Shown: piece after piece, positions 1 through 64,000 of the stretch | Layout of the letters: every line of letters begins with the position of its first letter | Position numbering within the stretch: the stretch's first letter is position 1 | Translations under genes and position numbers: made by a program | The notes under the pieces: model-generated | Told to the model about the DNA's origin: nothing | What the model saw: the letters and a program-made list of their open reading frames with translations, nothing else | Database searches by the model: none | Source: an uncultured Gammaproteobacteria bacterium | Lineage (GTDB): Bacteria > Patescibacteriota > Patescibacteriia > UBA9934 > GWF2-40-263 | Length of the DNA stretch: 64,000 nt | Assembly (NCBI GenBank): GCA_964402425.1 | Contig: CAYOCD010000005.1 | Span: 6,064 to 70,063, forward strand | Reading direction: 5' to 3'

Positions 1-190
1 CGTCACCACACGCAGGTGAACCAACTTTTCCAATGGCATTATATTGTGTTTCATCCGCATTATTTTCCATGAAATTTTTTGGATGAAAAAAATGCTCTTT
101 CACAACATCTGTGTAGAACCAAGATTTGGTTTGATCATGAGAAGCGACGTCGCCTTGAGTACCCGCAACAGGTTCTTGTTTATGAGACAT
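1..190 (-). CDS. iscU: Fe-S cluster scaffold protein NifU/IscU-like, N-terminal part (gene runs off window start)
   Basis: Minus-strand translation from ATG at 188-190: MSHKQEPVAGTQGDVASHDQTKSWFYTDVVKEHFFHPKNFMENNADETQYNAIGKVGSPACGD, containing the IscU-type G-SPACGD motif. Starts 5 nt after the iscS stop, so likely the same operon. Confidence 0.7.
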   Translation of the reverse strand, partial: MSHKQEPVAGTQGDVASHDQTKSWFYTDVVKEHFFHPKNFMENNADETQYNAIGKVGSPACGD

Positions 191-194
191 AACG

Positions 195-1394
195 TTAGAG
201 CCAATATTTTTCATCCACACTTACGGGACTAATTGAACGAAGTGTTTGCACGAGAGGTGGAAGTGTTTTTAAGACGTAGTCGATATCAGCCTCTGTTGTT
301 GTGTGCCCAAGCGAGAAGCGCATGGAACCATGCGCAACCTCATAAGGAAATCCGAGAGCAAGAATCACATGAGACGGATCAAGAGATGCGGAAGTGCACG
401 CACTCCCGGTTGAAGCATAAATTCCAGCCGCATCAAGATACAAAAGAAGGGCTTCTCCTTCAATATCTATAAACGAAATATTTACATTGTTTGGTAAACG
501 ATGTGTACGATCACCATTCACGCGTGTGCGTGGAATAGATTCTAAAATGCCGTTTATAAGTTTATCGCGAAGTGGAATCAGTCGTATTGTCTCGGTATTT
601 TTTTCTTCTTGAACGATCTTGAACGCTTTTGCGAATCCGACGATCCCCGCAACATCTTCTGTTCCCGGTCTGAGACCACGCTCTTGCGCACCACCAAACA
701 TGAGAGGCTCGAGTTTGATTCCACGTTTCACATAAAGTAATCCTGTTCCTTTTGGTCCGTATATTTTTGGACTGTTCATGGTTAACATGTCGACATGCAA
801 CTTTTCTACGTTCATGTCGAGATACGCTGCCGCTTGGCATGCATCTGTGTGGAACACAAGATGCGGTAACTTATGTTCCTCGCGATATTTTTGAATCATG
901 TTTCCAATTTCTACAATGGGTTGAATCGTTCCAACTTCGTTATTGGCATACATGATCGAAACAAGAATTGTGTCTTCGGTCAATGCATCTTCGATCTGCT
1001 TCGGATCGATTATTCCCTCTTTACTTGGTTTCAAATACGTCACGCGAAATCCTTCTTTCTTTTCAAGACGAATGCAGGCTTCAAGCACCGCATGGTGTTC
1101 AAATGCGGTTGTGATGATGTGTGTACCGAACTGTTTGTTCATGCGCGCATAGCCAAGAATGGCGAGGTTGTCAGATTCTGTTCCGCCGGACGTAAACAAA
1201 AGTTCATCTGGACGAACATGTAAACAGTTCGCCATTGAAGCACGAGCTTCTCGTAATGCATCCGTCGCAACCTTTCCACGAGAATGAAAACTTGAAGGAT
1301 TGCCGTATTTATCTTTTAGGTACGGCAACATCACCTCCAAAACACGAGGATCAAGTGGGGTTGTTGCAGCGTGGTCAAGATAGATATCAGACAT
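195..1394 (-). CDS. iscS: cysteine desulfurase (class V aminotransferase, IscS/NifS family)
   Basis: 406-aa ORF, MSDIYLDHAATTPLDPRVLEVMLPYL...SSFHSRGKVATDALREAR...HVDMLTMNSPKIYGPKGTGLLYV. Start taken at second Met (1394) by analogy with IscS N-termini; 1415 also possible. Confidence 0.9.
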   Translation of the reverse strand: MSDIYLDHAATTPLDPRVLEVMLPYLKDKYGNPSSFHSRGKVATDALREARASMANCLHVRPDELLFTSGGTESDNLAILGYARMNKQFGTHIITTAFEHHAVLEACIRLEKKEGFRVTYLKPSKEGIIDPKQIEDALTEDTILVSIMYANNEVGTIQPIVEIGNMIQKYREEHKLPHLVFHTDACQAAAYLDMNVEKLHVDMLTMNSPKIYGPKGTGLLYVKRGIKLEPLMFGGAQERGLRPGTEDVAGIVGFAKAFKIVQEEKNTETIRLIPLRDKLINGILESIPRTRVNGDRTHRLPNNVNISFIDIEGEALLLYLDAAGIYASTGSACTSASLDPSHVILALGFPYEVAHGSMRFSLGHTTTEADIDYVLKTLPPLVQTLRSISPVSVDEKYWL

Positions 1395-1410
1395 AATGTT
1401 GAGAGAGTGT

Positions 1411-1440
1411 ATCAAAAAAGCCGCTGAAAATCAACGGCTT
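1411..1440 (-). terminator. rho-independent terminator after VIT gene
   Basis: Minus-strand hairpin AAGCCGTTGATTTTCAGCGGCTT followed by TTTTTT (A-run 1414-1419 on + strand). Confidence 0.5.
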
Positions 1441-1478
1441 TACCCTAAAGCGAAAACTCTTGGGTTTTTTTGCGTTGT

Positions 1479-2030
1479 TTATAACATGATAGGAACACCA
1501 AAGTTTTCACTAATGAATCTTCCGATCAGATATCCGATCAGTGCGGCTGAAAGGGAAACTATTACCATTTCAAATCCACTACGTACAAATGAACGTTTGG
1601 TAAAAATACCTGACCATGCTCCAACAATAAACAAAGATACAACAGTGAGAAGAATGGATGGTAAAAGTGCCCTAGAAATTGAGAGGAAAAAATACGGAGC
1701 AAGTGGGATAAACCCACCAAGAACATAAGAGACCCACATGACCAAAGCTCCACGAATGGGATGATTTTTAACATGGTGTTTTTTTCTTCCCTGTTCTTTC
1801 TCCCATTCATCTTCAGCCCCTTCTGCCGATCGAGAAGAAAGATAGCTTCCTGCGGCCATGGATGTACTTTCCGCCGCAATCAACACAAATCCGGAAAGAA
1901 TAACAACATATGTATTTTGTGTTCCCACAGCGATTCCTGTAATGGTTCCAAGAGTTGAAACGAGAGAATCTTCAAGACCAAACACAAGTTCGCGCATGGA
2001 TGAAAGAATAAAATGTCGAAACGATTTCAT
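1479..2030 (-). CDS. VIT1/CCC1-family (DUF125) iron/manganese transporter
   Basis: MKSFRHFILSSMRELVFGLEDSLVSTLGTITGIAVGT...ILSGFVLIAAESTSMAAGSYLSS; acidic loop EGAEDEWEKEQ; C-terminal TM helices. The longer ORF to 2396 is rejected because it runs antisense through tRNA-Cys; ATG at 2028-2030. Confidence 0.75.
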   Translation of the reverse strand: MKSFRHFILSSMRELVFGLEDSLVSTLGTITGIAVGTQNTYVVILSGFVLIAAESTSMAAGSYLSSRSAEGAEDEWEKEQGRKKHHVKNHPIRGALVMWVSYVLGGFIPLAPYFFLSISRALLPSILLTVVSLFIVGAWSGIFTKRSFVRSGFEMVIVSLSAALIGYLIGRFISENFGVPIML

Positions 2031-2111
2031 ACGTATTAAAACAAAAAAATTGATCAAACTTACCTCATCTAAGTTAACAAAACATTTTAAAAGCTGAACC
2101 TTGAAAAAGGT

Positions 2112-2141
2112 TTGAAACATTTGTCTAAACGCTAGTATACC
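2112..2141 (+). promoter_or_regulatory. sigma70-like promoter upstream of tRNA-Cys
   Basis: TTGAAA (2112-2117) ... TAGTAT/TATACC (2133-2141), about 55 nt upstream of the tRNA. Confidence 0.35.
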
Positions 2142-2194
2142 CGAACTCTTGATTCTCGAGAAAGAATTTGATACATTTCCATCGTCTTCAATTT

Positions 2195-2270
2195 GGCCTG
2201 ATGGCGAAGTGGTTAACGCGGCGGTCTGCAAAACCGCTATGCGAGGGTTCAACCCCCTCTCAGGCCTCCA
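2195..2270 (+). tRNA. tRNA-Cys (anticodon GCA), CCA encoded
   Basis: Manual fold: acceptor GGCCTGA/TCAGGCC 7 bp, anticodon stem GCGGT/ACCGC with loop CTGCAAA, T-arm GAGGG-TTCAACC-CCCTC, discriminator T then CCA. D-stem has 3 bp plus an A.A mismatch. Confidence 0.85.
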
Positions 2271-2329
2271 CCCTCTGACGCAACAAACAGATATTTGTTG
2301 AATCGAATGGTGGATTTTAGGAGGTATTC

Positions 2330-2530
2330 GTGTCGTTCTTTCTGTTTCTTCTATTCGGGGGATTATCGATCGTTTCTTATTATACAGAATGGCCACTATG
2401 GCTCACCATTACGTTTGCAATCCTGTCTGCTCTCTCACTTCTCTTCTTTCTTGCAAAAAGCCGCGTACATGGAGACATCCTTACTGATGCAACCGACTCA
2501 ATCCCTGATTTTATCGACTTTGATGACTAA
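2330..2530 (+). CDS. small hypothetical membrane protein (66 aa, two predicted TM helices)
   Basis: GGAGG 6 nt upstream of a GTG start; MSFFLFLLFGGLSIVSYYTEWPLWLTITFAILSALSLLFFLAKS...; followed immediately by a terminator. Confidence 0.4.
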   Translation: MSFFLFLLFGGLSIVSYYTEWPLWLTITFAILSALSLLFFLAKSRVHGDILTDATDSIPDFIDFDD

Positions 2531-2552
2531 CTCGCAATGGGCGAGTTTTTTT
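2531..2552 (+). terminator. rho-independent terminator
   Basis: CTCGC-AATGG-GCGAG followed by TTTTTTT. Confidence 0.55.
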
Positions 2553-2560
2553 AAAACAAA

Positions 2561-2594
2561 AACACCCGAGCATGTGCTCGAGTGTTTTTGTTTT
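2561..2594. terminator. bidirectional terminator hairpin
   Basis: Near-palindrome CACCCGAGCA-TG-TGCTCGAGTG flanked by AAAACAAAAA on the left and TTTTTGTTTT on the right; serves the convergent 3D-domain gene on the minus strand and the small ORF on the plus strand. Confidence 0.5.
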
Positions 2595-3252
2595 AAAAGA
2601 CTTCAACGGTTGCGTATTTTAATCCAAACTTTCTTGCTTCTTTAATATCCTTCATCCAAAAATCCATACGCTTATCATATCGGGCGTTCATACGGTCTTG
2701 AACCGTAAAGATGCGGTCGCCGTATAATTCAGGAATACGCACACGCGTTCCAAGTGGCAAAAAATTTGCCGCAACAACGTCTTCCTGATTGCGTTCACAA
2801 ACATTCATTCCTGATGCTGTAATACAAGGAGTATCATCGGTCTGTGCAGGATCTGACGTGTAAGCCGTCATTGGAATGGTGAACGTTTTGCGAGGACGAA
2901 TATCTTCAGAAACAGGAAGATTACCGTAAGGTTTTGTTTTGTTTTCCATCTCATTAATCATGAGAGCGACGGTTTTATGTTGCGTGGCTTGTTGACTGGG
3001 CGCCATATCCGCATTTGCCATTGCTGGAAAAAAAACATAAGAACCAATCATAACAACAAAGGCAACCACAGAGACATCAAAGGTGTGCTTTCGCACAAAA
3101 ACGATCTTTTGTGTCAATCTCATCAAGAAATTGGATGCGTAAAAAGCAACTGTTCGCACATATCCAAAATCGTTATCCCAAATAAAAGAGATTGTTTTGT
3201 TGATGTTCTTTTGAATTGTGTTTAAATCCTTTGTTAAGCGTTTATTTGTCAT
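2593..3252 (-). CDS. 3D-domain (MltA-like) cell-wall protein with N-terminal TM anchor
   Basis: C-terminal ...TASGMNV...VVAANFLPLGTRVRIPELYGDRIFTVQDRMNARYDKRMDFWMKD... matches the 3D domain signature with three conserved Asp; N-terminal hydrophobic helix. Confidence 0.7.
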   Translation of the reverse strand: MTNKRLTKDLNTIQKNINKTISFIWDNDFGYVRTVAFYASNFLMRLTQKIVFVRKHTFDVSVVAFVVMIGSYVFFPAMANADMAPSQQATQHKTVALMINEMENKTKPYGNLPVSEDIRPRKTFTIPMTAYTSDPAQTDDTPCITASGMNVCERNQEDVVAANFLPLGTRVRIPELYGDRIFTVQDRMNARYDKRMDFWMKDIKEARKFGLKYATVEVF

Positions 3253-3418
3253 ACCCGACGCTTCCTTCCTCCTACAGAAGATGCATTGGGCAGGGCAAAT
3301 ATCTTTTCATCAAAAAACCCTGTTTCCAGAGTGGCACAATCGTACCATAAAAACGGGATTTTGTCAATGGTTTTAGGAGGGTAGCAACTCTTTTTTTCGC
3401 TCAACAAAGCAAAAGTGG

Positions 3419-3440
3419 CCTTGTGGATGCCTTGTGGATT
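3419..3440. repeat. tandem direct repeat CCTTGTGGATG x2 in the PBP1A upstream region
   Basis: ccttgtggatg ccttgtggatt; each copy contains a TGTGGAT core (DnaA-box-like, 2 mismatches). Confidence 0.5.
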
Positions 3441-3482
3441 TTTTTGTAAAATTTGGGGAAATCGGGTATTCTAGACCTACTT

Positions 3483-6446
3483 ATGTCACAACACATTTAT
3501 AATAAACAAAGCTGGAAAAAATCAGGTCGCCCCCTCTCTGTTCCTCGTAAAATTTGGGAGACTTTCAGAAAAACGGCCATTGGAAAAAATCTTTGGCTTA
3601 TTTTTCTTTTTTTTGTCATTTTAGGATCTCTTTTTGCTCTCGGTCTCTTTGCTCTTGCAAGTCGCAATCTTCCAAGTCCAAGCAGCTTAACAGAAAGAAG
3701 AGTCTCACAAACAACTAAAATTTACGACCGTACAGGCGAACATTTATTATATGAAATTGCTGGAAATGAAAATCGCACGCTTAAACAATTTCAGTCCGGG
3801 TTTTGTGAACCAAATAATACAAACCTCTCATTAGATCCAAAAGGGATTCCTCTTTACGCGGTTCAAGCAACGATCGCTGCAGAAGATCGAAAATTTTGTG
3901 AACATGGTGGTTTTGACGTCAAAGGACTTGCGCGCGCCGTCTTTTTAAACCTGATTGGTCAACGCGTTGGTGGATCCACTCTTACACAACAACTTGTTAA
4001 AAATGCCATTCTTTCAAACGAAAAAACATATACACGTAAAATCAAAGAATTAATTCTTTCAATTGGACTTGAACAAAAGTATTCCAAAGATGAAATTCTC
4101 CAAATTTATTTCAATGAAATTCCTTATGGTTCAAGTTATTATGGAATTGAAGCCGCATCGCAAAACTTTTTTGGAAAATCCGTAAACGAATTATCTGTTG
4201 CGGAAGCCGCAACGCTTGCCGCCCTCCCAAAAGCCCCAACAACATATTTAAACAATCCAGACATGCTTCAAGCGCGTCGTAATTATATTTTAGGAGAAAT
4301 GCAAAAACTTGGTTTCATTGATAAAACAACTGTCGATTCTGCAAAATCTGCAGATACAGCTGTAAATATTCGCTTAACAAATATTACAGCTCCGCATTTT
4401 GTCATGGATGTAAAAGCAAAGCTGGAAGAAGATTATGGGAGACGCCATGTTGAAGAAGGAGGACTTCGTGTTATTACAACATTAGATTATGAACTCCAAA
4501 AAATCGCAGAAGAAGAAGTGAAAAATGGAGTTGAGGCCCGATCAGAACAATATGGATTTTCCAATGCATCCCTTGTTGCACAAGATCCAAAAACAGGACA
4601 AATCTTGGCTCTTGTGGGTTCGAAAGATTTCTTTGATAAAACAATTGATGGGCAAGTAAATGTTTCAACACGTCTTAGACAACCTGGTTCAAGTTTCAAA
4701 CCAATCGTTTTTGCAAAAGCTTTTGAACAAGGCTATACCCCAAATACCGTTCTTTGGGATGTCACAACAAACTTTCCAACAGATGTAGGTCAATACACCC
4801 CGAACAACTATGACTTAAAGGAACGCGGACCAATCATGATGAGAGACGCACTTCAAATGTCTCTTAATATTCCTGCTGTAAAAACAGTTTATCTGGTTGG
4901 TGTGGAACAGACTCTCGATTTTGCAACATCGCTTGGATATAGTTCATTTTCAAATCATGCCAATTTCGGTTTATCTATTGTTCTTGGAGGTGGAGAAGTA
5001 AAACTTGTTGAACATGTAAATACATATGCAACTTTTGCGAATGATGGAAAATTACATGAACAAGTATCGATTTTGAGAGTAGAAGATGCAAATGGAAGTA
5101 TTCTTTCTGAATGGAAACAAAAAGATCCAAAACAAGTTATAAGTGAAAATGCGGCACACATGATTTCAAATGTCTTGTCAGATAACAATGCTCGCGTTCC
5201 CGTTTTTGGTGCAAAAAGTTCCTTACAACTTGGTGATAGACCTGTCGCAGCAAAGTCTGGAACAACGAATGATTATCACGATGCATGGCTTATGGGATAT
5301 ACCCCCTCACTCGCAGCGGGTGTGTGGGTCGGAAATAATAATAACAAAGCCATGAAAAACAGAGCGGATGGATCTATTGTTGCAGGACCTATTTGGAATG
5401 CATTCATGAAACGTGCTCATGAAAAAACCCCAAATACAGCATTTCCAACCCCAGACATTCACCCAACAGGAAAACCCGTTCTTGATGGCTCTCTTGGAGC
5501 ACAAACACTTATTATTGATCGTGCTTCTCAAAAACTTGCTACTGAATTTACACCTGACACCTATAAAGAATCACGTGTGTATGGTGGATATCACGAAATT
5601 TTACATTTTGTTACCCCCTCAGAACCACAAGGATCTATTCCAGAAAAACCAGAAAATGATCCACACTATGCAGCCTGGGAAGCAGGCTTACAGACATGGC
5701 TTCAAAAACGACAACAAGAAACCGGAATACAACTCATCACAACAAACCCACCAACAGAACAAGATGATCTTCACATTCCATCGAACACACCAACTATTCA
5801 TATTCAATCCCCCATCAATAACACAATTATTAATAACTATTCACTCCCTGTTTCTCTCACAGCTTCTGCCCCACGAGGTATTTCGCATGTGGAATACTAC
5901 ATCGATGAATACTTTATCGGCTCCGTGCGTAATGGATTATTTGATACAGTTCTTACCATTCCAAACACCATTCCAAAAGGAATACACTCACTAAAAGCTG
6001 TTGCTTATGATGATATCGATAACAGTGCCTCAGATGTTGTCAGTATTCAAATAGAAGCAGAAACGCAAGAAAACATCCTCAGCCTTATTGATCCAAAAAA
6101 CGGTCAGATCATTGAAAAAACTTCTGGCTCCTATACCGTTGTTACAACCTTGAAAAATCCGCAAAGTATTTCAGCCGTCACCATCTTTGCAGAACAAGTT
6201 GGAACACAAACAAAAACAATCATCGGACACTTCACAGATCCAACATCTCCATTTGTAACAACTGAGTGGAATATTCCAAGTTCTGGTAAATGGGTTTTAT
6301 CTGCAACAGCTCAATCTAAATCCATTCCAGAAGTATTTACGACAGGTGGAAACGTCATAGAAATCAGAGGCTCTTTTTCTTCAGTACCTTCTAATACGTC
6401 AGAGATTTTTAAACCATCTCATTCACTTGATCCGTTCACACAATAA
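3483..6446 (+). CDS. mrcA: class A penicillin-binding protein 1A (glycosyltransferase plus transpeptidase) with roughly 330-aa C-terminal beta-sandwich extension
   Basis: GT51 motifs EDRKFCEHGG and GGSTLTQQ; TP motif SSFKP; N-terminal TM. ATG at 3483 preferred over the TTG at 3453. Confidence 0.9.
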   Translation: MSQHIYNKQSWKKSGRPLSVPRKIWETFRKTAIGKNLWLIFLFFVILGSLFALGLFALASRNLPSPSSLTERRVSQTTKIYDRTGEHLLYEIAGNENRTLKQFQSGFCEPNNTNLSLDPKGIPLYAVQATIAAEDRKFCEHGGFDVKGLARAVFLNLIGQRVGGSTLTQQLVKNAILSNEKTYTRKIKELILSIGLEQKYSKDEILQIYFNEIPYGSSYYGIEAASQNFFGKSVNELSVAEAATLAALPKAPTTYLNNPDMLQARRNYILGEMQKLGFIDKTTVDSAKSADTAVNIRLTNITAPHFVMDVKAKLEEDYGRRHVEEGGLRVITTLDYELQKIAEEEVKNGVEARSEQYGFSNASLVAQDPKTGQILALVGSKDFFDKTIDGQVNVSTRLRQPGSSFKPIVFAKAFEQGYTPNTVLWDVTTNFPTDVGQYTPNNYDLKERGPIMMRDALQMSLNIPAVKTVYLVGVEQTLDFATSLGYSSFSNHANFGLSIVLGGGEVKLVEHVNTYATFANDGKLHEQVSILRVEDANGSILSEWKQKDPKQVISENAAHMISNVLSDNNARVPVFGAKSSLQLGDRPVAAKSGTTNDYHDAWLMGYTPSLAAGVWVGNNNNKAMKNRADGSIVAGPIWNAFMKRAHEKTPNTAFPTPDIHPTGKPVLDGSLGAQTLIIDRASQKLATEFTPDTYKESRVYGGYHEILHFVTPSEPQGSIPEKPENDPHYAAWEAGLQTWLQKRQQETGIQLITTNPPTEQDDLHIPSNTPTIHIQSPINNTIINNYSLPVSLTASAPRGISHVEYYIDEYFIGSVRNGLFDTVLTIPNTIPKGIHSLKAVAYDDIDNSASDVVSIQIEAETQENILSLIDPKNGQIIEKTSGSYTVVTTLKNPQSISAVTIFAEQVGTQTKTIIGHFTDPTSPFVTTEWNIPSSGKWVLSATAQSKSIPEVFTTGGNVIEIRGSFSSVPSNTSEIFKPSHSLDPFTQ

Positions 6447-6448
6447 AT

Positions 6449-6483
6449 AAAAAAACAGTCTCGACGTTCGAGACTGTTTTTTT
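6449..6483. terminator. bidirectional terminator between convergent PBP1A and dnaN
   Basis: CAGTCTCGA-CGT-TCGAGACTG perfect stem flanked by an A-run and TTTTTTT. Confidence 0.7.
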
Positions 6484-6485
6484 AT

Positions 6486-7622
6486 TTATTGCTTGATAGG
6501 CATCACAATATATCGATGTTCGTTTGGCTTGTCTTTTGTTGTAAGAAGACAAGGGTTTGATGCATCAATCATTTGAAACAAGATTTGATCTCCGGACATA
6601 GATTGGAGACCATCTAAAAGATAGCGGAAATTAACCGTTACCGAATTATTCACGCCGGAAATATCTGCATCACATGTTGTTGTATTTTCTCCACGATTTA
6701 CATCAAGCGCCTGAACACTGACACGCTTATCTGAAGGTGAAAATAAGAGTGTTACATCAAACAATCCATTTTTTGAAAAAAGACTTGCTGTTTTTACAGC
6801 CTTTAAGAAATCATCACGATCAACCGTTGCTTGAGTCTGAAATTGTTTTGGAATGATTTGTTCGTAATCAGGATAATTTTCTTCAATCGTTCTTGAAACA
6901 AGCTCAACTGGGCCATACATGAATACAACCTGATTTTGTTTTACTTGCATGGTTATATAGGAAGGTAAATCAACCCCATCACGGAACACAGATAAAATAC
7001 GACTTACTTCTGAAAGTGTTTTTGCTGGAATAACCACACGAAAGTCTTGGACAGGACCACTTGTTACCGGAATTGTCTTCTCAGACAATCGATATGAATC
7101 GGTCGTTGCAAGAGTCAATCTCATCTCTTGCTGAAAGGGGTAAAAATGCATCAGGACACCTGTAAGTTCTGGACGTGACTCATTCGTTGCAACAGAAAAC
7201 AAAACCTGTGAAAGAGCAGTTTTTAAATCATCGATTGGAATCTGAAAACTCATTTCACCCTCCACTTTTGGAACAAGCGGAAAATCCGCTGCGTTCATTC
7301 CATGTATTTTTGTTTTGTGTCCTCCACACTCCACAAGAACTTGATCGCCATTTGTTTCAAGATGAATAACTTCATTTGGAAGCAAGGAAACGTAATCAAA
7401 AAACAATTTAGAAGGGATTGTAAATTCCCCTTGCTCATCAATTTTTCCTCGAACAGAACAGTTAATAGCAATTTCAAGATTTGTTGCGGTAAATCGCACA
7501 ATTCCTCCGTCCGCTTTTACGAGAACGTTTTGAAGAATAGGAAGATTCACATTTTTTGTCACTAAGTGACTTGTGATACTTAATCCTTGATGGAGGTTTT
7601 CTTGTGTGCAGGAAATCTTCAT
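6486..7622 (-). CDS. dnaN: DNA polymerase III beta sliding clamp
   Basis: 378 aa; MKISCTQENLHQGLSITSHL...GVLMHFYPFQQEMRLTLATTDSYRLSEK..., immediately downstream of dnaA. Confidence 0.95.
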   Translation of the reverse strand: MKISCTQENLHQGLSITSHLVTKNVNLPILQNVLVKADGGIVRFTATNLEIAINCSVRGKIDEQGEFTIPSKLFFDYVSLLPNEVIHLETNGDQVLVECGGHKTKIHGMNAADFPLVPKVEGEMSFQIPIDDLKTALSQVLFSVATNESRPELTGVLMHFYPFQQEMRLTLATTDSYRLSEKTIPVTSGPVQDFRVVIPAKTLSEVSRILSVFRDGVDLPSYITMQVKQNQVVFMYGPVELVSRTIEENYPDYEQIIPKQFQTQATVDRDDFLKAVKTASLFSKNGLFDVTLLFSPSDKRVSVQALDVNRGENTTTCDADISGVNNSVTVNFRYLLDGLQSMSGDQILFQMIDASNPCLLTTKDKPNEHRYIVMPIKQ

Positions 7623-7872
7623 AGGTTTTAGTTCTTTGGTTTAGAAAAAGAACTAAAGATAATGATAAGGGTGTGGATGAACTGTATAACTTTCTATTAA
7701 GCACTGTGTTAAGCAATTTTTTCGGAAAATTTCTTGTGGATGATTGTTGTGGAAAGGTGTGTGTAAAAATGTGGATAGAAATTTTACACAATTGACCTTC
7801 TTTTTGTCCCTCTTTTTTCCACAATGTTATCCAAATGGTTATCCATTTTTTACACACAAGGATAACATGTGA
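7623..7872. promoter_or_regulatory. dnaA-dnaN intergenic DnaA-box cluster (candidate oriC module)
   Basis: Several 9-mers within 1-2 mismatches of TTATCCACA/TGTGGATAA: TGTGGATGA x2, TGTGGATAG, TTTTCCACA, TTATCCAAA, TTATCCATT, in AT-rich sequence. Confidence 0.6.
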
Positions 7873-9288
7873 TTACGTTGTGTATAAACGTTGTTTAATA
7901 AGCTCAAGATCGTGTTGAAGTTTTTCGTCTCCTGTTAAACACTCCGAAATTTTTTCATACGCATGCATGGCTGTTGTGTGATCGCGTCCACCAAGCTCGT
8001 TTCCAATCGAAGGATAACTCGATTTCATCTCTTCTCGCATAAGATACATGATGATTTGTCTTGGAAACGCGAGTTTTTTCTCTCGGCTCTTTCCCAATAA
8101 ATCTTCTATACGAATATCAAAATAGATGGAAACTGTATGAATCAGTTGTTTTGGTGTGATGTTCTTTTTGAGAGAGGATGGTTGGAAACTGGTAAGAATT
8201 GGTTTGACAGTATCGAGTGTTGGACGAACATTTTTGAATTGGTGAAATGCAATCACTTTGTTTAATGCACCTTCGAGTTCTCGAACGTTTGTTTGTACAA
8301 TAGAAGCAATATGATTGAGAATATCATGTTCAATTTGATACACCTTTTCTCTACATTTTGACTCCAAAATTGCAACACGTGTTTCAAAATCTGGCGAACC
8401 AACATCTGCCATCATTCCCTGTTCAAGACGAGAAGAAAGACGTGCTTCAAGGGATGGGATCGCTTTTGGAGGACGATCTGAAGAAAAAACAAGTTGTTTA
8501 TTGTTTTGGAACAGTTGATTGAATGTATGAAAAAACTCTTCCTGTGTACTCTCTTTTCCTCCAAGAAATTGAATATCATCAATAAGAAGTGTATCAACCA
8601 TGCGATATCGATTCTTAAAATCATTCATTTTACCTGTGCGAAGGGCAGATACGTAATCATTTGTGAAGCGTTCACAAGTAATATAAAGGATACGAAGATT
8701 AGGGTTTTTCCGTAAAAGTTCGTTTCCAATTGCTTGAAGCAAGTGTGTTTTTCCAAGTCCTACACCTCCATAAATATAAAGAGGATTATAAACTCCACCC
8801 GGTTGACTGGATACAGCTTGCGCAGCTGCATGAGCAAGTTCATTTTGTTTTCCAACGATAAATGTTTCAAAACAATATTTTCCGTTTAATGAAAATTCAC
8901 CTGTTCGATTTTCTTGGATTTCTGATGGTTGTTCCGTAAAAAAATCTTTCGGTGTTTGTACTGGTGGCTCTTGTTGTTGAATGAAAACAGGTTGTGGTTC
9001 TGTTTTTCCTACAACAGGAACATTTTGAGCAGGAATTTGTCGTGTTTCAACACGAAAAGCAACATGTTTGATGTTTCCTCCTGTATGTTCTTGAACAGAC
9101 TTAATAATTTCACGTGCATGCTTCTTTTCAAGCCATGTAAGCGTAAACATGTTTGGAACACCAATCGTAAGAGAGTGTTCTGTTATTTCAGAAATAAATG
9201 TGCTTTTGAACCAAGTCGTGAAATTAGCTTTACTCAGTGACAATTCAAGTTCACCAAGAACAGCTTGCCAGAGTTCGATCGTGTTCAT
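7873..9288 (-). CDS. dnaA: chromosomal replication initiator DnaA
   Basis: 471 aa; Walker A GGVGLGKTHLLQAIGNE; C-terminal DNA-binding domain ...AFPRQIIMYLMREEMKSSYPSIGNELGGRDHTTAMHAYEKI... Confidence 0.97.
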   Translation of the reverse strand: MNTIELWQAVLGELELSLSKANFTTWFKSTFISEITEHSLTIGVPNMFTLTWLEKKHAREIIKSVQEHTGGNIKHVAFRVETRQIPAQNVPVVGKTEPQPVFIQQQEPPVQTPKDFFTEQPSEIQENRTGEFSLNGKYCFETFIVGKQNELAHAAAQAVSSQPGGVYNPLYIYGGVGLGKTHLLQAIGNELLRKNPNLRILYITCERFTNDYVSALRTGKMNDFKNRYRMVDTLLIDDIQFLGGKESTQEEFFHTFNQLFQNNKQLVFSSDRPPKAIPSLEARLSSRLEQGMMADVGSPDFETRVAILESKCREKVYQIEHDILNHIASIVQTNVRELEGALNKVIAFHQFKNVRPTLDTVKPILTSFQPSSLKKNITPKQLIHTVSIYFDIRIEDLLGKSREKKLAFPRQIIMYLMREEMKSSYPSIGNELGGRDHTTAMHAYEKISECLTGDEKLQHDLELIKQRLYTT

Positions 9289-9524
9289 AACGACAATTTA
9301 TGAGAAAAAACAATTGAAATACACAGATGAAGGAGTTTGATGTGGACTAGTGTAACTATTTATCCACAAGTGAGCAAGAGTGAGAATTGTTTGTAAAGCT
9401 CTTGATAAGTTGTGGATAGCATGTTAGTATCTGTGTACTTGTCCTGGCTAGCCACCTATTGCTTTATTAGGTATAAAGCTGGTCAGAGAAACCTGTTTAT
9501 CTTCAAAAGATTAATGTCGATTCT
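9289..9524. promoter_or_regulatory. dnaA upstream region with DnaA boxes; divergent rpmH promoter
   Basis: Perfect TTATCCACA at about 9359 and TGTGGATAG at about 9411, plus GATGTGGAC; candidate rpmH promoter TTGCTT...TATAAA. Confidence 0.55.
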
Positions 9525-9677
9525 ATGCCAAAGCGCACCCACCAACCAAAGAAGCTTAAACGCGTAAGAACACACGGTTTTCTTAAGCGAATGAGCACAA
9601 AAAACGGCCGAGAAGTTATTGCTCGTCGTCGTGCAAAAGGCCGCAAACGCCTTGCTCCAAAAGCAACAAGTAAATAA
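9525..9677 (+). CDS. rpmH: 50S ribosomal protein L34
   Basis: [50 protein letters not shown]; absent from the six-frame track because it is short; classic rpmH-rnpA order. Confidence 0.9.
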
Positions 9678-9683
9678 ACCCCT

Positions 9684-10022
9684 GTGTTTCCTTCCGTAAA
9701 TCGCTTACGAAATGAAAAAGATATCAAAACACTCTTCTCAAAAGGTAAGAGTGTTTTTGATGTCACGCTCGGCATCCGTTTTGCACCAAATAACCTTCCA
9801 ATTACACGTTTTACCGTTGTTGTCGGGACAAAAATCTCGAAACGGGCTGTGGTTCGAAACAAAATAAAGCGAAGAATACGTGGTATCGTTGAAAAGCGGC
9901 TCCTTGAGATCAAACCAGGGTTTGATGTACTATTCCTTGTAAAGAAGGAAACCATCGAACAAACACATAAACAGCTTGTTGAGCAGATTGAACGCATGTT
10001 TAAACGAGCAAAACTCGTATGA
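9684..10022 (+). CDS. rnpA: RNase P protein component
   Basis: 112 aa, basic; ...[16 protein letters not shown]...; follows rpmH. Confidence 0.85.
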
Positions 10023-10294
10023 AATTCCGATTTTGGATTCTACCAAGTTTGATCGTTCTTCTCGTAATTCGGATTTATCAGAAGACCTTGTCTTTTGACC
10101 ATGGTCTCATGAAGTTGTTTTACCCCAATGGGTATTGTCGATTTTATCCAACCTGTTCAGAGTACGGATATAGAGCAATCGAGAAATACGGCCTTATAAA
10201 AGGTGGATGGCTCACCGTGCGACGCATCCTTCGATGTAATCCGTTTAATAAAGGGGGAATCGACGAGGTTCCTGAACAAAAACACAGACATTAA
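10019..10294 (+). CDS. yidD: membrane protein insertion efficiency factor YidD
   Basis: Conserved motif [20 protein letters not shown]; 4-nt overlap with rnpA. Confidence 0.85.
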
Positions 10295-10310
10295 AGTCTG
10301 TGTTTTTGTT
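10282..10310 (+). terminator. rho-independent terminator after yidD (no yidC follows)
   Basis: ACACAGAC-ATTAAA-GTCTGTGT followed by TTTTGTT. Confidence 0.6.
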
Positions 10311-10351
10311 ATCCACAGACAAAAGTCTTATGTGGATAATGTGTTGATGAA

Positions 10352-11071
10352 CTATTTTTCCCAAAGCATTTCAAACATTTCTTTAAAAATATCCACCATA
10401 CTTGGCACTTCAATCACAACCGCAAGTGCGGTTTGGTCTGGGTTTACAACAAGAATCTTGTCGTCAAAGATATCCATCGTACTTTTAAATGTATGATTCT
10501 TGGGTAATACACGAACGTCTCGTAGAAGTTTTGTATCATCAGGACTTGCCTTAATAGAGTCTGCAGAGAGGAGAATACGAGTTTTGATCTTTGCATTTGC
10601 ACGATCGAACCGAAATTTCTGAAAAAAATCCGGATCAATTCCCTCCCAGGCTGTTGCACTTCCGATGGCAGAGTAGGATTTCCCTTTATATTCAACCAGA
10701 ATTCCTGTGTAAAAACGTTCAAGCTCCTGTTTGGTTTCAATAAAACGTAAGCCGACCGTTGAAACAGTTTGTTTCTCGATCGTTTTTAGTTCCGGAATGA
10801 TCGCCTCAAAGGATTCGAGGCGCTTTTCATATTGTCCGGCCACTTTATCAGGCTTTTCTGCTCGATAGAGTCTTTTTGATTTATGGAAATATGTAGAAGC
10901 AAAGCCTTTTTCATGCAAAGACTTAAGGATTGGATAAATTGTGGTGCGTTTAACTCCAACTTCTTTGGAAAGGGCGATGGCATTTCCTCCCCCAATCTTA
11001 AGTAAAGCAAGATATGTTCCAGCTTCATCTTCTGTTAACCCGAGGGTTTGAAGGGTAGAAATATGTGACAT
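10352..11071 (-). CDS. TrmB-family transcriptional regulator (winged HTH)
   Basis: N-terminus MSHISTLQTLGLTEDEAGTYLALLKIGGGNAIALSKEVGVKRTTIYPILKSLHEKGF is typical of TrmB; a paralog is at 38450. Confidence 0.75.
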   Translation of the reverse strand: MSHISTLQTLGLTEDEAGTYLALLKIGGGNAIALSKEVGVKRTTIYPILKSLHEKGFASTYFHKSKRLYRAEKPDKVAGQYEKRLESFEAIIPELKTIEKQTVSTVGLRFIETKQELERFYTGILVEYKGKSYSAIGSATAWEGIDPDFFQKFRFDRANAKIKTRILLSADSIKASPDDTKLLRDVRVLPKNHTFKSTMDIFDDKILVVNPDQTALAVVIEVPSMVDIFKEMFEMLWEK

Positions 11072-11116
11072 ATTTGTATGTCAAAATTTTACAACGTAAT
11101 TAATCTATTGTCAAGC

Positions 11117-11136
11117 TTTATCTAAATTTAGATAAA
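11117..11136. promoter_or_regulatory. perfect 20-bp palindrome TTTATCTAAATTTAGATAAA (candidate TrmB operator)
   Basis: Abuts the -35 (TTGACA, minus strand 11115-11110) of the divergent TrmB gene and lies 28 nt upstream of the -35 of the + strand gene pair. Confidence 0.55.
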
Positions 11137-11162
11137 ATATTTGCTAATTATGTCAGGAATCA

Positions 11163-11191
11163 TTGACAAAAAGGCAAAAAAGAGGTAAACT
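11163..11191 (+). promoter_or_regulatory. sigma70-like promoter for the 11295 gene
   Basis: TTGACA-17 nt-TAAACT. Confidence 0.5.
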
Positions 11192-11238
11192 GATGTCATC
11201 AAGAATGAGAGAGCGATAAGGAATCGCACCTCACTTGA

Positions 11239-11294
11239 GGAGAGAGTTCATTCGAAACAAGTCCTGACATTTAACGATCAGGCAAGGAGAAAAG
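11239..11294 (+). promoter_or_regulatory. conserved structured 5' leader, copy 1
   Basis: GGAGAGAGTTCATTCGAAACAAGTCCTGAC-ATTTAAC-GATCAGGCAAGGAGAAAAG-ATG; hairpin CCTGA/TCAGG directly 5' of the AAGGAG RBS; near-identical to 11730-11784. Confidence 0.5.
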
Positions 11295-11630
11295 ATGGAT
11301 AAGCATTTTGTCTTTTCTGTGTTCTCATCTGATTTTAGGGTGATTAACGGGGTGTTGCATACCTATGAGACGTGCCCATGCTCCATTAAATTTCCAAAAA
11401 ACAAGGAGGAGAAAGGGGTCTTCGTTCAGAAAATTACCGATTCGTTAAGAGAACTTGGGTTTTCTAAAGTAGTGGTTCACTATAGCCATTATAAAAACCC
11501 AATATTTGGTCCTGATCATTCTCTTTACGATCTCAGAGAATATATTCCCACTGCTCGGGGATCTTGCACAAGAATGCCCATACTCCCCGATTTGATCGAG
11601 ACAGAGTTCGATATGGGGAAACAGTCCTAA
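11295..11630 (+). CDS. hypothetical protein (111 aa)
   Basis: ORF with AAGGAG RBS 6 nt upstream; no recognisable family. Confidence 0.5.
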   Translation: MDKHFVFSVFSSDFRVINGVLHTYETCPCSIKFPKNKEEKGVFVQKITDSLRELGFSKVVVHYSHYKNPIFGPDHSLYDLREYIPTARGSCTRMPILPDLIETEFDMGKQS

Positions 11631-11729
11631 CCCATCGGACATTAAACCGAATTGAGTACACGACACTCGTGCTCTTTGGATGATGGGTTCCCTTCTGGGA
11701 TGATCAGTGGGTGCTGGTCAATCGAGATT

Positions 11730-11784
11730 GGAGAGAGTTCATTCAAAAAAGTCCTGACGTATGAAGATCAGGCAAGGAGAAGAA
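11730..11784 (+). promoter_or_regulatory. conserved structured 5' leader, copy 2
   Basis: GGAGAGAGTTCATTCAAAAAAGTCCTGAC-GTATGAA-GATCAGGCAAGGAGAAGAA-ATG; same stem, different loop. Confidence 0.5.
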
Positions 11785-12354
11785 ATGTTCAACGACAAAC
11801 GTGCCTATGCAAAGTTTCAAATCGAAAAGGCCGGCAAACACATGCAGGTCGTTACGTTTGAGCAGATTGAGGAGTTGCTCGGTGTGCAATTCAACGATGC
11901 TGTTTTACGCGAACATTTTAATCACGGGATTCGGTTGGGTGAATCCGAACTCCGTTTGTTTGGAGACACACACATTCTCATGCCAGGATTCCCCATCTCT
12001 ATCAACGACATGGAGTACAGCGAACAATGGAATAAGATGACGTGTCGATCCGCAGAGTTGGGTGGGTGGATCCTGATGCGTAAGACTCCGGCCAAATTTG
12101 GAACACCCATTCTGGCCGGAGAGTCCATTGCAAACATCCACGACGTCTTCTATGTGGACTTCATTCACAAGAAGCTCTTTGGGAAGCCACTGTTCGATTT
12201 CAATGGGTATGAAACCATTCGAACGTCGGACACGTGGGAACCGTTTTGCAAGTGTCGCGCCGGGTACAACCAATATCCAGATCGACGCAATCGCATTGAA
12301 GAGTTGAGTGAAACAGTTAGCAAAGACGACTTCATGGTGTATGTCATGAAGTAA
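11785..12354 (+). CDS. hypothetical protein (190 aa)
   Basis: Start set at the ATG after AGGAGAAGAA by analogy with copy 1; the in-frame ATG at 11761 lies inside the leader hairpin loop. No recognisable family. Confidence 0.5.
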   Translation: MFNDKRAYAKFQIEKAGKHMQVVTFEQIEELLGVQFNDAVLREHFNHGIRLGESELRLFGDTHILMPGFPISINDMEYSEQWNKMTCRSAELGGWILMRKTPAKFGTPILAGESIANIHDVFYVDFIHKKLFGKPLFDFNGYETIRTSDTWEPFCKCRAGYNQYPDRRNRIEELSETVSKDDFMVYVMK

Positions 12355-12360
12355 TCAATC

Positions 12361-12405
12361 AAAAACTGCGCGCACAGAAACGAATCTGTGCGCGCTATTT
12401 TATTT
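12361..12405. terminator. bidirectional terminator
   Basis: GCGCGCACAGA-AACGAA-TCTGTGCGCGC 11-bp stem flanked by AAAAA and TATTTTATTT. Confidence 0.65.
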
Positions 12406-12625
12406 CCACTTGTTTAATTCTTGTCGTCTTTCCTCTCACAATCTCGATCAAAGACTTTGCCACACCAAGATCCTCGGATAACACCTCCATAACAGCATCA
12501 TTCGCCTTGCCCTTCTCTGCAATCGCTGTGACGGAGATCTTTGCCGTTTCTTCATCAATCCATTCGATAGAGTTCTTTCGAGATCTTGGTTTTACGTGAA
12601 CTGTTATGATCACATGTATATTCAT
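12395..12625 (-). CDS. DUF167 (YggU/UPF0235) family protein
   Basis: MNIHVIITVHVKPRSRKNSIEWIDEE...; start at the internal Met (the longer ORF reaches 12670). Confidence 0.55.
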   Translation of the reverse strand: MNIHVIITVHVKPRSRKNSIEWIDEETAKISVTAIAEKGKANDAVMEVLSEDLGVAKSLIEIVRGKTTRIKQVEIK

Positions 12626-12676
12626 CGAGCTTGTCGAGATGCAAGCATGGCAGGTTTTCGACAAGCTCAAACGATA

Positions 12677-13522
12677 TTATTTGTTAATGTTGTTTCTCCA
12701 TTTTTGTAGCATTTTTACTTCCTTTGCACGAATATCATCGTCAGGGGTTTCGAGAAGTAAATCCACGTGTTGAAGATCAGAATGTTGTGTAAATAACTTT
12801 ATTCCCTGTTTACCGATAAGGCCATCGCCAATTTGTTCGTGACGATCTTTGTGACCATTCAGCTCGATTTTGGAGTCATTAACATGAGAGGCCACAATCT
12901 TTTTTATCCCTACAGTCTTTTTCATGATCACAACCAGCTCATTAAGTGTTGCTGGTGTGCGAATATCATAACCACTCGCAAATCCATGTTGGGTGTCATA
13001 ACAAATACCAATTTCCTTTCCGCGCTCAGCACCATGAATAAAAGCAGCAAGCTCTTCGAAATTATCTCCCATCACCATTCCAGCTCCAGCAGAATTCTCT
13101 ATCAGAAGTTGGCAGGTTCCTGTATAACCGTCCAGAATTCTGTTTAGGCCTTCAATCACCATTATCTCTGCTTCTTTTTGAGAAACATCTTTTGCAGAAC
13201 CTGGGTGAAACATCATTCCTTTAATACCAAGCTTACTTCCGCGTTCGAGTTCCTGCCGTAATATGGAATGAGAACCAAGACGGATGCGTGTTTCTGCGGA
13301 TGCAAGATTAATAATGTAAGGCGCGTGAATGTATGCGCTTTTGATTTTGTATTCCTTCATGGTTTGTTGAAACAGTTTTGCATCTTCATCTGTAATATCT
13401 TTTATATTTCCCCCTTGCGGTGGGCGTGAAAAAAATTGGAATGTTTCGCATCCAATCTCACCTGCATTTTTTGGACCATTCCAAAGTCCTCCAGCGGCCG
13501 ATACATGTGCTCCGACAGACAT
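12677..13522 (-). CDS. nfo: endonuclease IV (AP endonuclease family 2)
   Basis: 281 aa; ...AYIHAPYIINLAS...GMMFHPGS...ICYDTQHGFASGYD... Confidence 0.88.
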   Translation of the reverse strand: MSVGAHVSAAGGLWNGPKNAGEIGCETFQFFSRPPQGGNIKDITDEDAKLFQQTMKEYKIKSAYIHAPYIINLASAETRIRLGSHSILRQELERGSKLGIKGMMFHPGSAKDVSQKEAEIMVIEGLNRILDGYTGTCQLLIENSAGAGMVMGDNFEELAAFIHGAERGKEIGICYDTQHGFASGYDIRTPATLNELVVIMKKTVGIKKIVASHVNDSKIELNGHKDRHEQIGDGLIGKQGIKLFTQHSDLQHVDLLLETPDDDIRAKEVKMLQKWRNNINK

Positions 13523-13568
13523 AAAACAAAAGTAATGGCTTTTAATGCCATTACTTTATCATACGTTA

Positions 13569-14861
13569 TTACATTTTCACCACAACACTCTTCACAAGCT
13601 CAATTACCTTTCGGTTCAGGACAACTTGTTCAAAGTATTGGCGATATTCTGGAGAGTAGATGCGTTTCTTGTCTTCTGCGTCTTCATAACGCGCAGCGGA
13701 TTCATCGAGTTCTTTGTCGAGTTCTTCATCACTTACCGTTAAGTTTTCACGTTTTGCAATCTCACGCATCGCAATCGCTACTTTAATGCGCATGAGAGCT
13801 TGCGGAGTAAAATCAAGTTTCACTTGTGAGAGATCTTTTTTGAGTGATTGGATATATTTTTCAAAATCCATTCCTTGTTCTTCTACACGTGCTTTTAATT
13901 CACGGAGCATTTTTTCAATTTCTTCATTCAAGAGAAGATCTGGAATGTTTTCAAATTGTGTTTTGTTTGCAATGAGCTCGAGTGCTTCTTTTTCTTGGCG
14001 CATGCCTTCTTCACGAACTTTTTCATCCAAAAGATTTTTGTGAATAAGTTCTTTCATCATCGCAAAATCTTTTAAGCCAAGTGATTGTGCAAAAGCATCA
14101 TCCATTTGCGGAGGTTCAAGATGAAAAAGTTCTTTTAAAACAACATCAAAGTCAACATTTTGTCCGGCAAGAAATTCTTGTGCGTGTTCTGCGGGAAAAG
14201 AAAGGGTAAATGTTTTTGATTCTCCTTCTTTGAGTCCGATAAGCTGTTCTTTAAAACCAGGAATGTAATACTCTTCAGCAAGATATACGGCGTGATTTGG
14301 AGATTGTCCTCCTTCAATTGGCACACCAGCTTTTTTCATGTCCATGGAAATCACAGCCTTATCTGTTTCTTTTACAACCGAACCTGCTTCTGCGCGCACT
14401 TCTCGTGTTTGCATGCGTGTGAGATCTTTGAGAGCGAGTTCAATATCATGTTCAGCAATTTCCGGAATTTTTCCTTGAACGGACATCGTTTTAAAATCCG
14501 CAAGTTCTTTTATGGCTGGCATACGGACGACTTCTGCGGTAAAGACCAGTTCGTTTCCTGCGGCCATTTTTTCAACATCGATTTTTGGAGAACCAACAGT
14601 ATCGATTTCGTTTTTTAAAATAGCTTCAATGAAATAGGTGCGTACGATTTTTTCAAGCGCTTCTTCCATGATTTTTGCTTCTCCAACGCGTTGTTTCACA
14701 ATTTCATATCCCGCTTTTCCTGGACGGAATCCTGGAATGGTTGAGTGTTCAGAAATGTGTTCCGCAGCAGCTTCAAGGAATGGTTGTTGTTCGGAAACAG
14801 AGACTGTAAACGTAAGTTTAACATGTCCTTTTTCTTGTTCCTCAATTTGAATATTTGGCAT
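13569..14861 (-). CDS. tig: trigger factor
   Basis: 430 aa; N-terminal MPNIQIEEQEKGHVKLTFTVSVSEQQ...IPGFRPGKAG... ribosome-binding signature. Confidence 0.9.
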   Translation of the reverse strand: MPNIQIEEQEKGHVKLTFTVSVSEQQPFLEAAAEHISEHSTIPGFRPGKAGYEIVKQRVGEAKIMEEALEKIVRTYFIEAILKNEIDTVGSPKIDVEKMAAGNELVFTAEVVRMPAIKELADFKTMSVQGKIPEIAEHDIELALKDLTRMQTREVRAEAGSVVKETDKAVISMDMKKAGVPIEGGQSPNHAVYLAEEYYIPGFKEQLIGLKEGESKTFTLSFPAEHAQEFLAGQNVDFDVVLKELFHLEPPQMDDAFAQSLGLKDFAMMKELIHKNLLDEKVREEGMRQEKEALELIANKTQFENIPDLLLNEEIEKMLRELKARVEEQGMDFEKYIQSLKKDLSQVKLDFTPQALMRIKVAIAMREIAKRENLTVSDEELDKELDESAARYEDAEDKKRIYSPEYRQYFEQVVLNRKVIELVKSVVVKM

Positions 14862-14979
14862 AATTTTGGAGTGAATTTCTGCGAAAGTGTAACGAAGTTA
14901 GAGGATTGTGTCAATGTGATTGTTATGAAAGAGAGAAACAAAAATCGACCCACAGAGAGTGGATCGATTTTATTTTTTC

Positions 14980-16971
14980 TTAGACGAGGAATCCTACAAT
15001 GAGCAATGCAACAATGTTCAAAATTTTGATCATTGGGTTGATGGCAGGTCCTGCTGTGTCTTTGTATGGGTCCCCTACTGTGTCTCCTGTGACAGCTGCT
15101 TTATGTGCGTTTGATCCTTTTCCTCCATGATTTCCAGATTCAATATATTTCTTTGCGTTGTCCCAAGCTCCACCACCCGTTGTCATAGAGATTGCCATGA
15201 AGAGACCTGTGACAATAGAACCAATGAGAAGTCCTCCAAGAGCTTTTGGTCCAAAGGCGAATCCAACAACGATTGGTGCAAACACAGCGAGCAAGGAAGG
15301 AGCAATCATGTAGTTGATGGCTGCTTTTGTTACGATGTCTACAGCTTTTGCGTAATCTGGTTTTCCGGTTCCATCCATGATTCCTGGAATTTCACGGAAT
15401 TGACGACGAACTTCTTCTACAACAGAACCAGCAGCTTTTCCTACGGATTCCATGGCAAGAGCGGCAAACAAATAGGTGACAAGTCCACCAAGGAAGAGTC
15501 CGGAAAGTACGTACGGATCACTGATTTCAAAGACGACGAGTGAACCTTTTGCTGCAAGGGCATGAACGTAATCTCCAAAGAGAACGACCGTTGCAAGTCC
15601 TGCGGAACCAATTGCATATGCCTTGGTTACTGCTTTTGTTGTATTTCCAACGGCATCGAGTGGATCTGTAACATTACGAACGTCTTCTCCAAGATCGGCC
15701 ATTTCTGCGATTCCACCTGCGTTGTCTGTGATTGGACCAAAAGCGTCAATGGCGACAACAATTCCAGTGAGAGACAACATGGCCATTGCGGCAATCGCAA
15801 CACCATAAAGTCCAGCAAGAGAGTTAGCGATCAAAATTCCAAAGACAATGGTTAAAACAGGATACGCGGTTGATTTCATGGAAAGTGCGAGTCCTGCGAT
15901 GATGTTTGTTCCGTGTCCAGATTCAGATGCGGCTGCAAGATCTTTTACAGGTTGGTGATTTGTTCCTGTGTAATATTCTGTAATCAAGATCATGGCTGCT
16001 GTGATAACGAGTCCAAGAAGTGCAGAATAATAAACGTTCATAACGTTTAATCCTTCAATGCCTGCAAGCAAATATTTTGTAGCTGGATAAAAGGCGATGG
16101 CTGCAAGTGCTCCTGCAACAAACAATCCTTTATAAAGTGCATTCATGATGTTGCCATCTTTTCCAATTTTGATGAAAAGGGTTCCAACAATAGAACACAC
16201 GATTGCAATGGCTCCAAGAGCGATTGGATACATGATGGCTTGAGGGCTGTTTGCAAACAAGAGAGCTCCGAGCAACATGGCTGCAACAGATGTTACAGCG
16301 TATGTTTCAAACAAGTCTGCTGCCATTCCTGCACAGTCTCCAACGTTGTCTCCAACGTTGTCTGCAATAACCGCTGGGTTACGTGGGTCATCTTCAGGAA
16401 TACCTGCTTCTGTTTTTCCAACCAAGTCTGCTCCAACGTCTGCGGCTTTGGTAAAAATTCCTCCACCCAAACGTGCAAATACAGAGATGAGAGATCCTCC
16501 GAATCCAAGTCCGATGAGTGCGTTAATGTCTTGTGTCACCATGTAAAAAAGAGTGACTCCAAGAAGAGCGAGTCCAACAACGAAAAAACCTGTTACAACT
16601 CCACCACGGACAGCAACGTTCATAGCGGCAGAGAGTCCGGTTTTTGCCGCTTCTGTTGTACGAACGTTAGCTCGAACAGAGACAGACATTCCAATAAAAC
16701 CTGCGAGTCCAGATAAGACGGCTCCAACAAGGAATCCGATCGCAAGAGTCCATCCGAGTGCGTATACAAGAACGAAGAAAACAACAAGACCAATCAGACC
16801 AATCATTTTATATTGGCGCGCCATGTAAGCATTTGCGCCTTCTTGAATGGCAAGGGCAATTCCCTTCATTTTTCCTTCTCCGGCAGGAAGTTTTAAAATC
16901 CACTGAGTAAGATAAGCTCCGTAAATAAGAGCAAGCAAGCTTGCCCCTATGGCGTACATCGAAATATTCAT
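14980..16971 (-). CDS. hppA: membrane-bound H+/Na+-translocating pyrophosphatase
   Basis: 663 aa polytopic; [13 protein letters not shown] and DNVGDNVGD motifs. The many antisense ORFs inside it are compositional artefacts. Confidence 0.92.
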
Positions 16972-17214
16972 AAGATGTGTGCGGAAATGAAAATGACTAA
17001 AAACATGAGGCTATCGTAATGAGGTCTGTGCATTTTGTCAACGATTTTTCCATGGAAGAAATACGTTTTTTTATTTAATTTTAGCTGTAAAATACAAAAA
17101 AAAGTTTGACAAAACAGGAAAAAAAGCCTATAGTTCTAGTCACAAATTGCCCATAATGCATTTTTTATCAAACTTTCCATCAAACATTTTTTTGTTCGAT
17201 CAGCGCTCGTTGTT

Positions 17215-18453
17215 TTGCGATCTTTGATCATAGTCAAGCGGGTTGGAAAACCAATCGTTTTGGCTGTTGGACAACCGTTTAAGACGGTTGGGATTATTTT
17301 GATAAAATCAATCGGTGTTCCTGCTTATCGTGGAATATTTTTCATTCGTAGATTGGTTCACACAATTCTTCTTCCAGCGAAACATCGTTTTTTTTATTTG
17401 CTTTCAAATCGTTATACCATTCACATATTAATGATTGTTATTGTTGGAATTATTGGAGTGACAAATTTTCAAACACGTAATGTTCGCGCAGAGACATTTG
17501 GACAAAAAAGTATTTTGTATGCACTTGTGTCTGTTGACGATTCTGAAACCGTTGAGGTTGTGGAGGCGGGAAAATCCGTTTTAATTCCCGGAGGATCATC
17601 TAGTTATTTTGCGGATATTGCGCTTGATACACGTACACAATTTCAACAAGACGAATTTGATCAGGTGACAAAACCCACCCAAACCCCAACGACACAAACA
17701 CGCTCGTCTGTTGAAACGTATGTTGTAAAAGAAGGTGATACGCTTGGAAAAATTTCTGTGCGTTTTCAGTTAAGTATCAGTACAATTCTTTCAGCAAACG
17801 GGCTTACACTTCGCAGTACAATTCGTCCGGGTGATACACTCAAAATTCTTCCAGAAGATGGAATAATGTATAAGGTAAAAAGTGGCGATACTCTTTCTCG
17901 CATCGCACAAAAATATGATATTGGCGTACAAGATATCGCAACCGCTAATCAACTTCCTACAACGGTTGCTTTAAAAATTGGAGAAGAACTTCTCTTGCCG
18001 GGTGCAACAGCTATTGCTCCTCCGGCAGCAATTGCACGTGTACCTGTGAGTGTAAAAAACATCATTACAAAAACTCCTTCCCCAGCCCCAACAAGCACTG
18101 GATGGGTGTGGCCAACAAACTGGCACATCATTACGCAATATTATGGATGGAAACACACGGGAATTGATGTGGATGGAGACTATTCAACCTTTAGTATTGC
18201 GGCAAATGACGGTGTTGTAAGTTACGCAGGTTGGCGCACAGGTTATGGATTAACGGTTGAAGTGGATCATGGAAATGGTTTGAAGACACGATATGCACAC
18301 AATTCAAAGATTTTTGTGGGAGCGGGAGATGTCGTTGCTGCGGGTGAGCGTTTAGCACAAACAGGAACAACGGGACGTTCAACGGGAACACACTTGCACT
18401 TTGAGGTGATTTTGAACGGTAAATTCCAAAATCCACTGTCGTACGTTCGTTAA
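17215..18453 (+). CDS. LysM-LysM-M23 family metallopeptidase (peptidoglycan hydrolase)
   Basis: Two LysM repeats (YVVKEGDTLGKISVRF..., YKVKSGDTLSRIAQKY...) and M23 motifs (HTGIDV...GTTGRSTGTHLHFEV). Start uncertain; alternative ATG at 17431. Confidence 0.85.
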   Translation: MRSLIIVKRVGKPIVLAVGQPFKTVGIILIKSIGVPAYRGIFFIRRLVHTILLPAKHRFFYLLSNRYTIHILMIVIVGIIGVTNFQTRNVRAETFGQKSILYALVSVDDSETVEVVEAGKSVLIPGGSSSYFADIALDTRTQFQQDEFDQVTKPTQTPTTQTRSSVETYVVKEGDTLGKISVRFQLSISTILSANGLTLRSTIRPGDTLKILPEDGIMYKVKSGDTLSRIAQKYDIGVQDIATANQLPTTVALKIGEELLLPGATAIAPPAAIARVPVSVKNIITKTPSPAPTSTGWVWPTNWHIITQYYGWKHTGIDVDGDYSTFSIAANDGVVSYAGWRTGYGLTVEVDHGNGLKTRYAHNSKIFVGAGDVVAAGERLAQTGTTGRSTGTHLHFEVILNGKFQNPLSYVR

Positions 18454-19971
18454 TTAATCTTGTTGTAATCGTTGTCCTCTGAATTGTAATGCTTCTGCAA
18501 GATGATGTTCTTCAATGGATTCAGATCCTGCGAGGTCGGCGATGGTGCGTGCAACTTTTCGAATACGAGATGTTGCACGCGGTGAAAGAGATTGAGAATC
18601 AATGGCGAGCGACAAGAGTTTTTTTGCACTTGCTGTCATGGCACAAATTCGTTCAAGAAGTGCGGGTGAAATTTCTGCATTAAGATGACAAGTGGAATCG
18701 AAAAAACGATCCGCTTGTTTTTTTCTTGCATCAAGAATACGTGCACGAATAGAAATAGATGATTCGCCACGCACTTCATTTAAGAGGATCTCTTTTGAGA
18801 GATTGGCAACTTCAATACGTAAATCGAAACGGTCAAGAAGTGGTCCAGAAACACGTTTTTCATAATTTTGTCTTTGGAATGATGTGCAAACGCATCTTCG
18901 TTTTGGGTCGGACGCATATCCACACGGACACGGATTCATGGCGGCGATTAAAAGAAAACGTGCGGGAAATTTTACCGTTGCTTGTGCGCGTGAAATGGTC
19001 ACCGTTCCATCTTCGAGTGGGCCGCGTAAATGCTCAAGAACATGTCGTGGAAATTCAGGGAGTTCATCAAGAAACAGAACACCTCTGTGTGCAAGAGAAA
19101 TCTCCCCTGGTGTTGGCCAGGTTCCGCCACCCACAAGAGAGACGGCTGAGGAAGAATGGTGTGGAGATCGAAAAGGGCGTGTTTCAATAAGTCCATCCGA
19201 AGAAGTAAGTTCGCCCGCAATAGAAGCAATACTTGTGACTTCCATTGATTCTTCTTCTGTAAGCGAAGGAAGAATAGAAGGAAAAGAATGTGCGAGAAGG
19301 GTTTTTCCTGTTCCAGGGGGACCAGATAAAAGAATGTTATGTCCACCCGCAGCAGCGATTTCAAGTCCACGTTTTGCAAAATCCTGTCCTTTAATATAAG
19401 AAAAACAATTTTGTTCTTCTGATTTTTGTTCGCGCCGAATATAAATTGTTTTTGGTATGTTTGCGCGATTGAGCAGATGGTCAATAAGGACGCGTAAGGA
19501 AGAAACGCCATAGACATCCAAATCTTTTATAACAGCTGCTTCTTGTTCATTTTCTTTTGGAACAAACATGATTCGTTTTTGAATATGTCGGGCCATGCGT
19601 GCTGTTGTGAGAATACCTCTCACAGGACGAATAGAACCATCAAGAGCGAGTTCCCCCAAGACCACGGCGTGTTCAAGGGTGTGGGAGGGTATTTCTCCAC
19701 GTGCAACTAAGATAGAAAGTGCGATGGGTAAATCATAAAGCGGACCTTGTTTGCGTAAATCTGCGGGTGCGAGATTGACCGTGATGCGCCCTCGCGGAAA
19801 TGGAAAACCAGTATTTTTGAGGGCTGCGCGGATACGGTCGCGAGATTCTTTGATGGAAGTATCTGGCAATCCAACGATCGTAAAATTATTCATACCGTTT
19901 GAAACATCTGTCTCTACAGTGACTGGTACAGCATCGATTCCAGTTGTTGTGCTTGAAGTGATAGAAAACAT
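18454..19971 (-). CDS. comM: YifB/ComM Mg-chelatase-like AAA+ ATPase
   Basis: 505 aa; Walker A LLSGPPGTGKTLLA; C-terminal ChlI-like domain. Confidence 0.9.
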   Translation of the reverse strand: MFSITSSTTTGIDAVPVTVETDVSNGMNNFTIVGLPDTSIKESRDRIRAALKNTGFPFPRGRITVNLAPADLRKQGPLYDLPIALSILVARGEIPSHTLEHAVVLGELALDGSIRPVRGILTTARMARHIQKRIMFVPKENEQEAAVIKDLDVYGVSSLRVLIDHLLNRANIPKTIYIRREQKSEEQNCFSYIKGQDFAKRGLEIAAAGGHNILLSGPPGTGKTLLAHSFPSILPSLTEEESMEVTSIASIAGELTSSDGLIETRPFRSPHHSSSAVSLVGGGTWPTPGEISLAHRGVLFLDELPEFPRHVLEHLRGPLEDGTVTISRAQATVKFPARFLLIAAMNPCPCGYASDPKRRCVCTSFQRQNYEKRVSGPLLDRFDLRIEVANLSKEILLNEVRGESSISIRARILDARKKQADRFFDSTCHLNAEISPALLERICAMTASAKKLLSLAIDSQSLSPRATSRIRKVARTIADLAGSESIEEHHLAEALQFRGQRLQQD

Positions 19972-19982
19972 AAAATAGAAAT

Positions 19983-20012
19983 AAAAAAAGAACCCCTGAG
20001 GTTGTACTCAGG
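19983..20012 (-). terminator. terminator downstream of lspA
   Basis: Minus-strand CCTGAG-TACAAC-CTCAGG followed by GGTTCTTTTTTTAT. Confidence 0.5.
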
Positions 20013-20054
20013 AGTTCATTTATAGAAATAGGATATCTTATTTTTTTGTCTTTG

Positions 20055-20531
20055 TCAATCTATCTTGTTGACCGCGTGCTCTGCAGAGAGTCTTCGTGAT
20101 GAAATTAAAAGGAGAACGACACCAAGAACAATGAGAAGATCTGAAAGATTGAGAGCGGATCTTCCGAAGAAGATTAAGTAGTCGACGGTAAAACCATAAA
20201 AAATACGATCAAAAACATTTCCAACCGCACCGATTAATATAAGTGCACTTGAGAAAGCGATTTTAGGATGCGCTTTCACATTTTTGATGATCATGTCTAC
20301 TAAAAAATAACCGATGACAAGCGAGATTAATAAAATAAACTCTCGGCGAAAGGGGATATCAAACGCAAGCCCCCAATTTTTGTGAATTGCTAAATTCAAA
20401 ATGCTTGGATTGGTGAGGGTGCTTTCATCAGGAAAGTTCGTGAGAGCAAACGCTTTAATCCATTCATCTAATCCAACAAGAAGAATTGCTGGGAGGAGAA
20501 ACCAATAAAGATGTTTTGAAAAGTTTTTCAC
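20055..20531 (-). CDS. lspA: lipoprotein signal peptidase II
   Basis: 158 aa, four TM helices; NWGLAF and GAVGNVFDR...FTVDYL motifs. Confidence 0.85.
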   Translation of the reverse strand: MKNFSKHLYWFLLPAILLVGLDEWIKAFALTNFPDESTLTNPSILNLAIHKNWGLAFDIPFRREFILLISLVIGYFLVDMIIKNVKAHPKIAFSSALILIGAVGNVFDRIFYGFTVDYLIFFGRSALNLSDLLIVLGVVLLLISSRRLSAEHAVNKID

Positions 20532-20902
20532 ACTTCTTGTGTAAGGGTTTTTTTACATTGGATACAGGAACTTGAGGTTGGGCGCGCAAGAAGACGACGT
20601 TCATCGATTGGGAGATGACAGTATTTACACACACCATAATCACCCTTCTCAATCTGTTTAAGGGTAGATTCAACATCACGAAGTGCTTTTTCGAGCTCGT
20701 CTTCTAAAGAGAGGTTGTCAGAAAATTGTGCAACCTCAGAAGCATTTTCATCTTCTCCTTCTCCGTTGTTTGGGAAATCGGTTTGAAAATGATCATCCGA
20801 TGTTTTTGTATTTCTATGGGAAAATTTGGAGAGCTCTGTTTCAAGACGCAATTTTTCCGCCTCTAAAAGTGTTTTTGCTTTCGCAACAAGTTCCTTTTTC
20901 AT
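20528..20902 (-). CDS. DksA/TraR-family C4 zinc-finger protein
   Basis: Coiled-coil N-terminus plus C-terminal CKYCHLPIDERRLLARPTSSSCIQCK. Confidence 0.7.
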   Translation of the reverse strand: MKKELVAKAKTLLEAEKLRLETELSKFSHRNTKTSDDHFQTDFPNNGEGEDENASEVAQFSDNLSLEDELEKALRDVESTLKQIEKGDYGVCKYCHLPIDERRLLARPTSSSCIQCKKTLTQEV

Positions 20903-20996
20903 AGATTTGTGATGGAAAATCACCACCATTCATTTCTTTAATACTGAAAGTGTAGCATAAATAAGGAAAAGAAGATATGTTTGTTGAATTTTTGGT

Positions 20997-21020
20997 AAAA
21001 AAAAAGCCCCCGAAGGGGCC
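20997..21020 (-). terminator. rho-independent terminator closing the unassigned transcription unit
   Basis: Minus-strand GGCCCCTTCGGGGGC followed by TTTTTTTTT. Confidence 0.6.
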
Positions 21021-21365
21021 AGAAAATGAATGTGTCCGGCCCAGATATCGGGTTTTGTGCTCAACTTGTTTGAGAACGAAACTCGACATCCGCACCGGTA
21101 CAGCGTCTTCATTTTGAAGAGAGGCTCTTGTCACCTACCATTCAATGGTTTTACCCAGGCGAAGGTCGCAAGGATCTTCATAGTTTGGGCGAACCTAGAT
21201 CTGTTCGATTTTGTTTTTGTTTTTAATCAGAACAGTAGATGTGCGTGAGATCATATTTCCAGAATCATAATTCAAGCGTGGGGAGCTTGCCGACAGCTTT
21301 GGTCGGGATTGAGGAGGATCTCAGAGATGGAAAAGGTACGAAGTGATGTTTCACGATCACGTATC
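21021..21365 (-). ncRNA. unassigned roughly 350-nt transcription unit (candidate structured ncRNA)
   Basis: Minus-strand promoter TTGACC-17-TATTAT (about 21395-21367), no convincing ORF, and a strong terminator at 21020-20997. Checked by eye against tmRNA ends, RNase P P4 and the SRP domain IV motif; none found. Confidence 0.25.
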
Positions 21366-21419
21366 TATAATATCAAAAAATGACCTAAAGGTCAATCAAT
21401 CCTTTTTTGCTTTAATGAG

Positions 21420-21465
21420 ATAAAAAATGAGGTTGTGAAGCAATTTGTTGTTCACAACCTCATTT
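21420..21465 (-). terminator. terminator of the 21520 gene
   Basis: 15-bp perfect stem AAATGAGGTTGTGAA/TTCACAACCTCATTT followed by TTTTTT on the minus strand. Confidence 0.65.
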
Positions 21466-21519
21466 ATGTTTGAAAAGTTATCCACACTTTATACTACTTA
21501 TCCCATATTTATCCACAAC

Positions 21520-22809
21520 CTACTTACATAAGTGTATTGTGGTCGAAAACCACCCTGTTTTTACTCCGATACTTGAGAAATTCTGTGCAAAAAGCAAAAG
21601 AGGACTCGTGTTTGGGGAATGTGTATATTGATTTTGCATTTCCACAAGAGGTTGAAGGTTGATGCCGGCCACGTTACCTGAACAAATTTTGTTGATCGAT
21701 GTATTTCCTTCTTGTGCACGAAAAAGATTTTCCCTATTTGTTATGAAAACCTCTTTCTTTTTTGTGATTCCAGCAAGAATATCTGTGTTATTGATTTGAA
21801 TGCGATTTACTTGAGTTCCAAGCAAAGTGATTTGCTCTACGGAAATGGAATCGGTGTTTGCGACAAGTTCTTTAATAGAAGAACCGTCACTTAAAAATGT
21901 TTCTTGAATTTTTGGTGTATTTAATGCACGTATTTCTCGAAGAGCTTGTTCTGTATTTACTGCGTTTTTCGTACTCGTTTCTTTTGTTGAAAGAAAGAAT
22001 CCAATTCCTTGATCATCTTTTGTGAGAATAACTTGGCTTTTTTCTGTTGGAAGCATTGATAGATAGTGTAAAAATTGTGGATCAAGAACGGATTGCATGA
22101 GAGGGAGAAATGGCTCTAAGAAGTCTTTTGTTGTATTTGGCAAGAGTGGATTAGACAAATAGGCAATTGTCTCTTTTGGAATATGTTTTAATACAGGAAT
22201 GTTGTGTTGTGATTTTGGTAAAGAGATAAGAATGCGATTTTTTGTTGCGTACAGAAAAGATCTGTGTGATTGGTTTGTATCGATAAGTTCACCAATCCAC
22301 TGACGCCCTGGAAATGAAATACCTGGAATAATTTTTGCCCGTACCGAAATAGGCTTCAAAACCTCATGTTTTTCTGTGAACAAAACGATTCCTTTTTTAA
22401 TGGGCTGTACCGTAATCGATTGTGAATCAAGAAGTGATTGAGGGAGGGGTGTTTTTCCTGTTCGGATAGCAACAGACCGTGAACCATCTGCCTGTAAAAA
22501 GATAACAAATTCTCCCGAGATGTATTGAGATATATCTGAAAAAACAACAGATCGGTTTGAAATAAGAGGAAAATTCTTTGTTACAGATTCAACAGATCCC
22601 CCTTTTTTCCCACTGGTAAATAAGCGTACAGCCATGACAGTATTTTCTGGAGCGGCTGATAAAATCGTATCGCGTGTGAGCCAAAGAGTGAAAATCCAAC
22701 TTATTCCGACTGAAAGAAGTACCACTCCGAACGCCAGAAGCCAAACAACCCACCGAGTTCGGCGGGTTGTTTTGGAGTTTCTAGAGAGTGGAATGTTAAG
22801 GTGTTGCAT
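21520..22809 (-). CDS. hypothetical membrane-anchored protein (roughly 430 aa, single N-terminal TM)
   Basis: Long ORF with N-terminal hydrophobic helix WVVWLLAFGVVLLSVGISWIF; no recognisable family; overlaps the pnp stop slightly. Confidence 0.5.
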   Translation of the reverse strand: MQHLNIPLSRNSKTTRRTRWVVWLLAFGVVLLSVGISWIFTLWLTRDTILSAAPENTVMAVRLFTSGKKGGSVESVTKNFPLISNRSVVFSDISQYISGEFVIFLQADGSRSVAIRTGKTPLPQSLLDSQSITVQPIKKGIVLFTEKHEVLKPISVRAKIIPGISFPGRQWIGELIDTNQSHRSFLYATKNRILISLPKSQHNIPVLKHIPKETIAYLSNPLLPNTTKDFLEPFLPLMQSVLDPQFLHYLSMLPTEKSQVILTKDDQGIGFFLSTKETSTKNAVNTEQALREIRALNTPKIQETFLSDGSSIKELVANTDSISVEQITLLGTQVNRIQINNTDILAGITKKKEVFITNRENLFRAQEGNTSINKICSGNVAGINLQPLVEMQNQYTHSPNTSPLLLFAQNFSSIGVKTGWFSTTIHLCK

Positions 22810-25042
22810 TTTTCTTGAAGAATGGGCGCTTTGGACGGTCACCGGATCCTCCAGCTGCTGGAGGTCTTGGTGTTCCGCCCGCGCTTGGTGCTGGGCGTTC
22901 CGGATAAACGTTTCCAGGAGCCTCCTTCATGGAGAGACTGATCTTTCCATCTGGGTTGATCTCCATAACCTTTACAAAGACCACTTGGCCCATTTTTACA
23001 ATATCAGTTACGTTTTCAACGCGCCATGGGGCCATATTGCTTACATGAACCATTCCGTCTTTCTTTGGTAAGAACTCAACGATTGCACCAAAGTCCATCA
23101 CACGAACGACTTTTCCTTGATACACTTCGCCAACTTTTGCTTCGCGTGTCAAAGATTCGATCCAGGCTTTGGCTTGGTCGGCTCCATTTGAGTCTTTTGA
23201 TGTAATCATGACAAGTCCATCTTCTTCAATGTCGATCGCTTGGACGCCTGTTGTTGCAATGATCTCATTGATCATCTTTCCACCAGGACCAATTACAGAA
23301 CCAATAGATTCTGGGTTGATGCGAAGGGTGATGATACGCGGTGCGTAAGGTGAAAGATCTGGACGATGTGTGGTGATTGTGGCTGCCATCACATCAAGGA
23401 TCTTCAAGCGTGCTTCGCGTGCTTGGTTCACGGCTTGCGTAACCATTTCACGTGAAAGTCCTTTTGTTTTTGTATCCATTTGAATTGCTGTAATTCCGTC
23501 GCGGGATCCAGCGATCTTAAAGTCCATTCCTCCTTCACCATCTTCCAAATCTTGAAGGTCGGTCAAAACTTTGAATCGTCCCTTGTCGTCAGAGGCGAGT
23601 CCCATAGCAATTCCAGCCACAGGTGCTTTAATAGGAACTCCAGCGTCCATAAGGGCGAGTGTTGATCCACAGGTGGATGCCATTGAGCTTGATCCATTTG
23701 ATCCAAAAACTTCGGATACTGCGCGAATTGTATAGGGAAATACTTCTTTGTCCGGCATCATTCCGCGAAGAGCTTTTTCCGCGAGTCCACCATGACCAAT
23801 ATCACGACGAGATGGTCCACGAAGTGGTTTTACTTCTCCAACAGAGAATGGAGGAAAATTGTAGTGGTGGAAGTAGCGTTTTGTTCCAACTGTTTCCATT
23901 CCATCTAATGTTTGTTCGTCGCCAGGTGCGCCGAGGGTGATAACAGTAAGGACTTGTGTTTCTCCGCGCATGAAGTGTCCTGTTCCGTGTACACGTGGAA
24001 GTAATTGAACTTCCGCGAGAAGTGTTCGAATTTCATCCAATCCTCGACCATCGACACGTTTGTTGTCTTCAATGACGGCACGCGTGAGTTCGCTTTCAAG
24101 AACTTCAATCACGATATCTGTTCCATATTTGATTTGATCTTTTTCGACCCCTTTATCAATCAAGAATTGTTTTGTGCGTGTTTTTAATTCCGATTTCTGT
24201 GCAGAACGCTCTCCTTTTGTTGCTTGCGGTGCTTTGAAGAAAAGTTCCTTCACTTGTTCAAGGATGTAAGGACGAACCATATCCTCTACGGTTTTGCGAG
24301 CGGCGACAATTGCTTTTTCTTCTTCTGTTTTTGGAGAAAGCAAATCCACTTTTGTTTTACCTGCTGCTTTTACAACCTGATTGATAAGTTCTATTGGTTC
24401 TTTCAAATGTTTTTGTCCAAACCAGAATGCTTCCAAGACAACATTTTCTGGGGCTTCATTTGCTCCGGCTTCCACCATGATGATGGATTCGGTTGTTCCT
24501 GCGAAGGCGAGGTCGAGAAGTGATTTTTCGCGCGCTTCGTAGCTTGGGTTCAAAACCCATTCTCCGCCGATTTGTCCGACGCGTGTGCATCCGATTGGGC
24601 CATCCCATGGAATATCTGACATCGCGAGGGCACAGCTTCCGCCGATAAGCCCAAGAACATCTGGGTCGTTTTCGCCATCAAACGCGAGACAAGTGACAAT
24701 GACCTGAATGTCATTACGGATATCTTGGTTAAATAAAGGACGAAGAGCGCGATCAATGAAACGCGCCGTAAGAATGGCTTCGTCGGTTGGTCGTCCTTCT
24801 GTTTTCATGAAACGGGAGCCTTTGATGCGTCCTGCGGCATAAAGTTTTTCTTCGTAGTCAACCATGAGCGGAAGATAATCAATTCCATCACGCTTGTTTG
24901 AGCTGAGTGTTGCGGTTGCAAGAACAACCGTTTCTCCATATTGCACGAGACAAGCGCCGTTTGCTTGTGCTGCGTATTTTCCGACTTCGATCGACAAGGT
25001 TTTTCCGCCCCATTGTGTTTCGAACTTTTGGATTTTGTTCAT
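22796..25042 (-). CDS. pnp: polynucleotide phosphorylase
   Basis: 748 aa; two RNase PH domains, KH and S1; low-complexity Pro/Gly-rich basic C-terminal tail. Confidence 0.93.
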
Positions 25043-25171
25043 ATGTGTTGATTCTGCAGAAGCGTAAGATGTCGAGCAATTTCTCGAGATCTCGTTGTCT
25101 CTGCAGAATCGGGTTAATGGTTAGTCCGTGTAAGGTCTGTGATGTGCACAGACCTCTCACTGCATAATCAT
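25043..25171 (-). promoter_or_regulatory. structured pnp leader
   Basis: Two hairpins: AGGTCTGTG-CACATC-ACAGACCT and CTGCAGA...TCTGCAG. By established knowledge, pnp leaders are RNase III-processed. Confidence 0.35.
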
Positions 25172-25867
25172 TTAAAATTCGAGTCGTCGTCCACGAACAT
25201 CTTCTTGATCTTCTTTTGCGCTGGATGGCATAAAAAATCCTTGCGTTTCTTGTTCTACCTCATGTTCTTCATCTATATCATTTGAATCTGGAGGTGCAAG
25301 ATATTCCGGCTCATCATTGTAGGTTGGTTTTGCGTCATGTGATGACTTTTTCTCATATGCAGGCTTGAGAGCAGGCCCAATGAGATAGCGTTTTTTATTT
25401 TGTGACATGTCTCTGTGGGCATCCACCGCTTCTGTCAGAATGGAGGAGGTGGTTTCACCAAAGCTAATCAATTCTACGATGCGGCCGCGCGCTTGGCAAA
25501 ATTGTACAAGTGGCGCGTAGTCTCCATCACCAGACACAAGGACTACAACATCGAGCATGTCGAGCATACGAACGACATCAATAGTGAGTCCAACATCCCA
25601 ATCCCCTTTTTTATGGCCGGAAGCATACTCAATGAGATCTTTTTCACGAAGCTCGATCCCCGCCTTTTCAAGAGCATCGAAGAACGGACGACCTTCTTCA
25701 CCTTTTGTGCGGATGACATACGCCATTGCACGAATGAGTCGGCGTCCACCTGTTGCGTCTTCTACGATGTGTTTAAAGTCTACCTTGCGTTTAAAAAGAT
25801 AACGCGCGGAGTAATACATGTTTTGTGTGTCGATGAAAATGCCGACACGTTGGTCTGGGTGTTGCAT
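25172..25867 (-). CDS. NYN/LabA-like (PIN-fold) domain protein
   Basis: VGIFIDTQNMYY...GDWDVGLTIDVVRML...VLVSGDGDYAPLVQ; acidic C-terminal tail. Confidence 0.75.
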   Translation of the reverse strand: MQHPDQRVGIFIDTQNMYYSARYLFKRKVDFKHIVEDATGGRRLIRAMAYVIRTKGEEGRPFFDALEKAGIELREKDLIEYASGHKKGDWDVGLTIDVVRMLDMLDVVVLVSGDGDYAPLVQFCQARGRIVELISFGETTSSILTEAVDAHRDMSQNKKRYLIGPALKPAYEKKSSHDAKPTYNDEPEYLAPPDSNDIDEEHEVEQETQGFFMPSSAKEDQEDVRGRRLEF

Positions 25868-25945
25868 AAAAAAATGAAATGAATGAAAGGGCGAAAAAAA
25901 GGGTGTATAGCAAAGCGCACGAAAAAAAGTGTGTGCGAGAAAAAG

Positions 25946-25980
25946 TCAAAACCTCGCCTTGAAGGGCGAGGCTTTTTATT
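25946..25980. terminator. hairpin between rpsO and the NYN gene
   Basis: CCTCGCC-TTGAAG-GGCGAGG followed by CTTTTTATT, with an A-run upstream. Confidence 0.5.
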
Positions 25981-26242
25981 ACTTCAATTCCAATTCTTTT
26001 TTGAGTTTCAAAAACGCTTTTGCATCTTCGCGCTCAAGGTATTTGAGCAAGCGACGACGTTCGTTTACTTTTTTGATAAGTCCACGGCGTGATGAAAAAT
26101 CTTTTTTGTGATCTTTCAAGTGATCTGTAAGCTCAGAGATTTCTGAGGTCAAAATAGCAATCTGCACTTGTGGTGAACCTGTGTCAGACGCGTGCGTGCG
26201 AAACTTCTCAATAATTTTGAGTTTCTTTTTAACATCGAGCAT
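25979..26242 (-). CDS. rpsO: 30S ribosomal protein S15
   Basis: 87 aa; MLDVKKKLKIIEKFRTHASDTGSPQVQIAILTSEISELTDHLK... Confidence 0.9.
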   Translation of the reverse strand: MLDVKKKLKIIEKFRTHASDTGSPQVQIAILTSEISELTDHLKDHKKDFSSRRGLIKKVNERRRLLKYLEREDAKAFLKLKKELELK

Positions 26243-26357
26243 ATCTTTGTAAATTCATGCCGCCTAACCGAGAACCGGGAGCTCAATCCCGAAACCGAGT
26301 CAGGGGCCTGTGAGTTATGGGGGCATAATAAGGAAAATAGTCGACCTTGTCAATGGC

Positions 26358-26687
26358 CTATTGATACAACAAAATGCCGACAACAACTCCAATATCAACA
26401 AAAACCATGAGTATGTTAGGAAACCAGATAGGGGCTGCTTTGTGAAGCCAGCCGTAATAGGTCCAATAACAAGCGCTTACAAGATAGGTTACCCAGGTAA
26501 CAAGAGAAAGATTGGAAGCATTATGATGAACAAAAATCGTGACGAATTGTGGAATGGTGAGAAGAGGAACAACAACAGAGAGATAAGCAAAGCGATCCAC
26601 AAAACGGATAAACGATTTTTGAGTTGGTTTCAAAACTGATTCTTTACCTGTCTGTTTGCTCGCATGAAGATGATGAAGTCCGTTCAT
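26358..26687 (-). CDS. SemiSWEET / PQ-loop small sugar transporter (3 TM)
   Basis: ...TIPQFVTIFVHHNASNLSLVTWVTYLVSACYWTYYGWL...APIWFPN... aligns with bacterial SemiSWEET (PQ motif in TM1, W..YG). Confidence 0.6.
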   Translation of the reverse strand: MNGLHHLHASKQTGKESVLKPTQKSFIRFVDRFAYLSVVVPLLTIPQFVTIFVHHNASNLSLVTWVTYLVSACYWTYYGWLHKAAPIWFPNILMVFVDIGVVVGILLYQ

Positions 26688-26737
26688 AAAAGAGAAGAGA
26701 GAAAAGTATTTCCTAATGTTTGCTATAATACCATCCT

Positions 26738-27946
26738 ATGCAAGCTCATGATACGCGTCCCGCATTTTCTCATACGCATCGATTTTCGTTTGGACATACA
26801 CGAGCGCTTCCAACGCTCGCTCTCAATCGCCTGCTCGCCTTTGCTGCGTCGAGCATCATCGGACTTTTTCTTCCGATTTTTTTATTTGAGTTTTTTGATC
26901 GTTCTATTTTTGCTGTTCTGTTGTTTTATCTTGCAGATCAGCTCCTTAAGTTGCCGTTTTATGTGCCTGGTGCAAAATTATTTTCAAAAATTGGTTTAAC
27001 AAAGAGCATGATGATTGGGGTGATCGGACTTTCCGTTTTTTATTTTGTGTTTTTTTTGCTTGGATCACATAGTTCTATTCAACCACTCGTACTTATGGCA
27101 ATTGGGCTTGTATCCCTCATGATCACAAGTACACTTTATTGGTCTCCGTTTCATATTGATTTTGCAGAATTTTCGACAAAAGAAAAACGCGGGCGACAAG
27201 TGAGTGCTCTTTTTGTGATGCAGCATATTATTGGAGTGATCGGACCGATTGTTTCTGGTTTGATTATTCTTTATTACGGATATCGAGCAACGTTTATGGT
27301 TGGGTTTATTTTAGTGCTTTTTTCACTTGTTCCATTATTGTTTTTACCAAAACAAACGGTTCAATATGAATTTGGATATTGGCAAAGTTTTCGAGAATTG
27401 TTTTCAAAACGATTTCGTTCCATGTCATTTTCCATGATGGCTTTTGGAGCAGAAAATACGATTGGAATTGTTGTGTGGCCTATTTTTCTTTATACCCTTT
27501 TTAACGGAGATTATCTTGATATTGGTATTTTTTCCGCGGTTATTATTGTTGTAACGCTTTTGTTTCAGATTTTTGTTGGAAAAGAAACAGATAAAGTTTC
27601 TGCACAACGTATGCTTCGTATTGGGACGGGGTTATATGCGATTGGATGGATCTGGAAAGGACTTGTTCAAACAGTCGTTGGTGTGTTTGCAGCCTCCACG
27701 TTTCATAGTCTTGGATCGATTTTCTTGCAAACACCTATGGATGCGCTTACATATGAACAGGCGGCTGATGCAGGGCATTACATTGATGAATATACGGTTT
27801 TGCGTGAGATGTCTTTGAATATTGGTCGCATTTTAATTCTTGTGTTCCTGCTCATTTTAAGTCTTTCATTTTCTATCTCTGTTTCTTTTTTTGTCGCGGC
27901 AGTGATTTCACTTGGGATCAATCGTCTATCCCATGTTGTGACGTAA
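26738..27946 (+). CDS. MFS transporter
   Basis: 402 aa, about 12 TM helices. Confidence 0.75.
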   Translation: MQAHDTRPAFSHTHRFSFGHTRALPTLALNRLLAFAASSIIGLFLPIFLFEFFDRSIFAVLLFYLADQLLKLPFYVPGAKLFSKIGLTKSMMIGVIGLSVFYFVFFLLGSHSSIQPLVLMAIGLVSLMITSTLYWSPFHIDFAEFSTKEKRGRQVSALFVMQHIIGVIGPIVSGLIILYYGYRATFMVGFILVLFSLVPLLFLPKQTVQYEFGYWQSFRELFSKRFRSMSFSMMAFGAENTIGIVVWPIFLYTLFNGDYLDIGIFSAVIIVVTLLFQIFVGKETDKVSAQRMLRIGTGLYAIGWIWKGLVQTVVGVFAASTFHSLGSIFLQTPMDALTYEQAADAGHYIDEYTVLREMSLNIGRILILVFLLILSLSFSISVSFFVAAVISLGINRLSHVVT

Positions 27947-27950
27947 ACAA

Positions 27951-27985
27951 AAAAACATCCCGGGTCAGGGATGTTTTTTTGTTTA
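27951..27985. terminator. bidirectional terminator
   Basis: ACATCCC-GGGTCA-GGGATGT flanked by AAAAAAA and TTTTTTTG. Confidence 0.6.
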
Positions 27986-28056
27986 CGCATAAGCTCCTTC
28001 GTCGTGTCTCCTCAGGATAACGCGGCGGCGTGAGCGAAAGACTATTTATGGCCGCG

Positions 28057-28812
28057 TTATTTTCCAAGAGCTTTATCGATCGCTGCGGAAAGTGTTGCTT
28101 CTGGAACGGCTCCAGTGATTGGTGTTGCACTTCCGTCTTTTCCAATAACGAACGTTCCTGGGGTTCCGTTTACTCCTGCAGCTCCACCAGCTGCAGCTTG
28201 ATTCTGAACTTTTGTGAGATATTTCTTTGAGCTTACACAATCGTTGAACTTATTCATGTTCAACTTGTTGTCTCCTGCAACTTTCTTATAGAAATCTGCA
28301 TTGAGGGAATCTTGGTTTTGAAACATGGCGTCATGGAATTCCCAGAACTTTCCTTGTTCCGCCGCACATTCAGATGCAAGAGCGGCAGGTTCTGCTTGTG
28401 GGTGAAAGGAAAGAGGAAAATGACGGAAAACTAATCGAACTTGATCTTTATATTTTGCCATGACGGAATCAAGAGTTGGGGTGAATGCTCCACAGTATGG
28501 ACACTCGAAGTCGGAGTATTCAATCAGGGTGATAGGAGCTTTCTTGTTTCCTTTGATGTGGTCGTCATCGGATACAGTTGGAACAGTCCCTGTTGGGAGA
28601 GGCGCAGCTGCATCTGAAGGGTCGTTGTTAACAGCGATGGTATTTCCATTATTTGTTTCTGACGCAAGGCTGCCGATTGAGCAGCTGCCGCGGAACATAC
28701 AGGTTGCAAGTAAGATAAATCCAAGGGTTCCGATTCCAAGAATAGATGCACCGACACCAATCCAGAACGCTGTTTTTGATGGGATAACATCAAATAAATT
28801 TTGTTTTTCCAT
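28057..28812 (-). CDS. DsbA-family thiol:disulfide oxidoreductase
   Basis: N-terminal TM, CPYC active site, thioredoxin fold. Confidence 0.85.
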   Translation of the reverse strand: MEKQNLFDVIPSKTAFWIGVGASILGIGTLGFILLATCMFRGSCSIGSLASETNNGNTIAVNNDPSDAAAPLPTGTVPTVSDDDHIKGNKKAPITLIEYSDFECPYCGAFTPTLDSVMAKYKDQVRLVFRHFPLSFHPQAEPAALASECAAEQGKFWEFHDAMFQNQDSLNADFYKKVAGDNKLNMNKFNDCVSSKKYLTKVQNQAAAGGAAGVNGTPGTFVIGKDGSATPITGAVPEATLSAAIDKALGK

Positions 28813-28865
28813 AAATAGAGTAAAAGGGATGAATAGAAAGGTGAGTTGAGACTTGTTTATTGAAG

Positions 28866-29255
28866 TTACATTCCATGTGCAGATGCCATTTGCGGAAGAA
28901 AGAGATCAAATGGAATGGGGCCTGTCCGCGATCTGATATGTTCCATTCTTCCGATGCGACCTGTGAGCCCAAGGAATCGAACGAGTGTTTTTTCCAGGAT
29001 GCGTTTTGAAAAGAAGGTGAACAGGATGGTGGTTGCGAGAAGAATGGCTGTGAGTTCTTGGCTTAGGGTAATTTCTGGGGAGTGTTTTTCTGTGTGAAGT
29101 GGAGCGGAGGCGTGTTCAACGGAGCAATAAGGACCTTGTACAAAAAAGAGTGTTCCTGTTTGTACACATCCTGCAATGTTTGCGACAAGAAAACTCATCG
29201 CAAGAAGAGCGAATATGAGACTGATCGCAAGTGATCGCGGACAAGCACGAATCAT
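28866..29255 (-). CDS. hypothetical small membrane protein next to dsbA
   Basis: 129 aa, two hydrophobic helices; lacks the DsbB/VKOR CxxC, so not called as DsbB. Confidence 0.3.
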   Translation of the reverse strand: MIRACPRSLAISLIFALLAMSFLVANIAGCVQTGTLFFVQGPYCSVEHASAPLHTEKHSPEITLSQELTAILLATTILFTFFSKRILEKTLVRFLGLTGRIGRMEHIRSRTGPIPFDLFLPQMASAHGM

Positions 29256-29388
29256 AACGAGGGAATTATAGCAGATGAAAATATGAAAAGTGAGAATGCG
29301 TCAAGATGGAGCGAATATTCGCACAGAGAGATGATGTGTCGTATAATCTGAAAACAAAGTCTAAAGGAAAAGACCAGAATCGACGATT

Positions 29389-30309
29389 ATGAAACATCTT
29401 GATCAACTTATTACAGACTTTCTCGAGTATCTTGAAATTGAGCGCGGGCGTTCAAATCGCACGATCCGAAATTATGATTTTTATTTGCGACGATTTTCTG
29501 AATTTGCGCACAACCCATCACCAAAAGATGTTACACGCGACAAAATTCACGAATATCGTTTGTGGTTGAATCGTATGGAGAGCGGAAGACAGCGTGAACA
29601 ACTCTCAAAGAGTACACAGAACTATCATCTCATCGCTCTTCGTTCGTTTTTGAAATATCTTGCGCGTCAAGCTGTTGAAAGTTTGCCATCGGAACAGATT
29701 GAACTTGCAAAAACACCAATGCGACAAGTGGAATTTTTGGAAGTTGATGAACTTGATCGATTGCTTAAGGCTCCTGACAGGACTGCTGCTGGAATGATTG
29801 CTCTACGCGATAAGGCAATTCTTGAATTGTTATTTTCAACAGGTTTACGTGTGTCTGAGCTTTCAAATTTAAAAATAGAGAACGTAAATTTGAAGCGCGA
29901 TGAATTTACAATTCGTGGAAAGGGTGGAAAGACACGACTCGTGTTTCTTTCGAGTACAGCAAAAGATGCGATCAAAAGTTATTTTGAGAAACGCCGTGAT
30001 ACTTCCCCATTTATATTTGTTTCACATGATCGCGCAAAGCATGGGCGAGAAGAAACGGGGCCACTCACTCCTCGTTCAATACAGCGCATGGTTGAACGGT
30101 ATGCAACCGCTGTGGGAATTACAAAACATATTACACCTCATACATTGCGCCACACGTTCGCGACCGATCTCTTGCTTTCCGGAGCAGACATCCGATCGGT
30201 GCAATCCATGCTCGGTCACTCGAGTATCACAACAACACAGATTTATACACACATTACCAACAACCAGATGAAAGATGTGTATGAAAAGTTTCATGGAAAG
30301 AATCGCTAA
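29389..30309 (+). CDS. xerD: tyrosine site-specific recombinase XerC/XerD
   Basis: 306 aa; catalytic R..H..R..Y region HTLRHTFATDLL...LGHSSITTTQIYTHI. Confidence 0.88.
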   Translation: MKHLDQLITDFLEYLEIERGRSNRTIRNYDFYLRRFSEFAHNPSPKDVTRDKIHEYRLWLNRMESGRQREQLSKSTQNYHLIALRSFLKYLARQAVESLPSEQIELAKTPMRQVEFLEVDELDRLLKAPDRTAAGMIALRDKAILELLFSTGLRVSELSNLKIENVNLKRDEFTIRGKGGKTRLVFLSSTAKDAIKSYFEKRRDTSPFIFVSHDRAKHGREETGPLTPRSIQRMVERYATAVGITKHITPHTLRHTFATDLLLSGADIRSVQSMLGHSSITTTQIYTHITNNQMKDVYEKFHGKNR

Positions 30310-30387
30310 AGAAAAAATGACCACATGGTCGAAAGACTTTCATTGTCAAGAAAAACCACCCATAGCTTTCGCTGGGTGGTAGATTGA

Positions 30388-30907
30388 CTAGTAGGTCGGA
30401 ATTCCGGTGAGTTCTTTGATTTCCCGTACGTTCGGGGCGATGATTGTGTGCGCTCGCATGCCATGTTCGTGCAGAATTTCAAGCGCGAGCTTTTCTCCCC
30501 CCCCCCAGAAGCATCCAGTTTACGACGGCGTTCCTGAATGGGGGTCAATATGTCGATAATGCGATTTGCAAGCAAATGCTTGCAGTCACCACATCGAAGT
30601 GTTCCGTTCCTGCATCCGAATTGGATGTCCATTTCTTCTGCGGCAGTGTTGCACGAGAGTGCATACAGCTGATAAACGCGACACTTTTCCGGTTGACCAG
30701 GTTGGTCTTCGATGCGCGGCTCTTCGGATTTCTCGCTTGTGGTGTGATTGTCCGGCAAGCGTTTGTCTGCCTTCATGATCTTTTGACGGATCAAAAGTTT
30801 TTCGGATCTTTTGCAAGTTCAACAAAGTGACGTATCGCACCAAGGTAGTTACCAAGATGCAAAATACCTGTTGGCCGAATGCCTGACAGAATGATTTTTC
30901 GTTCCAT
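30388..30907 (-). pseudogene. trpS: tryptophanyl-tRNA synthetase remnant (internal deletion, premature stop, homopolymer frameshift)
   Basis: AAGGAG RBS then [38 protein letters not shown]-stop (TrpRS N-terminus with the GNY-GA motif). Another frame gives ...KIMKADKRLPDNH...YQLYALSCNTAAEEMDIQFGCRNGTLRCGDCKHLLANRIIDILTPIQERRR (TrpRS C-terminal third, degenerate KMSKS). A further frameshift at C10 (30497-30506) precedes ...EKLALEILHEHGMRAHTIIAPNVREIKE. Total 0.5 kb versus about 1 kb expected. Confidence 0.6.
30497..30506. repeat. C10/G10 homopolymer tract at the trpS frameshift
   Basis: Ten consecutive C; one extra C would restore the downstream TrpRS frame. Confidence 0.8.
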
Positions 30908-30990
30908 TGAAAACTCCTTGGAAAGGACAAGAAACTTTACGAGTTCCCCTGTTTGGAAGGTAAATGTTTTTTTGTGTATCTGTCAATCCT

Positions 30991-31509
30991 TTAGGTGTGA
31001 TTGATCCACGCAAGAAGTGTGTCGATGTGCGAGCGCAGCACGTGATCGATCTCACCGATTATTTTGACGTACCGGTTCTCGTCTGTGTTCCCGCAAGGGT
31101 CCACGATATCGGATTGTTCCCCGGACAGCCCTGTGAACAATCGTGTTTTCGAACGTTCTTCAGGAAATTGCTTCGTGAGCGAATTTGGTGCTTCAGAAAG
31201 AACAGACGTGTCCATAGCAATGACGACGTCGGCTGCACGCATTGCCTGAAGGTTGATCGGTGTCGCGACATGTTCCGAGATGTCGATTTCGTAACGCTCA
31301 AGAACAGAACGTGCTGCGGCATATTCCGAAACATAGCCGGACAGATTTGGAAATTTTGTCGGTGTTGTTCCTGCAGAGCCTTTCAGTCCACACGATTGAA
31401 CCCGGATGACTTCAGAGAGGTTTTGTTCGATCAGGATTTTTCGCAGGAGATGTTCGGCGATCACAGAGCGTGAAATGTTTCCCAGGCAAACGAAAAGAAC
31501 TGTTTTCAT
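30991..31509 (-). CDS. low-molecular-weight protein tyrosine phosphatase / ArsC-like
   Basis: P-loop VCLGNISRS (CX5R) near the N-terminus; DPCG motif. Confidence 0.8.
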   Translation of the reverse strand: MKTVLFVCLGNISRSVIAEHLLRKILIEQNLSEVIRVQSCGLKGSAGTTPTKFPNLSGYVSEYAAARSVLERYEIDISEHVATPINLQAMRAADVVIAMDTSVLSEAPNSLTKQFPEERSKTRLFTGLSGEQSDIVDPCGNTDENRYVKIIGEIDHVLRSHIDTLLAWINHT

Positions 31510-31615
31510 TGCGGCCTCTTATGGGCTGATTAAAACATTAGCCCATTTCGTTCTACTCGTTCAGAGATACGTTGTCAATTTCAAAAAAAATGAACACAAA
31601 CAAAAAACAGGTTGG

Positions 31616-32386
31616 TTAAACCTGTTTTATTTTTATGGATTGTACGAATTTTTTTGCGTTCGCCGGATCAATGCGTTGATCGTAGCCTCTTACATTTACT
31701 TCTTGTTTTTTTGCTGCTCCTTTTTTGAGGGCAGTGCTTACGATTGTTCCGTTTGCAAATTGGAAGAGTGCATTTACATTTTGTGCATCTGTTCCACTTC
31801 CGATGATGATGGGAAAATCCCCAACGGATTTTCTGACACGTTCAAGTTCATTTAAATCAGGTGCTTGTCCGGTCCATTTTCCTGTGATGATCAATCCATC
31901 AGAACCAGAGTTGATTGCTGCTTTTGCGGATTGTAAAATCGTTTTCTTTGAGAGGAGTTCAGCGTGCTTTACGTGAATGTCTGTAAAAATTGCAACGTGT
32001 TCTACACCAATGCGTTTACGATACGCAATGACTTTTTTTGCTTCGCCCTCAATAATTCCACATGCCGTTTTTACTTTATCGACAAATACAGGAATGCGTA
32101 TGAATTGAAGATTAAAAGTTTTTGCTAGAGAAAGAGCTGTTCGATAATCATTCCAGAGAACACTTACGCCGATAGGTAATTTTGTTTGTGGACGAATTTT
32201 TTCTATCAGATACGACATGGAAGTTATGATGGCTTGGTCAACAAATTCTGTGTGTGGAATGTCATAATTGTTTTCTAAAATGATTGCATCAAAACCGTCT
32301 GATTGAAACGCGGTCAAGTTTTTCAATGCAAAAGTAATGGGAGAGGTGTGATAAGGTCCTCGATTAAGCTGAATTCCTTGACACAT
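31616..32386 (-). CDS. BtpA/SgcQ-family TIM-barrel protein
   Basis: ...DAIILENNYDIPH...IIGSGTDAQNV... consistent with the BtpA family. Confidence 0.6.
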   Translation of the reverse strand: MCQGIQLNRGPYHTSPITFALKNLTAFQSDGFDAIILENNYDIPHTEFVDQAIITSMSYLIEKIRPQTKLPIGVSVLWNDYRTALSLAKTFNLQFIRIPVFVDKVKTACGIIEGEAKKVIAYRKRIGVEHVAIFTDIHVKHAELLSKKTILQSAKAAINSGSDGLIITGKWTGQAPDLNELERVRKSVGDFPIIIGSGTDAQNVNALFQFANGTIVSTALKKGAAKKQEVNVRGYDQRIDPANAKKFVQSIKIKQV

Positions 32387-32447
32387 GAGTCAGAATGTGG
32401 TTTTTTGAACGTGGGCTCGCGCATATTTGCGAACTCAGGGAACGAAC

Positions 32448-32948
32448 ATGAGTTTTCTTGTCTTCTTGATCGTGCTTGTTAGCAGCGGTCAACCTGTAAA
32501 GAGTTTTGAAACTCTTTATGTCCATCACCTTGATCATTTCGATGCACCACGTCCGTATCTTTCCGATGCAGAATACATGAAACGTGTTTTTGTACAGGCA
32601 AAAAAGTCTGGTGCAACAAAGCGGCAAATGCAGCGACTGTATCGGATCGCGCATGAGGAAACAAAGAATAGTCCTCGGGCGTGTGGAAAAAATGGATGCG
32701 GTCCTTTTCAACAACGCGTTCGTTCATTGTCTGAAAGATATGTGAATACAGAATACGTTCGAAATTGGTTTCGGTGGTTGCTTACAAACAAGCCAGGCTT
32801 CGCCGCCACAACCGCACTCGACATGTTGCAACGATGTGAAAATCTCTCAGGAGAATATTGGCGCTGTTGTTACGGCGGTGCGTATCGGTCAGAGTGTCGC
32901 ATCAAATGGGATAAGAAGTATCGAAAAGAACAAGAAGAAAAGACCTAA
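32448..32948 (+). CDS. hypothetical secreted Cys-rich protein
   Basis: Signal peptide MSFLVFLIVLVSSGQP; eight Cys in the C-terminal half. Confidence 0.45.
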   Translation: MSFLVFLIVLVSSGQPVKSFETLYVHHLDHFDAPRPYLSDAEYMKRVFVQAKKSGATKRQMQRLYRIAHEETKNSPRACGKNGCGPFQQRVRSLSERYVNTEYVRNWFRWLLTNKPGFAATTALDMLQRCENLSGEYWRCCYGGAYRSECRIKWDKKYRKEQEEKT

Positions 32949-32952
32949 CGAC

Positions 32953-32982
32953 CCCATCTTACTCAGATGGGATTTTTTTTAT
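32953..32982 (+). terminator. rho-independent terminator
   Basis: CCCATCT-TACTC-AGATGGG followed by ATTTTTTTTAT. Confidence 0.65.
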
Positions 32983-33038
32983 CAAAAAATCCTTCGAGTT
33001 TATCGAAAGATTTCTTATAAAAAGATAGATTTTAAATC

Positions 33039-33115
33039 TGGTGGCCCGAACTGGGGTCGAACCAGTGACCTTGGGCTTAGAAGTCCCCTGCTCTATCCAA
33101 CTGAGCTATCGGGCC
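33039..33115 (-). tRNA. tRNA-Arg (anticodon TCT), CCA encoded
   Basis: Reverse complement GGCCCGATAGCTCAGTTGGATAGAGCAGGGGACTTCTAAGCCCAAGGTCACTGGTTCGACCCCAGTTCGGGCCACCA. Perfect acceptor, D-arm identical to the E. coli tRNA-Arg UCU D-arm, T-arm ACTGG-TTCGACC-CCAGT. The anticodon stem has only 3 G-C pairs (G27.A43 and A31.G39 mismatches). Confidence 0.75.
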
Positions 33116-33358
33116 AGGTTTTTTAAAATCCATCTTTTTGATTCTGAACGAAGTGTGCTTTATCCAAAACCGATGTTTCGGTCGGCTCCGCGACCTATCC
33201 GACAGCGTTGTGGTTGAGCTGCCAAGCCGTTTAGAAAGCACCAAAAATATATCGAATTTTTGTTGATTTGTCAATCAACTCCTGTCTTTATATCTTGACT
33301 TTTCGTGAAAAATCGGTAATGATCCATTTTAGGATTGCTCATTACAGGAGAAGAAACA

Positions 33359-33979
33359 ATGAAGCTTCGTCTGATTGGTCTCACAGGCAACATGGGTTGT
33401 GGGAAAAGTACGGTTGCGGAATTGCTCGCGAAATTTCCGGATGTGGTTGTGTACAACACAGATCTCCTTTGGAGAGAAATGTTGCATGAACCATTTACGC
33501 GTGGTTATGTCAGATTTCTGATCGGTGAACACGCATATGTTGATGGTGTTCCAGAGATCACGATCATCAGTAAAGTTATTTTTGCGGATGATGAAAAACG
33601 TGCGGCACTTGAAGCGTTTGCAGGGTTGCATCTCATGACAGAAATTGTAGATCGTGCCGGAAAATTGCCAGACAAAATGCACGTGATTGAAAATGCCATT
33701 TTGTTTGAAAGTGAGAGTCTGAAATATTTTCCTGAACCAATGGAAGTGATCGTTGCGATATGCGACGAAGAAGAACAACTTCGTCGTGTTCTCTCTCGCG
33801 AAATTCCAGGACGCCCGAATCTTACGCGTGCGCAGTTTAATGCACGTGTTGCAAAGCAGTGGCCGCAAGCAAAAAAAGTTGCTCTCGCGACGCATGTCAT
33901 TGATACGTTCTGTTCCCTTCCCGAGCTCGAAGGTCGAGTGAAGGATCTGTACGCTCAACTCATTGGAGAAAAATCATGA
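33359..33979 (+). CDS. coaE: dephospho-CoA kinase
   Basis: P-loop GLTGNMGCGKST; start at the Met preceding the P-loop. Confidence 0.82.
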   Translation: MKLRLIGLTGNMGCGKSTVAELLAKFPDVVVYNTDLLWREMLHEPFTRGYVRFLIGEHAYVDGVPEITIISKVIFADDEKRAALEAFAGLHLMTEIVDRAGKLPDKMHVIENAILFESESLKYFPEPMEVIVAICDEEEQLRRVLSREIPGRPNLTRAQFNARVAKQWPQAKKVALATHVIDTFCSLPELEGRVKDLYAQLIGEKS

Positions 33980-34515
33980 GTCATACAGTCGGTGTTTACG
34001 CGGGTTCGTTTGATCTGTTTACCAAAGGTCATTTATGGGTTGCGGAACAAGGATCGAACTTGTTTGATAAGCTCATTATCGCTGTTGCTGTGAATCCGGT
34101 GAAGGCAAAGAAAACCATGTTTACCGTTGATGAACGTCTTGCACAAATCCGTGCATGTACGTCACATCTTCCGAATGTGGAAGTAACATTCTGCGAAAAA
34201 AAGTTTTTGCATGATTATGTGATGAGTCTCAAGGCAAACTGGATTCTGCGGGGCATTCGTGGTCCGAAAGATTATGAAGCTGAAGCAAGTATGCAAGACA
34301 TGGTTCGCGAGGCGCTTGAAAAGAAAAAGTGTACGTACGATTTGCAAACCGCATTCGTTCGTCCTCCGCATGACGTAGCTGTTGTGAGTTCAAGTGCGGT
34401 CAAAGAACTGATGGGATTTGATGGATGGGAAGAATTGGTTGAACAATTTGTCTCGCCGGAAATTCTTGAGTTGGTTATCTTGAAATTCAAGGAGGTGCTC
34501 CATGCAAACGTTTAA
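33976..34515 (+). CDS. coaD: phosphopantetheine adenylyltransferase
   Basis: GSFDLFTKGH (HxGH-type) motif; 4-nt overlap with coaE. Confidence 0.88.
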   Translation: MSHTVGVYAGSFDLFTKGHLWVAEQGSNLFDKLIIAVAVNPVKAKKTMFTVDERLAQIRACTSHLPNVEVTFCEKKFLHDYVMSLKANWILRGIRGPKDYEAEASMQDMVREALEKKKCTYDLQTAFVRPPHDVAVVSSSAVKELMGFDGWEELVEQFVSPEILELVILKFKEVLHANV

Positions 34516-35164
34516 AATTGAACCCCAATTTGCGTGGAAACGGTTGTGTAAAGAATTGAGAGTTGAGGAGGTAGATATTCAACTTGGCTTTCAGGAATTC
34601 GTGCAGCGCTATGGCGAACCACATCGCGTGTATCACACGCTCGCGCACATCATGGATTGTCTTGAACAATTTGAGCTTGTGCGAGATCAGTGTGAATATC
34701 CGCTTGCTGTTGAGATGGCAATTTGGTTTCACGATATTGCGTACGATGTGCAACGAAAGGATAATGAAGCACAAAGTCAAAGAGCTGCTCTGAAATTTTT
34801 GCATCGAGCGTATGCACAACAACGTCCGTCGCAGGATTTTGAAAACATCATTGCACTTACCACCCAACATATATATTTCACTGGGCACACAAGAACAGCC
34901 GAAAACCAGGATACACACATCATGGTCGATATCGATCTTTCGATCCTTGGCCGTGATTGGGAAACATACGAGCGCTACACAAAACAGATTCGGGAAGAAT
35001 ACAAAACGGTGTTGAAACCACTGTATGTTCTTGGTCGCAAGAAAATCATGAAGACATTTCTCAGTCGTCCTCGTATTTTTTTAACGCCGTTCTTTTCGGA
35101 ACGCTACGAACTTCAGGCTCGAAAAAATATCGAGCGTGAACTGAAAGAGTTGAAATACTTCTAG
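34502..35164 (+). CDS. HD-superfamily hydrolase (uncharacterised)
   Basis: YHTLAHIMDCL...WFHDIAYD metal-binding His/Asp pattern. Confidence 0.55.
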   Translation: MQTFKIEPQFAWKRLCKELRVEEVDIQLGFQEFVQRYGEPHRVYHTLAHIMDCLEQFELVRDQCEYPLAVEMAIWFHDIAYDVQRKDNEAQSQRAALKFLHRAYAQQRPSQDFENIIALTTQHIYFTGHTRTAENQDTHIMVDIDLSILGRDWETYERYTKQIREEYKTVLKPLYVLGRKKIMKTFLSRPRIFLTPFFSERYELQARKNIERELKELKYF

Positions 35165-35192
35165 CCTACTCTTATGAGTAGGTTTTTTATTT
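35164..35192 (+). terminator. rho-independent terminator
   Basis: CCTACTC-TTATG-AGTAGG followed by TTTTTTATTTT. Confidence 0.7.
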
Positions 35193-35233
35193 TCCTGATA
35201 AAGAAAAAACACATCTGTTAAGATGTGTTGAGG

Positions 35234-36228
35234 TTAGAATGGCATGTCTTGCATGGCGAACTTGGTGCGCACACCAGATTTTTCTTCGATGGTGCGTGCG
35301 ATATTAACTACGGCTTCAAATGAAGCGTCTGGGTCATGGTGTGTGGTGATGATGAGCTTTGGTTTGGCAAGACGTGCATGTTCAGCGGCTGCTTCAGCGG
35401 TAATGTGTCCAAATCCTTTGCGGGTTTCGTACATCTTTTCATCGTACTGAACTTCGGTCACCACAACATCAGCTTCATCCCACAATCAACAATGTTTTTG
35501 TCATAGATGTGACCATGTTCGTGGTCTAGAGTAACGACAATCACTTTTCCACCCCAAGTGAAACGGTAACCGTACGCTTGGTTTGGATGATACATAGGCA
35601 AAACTTCGACCTTGATATCACCACCGATAGAGCATGATAGATGAAATGTTGAGTTTTCCTTTACGGTTGTGTACTTGCGCTTCGATGCGAGCCACACATG
35701 TTTGACCGGAAAGGTTGGCCAAGCGAATACGCGTTCTTCCATGACACGTTCAATTGAGTAACCATCGTGCATACCGCCAAAGAATTCAATCTCTGTATTT
35801 GGACTGTAGATAGGTTTGAACGACTGAATGCCGTAGAGGTGATCGCCGTGTACATGCGAAAAGATAACATAGATCTTGAGCGGTTTTTTTGGAGAGATGA
35901 GTCCTGCACTCATCATGGCTTTTCCAAGATACTCAGGGTGTGCATTATGTGTTTTGAGAAATTTACCCATGAAGTCATCGACTTCTCGCCAGGTAATTCC
36001 GGGTGTGAGGTGGTCTTTGATGAGCTCATTTCCAAGCCCAATGATTCCACTTCCTGTATCAAAAACAACAATCGTATCTGCAAACTTGAGTGTATGACAC
36101 GTAGTCTGTCCGCCCAGCTGTGGGTTATAAGACGCAAAGGAGCCTTGTGTACCATAGAAACGGCCGCGTGGCCTCATCAACTCCATCATTGTTTCGTTGA
36201 CAAGTGGTAATCCTAATGAGAGTGTCAT
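35234..36228 (-). pseudogene. MBL-fold metallo-hydrolase disrupted by one frameshift
   Basis: The upstream ORF has HVHGDH (HxHxDH) and ...LDHEHGHIYDKNIVD; the -1 frame continues (L)WDEADVVVTEVQYDEK...GHITAEAAAEHARLAKPKLIITTHHDP. The two ORFs overlap at 35458-35485. Confidence 0.55.
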
Positions 36229-36530
36229 GGGTTTTCCTCCTGAAAATTGGAAGGTACTTCCGAGTGAGGTTCATTCCTCATTTCAGCAGGTAACACCATG
36301 TTCCCAGCTGAAGTAAAGATGAGAAACAGTAAGCAAATATCTTCTTTTTGTCAATGGATTTACTAAAGGTAAATCAAGCGACCCCATTTTTGCCACAAGA
36401 ACAGTTTAAAATGTTTGTCATAATTGAAAATACTGTTTGTCGAAGAGATCGACAACATGTAGGTTGTTCTAGAGCTTTATATATTGCCAATAATTCATCT
36501 ATCCTTTATAATCGTCCCGTTAGCCTTCAT

Positions 36531-36606
36531 GGCGGTCATGGTGAAAAGGTTATCACAGGGGTTTGTGGTACCTCTATTACGGGTTCAATTCCCGTTGACC
36601 GCCCCA
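36531..36606 (+). tRNA. tRNA-His (anticodon GTG) with encoded G-1 and CCA
   Basis: G-1 then GCGGTCA...; D-arm GTGA/TCAC; anticodon stem GGGGT/ACCTC with loop TTGTGGT; T-arm ACGGG-TTCAATT-CCCGT; discriminator C. The overlapping ORF 36348-36650 is rejected. Confidence 0.85.
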
Positions 36607-36614
36607 CAAAAAAA

Positions 36615-36645
36615 CTCTCGGTTTTTCCGAGGGTTTTTTTATTTT
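36615..36645 (+). terminator. terminator after tRNA-His
   Basis: CTCGG-TTTTT-CCGAG followed by GGTTTTTTTATTTTTAT. Confidence 0.6.
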
Positions 36646-36653
36646 TATAGAAC

Positions 36654-36683
36654 CGTTGACCAAAATGTTTTTTTTCTTTACAC
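36654..36683 (+). promoter_or_regulatory. sigma70-like promoter
   Basis: TTGACC-17-TACACT about 40 nt upstream of the ATG at 36726. Confidence 0.5.
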
Positions 36684-36725
36684 TCTGCCAACTGTCTCAA
36701 AAAGATGACAGTCGGAGTGTAGCTC

Positions 36726-37775
36726 ATGGTTGAAGTGATTAAGCGTTTCAAGTCGTTTCATCTGAGTCCATCTATTCGTGTGGGCGGTGGACACATCATT
36801 TCCTTGTGTGCACCACTTAGAACGCTCATGGCTTATGCCGCCATTCAGGAGTGGAATCCGCATCATATTGTTGCATTCGGTCAAAACGGTGCTGTGCCCG
36901 GATTGACGAAGGCGAGCATTGAGGCACACATGATTGTGATTGTGGGTGACCACAATATGGCAGATGTTGCTGGATCGATCGATAAGACGATTTTGCACGC
37001 GCTTTTGCAGGATGAATTCGACTACGCAAACATGATTGCAGGGTTTCACAACGGTGTTCAAATCGTGAACTTCGGAAGTGCTTTTGCAACAAATCCGTTT
37101 GGTGAGTACATCACGGACGTTTTGTTTAGGACGTTTTTTGATCGCGAGAATCAAGTTAAGTATTCGAGTGGTGTTTCAAACACGCTTTTGTTCATTGGTG
37201 GCGAGAAAGATCGCACGTTGTACGCAAAGATTGCGGGACGTGATGGAACTTATAAGATGTTGCCAAGTCCGTTCGCGGGTGTGGTGGAATCGCGTCATGC
37301 GGTGGTTGGTAAGAACATCTTGCTCATGGCTGGATTTGATCGCAAAGACATTTTTGCGATCGATGCAGAGTCGATCGTCGACTTTTTGTCAGAATCCGAA
37401 TCCGTGCTCATGTGGTCAGAACAGCGCATTGCTCACAGTATCGAAGATATTGCTGTGGTTGATGGTTCGCCCGACACGGTGATTCTCACGCTTTCGGACG
37501 GTTCGTTTCGTCTTGTGCCGATTACGGTTCGTTTTGTACAAGATAATCTTGTTCTCAATACGAGTACAGCAGAAGGAATCTGCCTTGAAGATCTTGGTGG
37601 CGAGATTCTCTCGCCGATCGTGCGCGTTGCGCACAATGGCCATCTCATCTTGGCAGATCGTCACAACACCTCTGCCCTTTTGCGGTTTGATCGCTCAACA
37701 AATTTCGGTCCGAAGTTTGTGGACATGGTTCGTCGCACAATGATGCGTAAACTTTCCGCACATTCTCTTAGCTAG
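36726..37775 (+). CDS. hypothetical cytoplasmic protein (349 aa)
   Basis: Long ORF with its own promoter and terminator; no recognisable family. Confidence 0.55.
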   Translation: MVEVIKRFKSFHLSPSIRVGGGHIISLCAPLRTLMAYAAIQEWNPHHIVAFGQNGAVPGLTKASIEAHMIVIVGDHNMADVAGSIDKTILHALLQDEFDYANMIAGFHNGVQIVNFGSAFATNPFGEYITDVLFRTFFDRENQVKYSSGVSNTLLFIGGEKDRTLYAKIAGRDGTYKMLPSPFAGVVESRHAVVGKNILLMAGFDRKDIFAIDAESIVDFLSESESVLMWSEQRIAHSIEDIAVVDGSPDTVILTLSDGSFRLVPITVRFVQDNLVLNTSTAEGICLEDLGGEILSPIVRVAHNGHLILADRHNTSALLRFDRSTNFGPKFVDMVRRTMMRKLSAHSLS

Positions 37776-37784
37776 ACAGACCCT

Positions 37785-37845
37785 TTCCTCGCAATCTCAT
37801 GCGGGGATTTTTTTAAATAAAAAACCCCACAAAATATTGTGGGAT
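37785..37845. terminator. convergent terminator pair
   Basis: + strand CCTCGCAATCTCATGCGGGG followed by ATTTTTTT; minus strand CCCACAATATTTTGTGGGG followed by TTTTTTATTT. Confidence 0.5.
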
Positions 37846-37856
37846 GAGGATCGACA

Positions 37857-38306
37857 TTATGTCGATAAGGCAGGAAGGACTCCTCCAGAGTTCTCAAACA
37901 CGGTTCCAGGGTTTGCTCCACAGACAAAGCAGTAGATTGGAACTATTTCCGGATCCGCAAAGGTTGCAAGACCACAGTTCGGACAATAGTCTGAGCTTGG
38001 GGTAAGAAGGGTGTGTAATGTGCGACCCCAGTCCCCTAATGTGTGGAGGTGATGACGAGCACACCACTCCATCAGATGTTTGTGACACGTTTCATTGAGC
38101 CCTACAAACACAACGTTTAGATCGGGAGAGAGATCTGCTGCGAGCAAGAGCTTGCACCTACGTGCGAGTTCGAGCATGGATGGATTGCGTTCATCTGCGT
38201 CGAAATGAATGATACACATGGTCATAAGCTCCTTCATTCGAATTTGTTTCGCGATTTGTTGCGTTTTGGAAAATGGGCAGTGGGTCGTTTCAGTTTGAAG
38301 GAACAT
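37857..38306 (-). CDS. hypothetical protein with C-terminal zinc-ribbon (CPNC...CFVC)
   Basis: AAGGAGG 5 nt upstream of the ATG; 149 aa. Confidence 0.5.
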   Translation of the reverse strand: MFLQTETTHCPFSKTQQIAKQIRMKELMTMCIIHFDADERNPSMLELARRCKLLLAADLSPDLNVVFVGLNETCHKHLMEWCARHHLHTLGDWGRTLHTLLTPSSDYCPNCGLATFADPEIVPIYCFVCGANPGTVFENSGGVLPALST

Positions 38307-38388
38307 ATGAGCCTCCTTGAGGCGTTGTAGAGAGTTTCTTTTCCAGCTTCAAGATAAGCATAACCGATCTCTGTAAAGACAAAAGAGG

Positions 38389-38411
38389 TGTTGTCGACTT
38401 TTTCGACAACA
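38389..38411. promoter_or_regulatory. inverted repeat TGTTGTCGA-CTTTT-TCGACAACA (candidate operator of the second TrmB paralog)
   Basis: 9-bp perfect arms with a 5-nt spacer immediately upstream of the regulator ORF. Confidence 0.45.
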
Positions 38412-38449
38412 TTTTGACTTCTGAATCATGGCATGAGATTCTAGAATAT

Positions 38450-39223
38450 ATGCATATGAACTACACATCTGACATTCTTAAAGGACTCGAGGCCTTTGGT
38501 CTTGACGAAAAAGAAGTCAAAGTTTATCTCGCTGGTCTTGAAATGGGAACTGCGACCGTGCTTGAGCTCTCTCGTCGAACAGAATTACCAAGAACTACGC
38601 TCTATCCTATTCTTGAAAGACTCGAACAACATGGAGTGTTTAAGGTTGGTAGACAAAAAAATACCACGGTTTACATTGCAGAGCTTCCGGACGTATTGAA
38701 TCGTCAGCTCGAGGATCGTGCGACTCTTTTTTCCAAAACACTTCCCGCCCTTCAAACGATTCGTGGATCTGTGAACGAAGGTCCGGGTGTAACGTTTTAT
38801 GAAGGGTCAGATGGATTTAAGCGTGTATGGAAAGCGATTATCGGATCTGGGGTGAAAGAATATCGATTGATCACAAGTGGAACGGGTTTACTCGATTATG
38901 TTAAAGAACCGTACATTGTAAAGCGTGTGATTGCAGAACGTTTGCAAAAGAAAATTTTGAGTAAGCAGCTTATTCCGGAATCGCGCGATGCTCGAAAGAT
39001 TGTGGAGAAAGATAAAGAAGAGTTACGTGAATCACGATTCCTACCGGTTGGAACCGTGTTGCCCTCTACCGTTATTATCTTTGCAGATCAGGTGGCATTT
39101 ATTACAACACGTAAAGAAAATACGATGATTCTGCTCGCCTCTGGCGATGTTGCGCTCACGTATAAAACATTATTTGAGTTGATTTGGGAGAAAGCGGATA
39201 AGGGAGAGAGCAAAAAGGTCTGA
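38450..39223 (+). CDS. TrmB-family transcriptional regulator, paralog 2
   Basis: ...ILKGLEAFGLDEKEVKVYLAGLEMGTATVLELSRRTELPRTTLYPILERLEQHGVF...; same C-terminal ...LWEK ending as paralog 1. Start ambiguous (TTG 38414, ATG 38450 or 38456). Confidence 0.7.
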   Translation: MHMNYTSDILKGLEAFGLDEKEVKVYLAGLEMGTATVLELSRRTELPRTTLYPILERLEQHGVFKVGRQKNTTVYIAELPDVLNRQLEDRATLFSKTLPALQTIRGSVNEGPGVTFYEGSDGFKRVWKAIIGSGVKEYRLITSGTGLLDYVKEPYIVKRVIAERLQKKILSKQLIPESRDARKIVEKDKEELRESRFLPVGTVLPSTVIIFADQVAFITTRKENTMILLASGDVALTYKTLFELIWEKADKGESKKV

Positions 39224-39252
39224 AGAAAACAAAGATACGAGCTGATTCGTGT

Positions 39253-39309
39253 CTTTTTTTATTCCTTTCCTCCCCTTTTACCCTTTCCGCCTTTTCCACC
39301 CTTCTGTTA
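39253..39309 (+). repeat. roughly 55-nt polypyrimidine (CT-rich) tract upstream of polA
   Basis: tctttttttattcctttcctccccttttaccctttccgccttttccacccttctgtt, with only about 5 purines. Confidence 0.6.
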
Positions 39310-39322
39310 AACTGTTCCGTAC

Positions 39323-42058
39323 ATGAACTCCCCCAATAAAACCCTTTATATTCTTGACGGAAACGCCCTTCTTCATCGCGCGTGGCATGCGGTTCCTCCG
39401 CTTGCTACAAAAGAAGGACTGATCGTAAATGCTGTTTACGGTTTTACAAATGTGGTTGAAAAAATTCGCTATAGCTTTAAACCAGATTACCTTTGTGTTG
39501 CATGGGATCTCCCAGGGAAGACGTTCCGGCACGAGGCTGTCGAAAGTTATAAAGCAACGCGCGCAAAAAAAGAACCGGAATTGTACGCACAGATTCCGAT
39601 GATTCAGGAATTATTATTGTCGTATCATGTTCCGTCATACAGCATGCCTGGATATGAAGCTGACGATGTGATTGGAACGATCGCAGAAATTGTCAAAAAA
39701 CAAAATGTGAATGTGGTGATTGTGACGGGAGATATGGATGCACTCCAATTGGTGGATTATCACGTTCGTGTCCTTTCCTTTATAAAAGGGGTTTCAGAAA
39801 CGAAGCTATATGATGAAGCGGCTGTAGTTGAGCGTATTGGACTTAAACCAGAACAACTGATTGATTATAAAGCATTGCGTGGAGATACATCTGACAACAT
39901 TGCGGGCATCGCGGGCATTGGTGAGAAAGGTGCCCTCGAGCTCATTCAAAAGTTTGGAACGGTTGATGGAATCTTTGAGGCACTGAAAAAAGGTGAGGTG
40001 TCTTCTAAGTTTGCAAAAAAACTTGAAGGCAAAGAAAATGTTGCAGAAGAATCCAGGATGCTCGTGACAATTATCCGTGATGTTCCGATTGAGTTTCATC
40101 TTGATGAAACGGTTTATCAATCACCAAATCTCGATTCCCTTCTTGAACTGTTTCGTAAATATGAATTTAGATCATTGTTGCGAAAATACTCGACAGCGAT
40201 GAGTGATTCTGAAATGTCTCCTCCTCCAATGGATGACATGAGCGGATCTAGATTCGTTGTCGCAGAACCTGAGAATTTGGTGAGTCCTATTGAAGAACCA
40301 CAAGCGCAAGAGTTCGCGTCAAAACGCGGCGCGATTATCAGAATTATTCACGAGCTTCCGCTTCTAGAATCTGCTCTTGAAAAAATCAAAGAAGAAACAT
40401 TGGGAATTTTGCTTGGGACACAAACACCAGATCTCTTTGGTGCAACACACGCTGCATTTGCGATCTCAGACGGGTCGCATGTGGTTTGTGTGATGAACCC
40501 ATCGAGAGCACATTTAGATCTGCTTCATAAAAAGATTTTACGTGCAGAAAAAGTAGTGGTGCATGATGAAAAGTTTTTGATGCACACACTTGATTGGAAA
40601 TTCACGAATGAAGTTTTCGATGTCATGATTGCTTCGTACCTTTTGAATGCAGGTTCACGTTCGTACGACATTGGCACAATTCTCAACGAAGAACTTGGAG
40701 TGAAGAATGCGGAACTTTCCGTTTCGTACACGAGCGAAAAAGATTACAAAAAACTTGCGGAGCTCGCACAGCATTTGCCTGCGCTTGAAAAAGTTCTTCG
40801 CAAAAAATTACAGGAGACAAAACAAGAGTATGTGTATGATCAGATCGAAATGCCACTCATTCCTGTGCTCTATAAAATGGAAGAAAAAGGCATTGAGGTT
40901 GATGTAAAAGCGCTCGGAGTCTTTTCAAAAGAGCTTGCAAAAAATATTACAAGTCTTGAGAAAAAGATTCGTGATATTGCCGGAGAAGACGTAAACGTCA
41001 ATTCCCCATCGCAGCTTGCACATGTCCTCTTTGAAACTCTTGGTCTCTCAACAAAACAGATTAAGAAAACAAAAACAGGATTCTCAACAGCTGCGAGCGA
41101 ACTTGAGAAGCTAATGGAAGAACATGAAATCGTGCCAATGATCTCGGAGTATCGCGAACTCGCAAAGTTGCAGTCTACGTACGTTGAGGCACTTCCACGA
41201 CAAGTCGCAAAAGATGGTCGTATTCATACAACATACAATCAAACGATCGCAGCAACAGGTCGCCTTTCATCGATCGATCCAAACTTGCAAAACATTCCGA
41301 TCCGCACAGAACTCGGTCGCGAAATTCGCAAAGCGTTTGTTGCGGCAAAAGATTGTGTGCTCGTGTCTGCCGACTATTCGCAGATCGAGCTTCGTCTTGT
41401 TGCGATCCTTGCAAAGGACAAACCGTTTATTGATGCATTTACGCATGGTGCGGATATTCACACACGCACCGCTTCCGAGATTCTGGAAGTTCCAGAGAGT
41501 GAAGTCACAAAAGATCAACGTCGTGCGGCAAAGGCGATCAATTTCGGCGTTCTCTATGGCATGGGTCCAAGATCCCTCGCGCGAGGAACTGGACTCAGCA
41601 TGGCGGAAGCGAAAACGTTTATCGAGAAATACTTCACCATTCACAGTGCTGTACGTGAGTATCTCGATTCACTGAAACGAAAAGCACATGATGACGGATT
41701 TGTTCAAACATATTTTGGACGTCGTCGATACTTTCCTGAAATCGAATCCGGCATGCAAATGCTCATCGCGCAAGCGGAGCGCATGGCGCAGAACATGCCG
41801 ATTCAAGGAACGCAGGCGGATATTGTGAAGATGGCAATGTTGTCTGTGGATGGTTGGCTCAAACAAAGTCAGCTTCGTGCACATATCTTGCTCCAAGTTC
41901 ACGACGAACTTGTGCTCGAGGTTCATAAAGATGATGTTCCACTCGTCTGCAAAGGGTTGAAAGAGATGATGGAAGGAGTTGCAACATTCGAGATTCCACT
42001 TGAAGTGGAAGTAAAGAAGGGAGAGAATTGGGGGGAGATGGAGGTTATGTCATCCTGA
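39323..42058 (+). CDS. polA: DNA polymerase I
   Basis: 911 aa; 5'-3' exonuclease N-terminus (LYILDGNALLHRAWHA), and polymerase motifs A (DYSQIELR), B (RRAAKAINFGVLYG) and C (QVHDELVLE). Confidence 0.93.
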   Translation: MNSPNKTLYILDGNALLHRAWHAVPPLATKEGLIVNAVYGFTNVVEKIRYSFKPDYLCVAWDLPGKTFRHEAVESYKATRAKKEPELYAQIPMIQELLLSYHVPSYSMPGYEADDVIGTIAEIVKKQNVNVVIVTGDMDALQLVDYHVRVLSFIKGVSETKLYDEAAVVERIGLKPEQLIDYKALRGDTSDNIAGIAGIGEKGALELIQKFGTVDGIFEALKKGEVSSKFAKKLEGKENVAEESRMLVTIIRDVPIEFHLDETVYQSPNLDSLLELFRKYEFRSLLRKYSTAMSDSEMSPPPMDDMSGSRFVVAEPENLVSPIEEPQAQEFASKRGAIIRIIHELPLLESALEKIKEETLGILLGTQTPDLFGATHAAFAISDGSHVVCVMNPSRAHLDLLHKKILRAEKVVVHDEKFLMHTLDWKFTNEVFDVMIASYLLNAGSRSYDIGTILNEELGVKNAELSVSYTSEKDYKKLAELAQHLPALEKVLRKKLQETKQEYVYDQIEMPLIPVLYKMEEKGIEVDVKALGVFSKELAKNITSLEKKIRDIAGEDVNVNSPSQLAHVLFETLGLSTKQIKKTKTGFSTAASELEKLMEEHEIVPMISEYRELAKLQSTYVEALPRQVAKDGRIHTTYNQTIAATGRLSSIDPNLQNIPIRTELGREIRKAFVAAKDCVLVSADYSQIELRLVAILAKDKPFIDAFTHGADIHTRTASEILEVPESEVTKDQRRAAKAINFGVLYGMGPRSLARGTGLSMAEAKTFIEKYFTIHSAVREYLDSLKRKAHDDGFVQTYFGRRRYFPEIESGMQMLIAQAERMAQNMPIQGTQADIVKMAMLSVDGWLKQSQLRAHILLQVHDELVLEVHKDDVPLVCKGLKEMMEGVATFEIPLEVEVKKGENWGEMEVMSS

Positions 42059-42096
42059 GGGAGTTTGATGACCGAAGGGTCTCTTCGGAAAGTAAA

Positions 42097-42125
42097 ACCA
42101 TCGCACAATGCGGTGGTTTTTTTGT
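42097..42125 (+). terminator. terminator after polA
   Basis: ACCAUCGCA-CAA-UGCGGUGGU (one G-U pair) followed by TTTTTTTGTTG. Confidence 0.55.
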
Positions 42126-42198
42126 TGCTTGCGACACGCATCGATCAACGATACAATCCACTTACTTAACGGCGGGGAGATCCTTCGCCTTGCTCAGG

Positions 42199-43182
42199 AT
42201 GACACAGAATATGTTGTTATTTGTCTACGGCGATGACTCGTTCCGCACACAGGAAAAAGTCTCGCAACTCAAATCTGCGTTTCGTGAGAAACATGATCCA
42301 ACCGGTTTAAACACGGTTGTTTTTCCGTCTGCGGAAGGAAAGTTGGTTGCGGGAGATGTGATTCAAGCGGTGACGACCCTCCCCTTTTTATCTCCTCGAC
42401 GCATGGTGATTATTCGTGATCTGATTGACTCCGTAAAAAAAGATGATCTTGCGCTTTGGGAATCAGGATTATCAAGAACACCAGATTCAACGATTGTGAT
42501 TTTGTGGGAATCAAAAGCGGTCGATGCAATCGAAAAGAAACCGTTGTTTAAAACATTAAAAGAACATGCACAGATTCACTTGTACCCATTTCCTGCTCTC
42601 GCAGGTACATCGCTCACAACGTGGATTGCGGATCGTTGTAAGTCGAAAGGATCTGCAATCGAATCCGGTGCACTTCGTGCGCTCATTGAGCGTGTTGGTG
42701 CGGATCTGTGGCTCATGAGTCATGAGATCGATAAACTTGTTGCGTACGCAAACGGTGCCACGATCACAGAAACAATGGTCACACAACTTGTGCAAGCAAA
42801 CTTTGAAGGAAAGATTTTTGATCTCGTCGATGCACTTTCGCGCAAAGACGTTCGTGCAACTGTTCGCATGCTTGAAGAAGAACGTTTCGCTGGTTCCGAT
42901 GATTACTATTTGATGAGCATGTTCTCACGTCAGATCCGTCTGCTTCTCGGTGCGCGTTCTGTACTTGACGAGAATCCGCGAGCGGACAAGAACATCATCG
43001 CAACAGAATTAGACGTTCATCCATTTGTTGCGTCCAAACTCGTTACACAAGCAAAAAACTTTTCGCTCACACAACTTCTTGATGCGCACACTCAACTCTT
43101 TGAGTTTGATCGTGCGATGAAGAATGGCGGAATGAGCGCAGATTTGGCGGTGGATCTTGTCACATTACGATTAATCGCTTGA
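42199..43182 (+). CDS. holA: DNA polymerase III delta subunit
   Basis: MTQNMLLFVYGDDSFRTQEKV...; promoter TTGCGA-17-TACAAT upstream; the ORF extension back to 42028 is rejected. Confidence 0.75.
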   Translation: MTQNMLLFVYGDDSFRTQEKVSQLKSAFREKHDPTGLNTVVFPSAEGKLVAGDVIQAVTTLPFLSPRRMVIIRDLIDSVKKDDLALWESGLSRTPDSTIVILWESKAVDAIEKKPLFKTLKEHAQIHLYPFPALAGTSLTTWIADRCKSKGSAIESGALRALIERVGADLWLMSHEIDKLVAYANGATITETMVTQLVQANFEGKIFDLVDALSRKDVRATVRMLEEERFAGSDDYYLMSMFSRQIRLLLGARSVLDENPRADKNIIATELDVHPFVASKLVTQAKNFSLTQLLDAHTQLFEFDRAMKNGGMSADLAVDLVTLRLIA

Positions 43183-43200
43183 CCATCAAGCGATTTTTTA
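43174..43200 (+). terminator. terminator overlapping the holA stop
   Basis: TCGCTTGA-CCA-TCAAGCGA followed by TTTTTTA. Confidence 0.5.
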
Positions 43201-43204
43201 TTCA

Positions 43205-43732
43205 CTACAAACATGTTCCCCACAATCCAACTTTATTTTTCTTTGCATTTTTTTGCTCCTCTCGAAATTCTTTTTGGTATTGGTATGGAATCTTATAGGT
43301 ATATTCTTTTGCATATCCTTCCTGAATAAGGAGAAGATTGATATTTTCTTCATCAAGAAATACATAACGCAGCAGTCGATCGTATTTATCGCGATCATCT
43401 TGTGATGGATCTTTTTCTAGTCGCACTATTTTATGAGTGAGTAGTTCTTTTGTACGAGCAGAGGCTTCTGGTCCGTAACATTGAACAGGACGATTTGGAG
43501 CAACGGTTTCTGGAGTATTCATGCCGATAAATCGGATGGTTTCTGGTTTTTGATTCAGTGCAACAACAATGGTGTCCCCATCAACAACACGGATGACTTG
43601 TGATTCAGATGCTGTTTTTGCCTGTTTGGCATCAAGTGACTGGACGTTAGTTGATGAATAAAAAAACCATGAGAAAATAATACTGATAACAGCAACAAGA
43701 ATTGAATGTATTTTCTTTTGTGTGAGAATCAT
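43205..43732 (-). CDS. thermonuclease (staphylococcal nuclease-like), membrane-anchored
   Basis: ...VIRVVDGDTIVV...IRFIGMNTPETV...KYDRLLRYVF... SNase fold motifs. Confidence 0.75.
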   Translation of the reverse strand: MILTQKKIHSILVAVISIIFSWFFYSSTNVQSLDAKQAKTASESQVIRVVDGDTIVVALNQKPETIRFIGMNTPETVAPNRPVQCYGPEASARTKELLTHKIVRLEKDPSQDDRDKYDRLLRYVFLDEENINLLLIQEGYAKEYTYKIPYQYQKEFREEQKNAKKNKVGLWGTCL

Positions 43733-43874
43733 ATGTTGATCTATTTTATCGTATAAAAAAAGAACTCCCAAATGAATTTATCATTCAGGAGTTTTTTTAT
43801 AAAGAAAGTTTCTCAAGAAAAATATGTATTGTCAACGGATAAAAATAAAAATGGATCAGAAGATCCATTTTTAT

Positions 43875-44144
43875 TTATTTTGTTTTAAGCGCGTTCACTT
43901 TTTTTGTGAGACGTGATTTCAAACGTGCGGCTGTATTTTTTTTGATGACGTTTTTTGAAACGGCTTTATCAAATTTCTTGCTCACAAGTTTTGCAATTTC
44001 TGTCGCTTCTGCGAGATTTTTTGCGTCAACCAATTTGCGCAATTTTACGCGAAGAGATTTGATTTCTGCATTGATGACTTTGTTGTGCTGTGCACGTTTT
44101 TCATCTTTGCGCATCTGTTTTTTGGCGTTGTCTTTGTTTGGCAT
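43875..44144 (-). CDS. rpsT: 30S ribosomal protein S20
   Basis: 89 aa, basic, Ala/Lys-rich. Confidence 0.85.
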   Translation of the reverse strand: MPNKDNAKKQMRKDEKRAQHNKVINAEIKSLRVKLRKLVDAKNLAEATEIAKLVSKKFDKAVSKNVIKKNTAARLKSRLTKKVNALKTK

Positions 44145-44252
44145 AGTGTAATAAATAATTTTCAGGACAAGATGGAAAGGCTATATCTTCCTTTGCATCT
44201 TTCACATTCCGTGAGAGCGATACGGATTGGTCGAAGTTTAAGCGAAAATCCC

Positions 44253-45365
44253 CTAATCGTCAAGCATTTGACTTCCTTGTTCGATTTCGATGGGCTCAAG
44301 GAGTTTTCCTGCCGCTCCTTGTGTAATACGAAAGACATCTTTATCAACTTTTTTAAGCTCACCGGTTGAGGCATTGAAGGCTCGAACGGTTGTTTCTAGG
44401 TTTTTTCCAAGCTTATTATGATAATCTTCATAGGCTTTCATGTGTTTTATGAGAGCCTCAGCTTGAAGTTGGATATCTTTGACGGAATCTTCGATTTGTA
44501 AGGCTTTCAGTCCAAGAATGACAGTTTGAAGATAGGCAAAGAATGATGTTGGAGCGACGATCATGACCCCTTTTTCAAAAGCGTATTCGATGAGATTTCG
44601 TGCATTTACCTTTACGGCTCCCACACTTGAATTGATCAGGTTATGATAAACACCTTCTGCTGGAATAAACATGAAGGCAAAATTTGTCGTTCCTTTGTCT
44701 GGACGGATGTATTTTGATGTCTCATCGATTCGTTTTTTAACATCAGATTTAAATTCTTTTTCCAATTGTTCACGTAAGGCTGCATCTTGTTCATTAGAAA
44801 TTTTATTGTAATTCTCAAGAGAAAATTTGGAATCAATAGGAATCAACATCTCTTTAATGTGAATGACGGCATCCGGGATCAGTTTTTGGCCGGACGTTTC
44901 ATCTATACCGAGATCATATTGCATTTCATATTGTCCCGGGGCGAGAACTTGCCCAAGAAGGGATTCAAGCCAATATTCCCCAAGGATTCCACGGTGTTTT
45001 GGATTTTTGAGAATGTTTTCCAAGCTTTGAAGTTGTGTGGAAAAGCCCAAAACTTGCTTGTTTGTTTCGTCGAGTTTGGTGAGCTTTTCTGTTACGTCTC
45101 GAATAATTCCCGAAGTATTTTGAAAGTTTTTCTGCAGAGTTGACGATGATTCTGTCAGGTTTTTCATCATGCGATCTGACATGAGATCTAATCGGTCTGC
45201 AACTTCGCGGCGTTGGTTGTTGGTGGTTTCCTGAAGTTCTTTGCGGAGCTCGGTAAGTGTTTGTTGAAAAGAGGATTGATCAAAGGTTCCGGCTGGTTTT
45301 TTTGTGAAAAGAAAGATGATAATTGCAAGAAGCAAAAGAAGAATGATAATTTCAACAGGTGACAT
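44253..45365 (-). CDS. rmuC: DNA recombination protein RmuC
   Basis: N-terminal TM, long coiled-coil, then the RmuC C-terminal domain. Confidence 0.82.
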   Translation of the reverse strand: MSPVEIIILLLLLAIIIFLFTKKPAGTFDQSSFQQTLTELRKELQETTNNQRREVADRLDLMSDRMMKNLTESSSTLQKNFQNTSGIIRDVTEKLTKLDETNKQVLGFSTQLQSLENILKNPKHRGILGEYWLESLLGQVLAPGQYEMQYDLGIDETSGQKLIPDAVIHIKEMLIPIDSKFSLENYNKISNEQDAALREQLEKEFKSDVKKRIDETSKYIRPDKGTTNFAFMFIPAEGVYHNLINSSVGAVKVNARNLIEYAFEKGVMIVAPTSFFAYLQTVILGLKALQIEDSVKDIQLQAEALIKHMKAYEDYHNKLGKNLETTVRAFNASTGELKKVDKDVFRITQGAAGKLLEPIEIEQGSQMLDD

Positions 45366-45590
45366 AGGCTTTACGGTAAATGTTAAAGAAACGTATAATG
45401 ATCGAGGTTCATTATAGCATGCGACTAAAATAGTATTGATTATTTTACGACGCATGTAACATGAACGGCAAGCCCTAAATATTTTGATAGCGTGTCTGTG
45501 CTGGGTGAGTGTGGTGCAAATGCGTACATTGAAGTACTCTCAAGTAACGCACGAAAATCACCCTGGTGGATTGCAAAATAGTTAAGGCTT

Positions 45591-45666
45591 GTCCTCGTAG
45601 CATAAATGGATAGTGCTGTAGCGTCCTAAGCTATAGATGGGGGTTCAATTCCCTCCGGGGACACCA
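45591..45666 (+). tRNA. tRNA-Arg (anticodon CCT), CCA encoded
   Basis: Acceptor GTCCTCG/CGGGGAC with one U-G pair; anticodon stem GTAGC/GCTAT with loop GTCCTAA; T-arm GGGGG-TTCAATT-CCCTC. The D-arm still needs a consistent fold. Confidence 0.82.
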
Positions 45667-45703
45667 TTTACCTGAAAATAAGCGTTTAATATTTATATCA
45701 ACG

Positions 45704-45750
45704 AAAAATTGCTGAAATGCAACTAATACATTTCAGCAATTTTTTATTTG
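45704..45750. terminator. strong bidirectional hairpin after tRNA-Arg
   Basis: 16-bp perfect stem AAAAATTGCTGAAATG / CATTTCAGCAATTTTT with a 9-nt loop and T-run. Confidence 0.65.
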
Positions 45751-46531
45751 TGGATTTTATGTGTTGTTTCGCTCAAAGTTTTACGTTTGTTTGTGTTTTT
45801 TCACGTGAAACATTTTTTTGTATGTGTGGGTGGTGTTTCTTGGCTGTAAAAATCATCATTTTAAATGAATCATTCATAATGATTGGTAATATTCTGTTTT
45901 AATCTATTTTCACACTAAAACGTTTTGTGATTATTCATGATCTTTATGCTTCAAAGCTTGTGATGCTGTTTAATGTTGATTTCAAGAGTTTTTTAGCGAT
46001 ATCTTATATATTTGATGAAATAAATAGTATTTATATTGTGTTTGATGTCAGTTGTAAATATTTATGAATTTTGAGCAGGATACGGCAAAAATATAATTCT
46101 ATAAGGAAATGAACTATTAAACGTAGTGGAAGCAAGAAATCACTTCAATGAAGTATTGTGACAATGTAATTGTTCAGTCTCTTGAATGAGATATTTTTTA
46201 AATACCAGATCATGTCTGGTATTTGTGTTTCACATGAAACGTTTGCTGATAGCTGTATGAGTGCTTGAAGTTAAACATCCACACATTCTTTGAATGGGCA
46301 GAGAAATGGATTGTGTTTGAATGTAATAAATGAAGTTGGTAAAGACGGTGTCTCTATAAGGTTTACTTATGCACAATCTGTGCCCAACTAGATAAAATAT
46401 AAGTAAATTATACACAGGTTGTCTACAATGGTGTAGACAAAAATAGTAAATTGTGGATAACTCCGGAAAAGAGCGTTTTTATGTTGTTTTCAGAATGAAT
46501 TATCGAGAAAAAAAAGGAAAAGATCATTTAT

Positions 46532-46591
46532 TTTATCTAAATTTAGCGTAAATATGGCTTGACGAAATTTGTTGTTCATGGTACACTGTGT
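46532..46591 (+). promoter_or_regulatory. surface-operon promoter with an upstream TrmB-palindrome half-site
   Basis: TTTATCTAAATTTAG (46532-46546) matches 15 of 20 positions of the 11117-11136 palindrome. It lies 12 nt upstream of TTGACG-17-TACACT (46559-46587), and the ATG is at 46608. Confidence 0.5.
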
Positions 46592-46607
46592 GGGTAAAGG
46601 TAATGAT

Positions 46608-47519
46608 ATGAGCAAGCTTGTTGCCGCCTTTGTTCTTGTGGGGTTTTTTATATACACAAATCCCGTAACAGCAGAGATGACATCCACAAACTACCAGATC
46701 CGATGGGACTCCTTAACAGAGGGGGGTTCTGATACATCCAATTCGGAGACCTACGGAGTCCATGATTCTGTAGGTGGAAATGCCCTTGGTGGTTCTACGA
46801 GTGAAAGCTATCAAACAGATAGTGGATATAGAGCAGGTATCATTGATCAGGTCATTACATTCGACATTTTGCTTCAAAATAGCTCTGACTATCGATCAGT
46901 GGATGCGCGTATCGGAACGACCGTGTCTCTTTCAAACACAACAGGACTTTCTGTGGGGGCATATATCGCACTTATGCAAGATCATGGGGAAAATCAGGTT
47001 ACAGCCGTTGGAAAGATTGTAAGTATTTCCTCAGGAGTTTCTTTGACGGTGGATTCCTGGTCAGACAATGGAACAACACCGACCATCGATGGCACAAATG
47101 ATTTACTTTATCTTTTGAATGGGTCAGCGATTGAACTTGGATGGTTGAGGTCATCAGATGTGTCAACGGCCGTTATAGGATACGAGGTTACTGCCGATCT
47201 CGATAACGGTTATTCTGTTCAACTCATGACATCAGGCAGTCTTTCAAATGGAACACAGTCAATTACAAGTGTTGCAGACGGTTCGGTCACTGTTGGGTCA
47301 GAAGAATATGGGGCACGTTCCTCGGACACAAGTATTTCGACATCCACATTTGATACGCAAGACACGGCTCTTACGACATCATTTCAAGATATTGCAACAG
47401 AATCTTCAGCAAAATATGACAATAGACATTTTCTTACATTGAAAGCAGCTGTTACGTCAGCAGCAGGAAGCGGAACTTATTCGCAATCCATCACATTGAT
47501 TGCATCCGGCAATTTCTAA
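46608..47519 (+). CDS. secreted hypothetical protein (roughly 304 aa, Ser/Thr/Gly-rich)
   Basis: Signal peptide MSKLVAAFVLVGFFIYTNPVTA; first gene of a translationally coupled 4-gene block. Confidence 0.6.
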   Translation: MSKLVAAFVLVGFFIYTNPVTAEMTSTNYQIRWDSLTEGGSDTSNSETYGVHDSVGGNALGGSTSESYQTDSGYRAGIIDQVITFDILLQNSSDYRSVDARIGTTVSLSNTTGLSVGAYIALMQDHGENQVTAVGKIVSISSGVSLTVDSWSDNGTTPTIDGTNDLLYLLNGSAIELGWLRSSDVSTAVIGYEVTADLDNGYSVQLMTSGSLSNGTQSITSVADGSVTVGSEEYGARSSDTSISTSTFDTQDTALTTSFQDIATESSAKYDNRHFLTLKAAVTSAAGSGTYSQSITLIASGNF

Positions 47520-47520
47520 T

Positions 47521-48438
47521 ATGAATGTTCGCACGATTCTTCCCTCTCTCATCCTCTTTGCTCTTCCGCATCTGGCATATGCGGCGGCTGTTTCGCCTGC
47601 GGTGATTGATCTGGAGGGTGGGCGTGGTGAAGAGGTGGAGGCAGCATTTACCGTCATCAATACACAAGCAACGGATCAAACATATTACCTCGACACCCTT
47701 TCATTTCAAGCAAAAGATGAAACGGGAGAGCCAAGATTTCTTACAGAAGAAACATCGAACGATCTTTCAACATGGGTTTCGTTTCCTCTAGATCAAATCA
47801 GTGTCCCTGCAAGATCTAAAGTGGATGTTCCCTTTTCCGTTCAAATACCGGTTGATGTTTCTTCTGGAAGTTATCAATCTGCAATCACGGTCTCGAGTGC
47901 TCCTGCAGAAGTGGTTGCAACAAACGGAGCCATTATAGAAGCAAAAACAGCAACACTTGTTTTCCTCCTTATAAAAGGAGAGACAACAAAAAAAGTTGCC
48001 TTGCTCGATTTTGTGTCAAAAGACAAGTCAATTCGATCAGATGTTCATACGTCCTTTACCTTTCGTCTGCAGAATCAGGGGAATGTATATGCTGTGCCGG
48101 AAGGACAAATCGTTTTAAAAGATCTGTTTGGTCGGAAACTTGGGGCGATTGATATCAATGAGACAAAACAACGTATTCTTCCTGCAACAACACGATCGTT
48201 TCAAGCGTCAGATCAAAAAGCGGTTGGATTTCTGGATGTCTTAAAGGATCAAATGAATCATTTCTCGATTGGTCCTGTAATAGCAACGCTTTCAATAAAC
48301 TTTGGTGAAGGATTTGAGCCCATTCAAACAACTACATCGTTCTGGTATGTGCCACATCAGTTAATTCTCTCCGTTTTTCTCTTCGTTGGACTACTTACGG
48401 TCGGGTATCAAATCCTTTCAAAACATAAAAAAACGTAG
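47521..48438 (+). CDS. secreted protein with a C-terminal TM anchor (roughly 306 aa)
   Basis: Signal peptide MNVRTILPSLILFALPHLAYA; C-terminal helix LILSVFLFVGLLTVGYQIL plus a KHKKT stop-transfer; its ATG is 1 nt after the upstream stop. Confidence 0.6.
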   Translation: MNVRTILPSLILFALPHLAYAAAVSPAVIDLEGGRGEEVEAAFTVINTQATDQTYYLDTLSFQAKDETGEPRFLTEETSNDLSTWVSFPLDQISVPARSKVDVPFSVQIPVDVSSGSYQSAITVSSAPAEVVATNGAIIEAKTATLVFLLIKGETTKKVALLDFVSKDKSIRSDVHTSFTFRLQNQGNVYAVPEGQIVLKDLFGRKLGAIDINETKQRILPATTRSFQASDQKAVGFLDVLKDQMNHFSIGPVIATLSINFGEGFEPIQTTTSFWYVPHQLILSVFLFVGLLTVGYQILSKHKKT

Positions 48439-48439
48439 T

Positions 48440-51400
48440 GTGTGCCAAAAACGCTTATCCATTATTTCGAACATTGTTTCAATCGCGGTCATTTTGACGG
48501 CGCTTGTGACGGCTGTTCGAGTGGATGCAGCAACCGTGACGAGTGCAAATGATTATGTTTCAACGCTTGTAGCGTCGGAACTCGCAAATCATGAGGTGCT
48601 CTTTACAACTCCATCAGGAATTTCAGAGGGTCAAACAGTGACGCTTACGTTTGGTTCCGGATTCACCACAACTTCTATTACAGAAGATGATGTAGATGTT
48701 GCGGATGATTCCACTGAACTTACAACAGCGGCAACTTGTGCGGGTTCTGAACAAGCTTCTGTTGCGATTGCTTCGAATATCATGACACTCACAATTTGTG
48801 CAGGTGATGGTGGTGCCATTGCAGCGACAAGTGCTGTGCGTGTTCGTATTGGAACGAATGCAACAAGTTCTGGAATAGGAATGAATCGCATGACAAATCC
48901 ATCAAGCGCAAAAAATCATTTTGTGACGATTGGTGGAACATTTGGAGATGCAGGTTCGATTGCTTTACCTGTTCAATCAAGCTCAAGTGCTGTAAGTGTG
49001 ACGGCAACGATTCCATCTGTGGGAATTTCTGCTCCAAGCGGAAATGGATGTACAGAAAACTGCAATTTTGTGAATCAACAAGATGCGACTCCGCCTGTAA
49101 TAAGTGCGGTTGTTGTTTCTGGTATGACATTAAACGGAGCAACTATTTCTTGGACAACAGATGAAAATGCAAATTCGCGCGTAAATTATGGTTTGACGAA
49201 TGAATTTGAATTGGGTTTTGTTCTTGATGCATCTCTTGTTAAAAGCCACACCGTTTCCCTTACGGGTTTGCAAGAAGGTAAGATGTACTATTTTCAAGTG
49301 AAGTCTGCGGATCAGTCGAATAACATTGCGACGTATTCGACGACCACTTTCAATACACTTGATCCAACAGCACCAGTTCTTTCCAATGTTGTTGTGACGA
49401 ACATCACACAATCTTCTGCAACGATCAGCTGGAACACAAATGAGAACACGACAAGTGTTCTTGATTATGGGCTTACAGCAAGTTATGGAACGAATTTAAT
49501 GAGTGCCGCGTTTACCCAAAATCACTCATTTCATCTTTCTGGATTACAAAGCGGAATGACATATCATTTCCGTGTGAAATCGCAAGATGCTTCTGCAAAC
49601 ATAACAACATCGACAAATCAATCGTTTGCAACGCTTGCAAATTTGGCACCAACAAACGTTGCAGCCCTCACGATTCTTCCAGGGGACAAAAAATTGACAC
49701 TTGTATGGTCAAATCCAACCGATGTGGATTTTGCTGGTGTTCGTGTTTTGCGATGTGGTTCTGGATTTCCTAGTGGTCCGACAGATATTTCCTGTTCGGT
49801 TGTTTTAGATAACAGTTTCACTCAAACACTTGTTCAAACAGGTCTCACAAACGAGACAACATATTATTATGGCGTCTTTTCAAAAGATACTACTTTGCAA
49901 TTCGCTTCTGGTGCTCTTGCTTCGGGCAAACCAAGCGCTCCAGAAATAGAGGTGCTAAGTACGTGTGGAGATTTGGTCTGTAGCGCAACAGAATCAAGCT
50001 CTTCATGTCCTGCCGATTGTTCAGTGCCTTCTCAAGGCCCTGTCTGCGGCGATGCTATTTGTGCAGGTTCCGAAACAACCACAACATGTTCGGTCGATTG
50101 TGCGGTCCAAACGCCATCGAAAACACAAACTTCTGAAACCATCGGGAGCACATGTGGAAATGGAGTGTGTAATGATTCGGAGTCAACGTTTACGTGTGCA
50201 GCTGATTGCAAGGTAACTGTACCAACAGAGTCAACAACTCCCGGGTCAGGAGTTGGAACACTTCGTTATACAGATGTGCAATTCTCTGTCGGAAACGGAG
50301 CTGTACAATTATCAAACACCAATGGTTACATAGATGTTTTGCCTCGCACACCATTGTCCGTGCGTGTGCCGGCAACAAATATTGGAATTGGTATCGATCA
50401 CGTTCGTCTTGCGATTGGTGCCGAAACGTTCATTCTGCGTCCTGTAACACGGATGAGTGCTTCATCCTTATCGGCGTCTCTTATCGTCGCCGCGTCTACA
50501 GATGACGTATCCGTTCTTTTTTACGAAGCAGATGTCTTAACACCGAGCGCATTATCGCTCAATCCTGTGACGATTTTCGTAGAGTATGAAAATGGTCAAA
50601 CGATCAACGCTTCTTCGTTTCTGCGTGTTGTCGCTCCGGGCGTCACGCATGAAATCATCGATGGAGAAGAAGCTGTCGTCGCGGGAACAACAGTAACGTT
50701 GTACCAAGTTGTCGGAACTTCTGGTTCTGTATGGGATGGGTCACCCTACAGTGCACAAAATCCAACAACAGCAACAACAAACGGATTGTTTGCGTGGTAT
50801 GTTCCAAATGGGCTTTATCGTGTCCGTGCAGAACAGGCTTTGTATGATTCAGTCGACACACCTGTGCTCGATGTGAAAAACAACATCGTCAATCCACGCA
50901 TCTTGATGACACCTCTTGTTCAAGTTGAGGAAACCCCTCTGCAAACGGCGACGGAAGCCGTGCTTGCAGCGGTCGTCAGTCAAGAAACGGTGAAACAAGT
51001 CACTATAGCAATTCAAAAAATTACAGAATCAAAACCAGTTCAAGCTGTTACCGAACAATTGGAAACAATCCGAGAAATCCCTGCTGTTCAGACAGCAGTA
51101 GACGCCTCGGTTCCAACACTGATCGTCTCTGCTGGAACAAGTGTGGTTGTGATGTCGATCGCGTTCGATTTTCTCCCGTTTGTTCAATATCTTTTTACAG
51201 CGCCTGTTCTCTTTTTAGGGCGAAGCAAACGAAAAGGATTCGGAGTGATTTATAACGCAATCAGTAAAGAGCCAATTGGCCTGGCTGTTGTGCGTCTTTA
51301 TCAGGTAAAAGATGAGCAAGAGCGAATAGGTAAATTGGTAAAAAGTCGTGTGACAGACAAAGGTGGACGATTTTATTTCTTGGTTCAACCAGGAACGTAT

Positions 51401-52030
51401 CGTTTGATGGTCACAAAAGCCGGGTTTCAGTTCCCGACTCAACATCTCACAGCCAAAAAAGAGGATGTTCAATTCACAGACTTGTACCACGGAGAATTGT
51501 TACGCGTGACAGAAGCCGATGCGGTTATTACCCCTAATATTCCGATCGATCCTTCCGTGACAGCGAAATACCAAGAGCCTAAGAATATCAAATGGCATGC
51601 GCGTTTACGCGTGATTCAGCACTCAATCGCCTTTTCCGGCGTCTTACTTTCCTTTGTTTTTGCCATTATCCGACCGAACGTGCTTGCGGCCGCGATGGTG
51701 CTTCTCCAAATTGGAATCTATTTATTTGTGCAACGACTCGCAAAACCTCGCAAACCAAAATCTTGGGGGATTGTTTATGACAAGAAGACCGGACGCCCCG
51801 TTTCAAACGTGGTTGCTCGTATCTTCGAGCCTAAATATAACAAGCTTCTTGAAACACAAGTTACCGACAGCAAAGGACGATACTCCTTCCTTCTCGGGCC
51901 GGCTGAGTACTATGCCGTGTTTGAAAAGGAAGGGTATCGATCCACTCAAGTGAGTCCAATCGATTTCTCAAAAGATAAAGAGGCAAAAGATTTCTCCATG
52001 GATATTCGTTTGTTAACCAAAGAGACATAA
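48440..52030 (+). CDS. giant surface protein 1 (roughly 1196 aa): signal peptide, FN3-like domains, three Cys-rich repeats, carboxypeptidase-regulatory-like domains and C-terminal TM helices
   Basis: GTG start 1 nt after the upstream stop gives the signal peptide MCQKRLSIISNIVSIAVILTALVTAVRVDA. FN3-like ...ATISWTTDENANSRVNYGLT... twice. Repeats CGDLVCSATESSSSCPADC / CGDAICAGSETTTTCSVDC / CGNGVCNDSESTFTCAADC. ...GRFYFLVQPGTYRLMVTKAGFQ... and ...GRYSFLLGPAEYYAVFEKEGYRS...; hydrophobic helices near the C-terminus. Confidence 0.7.
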   Translation: MCQKRLSIISNIVSIAVILTALVTAVRVDAATVTSANDYVSTLVASELANHEVLFTTPSGISEGQTVTLTFGSGFTTTSITEDDVDVADDSTELTTAATCAGSEQASVAIASNIMTLTICAGDGGAIAATSAVRVRIGTNATSSGIGMNRMTNPSSAKNHFVTIGGTFGDAGSIALPVQSSSSAVSVTATIPSVGISAPSGNGCTENCNFVNQQDATPPVISAVVVSGMTLNGATISWTTDENANSRVNYGLTNEFELGFVLDASLVKSHTVSLTGLQEGKMYYFQVKSADQSNNIATYSTTTFNTLDPTAPVLSNVVVTNITQSSATISWNTNENTTSVLDYGLTASYGTNLMSAAFTQNHSFHLSGLQSGMTYHFRVKSQDASANITTSTNQSFATLANLAPTNVAALTILPGDKKLTLVWSNPTDVDFAGVRVLRCGSGFPSGPTDISCSVVLDNSFTQTLVQTGLTNETTYYYGVFSKDTTLQFASGALASGKPSAPEIEVLSTCGDLVCSATESSSSCPADCSVPSQGPVCGDAICAGSETTTTCSVDCAVQTPSKTQTSETIGSTCGNGVCNDSESTFTCAADCKVTVPTESTTPGSGVGTLRYTDVQFSVGNGAVQLSNTNGYIDVLPRTPLSVRVPATNIGIGIDHVRLAIGAETFILRPVTRMSASSLSASLIVAASTDDVSVLFYEADVLTPSALSLNPVTIFVEYENGQTINASSFLRVVAPGVTHEIIDGEEAVVAGTTVTLYQVVGTSGSVWDGSPYSAQNPTTATTNGLFAWYVPNGLYRVRAEQALYDSVDTPVLDVKNNIVNPRILMTPLVQVEETPLQTATEAVLAAVVSQETVKQVTIAIQKITESKPVQAVTEQLETIREIPAVQTAVDASVPTLIVSAGTSVVVMSIAFDFLPFVQYLFTAPVLFLGRSKRKGFGVIYNAISKEPIGLAVVRLYQVKDEQERIGKLVKSRVTDKGGRFYFLVQPGTYRLMVTKAGFQFPTQHLTAKKEDVQFTDLYHGELLRVTEADAVITPNIPIDPSVTAKYQEPKNIKWHARLRVIQHSIAFSGVLLSFVFAIIRPNVLAAAMVLLQIGIYLFVQRLAKPRKPKSWGIVYDKKTGRPVSNVVARIFEPKYNKLLETQVTDSKGRYSFLLGPAEYYAVFEKEGYRSTQVSPIDFSKDKEAKDFSMDIRLLTKET

Positions 52031-52042
52031 TTAAACGGAGGT

Positions 52043-55000
52043 ATGTTTACGCAATGGCGAAAACAATTTGTTTCAACACTCCTTGTCGTCACTTTTTTTG
52101 TGGCGATGATTAGTGTTGCACAAGCGGCAATCGCACCTCCGAATATTTTGAGTTATCAAGGGCGATTATTAAACTCAAATGGTGTTCCGGTGACAAGTTC
52201 AACGGCTTCCATTAAGTTTAAATTATACGATTCCGCATCTGGCGGAACGTGTTTGTGGTCAAACTCGAGTTCAACCTGTGCGACGGAAACCGCTCATACA
52301 GTGACATTGAGTTCGGGTTTGTTCAGTGAAAATTTAGGTGATACGGCTGCAAGTTATGCAGCCATCCCAAGTACGGTTTTTGCAGACAATGCAGCTGTAT
52401 ATCTTGGAATTACAATTGGTTCTGATTCAGAAATGTCGCCACGCAAACGCATGACAGCTGCACCTTATGCGTTGAATGCACAAACATTAGATGGTTTGGA
52501 TTCTACAAGTTTTATGCAAACGGGGGTTGCTATTTCTGGAGCATCACCATTTGTTTTTGAAGGTGCGATCGATGACGCATTTGAAACAACGTTTGCCATT
52601 ACAAATCCAACAGCAGGAAATACAATCACGTTTAAAAATGGTTCTGGAACAGTTGCTTTTTTATCAGACATTACAAATATATCAGCGGATTCGTTGAATT
52701 TTACAGATTTTGCGGATGCATTAACGCTTGATGCTGCTACGACAATTTCAGGAAACATACTTTCATTAAATGAAAACTCAAATTTTGCTGTAAACATTAA
52801 TACGGGTACATCAAGTGGAGCTCTAACGTTAGGTGGAGGGTCAGGAACTGTTGCCATTAATTCTTCTGATTGGGATATTGATGCAACAGGGGTGATGACA
52901 GGTATAGGCAACACAACAATTGATGGAAAAATTTCCGTGAACCCAGCTCTTATCAGTTTACCGGTTCAAGATGGATCAACATCTACTCAATGGGGGGCTC
53001 TTTTTGGTGAATCTGCATCTACAGTTACATATACGGGCGGACAAGCTTCAGAATCCTTGTTCATGTTTAACGGTTTTGCTCAGCCAACACTTGAGTCATC
53101 GGTGACAACAGCATTTACAAATGCGGCAACGATGTATATTGCAAACGCACCAGTCGCAGGAACAAATACGACCATTTTAAATCCGTATGCCCTTGTTGTC
53201 GCGGCAGGGAATACAAAACTCGGAGGTGATTTGGCATTAAATGGTGGAAACATGACCACCTCTTCTTCAACATTTAATTTGATCGATAGCGTTACAACAT
53301 TAAGCATTGGAGCTTCGGCAACAGAAATAGATATCGCAAATAATAACGGACTCGGACACACAATTAAGATTGGAGGAAATACAGACACAAACTTGATCCG
53401 AATCGGTTCCTCTGCGGAAGATGGGGGAAACACAGCTGCAGACACAATTAGAATTGCAACAGGATCAGGAGGGGCAGACACAATCCAAATTGGTAACAGT
53501 AATGCTTCTACCCTCTTGTCTCTTACAGGAGGTGATGATTGGTCCATCACTTCTGCCGGAGTTCTTACGGTTGCATCCTGTTCTGGTTGTTCCGGGGGTG
53601 GATTTGTAGATGGAAATGTTACATCTCCTTCGATTGCTTTTTCAGCAGACGCAAGCGCAGATACAGGGTTTTACCGTATTGGTGAAAACAATATTGGTGT
53701 TGCAACAAATGGAGTAAAAGTTGTTGATATCGGAGCAACAACAATTGATCTTGGTGCAACCACCGCAACAACTCTTCATCTTGGTGCGGGTGGTGCAATC
53801 GCACGCGCAATTAATATTGGTACAGGAACAGGTGCTGACACGATCACTATTGGAGGCGGAACAACAGGCGCAGACACAATCCATATTGGAAATAACCTCA
53901 CCAACCTCTCCTCGATCGTCATTGGTGGAACGGGATTTACGACAAATTCTATTGCAATTGGAGCAGACCTTTGGAAAATTTCTGCAGATGGCGTAGCATC
54001 TTTTGATTCAATTGCTTCAACATCAACCAGTGCGACGGTTTCACTTTTTACAACCCTTGCTGCAGGGGGTGTCTTAGATTTTGCTGATGCAACTCCAACA
54101 TTGAATATTCAAAAAGGAGCTGGGTCACATACATTAAATATTGGTGGTACAGGAGCCGATACAATTTCCATCGCAACAAACAACACAACTTCTGATACTG
54201 TATTCATTGGAAATACGGCCTTAGTAACAAATGTCTCTTTGACGGGAGGAAGTGCGGGTGGAGTTTTTATTAATGATTTTGCTGGAACAACAAAAACATA
54301 TATTGGTGGAAATGGGGGATTTGACGGAACAGATACTGTGCAAATCTCAACAGACGCAACATCTGCAGACACCTTAACATTCGGAAATGCAAACACAGGA
54401 ACAACACTTGCGTTAACAGGAGGTAATGATTGGAGTATTACAACCGCAGGCGCGTTATCTATTGGAGTTGGGGGAAAATTTACAGTCGCTGCAACAGGAA
54501 TTGCCGCCGCTAATTTAAATGCAACCGCAACAACAAACGGTTTGTGTCACAGTGGGGCAAACGTTGATGCGGCAACAGATACAACACGCGATCTTGTTGC
54601 TTGTAGCGGTGCGCCGGGTGACTATGCGGAGTGGCATGAAACGGACGGAACTGTTCAAAGCGGTGACATTGTTGCGGTAACAGGCGGAACATTTACATAT
54701 AGCGCATCAGAGAGCGATGCATTTACAGGAGAAATTTTGCCAGAAAAAACACAAAAGACCCTTCCTATTTTGACCGCAGCAACATCAAACCAAAGCGAAG
54801 ATGTTCTTGGAGTTGTTTCCACATCTCCAAACCAAACCATCGGATCGGATGTGCGCGATCAAGGTGCACACCCACAACCAATTGCTCTTGTTGGGCGTGT
54901 TCCTGTGAATGTGACAAATGAAAATGGTTCGATTCAAGTTGGTGATTACATTACAACATCTTCTGTTCCTGGAAAAGGAATGAAAGCAACGCTTGCCGGG

Positions 55001-56614
55001 CGTGTTATCGGTATTGCTCTTACAGGAATGAGTGGTGCAAGCGGACAGGTCACTGTGCAGGTAACAAACTCTTGGTATTTTGGAGCCCTCATTGGAAATG
55101 ACGGAACATCCACATTACTTACAGATACGGTTGTTGTTGCTCCTCTCCAAAATGCTTCAGCCTCCACACAAACATTTGATTCCTATGGCCTCGCTCTTCG
55201 CGGATCGGCTTGGGATGGAAATCAAGCACAAGCTGTTTCCATGATGTTTAAAAATAAAGTAACAGACGGAACAAATTATCGACTGTCTGTTCGTAACACA
55301 ACAGACAGTGAGGTTGCCTACATCACAAATACAGGAACCATGCAGGTTGCAGGAGATATGGTTGTTGGTGGAAAGATTTATCCATCAAACTTGGGTGGAA
55401 TTCAAACAGACAAATATATCTATTATGACGGTTCTACAGGACCAGGCGGAGACTTCATGCGAACAAACGCAAGTGGATGGTCAACGGGATCTTATGACTT
55501 TGCCGAAATGTTCCCATCAAGCGATTCGCTTGTTCCGGGTGATGTGGTTGTATTCTCATCGACAAACATTCACGTAAAACGATCAACAAAGAAAGACGAG
55601 AAATCGATCGCGGGTATCGTTTCCACACGTCCAGGATTCCTTGCAGGTGAAAATACGCCAGGATCTTATCCTATCGCTCTTGCGGGTCGTGTGCCAACAA
55701 ACGTAAACAATGAAAATGGTTCCATTGCTGTTGGTGATCCGCTTACAACATCTAGCGCATCTGGTGTTGCCATGAAGGCAACGGAGCCAGGCCCAATCGT
55801 TGGGTATGCTCTTGAACCATTCGATGGAACAAATGGATCCATTACCGTTTTTGTCAGTGCAGGATATTGGGGAGGGGACGCAACAAGTTCTACACCTGGT
55901 GCGGATAATCGAGCGTCGCTGTTTGGATCTTCGCATAGCGAATCGATGACCATGCTCTCCATGAGTGGAAATATCAACATGAACGGAAATGAGATTTCAA
56001 ATATTGGACGCATGGCCGGCCTCTCAAATTCATGGAGTATTGAAGTGGATGGAACAATCAAAACAGAAGCATTGTTGAAGACGGTGATTGTCGGACAAAA
56101 TAATCAAAAAGTTGAGACGATCGCCACAACATCACCAGAAGCTATCATTACACTTTCTGGGTCATCTACCTTAAAGGACGGAATGGTGGAAGTTCGATTC
56201 GTAGATGTGAACAAAGATTTTGGAAACGTGATTTCAGCTATTGCTCCGATTCGTGTGGTTGCAACACCAAATGGTCCAGTCTCTTTGTATGTCTCTGAAA
56301 AAGATCAAAATCACTTTGTCGTAAAGAGTTTTGGCGGAAATGCATCGGATGTTGAGTTCGATTGGGTGGTTACAGGATACAGAAAAGGATTTGAACCAAA
56401 AGAGACAACAAATGCACAAGCATCTGTTGCTGCAGAGTCTTTCTCTGAGTCGAATTTGATCCAGAGCTCTGAGCAAGAAACAACAAGCGTTGTTTCCGAA
56501 ACAAATACGGTAGAACTTTCAGATGTTTCAGCATCCTCGCCGAGTGCGAGCACAACAACTGTCGATCCTTCCGTGATAAACGTCGATGCACTCGCGCCGA
56601 CGCTTTCACCTTGA
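52043..56614 (+). CDS. giant surface protein 2 (1523 aa): secreted fibrous/tail-fibre-like repeat protein
   Basis: Signal peptide ...FFVAMISVAQA; N-terminal ...ILSYQGRLLNSNGVPV...FKLYDSASGG..LWS...LNAQTLDGLDSTSF...; Gly/Thr/Ala-rich beta-helix-like repeats (...LSLTGGDDWSITSAGVLTV... / ...LALTGGNDWSITTAGALSI...); duplicated C-terminal module D[YF]AE[WM]...GD[IV]V...IALxGRVPxNVxNENGSIxVGD...MKAT. Confidence 0.7.
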   Translation: MFTQWRKQFVSTLLVVTFFVAMISVAQAAIAPPNILSYQGRLLNSNGVPVTSSTASIKFKLYDSASGGTCLWSNSSSTCATETAHTVTLSSGLFSENLGDTAASYAAIPSTVFADNAAVYLGITIGSDSEMSPRKRMTAAPYALNAQTLDGLDSTSFMQTGVAISGASPFVFEGAIDDAFETTFAITNPTAGNTITFKNGSGTVAFLSDITNISADSLNFTDFADALTLDAATTISGNILSLNENSNFAVNINTGTSSGALTLGGGSGTVAINSSDWDIDATGVMTGIGNTTIDGKISVNPALISLPVQDGSTSTQWGALFGESASTVTYTGGQASESLFMFNGFAQPTLESSVTTAFTNAATMYIANAPVAGTNTTILNPYALVVAAGNTKLGGDLALNGGNMTTSSSTFNLIDSVTTLSIGASATEIDIANNNGLGHTIKIGGNTDTNLIRIGSSAEDGGNTAADTIRIATGSGGADTIQIGNSNASTLLSLTGGDDWSITSAGVLTVASCSGCSGGGFVDGNVTSPSIAFSADASADTGFYRIGENNIGVATNGVKVVDIGATTIDLGATTATTLHLGAGGAIARAINIGTGTGADTITIGGGTTGADTIHIGNNLTNLSSIVIGGTGFTTNSIAIGADLWKISADGVASFDSIASTSTSATVSLFTTLAAGGVLDFADATPTLNIQKGAGSHTLNIGGTGADTISIATNNTTSDTVFIGNTALVTNVSLTGGSAGGVFINDFAGTTKTYIGGNGGFDGTDTVQISTDATSADTLTFGNANTGTTLALTGGNDWSITTAGALSIGVGGKFTVAATGIAAANLNATATTNGLCHSGANVDAATDTTRDLVACSGAPGDYAEWHETDGTVQSGDIVAVTGGTFTYSASESDAFTGEILPEKTQKTLPILTAATSNQSEDVLGVVSTSPNQTIGSDVRDQGAHPQPIALVGRVPVNVTNENGSIQVGDYITTSSVPGKGMKATLAGRVIGIALTGMSGASGQVTVQVTNSWYFGALIGNDGTSTLLTDTVVVAPLQNASASTQTFDSYGLALRGSAWDGNQAQAVSMMFKNKVTDGTNYRLSVRNTTDSEVAYITNTGTMQVAGDMVVGGKIYPSNLGGIQTDKYIYYDGSTGPGGDFMRTNASGWSTGSYDFAEMFPSSDSLVPGDVVVFSSTNIHVKRSTKKDEKSIAGIVSTRPGFLAGENTPGSYPIALAGRVPTNVNNENGSIAVGDPLTTSSASGVAMKATEPGPIVGYALEPFDGTNGSITVFVSAGYWGGDATSSTPGADNRASLFGSSHSESMTMLSMSGNINMNGNEISNIGRMAGLSNSWSIEVDGTIKTEALLKTVIVGQNNQKVETIATTSPEAIITLSGSSTLKDGMVEVRFVDVNKDFGNVISAIAPIRVVATPNGPVSLYVSEKDQNHFVVKSFGGNASDVEFDWVVTGYRKGFEPKETTNAQASVAAESFSESNLIQSSEQETTSVVSETNTVELSDVSASSPSASTTTVDPSVINVDALAPTLSP

Positions 56615-56657
56615 AGTGTCGTGTTCTTTCTGTGTCCACAATTTCATAACAAAAAAT

Positions 56658-56685
56658 ACACGCTCCCCACGCGTGTGTTTTTTGT
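56658..56685 (+). terminator. terminator closing the surface operon
   Basis: ACACGC-TCCCCAC-GCGTGT followed by GTTTTTTGTT. Confidence 0.6.
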
Positions 56686-56707
56686 TCTGTATCGCTCGTG
56701 TTAAAAT

Positions 56708-59053
56708 GTGTCCATTATGAATCGTACACTTTCTCTTTCCCTTCAGCTTTTGCAGTCAGCTCGATGGGTGTTTCTTTCGTTCATTTTTTTATTTCCACTT
56801 TTTTTCCTTCCATTTACCTTGGGGCCGCTTGAAATCAATAAACAAACATTGTTGCTACTTTCTGTTTGTGCGTCTCTCGTTTTGCTTATTGGGGCGTTTT
56901 TATTAAAAAAAGAGGTTCGTCTCAGATTCGGATGGGTGCATGTGTTCCCGCTTTTGATGGTCGGAGTGTTTATTGCGTCTGCTTTTTTTTCGCTCGCGCC
57001 ATATACATCTTGGGTTGGAACAAATGGTTCGGAATACATGAGTGTTCTTACTTGGATCGGTCTCGCTCTCTTGTTTTATCTCTGTACATTGTTTGCCTCT
57101 GAACTTTCTTTATCTCGTTTGCCTTGGGTGGTACTTACGTTCAGTGCAAGTTTGGTTGGTCTTTTTGGTGTCTTGTCTTTGTTTGGAGTTTCAATCCTTC
57201 CATTTTTCCCTGCGCTTGCTGTGTCTGCGTTTAATACAATTGGAACCGTTAATACATTTGCTGTTTTTCTTATCTGTGTGAGTTTGCTTGCGTGTACACG
57301 ACTCATGACAGATTCGATTTCTGTAAAAAAAAGTTGGAAACGCGTTGCTCTGATGACGGGAATCGGGCTTGTTTTTTTAGAAATGTTTATCGTTTTGCTT
57401 TTATTGGATTATGCACTGCTTTGGATGTTGCTTTTATTCGGGTGTGCATCTATTTTTACATTTGTTTTGTTCCGATCCCGAACCTTTCCATCTCTAAAAA
57501 CGCTTTTTATCCCCGTTATCTTCACAGTTTTGAGCCTTCTTTTTTGGCTCTTCTTACCAAGTCCGTTTCAAACGAAGCTTCCTCTCGAAGTTTCGCCTTC
57601 ATTCAAAACAAGTTTATTTATTTCAGACTCAGTTTTACGTAATCGACCCATGTTTGGATCAGGTCCTGGAACCTATGCCATGGATTACACCAAATATCAT
57701 CCGCTCTCCATCAATGAAACAGATTTTTGGAATACACGCTTTGATCGTGCGTCCTCGTTTGTCTTAACGCTTGCACCAACGGTAGGGTATTTTGGTATCG
57801 GTGTGTATCTTTTTTTCATTCTTTTTCTGTTTTACGAATCTGTATCAAACCTTATAAGACAAAAACAAGAAGAAGAATGGATTGATGTGTTTCATGTGTT
57901 TATACCTTGGCTTGCGATTGTGCTTGCCTCGTTTTTGTTTGCCTTTAATATAACCCTTGTTATCACGCTCATACTTTTGTCTGGGTTGCTTGCGTCAAAA
58001 TTGATTCAAAAAGAGTCCCATCTTACATTTTCTCATAATAAGTTCATTGCTCTTTTGTCTGCTGGTTGTTTTATTGCCTTACTTTTTTCTTTGTTCATCG
58101 GTATCTTTTTGACAACAGGTCGATACGCTGCTGAAACTGCTTATGCAAAAGCGGTTCGTGCAGATCGTTCGCATACAGAGACAAAAACCATTGTGACAGA
58201 GCTTGATCGTGCCGCAACGCTCAATCAATGGAATGATGATTATGTACGGAATTTGTCCGCGGCTCTTTTGCTGCGCGTTCAAGATGAATTAAAAACTGTT
58301 TCGCCTAATAGTCCGCTTTCAGATGTCTCAAAACAGTATTTGCGAGCACTTATGGCTGCATCAATAAATGCCTCTGCACGCGCAACAGAATTATCCCCGA
58401 ATAATGTATCTAACTGGCTTGCCCGCGGAGAAGTTTATAGATCCTTATCTGGACTTGTTGATAAAGCAGCAAATTTTTCTCTTGATGCCTATACACACGC
58501 AATCGATCTAGAGCCCACAAATCCAAGTCATTGGATGGAACGCGGAAAAACACACATGACGCTTGCAGATCTTTCGCAGCCCCTTATGGTGTCTTCGGAT
58601 GTTCATGTTATGGCTCAGGCAAAGAAAGATTGGGAGACGGCGCTTGGTGAAGCAAAAAAAGATTTTACAAAAGCAACAGAATTAAAATCCAATTTTGCTC
58701 CAGCTCATTATCAACTTGCTCTTGTGTATGAACGCGAAGGAAATCTTGATCTTGCAATTTCAAAATTAGAAAGTGTTCAGAAATATAACGATACAGACAT
58801 TGGAGTCGGATTCATGCTCGGTACGCTGTATACCAAGCGTGGGAGCACGGGGGATTTTGAACGGGCCAAACAAACATTTTTGCATGTGATCGCTCTTGCT
58901 CCTTCTTATAGTGACGCGCATTGGTTTCTTGCTTCTATTTATGAAAAATTCGGAGATAAAACACGTGCTATCGCAGAAATTGAAACTGTGTTGAAATTAA
59001 ATCCGGATAATCAGATCATTAAAACACGTTTAGAAAAACTAAAAAGACCATAA
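56708..59053 (+). CDS. O-antigen ligase/polymerase-like polytopic membrane protein with C-terminal TPR repeats
   Basis: 781 aa: about 12 TM helices, then TPR-like repeats (...ARGEVYRSLSG...AYTHAIDLEPTNPSHWMERGKTHM...HYQLALVYEREGNLDLAISKLESV...). Confidence 0.7.
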   Translation: MSIMNRTLSLSLQLLQSARWVFLSFIFLFPLFFLPFTLGPLEINKQTLLLLSVCASLVLLIGAFLLKKEVRLRFGWVHVFPLLMVGVFIASAFFSLAPYTSWVGTNGSEYMSVLTWIGLALLFYLCTLFASELSLSRLPWVVLTFSASLVGLFGVLSLFGVSILPFFPALAVSAFNTIGTVNTFAVFLICVSLLACTRLMTDSISVKKSWKRVALMTGIGLVFLEMFIVLLLLDYALLWMLLLFGCASIFTFVLFRSRTFPSLKTLFIPVIFTVLSLLFWLFLPSPFQTKLPLEVSPSFKTSLFISDSVLRNRPMFGSGPGTYAMDYTKYHPLSINETDFWNTRFDRASSFVLTLAPTVGYFGIGVYLFFILFLFYESVSNLIRQKQEEEWIDVFHVFIPWLAIVLASFLFAFNITLVITLILLSGLLASKLIQKESHLTFSHNKFIALLSAGCFIALLFSLFIGIFLTTGRYAAETAYAKAVRADRSHTETKTIVTELDRAATLNQWNDDYVRNLSAALLLRVQDELKTVSPNSPLSDVSKQYLRALMAASINASARATELSPNNVSNWLARGEVYRSLSGLVDKAANFSLDAYTHAIDLEPTNPSHWMERGKTHMTLADLSQPLMVSSDVHVMAQAKKDWETALGEAKKDFTKATELKSNFAPAHYQLALVYEREGNLDLAISKLESVQKYNDTDIGVGFMLGTLYTKRGSTGDFERAKQTFLHVIALAPSYSDAHWFLASIYEKFGDKTRAIAEIETVLKLNPDNQIIKTRLEKLKRP

Positions 59054-59064
59054 TGTTCTATCCA

Positions 59065-59098
59065 CACCCGCACCTTGTGTCTGCGGGTGTTTTTGTTT
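59065..59098 (+). terminator. rho-independent terminator
   Basis: CACCCGCA-CCTTGTGTC-TGCGGGTG followed by TTTTTGTTT. Confidence 0.65.
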
Positions 59099-59252
59099 AG
59101 CATATTTTTTGTAAAATGTGCACGGCTCTTTTATGCTCCGAAACCTCGCGCACACGCCGATCATCCATAAATGCCTAGTCCTCGCATATTGAGGACGCGA
59201 GCGCACAAAAGCTACCATTAAAGGTAAGCCAGGTTGGCAGATGGAGGTCCCA

Positions 59253-59426
59253 ATGCGGAAGCATGAATTGTCGGAAGCGTTTTACCAGTTTGGAATCGGT
59301 GGTTGCCGTGCTCCGGAAGTCCCAAGTCCGTTTTCTTTGCCTTCGCGTGAAACCCTTTGGGATAAAACGCCGCACAAGAATCCGGTACGTAAGACCAAGG
59401 TGCCAGTCTATCCCTATGCCTACTGA
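59253..59426 (+). CDS. small hypothetical protein (57 aa)
   Basis: GGAGG 5 nt upstream of the ATG; no recognisable family; low-confidence gene. Confidence 0.3.
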   Translation: MRKHELSEAFYQFGIGGCRAPEVPSPFSLPSRETLWDKTPHKNPVRKTKVPVYPYAY

Positions 59427-59570
59427 GTGCATCCTCACGATTCTTTGAAAGAAGGGTCGTTTTTTATTGCATAATCGGTTGACAGCTCTGTGACTTGGCG
59501 AGGGGTGTGTGTTGTGTTATCCTCTGACCTTGTTCTTTTTATTGGAGGAATCTTGGAATCACATAAACAC

Positions 59571-60734
59571 ATGCTTCGCAATTTACGACTCCTTTTCTGG
59601 GGTCGTGCATTTTTGGAGACAAAAGCACTCGCAGCCATCATGATTTTGTTTTTTCAATCACGTGGCCTCAAAATGGATGAGATCTTTTATCTCACGATCG
59701 CTTGGTCTCTGACAGCACTCGTGTGTGAAGTGCCGAGTGGATATTTGGCAGATGTTATTGGACGCAAAAAAACTATCTTAATAGGCACAATTCTTTTTTT
59801 TGCGTCTCAAGTGCATCGTGTGTATGCAACAAGCTATTGGGAATTTGCATTTCAATTTGTGCTCATGTCCGCTGCGTTTTCTTTTTTCTCGGGCACAGAA
59901 GAAGCTTTGTTGTATGAGAGTCTAAAAGCGACCGGACGTGAAGATGAAATGCTTGCTCAAAACGGTCGTCTCAGTTCCGCGCGTCAAATCTTCAAAATGT
60001 TTACGCCGCTCATTGGATCAGTTATTGCGATTGATCTGACAGATGTGCAGTACAGCATTTTACTTTGGGTAGATGTTGTTACGGCTCTTGTTGCGTTTGG
60101 AATTTTCTTGTTCCTTGTTGAGCCCCCACATGTGAGACATGTTTTGGAAGAAGAAGTTGGAATTTTTGCTGAAAGCTTAAAAACCTTAAAAGCCAATCCA
60201 TGGATGATGCGTGTGAGTCTCAATAAGATTCTGGTATTTTCAGGGGCATTCTTTACCTGGCGTGTGTACCAGCCAATCTTATCGGAGCATGGCATCACAG
60301 CCATTTGGCTCGGTGTGTTTTACTTCCTTTCAAGTGCGTTTGGGTTTCTTGGAACATGGTTTTTAGGAGCGATCGAAAAACGGTTTGGTCTTGTGTTCTT
60401 CATGACGTGGACGATTATTATTTCGCTTGCCATGTACCTCATTGGGATTTTTACTTCGACTCCCATCCTCCTGTTCATTGCGTTTCTTGTCATTATCACC
60501 ATTTCGATTCTTCGCGAACCAGCGTTTTCTCATTTGGTGAATGGATACGTTCAATCAAAGAGTCGTGCCACCACACTTTCGAACCTTAATATGTTCAGAA
60601 GTGTTGTCGATATTCCTCTCATCTTTCTTGCCGCCATCATTTCGATGATGGATCTACGTTATCCGCTCGTATTTGGATTCGTTCTTTGTCTTGTTGCTCT
60701 CCTTGTGTTTCCGGTTCGGGAACAGAAAAACTAG
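59571..60734 (+). CDS. MFS-type transporter, paralog A
   Basis: MFS motif A SGYLADVIGRKKTIL; about 12 TM helices; tandem paralog of 60863-62062 (same N-terminus ...LRNLRLLFWGRAFLETKAL...). Confidence 0.7.
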   Translation: MLRNLRLLFWGRAFLETKALAAIMILFFQSRGLKMDEIFYLTIAWSLTALVCEVPSGYLADVIGRKKTILIGTILFFASQVHRVYATSYWEFAFQFVLMSAAFSFFSGTEEALLYESLKATGREDEMLAQNGRLSSARQIFKMFTPLIGSVIAIDLTDVQYSILLWVDVVTALVAFGIFLFLVEPPHVRHVLEEEVGIFAESLKTLKANPWMMRVSLNKILVFSGAFFTWRVYQPILSEHGITAIWLGVFYFLSSAFGFLGTWFLGAIEKRFGLVFFMTWTIIISLAMYLIGIFTSTPILLFIAFLVIITISILREPAFSHLVNGYVQSKSRATTLSNLNMFRSVVDIPLIFLAAIISMMDLRYPLVFGFVLCLVALLVFPVREQKN

Positions 60735-60862
60735 AATCAGCATCGTAATTCATTGCGATGTTTTTTTGTTTTAGTTTTTAAAAAATACAAGTGAACGGGC
60801 GTATTTGTATTTGAAGGTGGTATTGTGTTAGGATTTTGGTGTGTTCTTTGGAGGTGAGAGGA

Positions 60863-62062
60863 ATGGAATATCATCAAAAAATGCGTAGAAATCTTAGGTT
60901 GTTATTTTGGGGGCGCGCATTTTTAGAAACAAAAGCTCTTTTAGCAATCATTGTACTTTTTTACATTCACCGAGGTGTTTCACTTGAACAAGTGTTTTAT
61001 CTTAATATTGTTTGGTCTATTACATCATTGATAACGGAAATTCCTTCTGGGTATCTTGCAGATCGTCTCGGTTTGAAGCGTATGATGCTTCTTGGCTCTG
61101 TGCTTTTTTTTATCTCTGTTTTTGGTAGATATTTTGTCACAGGGTTTTGGGAATTCGTTTGGGTTTTTGTTGTTATGGCTAGTGCTTTTTCATGTTTTTC
61201 TGGAACAGAAGAAGCGTTGTTGTATGAATCTCTAAAAGAGAATGGACAACAGCAATACATGACAAAATTCAACGGCCGATTATTCTCGGCTCGCTCCTTA
61301 TTTCGAATTGCTGTTCCAACTATTGGTGCGTATATTGCGAAAGATTTGTTTGAGTGGCAGTTTTTGCTTGTGAATTCAATCGATGCAATAGCGGCCATTG
61401 TTGCATTTGCGATTTTTCTTTTTCTGACTGAACCATACTCTAAAAAGAGTGTTGCAAAAAGGGAAATTGGAATTTTCAAACAAAGCCTTGAAACAATAAA
61501 AGAACACCCTTGGATGTTGCGAGTTGTCCTTAATAAGTTTTTGGTTTTTTATGCACTGTTTTTCACAGCGCGTGTACACCAACCACTTTTTATTGAAAAT
61601 GGAATTTCTACGATTTGGATTGGCTGGTTCTTTCTTTTTGTAAGTTTTTTTTCCTATATAGGAACAAGGCATCTTGGCTTCCTTGTGGAAAAATTTGGAA
61701 GTCGCCGATTCTTGTTTTGGACAGCTGTTGCGATCATTGTGTTTCTCGTGATTAGTATCACATCAGCAACTCCCTGGATTGTCTTTGTTGGGCTGCTTCT
61801 TGTGGAAGTTTTTTCTACAATTCGTGATCCTGCCTTTTCAGATCTGATAAATCATTGTGTAGAATCAGGAAGTCGCGCGACTACTCTTTCAAACCTGAAT
61901 TTGATTAAGGGTTTGCTCGATATCCCCATTCTTCTTTTGGCAGGTTATGTTTCATCTATGGGCACTCATTACCCGCTTATGATCGGAATTTTGACGTGTC
62001 TTCTTGCTCTTGTCGTGTTTCCCATTAAAAAAACTGATGAGTCTTCATGCCACACAAAATGA
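60863..62062 (+). CDS. MFS-type transporter, paralog B
   Basis: GGAGG 9 nt upstream of the ATG (MEYHQKMRRNLRLLFWGRAFLETKAL...); SGYLADRLGLKRMML motif. Confidence 0.7.
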   Translation: MEYHQKMRRNLRLLFWGRAFLETKALLAIIVLFYIHRGVSLEQVFYLNIVWSITSLITEIPSGYLADRLGLKRMMLLGSVLFFISVFGRYFVTGFWEFVWVFVVMASAFSCFSGTEEALLYESLKENGQQQYMTKFNGRLFSARSLFRIAVPTIGAYIAKDLFEWQFLLVNSIDAIAAIVAFAIFLFLTEPYSKKSVAKREIGIFKQSLETIKEHPWMLRVVLNKFLVFYALFFTARVHQPLFIENGISTIWIGWFFLFVSFFSYIGTRHLGFLVEKFGSRRFLFWTAVAIIVFLVISITSATPWIVFVGLLLVEVFSTIRDPAFSDLINHCVESGSRATTLSNLNLIKGLLDIPILLLAGYVSSMGTHYPLMIGILTCLLALVVFPIKKTDESSCHTK

Positions 62063-62075
62063 TTGTGCGGTTTTT

Positions 62076-63029
62076 TTATTGAGTAATCTCTTTCGCAAGC
62101 TTTGCCGCTTGTTTTGATTTCGCAAAAAAGTATCCAACGATTACGAATGTGACGGCTGGTGAAAACCAGCTTGGGACATGAATACCGAAACTATCGACGA
62201 TCATGACTCCACCCAAGACAAGAATGGAATACATGGCTCCGTTTTTGAGGAAGATGTATTTTTTGATGCGATCAATGTTTCCGATGGTGAATTGTCTGAC
62301 CACAATCGCTCCGAGACCATTTCCGAGAAGAATAAGTGGAACGGAAAGGGTAAACGCAAACGCTCCAAGGACTCCGTCGATAGAGAACGTAGCATCAATC
62401 ACCTCAAGGAACATGATCTTTGAAAGATCAGACATGCCGGAAGATCCGTTTGTGCCACCCTTTCCAGACATGAGCATCTCTTCCGCTCTTTCCGCATTTT
62501 GTTTGAATCCGTGCGTGATGAAAAAAGCGGTTGAACCAATAACAGCACCGAATGCCATAATTGGATTGATCTTCATCATGTACCAAACTAAGACCGCAAG
62601 GAAAATAGAGACAACCGAGTAAAACCAGATGCCGTTTCTAAGGAAAAACTTTTCATGTGGAAGACCAAAGTGTTTATCTTCCAAAAAGAGCCAGTGGAAA
62701 AAGAGAAAAATCAGGAATGTTCCACCACCCGCAAGGAGGATAGGGGCAGATTTTTCTACCGCCTCAATGACATGCGGATCGCCACTAAATGTGGCAGTGA
62801 ACGCTTCAATGGGTCCGAGTCCTGGGGTGGCAAACCAAACAATAATCCAGGGAAGTAGTCCGCGAACCATGACGACCGCAAAGATGATTCCCCAGAACAA
62901 AAACCACTTTTTGGCTTTTTCGCTCATGGTGTGAAGAACTTCCGCATTAATGATGGCGTTATCTATTGATGAAATGGTCTCAAAGAGACAAAGACCCGCG
63001 ACGATGAGGATAATAGAAAAAAAATCCAT
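62076..63029 (-). CDS. TerC/DUF475-family integral membrane protein
   Basis: ...LFETISSIDNAIINAEVL... TerC signature; multiple TM helices. Confidence 0.65.
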   Translation of the reverse strand: MDFFSIILIVAGLCLFETISSIDNAIINAEVLHTMSEKAKKWFLFWGIIFAVVMVRGLLPWIIVWFATPGLGPIEAFTATFSGDPHVIEAVEKSAPILLAGGGTFLIFLFFHWLFLEDKHFGLPHEKFFLRNGIWFYSVVSIFLAVLVWYMMKINPIMAFGAVIGSTAFFITHGFKQNAERAEEMLMSGKGGTNGSSGMSDLSKIMFLEVIDATFSIDGVLGAFAFTLSVPLILLGNGLGAIVVRQFTIGNIDRIKKYIFLKNGAMYSILVLGGVMIVDSFGIHVPSWFSPAVTFVIVGYFFAKSKQAAKLAKEITQ

Positions 63030-63137
63030 AAGGTATTTTGTGGTGGAATATTGCTATTTCTGTTTAGTGTGAATAGTTTAGCACAAAGCTGAATTTTAGT
63101 TCCGGTGATATACTGTTTTTGATTAATTATTCTCTCT

Positions 63138-64000
63138 ATGCAAGAAAAACCTTCTTTTGTTGAAATGTCACCCATTGCAGATAAAAAGCGTCTTCAGTCA
63201 GATCTTGATAAAGCACTTGTTCAGTATTCAGAGGTGCGTCGAAGCGAAGGTTCGAAACCTGCACAAGAAAAATTTCTGACCCTTTTTCGTCAGTTTGCAG
63301 AAACAGACGTTAGTTTTGGTGCTGGCTACTTAACAAAAACCACAAAAAAAGAATACGGATATAGATTTTTGGGAAACACAGAAGCAATCATGATTGGGAT
63401 CGTGGCTGAATTTGATCCGAATCAAGCTATGCAAATATTCCTTGCGGAATTTTGTACAAAAGAACAACAAATAAAATACCCATCACAATTACGTTCATCA
63501 TGGGCAGCCTCAATTATTACGCCTGAAAACGCTGAAGCGATTTTTACAAATCTTGAATCCCATACCCCAAATGCTGCGTTAGCAGAGATGTACACACATG
63601 AAGATTTTAAACGCATGTTAGTAGATAAAGCTATTCTTTCCGCAGCAGAACAAAAAAACGTGGATCGAGTTTTGGAATTAACACCAGATAATTCATATAA
63701 AACATATAACGACAACATTTCAAAGCTTATTTCTGAAACCATGCTTGAACGTTTGGGTAAAGAAGGACATGAAACAGATCCAAAAAAACAGGAACAGCTT
63801 GTTTTGAATGCGCTTACCGCGCGTGTGACACACATAAATTCGAAGGAGGATGTTTGTTTCGCATTAGATACAAAAATACAAGAAATTTTAGATGGAATGT
63901 CAGAGGAGGCTATTTGGAAAATGGCAGAAAAATCTAAAGATGCTCTTAAACATACCCTAGAAGAAGAAGTTCTCTTGCGTATTGCACAAAAAAATCCAGA
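63138..64000 (+). CDS. hypothetical protein, 5' part (runs off window end)
   Basis: Open frame from ATG 63138 with no stop before 64000 (MQEKPSFVEMSPIADKKRLQSDLDKALVQYSEVRRSEG...); not in the ORF track because it is unterminated. Confidence 0.45.
   Translation, partial: MQEKPSFVEMSPIADKKRLQSDLDKALVQYSEVRRSEGSKPAQEKFLTLFRQFAETDVSFGAGYLTKTTKKEYGYRFLGNTEAIMIGIVAEFDPNQAMQIFLAEFCTKEQQIKYPSQLRSSWAASIITPENAEAIFTNLESHTPNAALAEMYTHEDFKRMLVDKAILSAAEQKNVDRVLELTPDNSYKTYNDNISKLISETMLERLGKEGHETDPKKQEQLVLNALTARVTHINSKEDVCFALDTKIQEILDGMSEEAIWKMAEKSKDALKHTLEEEVLLRIAQKNP

What the first reader, a model, noticed from the sequence alone, without database searches (positions are those of the whole stretch)
45591..59053. 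tRNA-Arg-flanked 12.5-kb cell-surface locus: four translationally coupled genes (two giant) plus an O-antigen-ligase-TPR protein
Seen in sequence: downstream of tRNA-Arg(CCT), a 16-bp-stem terminator and an 0.86-kb AT-rich non-coding region lie four genes separated by only 1, 1 and 12 nt, one using a GTG start. They encode two roughly 300-aa secreted or anchored proteins and two fibrous giants of roughly 1196 and 1523 aa with FN3, Cys-repeat, CarboxypepD_reg-like and tail-fibre-like repeats. A polytopic Wzy/O-antigen-ligase-like protein with TPR repeats, with its own terminator, follows. No sortase, LPXTG, pilin or phage structural genes accompany them. Inference: this is a dedicated and probably horizontally variable adhesion or host-attachment apparatus, with a glycosylating or polymerising membrane partner and its own regulator site (see the palindrome finding). 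It is not a described pilus, S-layer or secretion system. A tRNA-Arg gene is a classic island integration site.
Basis: partly seen in the sequence, partly recalled or inferred. Interest (0 to 1): 0.8.

Follow-up and report, generated by a model that had tools for sequence, protein, structure and literature searches.

The report
Pam-like pilus/fibre operon of Uhrbacteria
This is a conserved five-gene cell-surface cassette of an ultra-small (CPR, Uhrbacteria) bacterium: a divergent, stripped-down relative of the "Pam" pilus described in 2026, coupled to a giant tail-fibre-like adhesin, and not a mobile island.

Summary
Two labels fail.

- **Not an island.** Uhrbacteria relatives at 53-75% identity keep the same order, polA-holA-rpsT-rmuC-tRNA-Arg-g1-g2-g3-g4(-g5). 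I found no tRNA repeat, no integrase among the Pfam-scanned flanking ORFs, and no composition shift.
- **g5 is not shown to be Wzy/O-antigen ligase.** Pfam, NCBIfam, a PDB profile search and 120 homologues give only TPR.

The genes are best read as follows.

- **g1** is a sub-threshold homologue of Pam pilins (PamT-like N-terminal module plus Pam pilin C-domain).
- **g2** is a two-Ig-domain, C-terminally membrane-anchored protein. It resembles WxLIP and the PapD/CfaA/CsuC chaperones.
- **g3** starts with a Pam-type pilin N-domain and linker strand but has no acceptor domain. FN3 domains, Cys repeats and a conserved membrane module follow.
- **g4** is a MAT-like fibre with a hypervariable middle.

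Eighty metagenome loci repeat the cassette. My best reading is a chaperone-assisted, donor-strand-joined tip (g1) on a membrane-anchored stalk (g3) that presents the g4 fibre. This is a new variant of a recently described kind.

The parts
45591..45666 (+). tRNA-Arg(CCT). It is a conserved neighbour of the cassette, not an integration site.
   Evidence: ARAGORN. The same tRNA sits just upstream of the g1 homologue in L001-L005. Its 3' end is not repeated anywhere in the window.
45704..45744 (+). Intrinsic-terminator-like hairpin after the tRNA: 16-bp stem, 9-nt loop, T-run.
   Evidence: I1, 100% complementary; sequence.
46225..46240 (.). Conserved palindromic box GTTTCACATGAAAC, a candidate regulator site. 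A second copy, TTTCACGTGAAA, lies at 45799-45810.
   Evidence: The box is identical over 16 nt in L004 and 90% identical over 20 nt in L002. The motif TTTCACRTGAAA occurs at 3 sites in the window against 0.09 expected.
46419..46607 (+). Conserved upstream/promoter region of g1, including the promoter-like TTGACG-17-TACACT at 46559-46587.
   Evidence: The 46419-46689 alignment, which begins at this region and runs 82 nt into g1, is 80% identical to L002; 46530-46699 is 73% identical to L004. Promoter scan.
46608..47519 (+). g1, a Pam-family tip-type pilin of 303 aa. Layout: signal peptide (aa 1-23); conserved PamT-like N-module with three S-x-x-Y repeats (aa 24-82, nt 46677-46853); inserted small beta-barrel (aa 83-169, nt 46854-47114); Pam pilin C-terminal acceptor domain ending ...IASGNF-COOH (aa 170-303, nt 47115-47516).
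47521..48438 (+). g2, a membrane-anchored two-Ig-domain chaperone/anchor of 305 aa (WxLIP- and PapD-like). Layout: signal peptide, domain 1 (aa 23-125), conserved hairpin (aa 121-146), domain 2 (aa 143-276), C-terminal TM helix (aa 279-304).
   Evidence: AF2 pLDDT 88. Foldseek against PDB: WxLIP 9i25/9i1y at E 3e-11, then CfaA, CsuC, DraB, Caf1M, SafB and CupB2. Pfam fn3_5 hits 24 of 48 and WxLIP_PGBD 9 of 48 family members. The family profile matches EfmWxLIP1 at E 1.2e-3.
48440..52030 (+). g3, the stalk/anchor protein of 1196 aa. Layout: signal peptide; Pam-type pilin N-domain plus linker strand AVSVTATIPS (aa 27-215, nt 48518-49084), with no pilin C-domain; three FN3 domains (about aa 229-500, nt 49124-49939); three Cys repeats (aa 509-590, nt 49964-50209); beta-rich region; conserved membrane module TM-CarboxypepD_reg-2TM-CarboxypepD_reg (aa 880-1196, nt 51077-52027).
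   Evidence: Pfam. Its N-domain is 39% identical (E 6e-24) to the N-domain of the two-domain pilin L012_385 and aligns through the linker strand. The C-terminal module is conserved in A6 and in 111 metagenome relatives.
52043..56614 (+). g4, a giant fibre protein of 1523 aa. Layout: conserved MAT_N-like N-terminal domain (aa 1-246, nt 52043-52780); hypervariable repeat-rich middle (about aa 330-825, nt 53030-54517); conserved C-terminal part (aa 825-1506, nt 54515-56560); S/T-rich tail.
   Evidence: NCBIfam Bdello_MAT_N at E 1.2e-6, below the cut-off, and likewise in 4 homologues. Mosaic conservation and total lengths of 1523, 2040, 2585 and 3199 aa.
56658..56683 (+). Terminator-like hairpin ACACGC...GCGTGT plus T7 between g4 and g5.
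   Evidence: found on the minus-strand scan; sequence.
56708..59053 (+). g5, a polytopic membrane protein with TPR repeats (781 aa from GTG 56708; probably 778 aa from ATG 56717). Features: about 13 TM segments; a conserved first external loop (D)PLEINKQ; a large loop at aa 284-357 containing FGSGPGTY and FDR; TPRs at about aa 560-781. It is conserved directly downstream of g4-type genes.
   Evidence: Synteny in L006, L007, L008, L012 and L013. In the census g5 follows g4 in 14 of 19 judgeable loci.
59066..59098 (+). Intrinsic terminator after g5: CACCCGCA...TGCGGGTG followed by TTTTTGTTT.
   Evidence: Sequence read directly.

Best explanation
The locus is the Uhrbacteria version of a widespread CPR surface-appendage cassette related to the Pam pilus. 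The proposed mechanism is set out below, with shown and inferred steps marked.

**Export (inferred).** All four products are exported by Sec.

**g2, the chaperone.** It has a PapD/WxLIP-like two-Ig fold and is held in the membrane by its C-terminal helix (fold and helix shown). It is proposed to bind the incomplete Ig-like C-domain of g1 with its conserved hairpin (inferred).

**g1, the tip.** It is a PamT-type subunit that can accept a donor strand but has no Pam-type linker strand of its own (shown by sequence).

**g3, the stalk and anchor.** It supplies what g1 lacks: a Pam pilin N-domain followed by the linker strand 'VSVTATIP'. It then continues into about 650 aa of FN3, Cys-repeat and beta-rich domains, and a conserved polytopic membrane module (all shown by sequence). 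The proposal is that g3's linker strand replaces the chaperone strand in g1's groove (inferred). The product would be one joint: g1 capping a long stalk that is itself the membrane anchor. That corresponds to the PamT tip placed directly on a PamR/PapH-like terminator, with no polymerising major pilin.

**g1's N-module.** Its conserved, intrinsically unfolded N-module would then sit at the distal end. In some lineages the same module is fused directly to g3, and those lineages lack g1 and g2 next to g3 (shown).

**g4, the fibre.** It is a fibre, presumed trimeric by analogy with MAT proteins (not tested), with a conserved MAT_N-like base and a hypervariable shaft. It is the probable host-binding element and may dock on this tip (weakly supported inference).

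**g5.** It is a separately terminated membrane-TPR protein that follows g4-type genes. It acts on or with the fibre; its chemistry is unknown and may involve glycan transfer.
For: **Homology of g1 to Pam pilins**
- NCBIfam PamT and Pam_pilin_C hit g1 and hit 51 and 45 of its 51 family members.
- A g1-family profile search finds 1288 representatives. These include 210-240-aa proteins with PamT architecture and 320-406-aa two-domain pilins, which also hit the Pam models.

**Fold evidence**
- The g1 C-domain resembles donor-strand pilins.
- g2's best matches are WxLIP and the chaperone-usher chaperones, with sequence support.
- g1's exact C-terminus ...I-A-S-G-N-F is nearly invariant. This is expected if the carboxylate is bound by a chaperone, as in chaperone-usher pilins (my own knowledge).

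**g3 as a donor-only subunit**
- Its N-domain and linker strand align with two-domain pilins, then diverge into FN3 domains.

**Census of 80 metagenome loci anchored on the g3 membrane module**
- A chaperone gene lies upstream in 40 of 40 loci where g3 starts with an N-domain plus linker.
- It lies upstream in 6 of 6 loci where mature g3 starts with a bare 'V.V.ATVP' strand, as described for PamR.
- It lies upstream in 14 of 16 other types.
- It is absent immediately upstream in all 3 judgeable loci where g3 itself carries the N-module (L090, L081, L013). Fisher p = 2e-4, without phylogenetic correction.

**Other links**
- Chaperone and g3 are fused in one ORF in two lineages (L039/L040, L086).
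- A g4N-type gene follows g3 in 55 of 72 loci, and g5 follows g4 in 14 of 19.
- The N-module co-occurs with g4N-type genes: 35 of 39 against 3 of 7, p = 0.012.
- The preprint describes the same logic (tip PamT, TM-anchored chaperones, tether PamR with an N-terminal strand and FnIII domains) and notes a tail-fibre-like gene central to pam neighbourhoods.
- The MAT paper states that the N-terminal domain of MAT fibres must bind an unidentified surface element.
Against: - No complex was modelled or observed, so every contact (g2-g1, g3-g1, N-module-g4) is inferred.
- All Pam-model hits are far below NCBI's curated cut-offs: 49.5 bits against 240, and 25 against 55.
- g2 and g3 hit no Pam-specific model.
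- PamR is a 33-kDa protein, very unlike the 1196-aa g3. g3 is at most a functional analogue.
- The N-module could itself be a donor strand, which would make g1 self-polymerising.
- The census loci are phylogenetically related, so the Fisher tests overstate independence.
- Only three N-module-type g3 loci were judgeable.
Confidence: 0.55

Rival explanations
1. **True polymeric Pam-type pilus.** g1 is a self-polymerising major pilin whose conserved N-terminal module acts as an N-terminal donor extension, as in classical chaperone-usher pilins. g2 is its chaperone. g3 only terminates and anchors the filament.
For: - The N-module is highly conserved yet unfolded in the monomer model. This is typical of a donor strand.
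- It contains an alternating hydrophobic pattern, N-Y-x-I-x-W.
- g1 is the first gene of the operon and would be the most abundant product.
- Pam pili are filaments.
Against: - In the Pam family the donor is the linker between the N- and C-domains. PamT, to which g1's N-module is homologous, is described as a non-donating tip.
- Cassettes that do have a two-domain pilin (N-domain, linker, C-domain) carry it in addition to a PamT-like gene (L010, L012, L060, L066, L079). The window lacks one.
- The N-module also occurs at the tip of g3-type stalks in loci with no acceptor pilin nearby.
Confidence: 0.2
2. **WxL-type static cell-surface complex.** g2 is not a transient chaperone but a permanent membrane anchor that holds g1 on the cell surface by strand insertion, like WxLIP holding WxL proteins in Firmicutes. 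g3 and g4 are independent adhesins that merely share the operon.
For: - WxLIP is the best structural and the only significant sequence match of g2.
- WxLIP is proposed to bind and stabilise its partner on the surface through a DUF916 hairpin (PMC10599100).
- WxL clusters also pair a small and a large surface protein.
Against: - g1-g4 have no WxL motif and no LPXTG partner.
- g1 is homologous to Pam pilins, which do assemble by strand exchange.
- This model does not explain why g3 begins with a pilin N-domain and linker, or with a bare donor-like strand, exactly when a C-domain pilin and a chaperone are present.
Confidence: 0.15
3. **Horizontally acquired adhesion island at tRNA-Arg, or a domesticated prophage tail module.**
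For: - The locus sits next to a tRNA gene, after a long AT-rich spacer.
- g4 varies in length and has a tail-fibre-like N-terminus.
Against: - Synteny from polA to g5, including the tRNA, is conserved in relatives down to 53% identity.
- There is no direct repeat of the tRNA end.
- No integrase is present among the Pfam-scanned flanking ORFs, and no phage gene is present among g1-g5.
- GC and GC3 equal the flanks.
- The cassette occurs in at least 80 further metagenome loci.
Confidence: 0.03

Closest known systems
Pam pili of Candidatus Mycosynbacter amalyticus (Saccharimonadia), bioRxiv 10.64898/2026.03.03.709456; NCBIfam NF058579 (PamT) and NF058581 (Pam pilin C-domain)
   Same: - It is specific to CPR bacteria.
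- Subunits are Sec-exported and have a truncated-Ig C-domain.
- The chaperone is PapD-like and carries a C-terminal TM helix.
- There is no usher.
- The tether has a donor strand, FnIII domains and a TM anchor.
- A tail-fibre-like gene and MFS genes lie nearby.
- g1 and its family are detectably homologous to PamT and to the Pam pilin C-domain.
   Different: - The lineage is different: Uhrbacteria in the Parcubacteria group, against mostly Saccharimonadia and Microgenomatia in the preprint.
- All hits are below the curated cut-offs.
- There is one pilin and one chaperone, instead of PamA/B/E/T plus PamC/D.
- No polymerising two-domain pilin is present.
- g1 carries an inserted beta-barrel.
- The pilin N-domain and linker sit on a 1196-aa stalk/anchor with a polytopic membrane module and two CarboxypepD_reg domains, whereas PamR is 33 kDa.
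- The cassette is tightly coupled to a giant fibre gene and a membrane-TPR gene.
WxL / WxLIP (DUF916-DUF3324) cell-surface complexes of Enterococcus and lactobacilli (PMC10599100; PDB 9i1y, 9i25)
   Same: g2 has the WxLIP architecture: signal peptide, two Ig-like domains, a conserved hairpin and a C-terminal TM helix. WxLIP is its best fold match and its only PDB sequence match.
   Different: - No WxL-domain protein and no LPXTG protein is present.
- The partner g1 is a Pam-type pilin.
- The host is a CPR bacterium, not a Firmicute.
Chaperone-usher pili (Pap/Fim, CFA/I, archaic Csu)
   Same: - Chaperone fold (CfaA, CsuC, Caf1M, DraB and others).
- Pilin-like incomplete Ig domain.
- Donor-strand logic.
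- A terminator that can donate but not accept a strand (PapH-like role proposed for g3).
   Different: - There is no outer membrane and no usher.
- The chaperone is membrane-anchored.
- The donor is a linker strand after an N-domain, not an N-terminal extension.
- The appendage is probably not polymeric here.
Bdellovibrio MAT (mosaic adhesive trimer) fibres (PMC10769870; NCBIfam NF053851)
   Same: g4 shares a conserved N-terminal domain (sub-threshold homology) followed by a long mosaic fibre. Both occur in organisms that attach to other bacteria. In Bdellovibrio the partner of the N-terminal domain is unknown.
   Different: - In g4 the variable part is the middle, and the C-terminal ~680 aa are conserved. 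In MATs the tip varies.
- No S74 chaperone domain was detected.
- g4 is encoded inside a pilin/chaperone/anchor cassette.
O-antigen ligase/Wzy_C-TPR proteins and GT-C glycosyltransferases with TPR domains such as TMTC (comparison for g5, from my own knowledge)
   Same: Many TM segments, a conserved acidic first external loop, a large external loop and a C-terminal TPR domain predicted to lie outside the cell.
   Different: No sequence-level match to Wzy_C, PMT/GT-C or any solved structure. Membership is unproven.

Membership tests
Pam pilus system (CPR) | Pilin with the Pam C-terminal truncated-Ig acceptor domain (NF058581) | tested here: met
   g1 aa 171-303 cover profile positions 2-148 of 148 at E 1.2e-5. 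45 of 51 family members hit, best 2e-12. Fold matches to donor-strand pilins. The curated cut-off is a separate row.
Pam pilus system (CPR) | Score above NCBIfam curated cut-offs (PamT 240 bits; Pam_pilin_C 55 bits) | tested here: not met
   49.5 and 25.4 bits. All relatives examined are also sub-threshold.
Pam pilus system (CPR) | PapD/FimC-like chaperone with a C-terminal transmembrane helix (PamC/PamD) | tested here: met
   g2 AF2 model: two beta-sandwich domains plus a helix at aa 279-304. Foldseek hits chaperone-usher chaperones and WxLIP at E 1e-8 to 3e-11. No direct comparison with PamC/D sequences was possible.
Pam pilus system (CPR) | Polymerising two-domain pilins (N-domain, linker donor strand, C-domain; PamA/PamB) | tested here: not met
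   The 64-kb window holds only one gene with a pilin C-domain. g1 has no N-domain or linker. Two-domain pilins are present in related cassettes L010, L012, L060, L066 and L079.
Pam pilus system (CPR) | Tether with an N-terminal donor strand, FnIII domains and a membrane anchor (PamR) | tested here: inconclusive
   g3 has a pilin N-domain plus linker strand, three FN3 domains and TM segments. It is 1196 aa with extra domains, whereas PamR is 33 kDa. No sequence comparison with PamR was possible.
Pam pilus system (CPR) | Extracellular filament assembled by donor-strand exchange | not testable with these tools
   Needs multimer modelling or cryo-EM.
Chaperone-usher pili | Outer-membrane usher | tested here: not met
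   Neither Pfam nor NCBIfam finds an usher family in g1-g5 or in the Pfam-scanned flanking ORFs.
WxL/WxLIP surface complex | WxLIP protein (DUF916 + DUF3324 + TM helix) | tested here: met
   Foldseek top hits 9i25_C and 9i1y. WxLIP_PGBD hits 9 of 48 family members. Profile against EfmWxLIP1 at E 1.2e-3.
WxL/WxLIP surface complex | Partner proteins with a C-terminal WxL domain (dual W-x-L motif), and a small LPXTG protein | tested here: not met
   No W-x-L or LPXTG motif in g1-g4. No Pfam WxL hit.
O-antigen ligase / Wzy_C (PF04932), for g5 | Match to the Wzy_C domain or to a solved O-antigen ligase | tested here: not met
   No Pfam hit for aa 1-520 even at E <= 10. NCBIfam gives only TPR families. 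None of 120 homologues carries PF04932. No PDB match by single sequence or by profile.
Bdellovibrio MAT fibres, for g4 | Conserved MAT N-terminal domain (NF053851) | tested here: inconclusive
   E 1.2e-6 but 28 bits against a cut-off of 60. Similar sub-threshold hits in g4 homologues of L006, L010 and L012.
Bdellovibrio MAT fibres, for g4 | Trimeric beta-prism fibre with a variable C-terminal tip, with or without an S74 chaperone domain | not testable with these tools
No Peptidase_S74 Pfam hit. In g4 the C-terminal 680 aa are conserved and the middle varies.
tRNA-linked genomic island | Integrase, a direct repeat of the tRNA 3' end, patchy presence among relatives, deviant composition | tested here: not met
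   No integrase in the Pfam-scanned flanking ORFs. No repeat. Conserved synteny including the tRNA. GC and GC3 as in the flanks.
Sortase-dependent pili | LPXTG sorting signals | tested here: not met
   No LPXTG motif in g1-g5. The SpaA/SdrD_B hits of g3 are its CarboxypepD_reg-type prealbumin domains. Whether a sortase gene lies elsewhere in the window was not checked.

The most novel reading that the evidence does not exclude
Three linked claims.

1. The cassette builds a non-polymeric appendage. A single PamT-like cap (g1) is joined by chaperone-assisted donor-strand complementation to a covalent multi-domain stalk (g3) that is also the membrane anchor.
2. The cap's conserved N-module is the docking site for MAT-type fibres (g4). 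That would identify the partner of the MAT N-terminal domain, which is unknown in Bdellovibrio.
3. CPR Pam chaperones and Firmicute WxLIP proteins form one ancient family of membrane-anchored strand-donating chaperones in bacteria without an outer membrane.
Probability: 0.25. Interest if true: 0.75.

Novelty: new variant of a known kind. Interest (0 to 1): 0.55.

Why it matters
CPR/Patescibacteria are thought to live attached to host cells, and how they attach is largely unknown outside Saccharibacteria. Five points follow from this locus.

- It extends the newly described Pam system to Uhrbacteria (Parcubacteria group). There it escapes NCBI's curated cut-offs, and sources that name g1 and g2 call them 'hypothetical protein'.
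- The system is modular. Depending on lineage, the tip module is delivered on a separate pilin with a chaperone, or fused directly to the stalk.
- The CPR chaperone is tied by fold and by weak sequence similarity to the WxLIP proteins of Firmicutes.
- A hypervariable MAT-like fibre is placed in the same operon, giving a testable candidate for what anchors such fibres.
- The variable middle of g4 is a natural candidate determinant of host range.

Tried and rejected
- **Island signatures.** I searched for a repeat of the tRNA 3' end and for an integrase among the Pfam-scanned flanking ORFs, and compared composition. All were negative.
- **Remnant gene in the spacer.** A relative (L002) has a HAD hydrolase ORF between the tRNA and g1. 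tblastn found no remnant in the window's 0.86-kb spacer. Rfam found no RNA family there.
- **Phage origin.** No PHROG hit for g1-g4.
- **g5 as Wzy_C.** Pfam at E <= 10, NCBIfam, PDB by single sequence and by profile, and the annotations of 120 homologues were all negative.
- **g4 identity.** Pfam on five fragments and PDB profile searches of its N- and C-terminal parts found nothing.
- **g1 and g2 against PDB by single sequence.** Nothing found. A g1-family profile against PDB also found nothing, so the Pam pilin structures are either not in the copy or too distant.
- **g3 N-domain against the L010 386-aa pilin by BLAST.** No similarity. The link was later found through L012_385 and P0457-type pilins.
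- **Pam-specific chaperone or tether models in NCBIfam.** None hit g2, g3 or their relatives.
- **M. amalyticus pam operon.** I could not fetch it for a direct comparison.

Full report
**Observation.** The described anatomy is present at the stated coordinates.
- tRNA-Arg(CCT) is at 45591-45666. A perfect 16-bp hairpin with a T-run follows at 45704-45744.
- Next come 863 nt of GC ~0.36 DNA. It has no ORF of 80 aa or more, only short ORFs of up to 65 aa, and no Rfam family match with E <= 0.01 apart from the tRNA.
- Four plus-strand genes follow: g1 46608-47519 (303 aa), g2 47521-48438 (305 aa), g3 48440-52030 (1196 aa, GTG start) and g4 52043-56614 (1523 aa, GGAGG upstream). They are separated by 1, 1 and 12 nt.
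- g3 has FN3 domains, three Cys repeats and two CarboxypepD_reg domains.
- A hairpin plus T-run follows g4 (56658-56683). Then comes g5 (56708 or ATG 56717, to 59053), which is polytopic with C-terminal TPRs and has a strong terminator at 59066-59098.
- There is no LPXTG motif and no PHROG hit.

**Not an island.**
- The closest g1 homologues come from Candidatus Uhrbacteria in the Parcubacteria group.
- In relatives whose g1 is 75% and 53% identical, the order is the same. The closer relative reads TrmB-polA-holA-SNase-rpsT-rmuC-tRNA-Arg(CCT)-g1-g2-g3-g4; the more distant one lacks the TrmB and SNase genes.
- g5 follows g4 in three further Uhrbacteria genomes at 42-80% identity.
- The tRNA 3' end is not repeated.
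- The Pfam-scanned flanking ORFs are housekeeping or transporter genes and none is an integrase. GC and GC3 match the flanks.
- What varies is the middle of g4. The N-terminal ~210-330 aa and C-terminal ~680 aa are conserved at 48-79% identity. Total length is 1523, 2040, 2585 or 3199 aa.

**g1 and g2.**
- NCBIfam (June 2026) contains models for a 'CPR-type pilus'. g1 hits PamT over aa 4-76 at E 3.6e-13. It hits the Pam pilin C-domain over aa 171-303, covering the full profile, at E 1.2e-5. Both hits are far below the curated cut-offs. All 51 aligned family members hit PamT and 45 hit the C-domain model.
- The source is a 2026 preprint on Ca. Mycosynbacter amalyticus. It describes pilins PamA/B with an N-domain, a linker donor strand and a truncated-Ig C-domain. 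It also describes a tip PamT, TM-anchored PapD-like chaperones PamC/D, and a tether PamR with an N-terminal strand, FnIII domains and a TM helix. A tail-fibre-like gene and MFS genes lie in the neighbourhood.
- The g1 AF2 model is confident for aa 80-303: a small beta-barrel followed by the C-domain. It leaves the strongly conserved aa 24-79 disordered.
- The g2 model (pLDDT 88) has two Ig-like domains and a C-terminal TM helix. Its best matches are E. faecium WxLIP at E 3e-11, then CfaA, CsuC, DraB, Caf1M and SafB. Sequence support comes from Pfam WxLIP_PGBD in 9 of 48 family members and from a profile match to EfmWxLIP1 at E 1.2e-3, across the conserved hairpin.
- WxLIP is proposed to insert a hairpin strand into its partner (PMC10599100).

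**g3 and the wider cassette.**
- A g1-family profile search finds 1288 cluster representatives. Among them are 210-240-aa proteins with the N-module plus C-domain (PamT architecture, without g1's barrel) and 320-406-aa two-domain pilins. Two large proteins share only the N-module.
- Those two large proteins are g3-like stalk/anchor proteins carrying the N-module at their own N-terminus. In L013 such a g3 is followed by g4- and g5-like genes, with no pilin or chaperone.
- The window's g3 instead starts with a domain 39% identical (E 6e-24) to the N-domain of a two-domain pilin, L012_385. It aligns with such pilins through the linker strand: VVVSATVDPT or VAISATVTSA in the pilins, AVSVTATIPS in g3. 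After the linker the pilins continue into the C-domain, whereas g3 continues into FN3 domains.
- The most conserved part of g3 is its C-terminal module: TM, RRKRK, CarboxypepD_reg, two TM, KPRKPK, CarboxypepD_reg.
- A metagenome scan with that module gave 111 relatives, of which 80 loci were kept. In a domain-HMM census:
  - a chaperone gene lies upstream in 40 of 40 loci with N-domain-type g3, usually together with an N-module+barrel+C-domain pilin like g1;
  - it lies upstream in 6 of 6 loci where mature g3 starts with a bare 'V.V.ATVP' strand;
  - it lies upstream in 14 of 16 other types;
  - it is absent in all 3 judgeable loci where g3 itself carries the N-module. Fisher p = 2e-4, not corrected for relatedness.
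- The chaperone and g3 are fused into one ORF in two lineages.
- A g4N-type gene follows g3 in 55 of 72 loci, and g5 follows g4 in 14 of 19.

**g4 and g5.**
- g4's N-terminal domain gives sub-threshold hits to the N-terminal domain of Bdellovibrio MAT fibres, in the window and in four homologues. That domain is described as cell-proximal and as binding an unknown surface element (PMC10769870). Nothing else in g4 matches Pfam, PHROGs or PDB sequences.
- g5's membrane domain matches no family and no solved structure. All 120 listed homologues carry only TPR Pfams.
- From hydropathy and the positive-inside rule, I infer about 13 TM segments, with the first loop ((D)PLEINKQ), the large loop (FGSGPGTY...FDR) and the TPRs outside the cell. 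This layout is compatible with a glycan-transfer enzyme, but that is not evidence for one.

**Mechanism proposed.**
- Shown: the homologies and folds of g1 and g2; the domain order of g3; and the cassette conservation, with its split or fused N-module pattern.
- Inferred:
  - g2 holds g1 by strand complementation.
  - g3's linker strand replaces it, leaving g1 as a cap on a stalk that is its own membrane anchor. This equals a PamT tip placed directly on a terminator, with no polymerising pilin.
  - The distal N-module docks the g4 fibre. This is the weakest step; co-occurrence is 35 of 39 against 3 of 7, p = 0.012.
  - g5 services the fibre.

**Rivals.**
- A true g1 homopolymer using the N-module as donor strand (0.2).
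- A WxL-like static complex in which g2 permanently anchors g1 (0.15).
- An island or prophage remnant (0.03).

**Novelty.** The kind is known: the Pam pilus (2026 preprint, with NCBIfam models) and WxLIP/chaperone-usher logic. This locus is a distinct variant for five reasons.
- It occurs in a different CPR lineage.
- It scores below the curated thresholds.
- It has a single barrel-bearing tip pilin and a single chaperone.
- Its giant stalk/anchor carries the pilin N-domain and linker.
- It has obligatory MAT-like fibre and membrane-TPR partners.

Interest is moderate. The mechanistic reading is testable, but here it rests on comparative inference only.

Noticed in passing
window 45799-45810, 46228-46239 and 23446-23457: The palindromic box TTTCAC(R)TGAAA occurs three times in the window against 0.09 expected, twice upstream of g1. 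The 46225-46240 copy is conserved in relatives L002 and L004 and may be a transcription-factor site.
   Followed up: partly
window 59100-59465: A GC-richer stretch between the g5 terminator and the first MFS gene is 71% identical over ~410 nt to the same position in L006. It ends in a terminator-like hairpin at 59437-59460. It has no Rfam match and only an 87-aa minus-strand ORF, so it may be a degenerate gene or an unknown RNA.
   Followed up: partly
window 51077-52027 (g3 aa 880-1196); alignment A6: Each of the two CarboxypepD_reg domains of g3 follows a TM segment and a strongly basic patch (RSKRK in the window, RRKRK in most relatives; KPRKPK). They are therefore probably cytoplasmic, which is unusual for this domain. 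They form the most conserved part of the protein across at least 111 relatives. Their function is unexplained.
   Followed up: partly
L012 15939-16304: In a Patescibacteria genome (GCA_004297215.1) a 121-aa four-helix-bundle protein sits between the PamT-like gene and the two-domain pilin gene. It matches TIGR02436 / the 23S rRNA IVS protein family and weakly matches the DGR protein Avd. This may hint at a diversity-generating retroelement near pilus genes.
   Followed up: no
L039/L040 4050-7490 / 2031-5471; L086 8267-10963: In two lineages the chaperone and the g3-type stalk are encoded as one ORF: chaperone, TM, basic loop, second TM/signal, g3.
   Followed up: partly
L002 9054-9707 compared with window 45745-46607: A close relative carries a 217-aa HAD-family hydrolase ORF between the tRNA-Arg and g1. 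The window has only non-coding DNA there, with no detectable remnant.
   Followed up: yes
L009 284-5966: A distant cassette (pilin, chaperone, g3-like, LTD protein) lies a few kb from six genes with T4SS_pilin Pfam hits.
   Followed up: no
window 59490-62062: Two MFS transporter genes follow the cassette. [quoted passage not shown]
   Followed up: no
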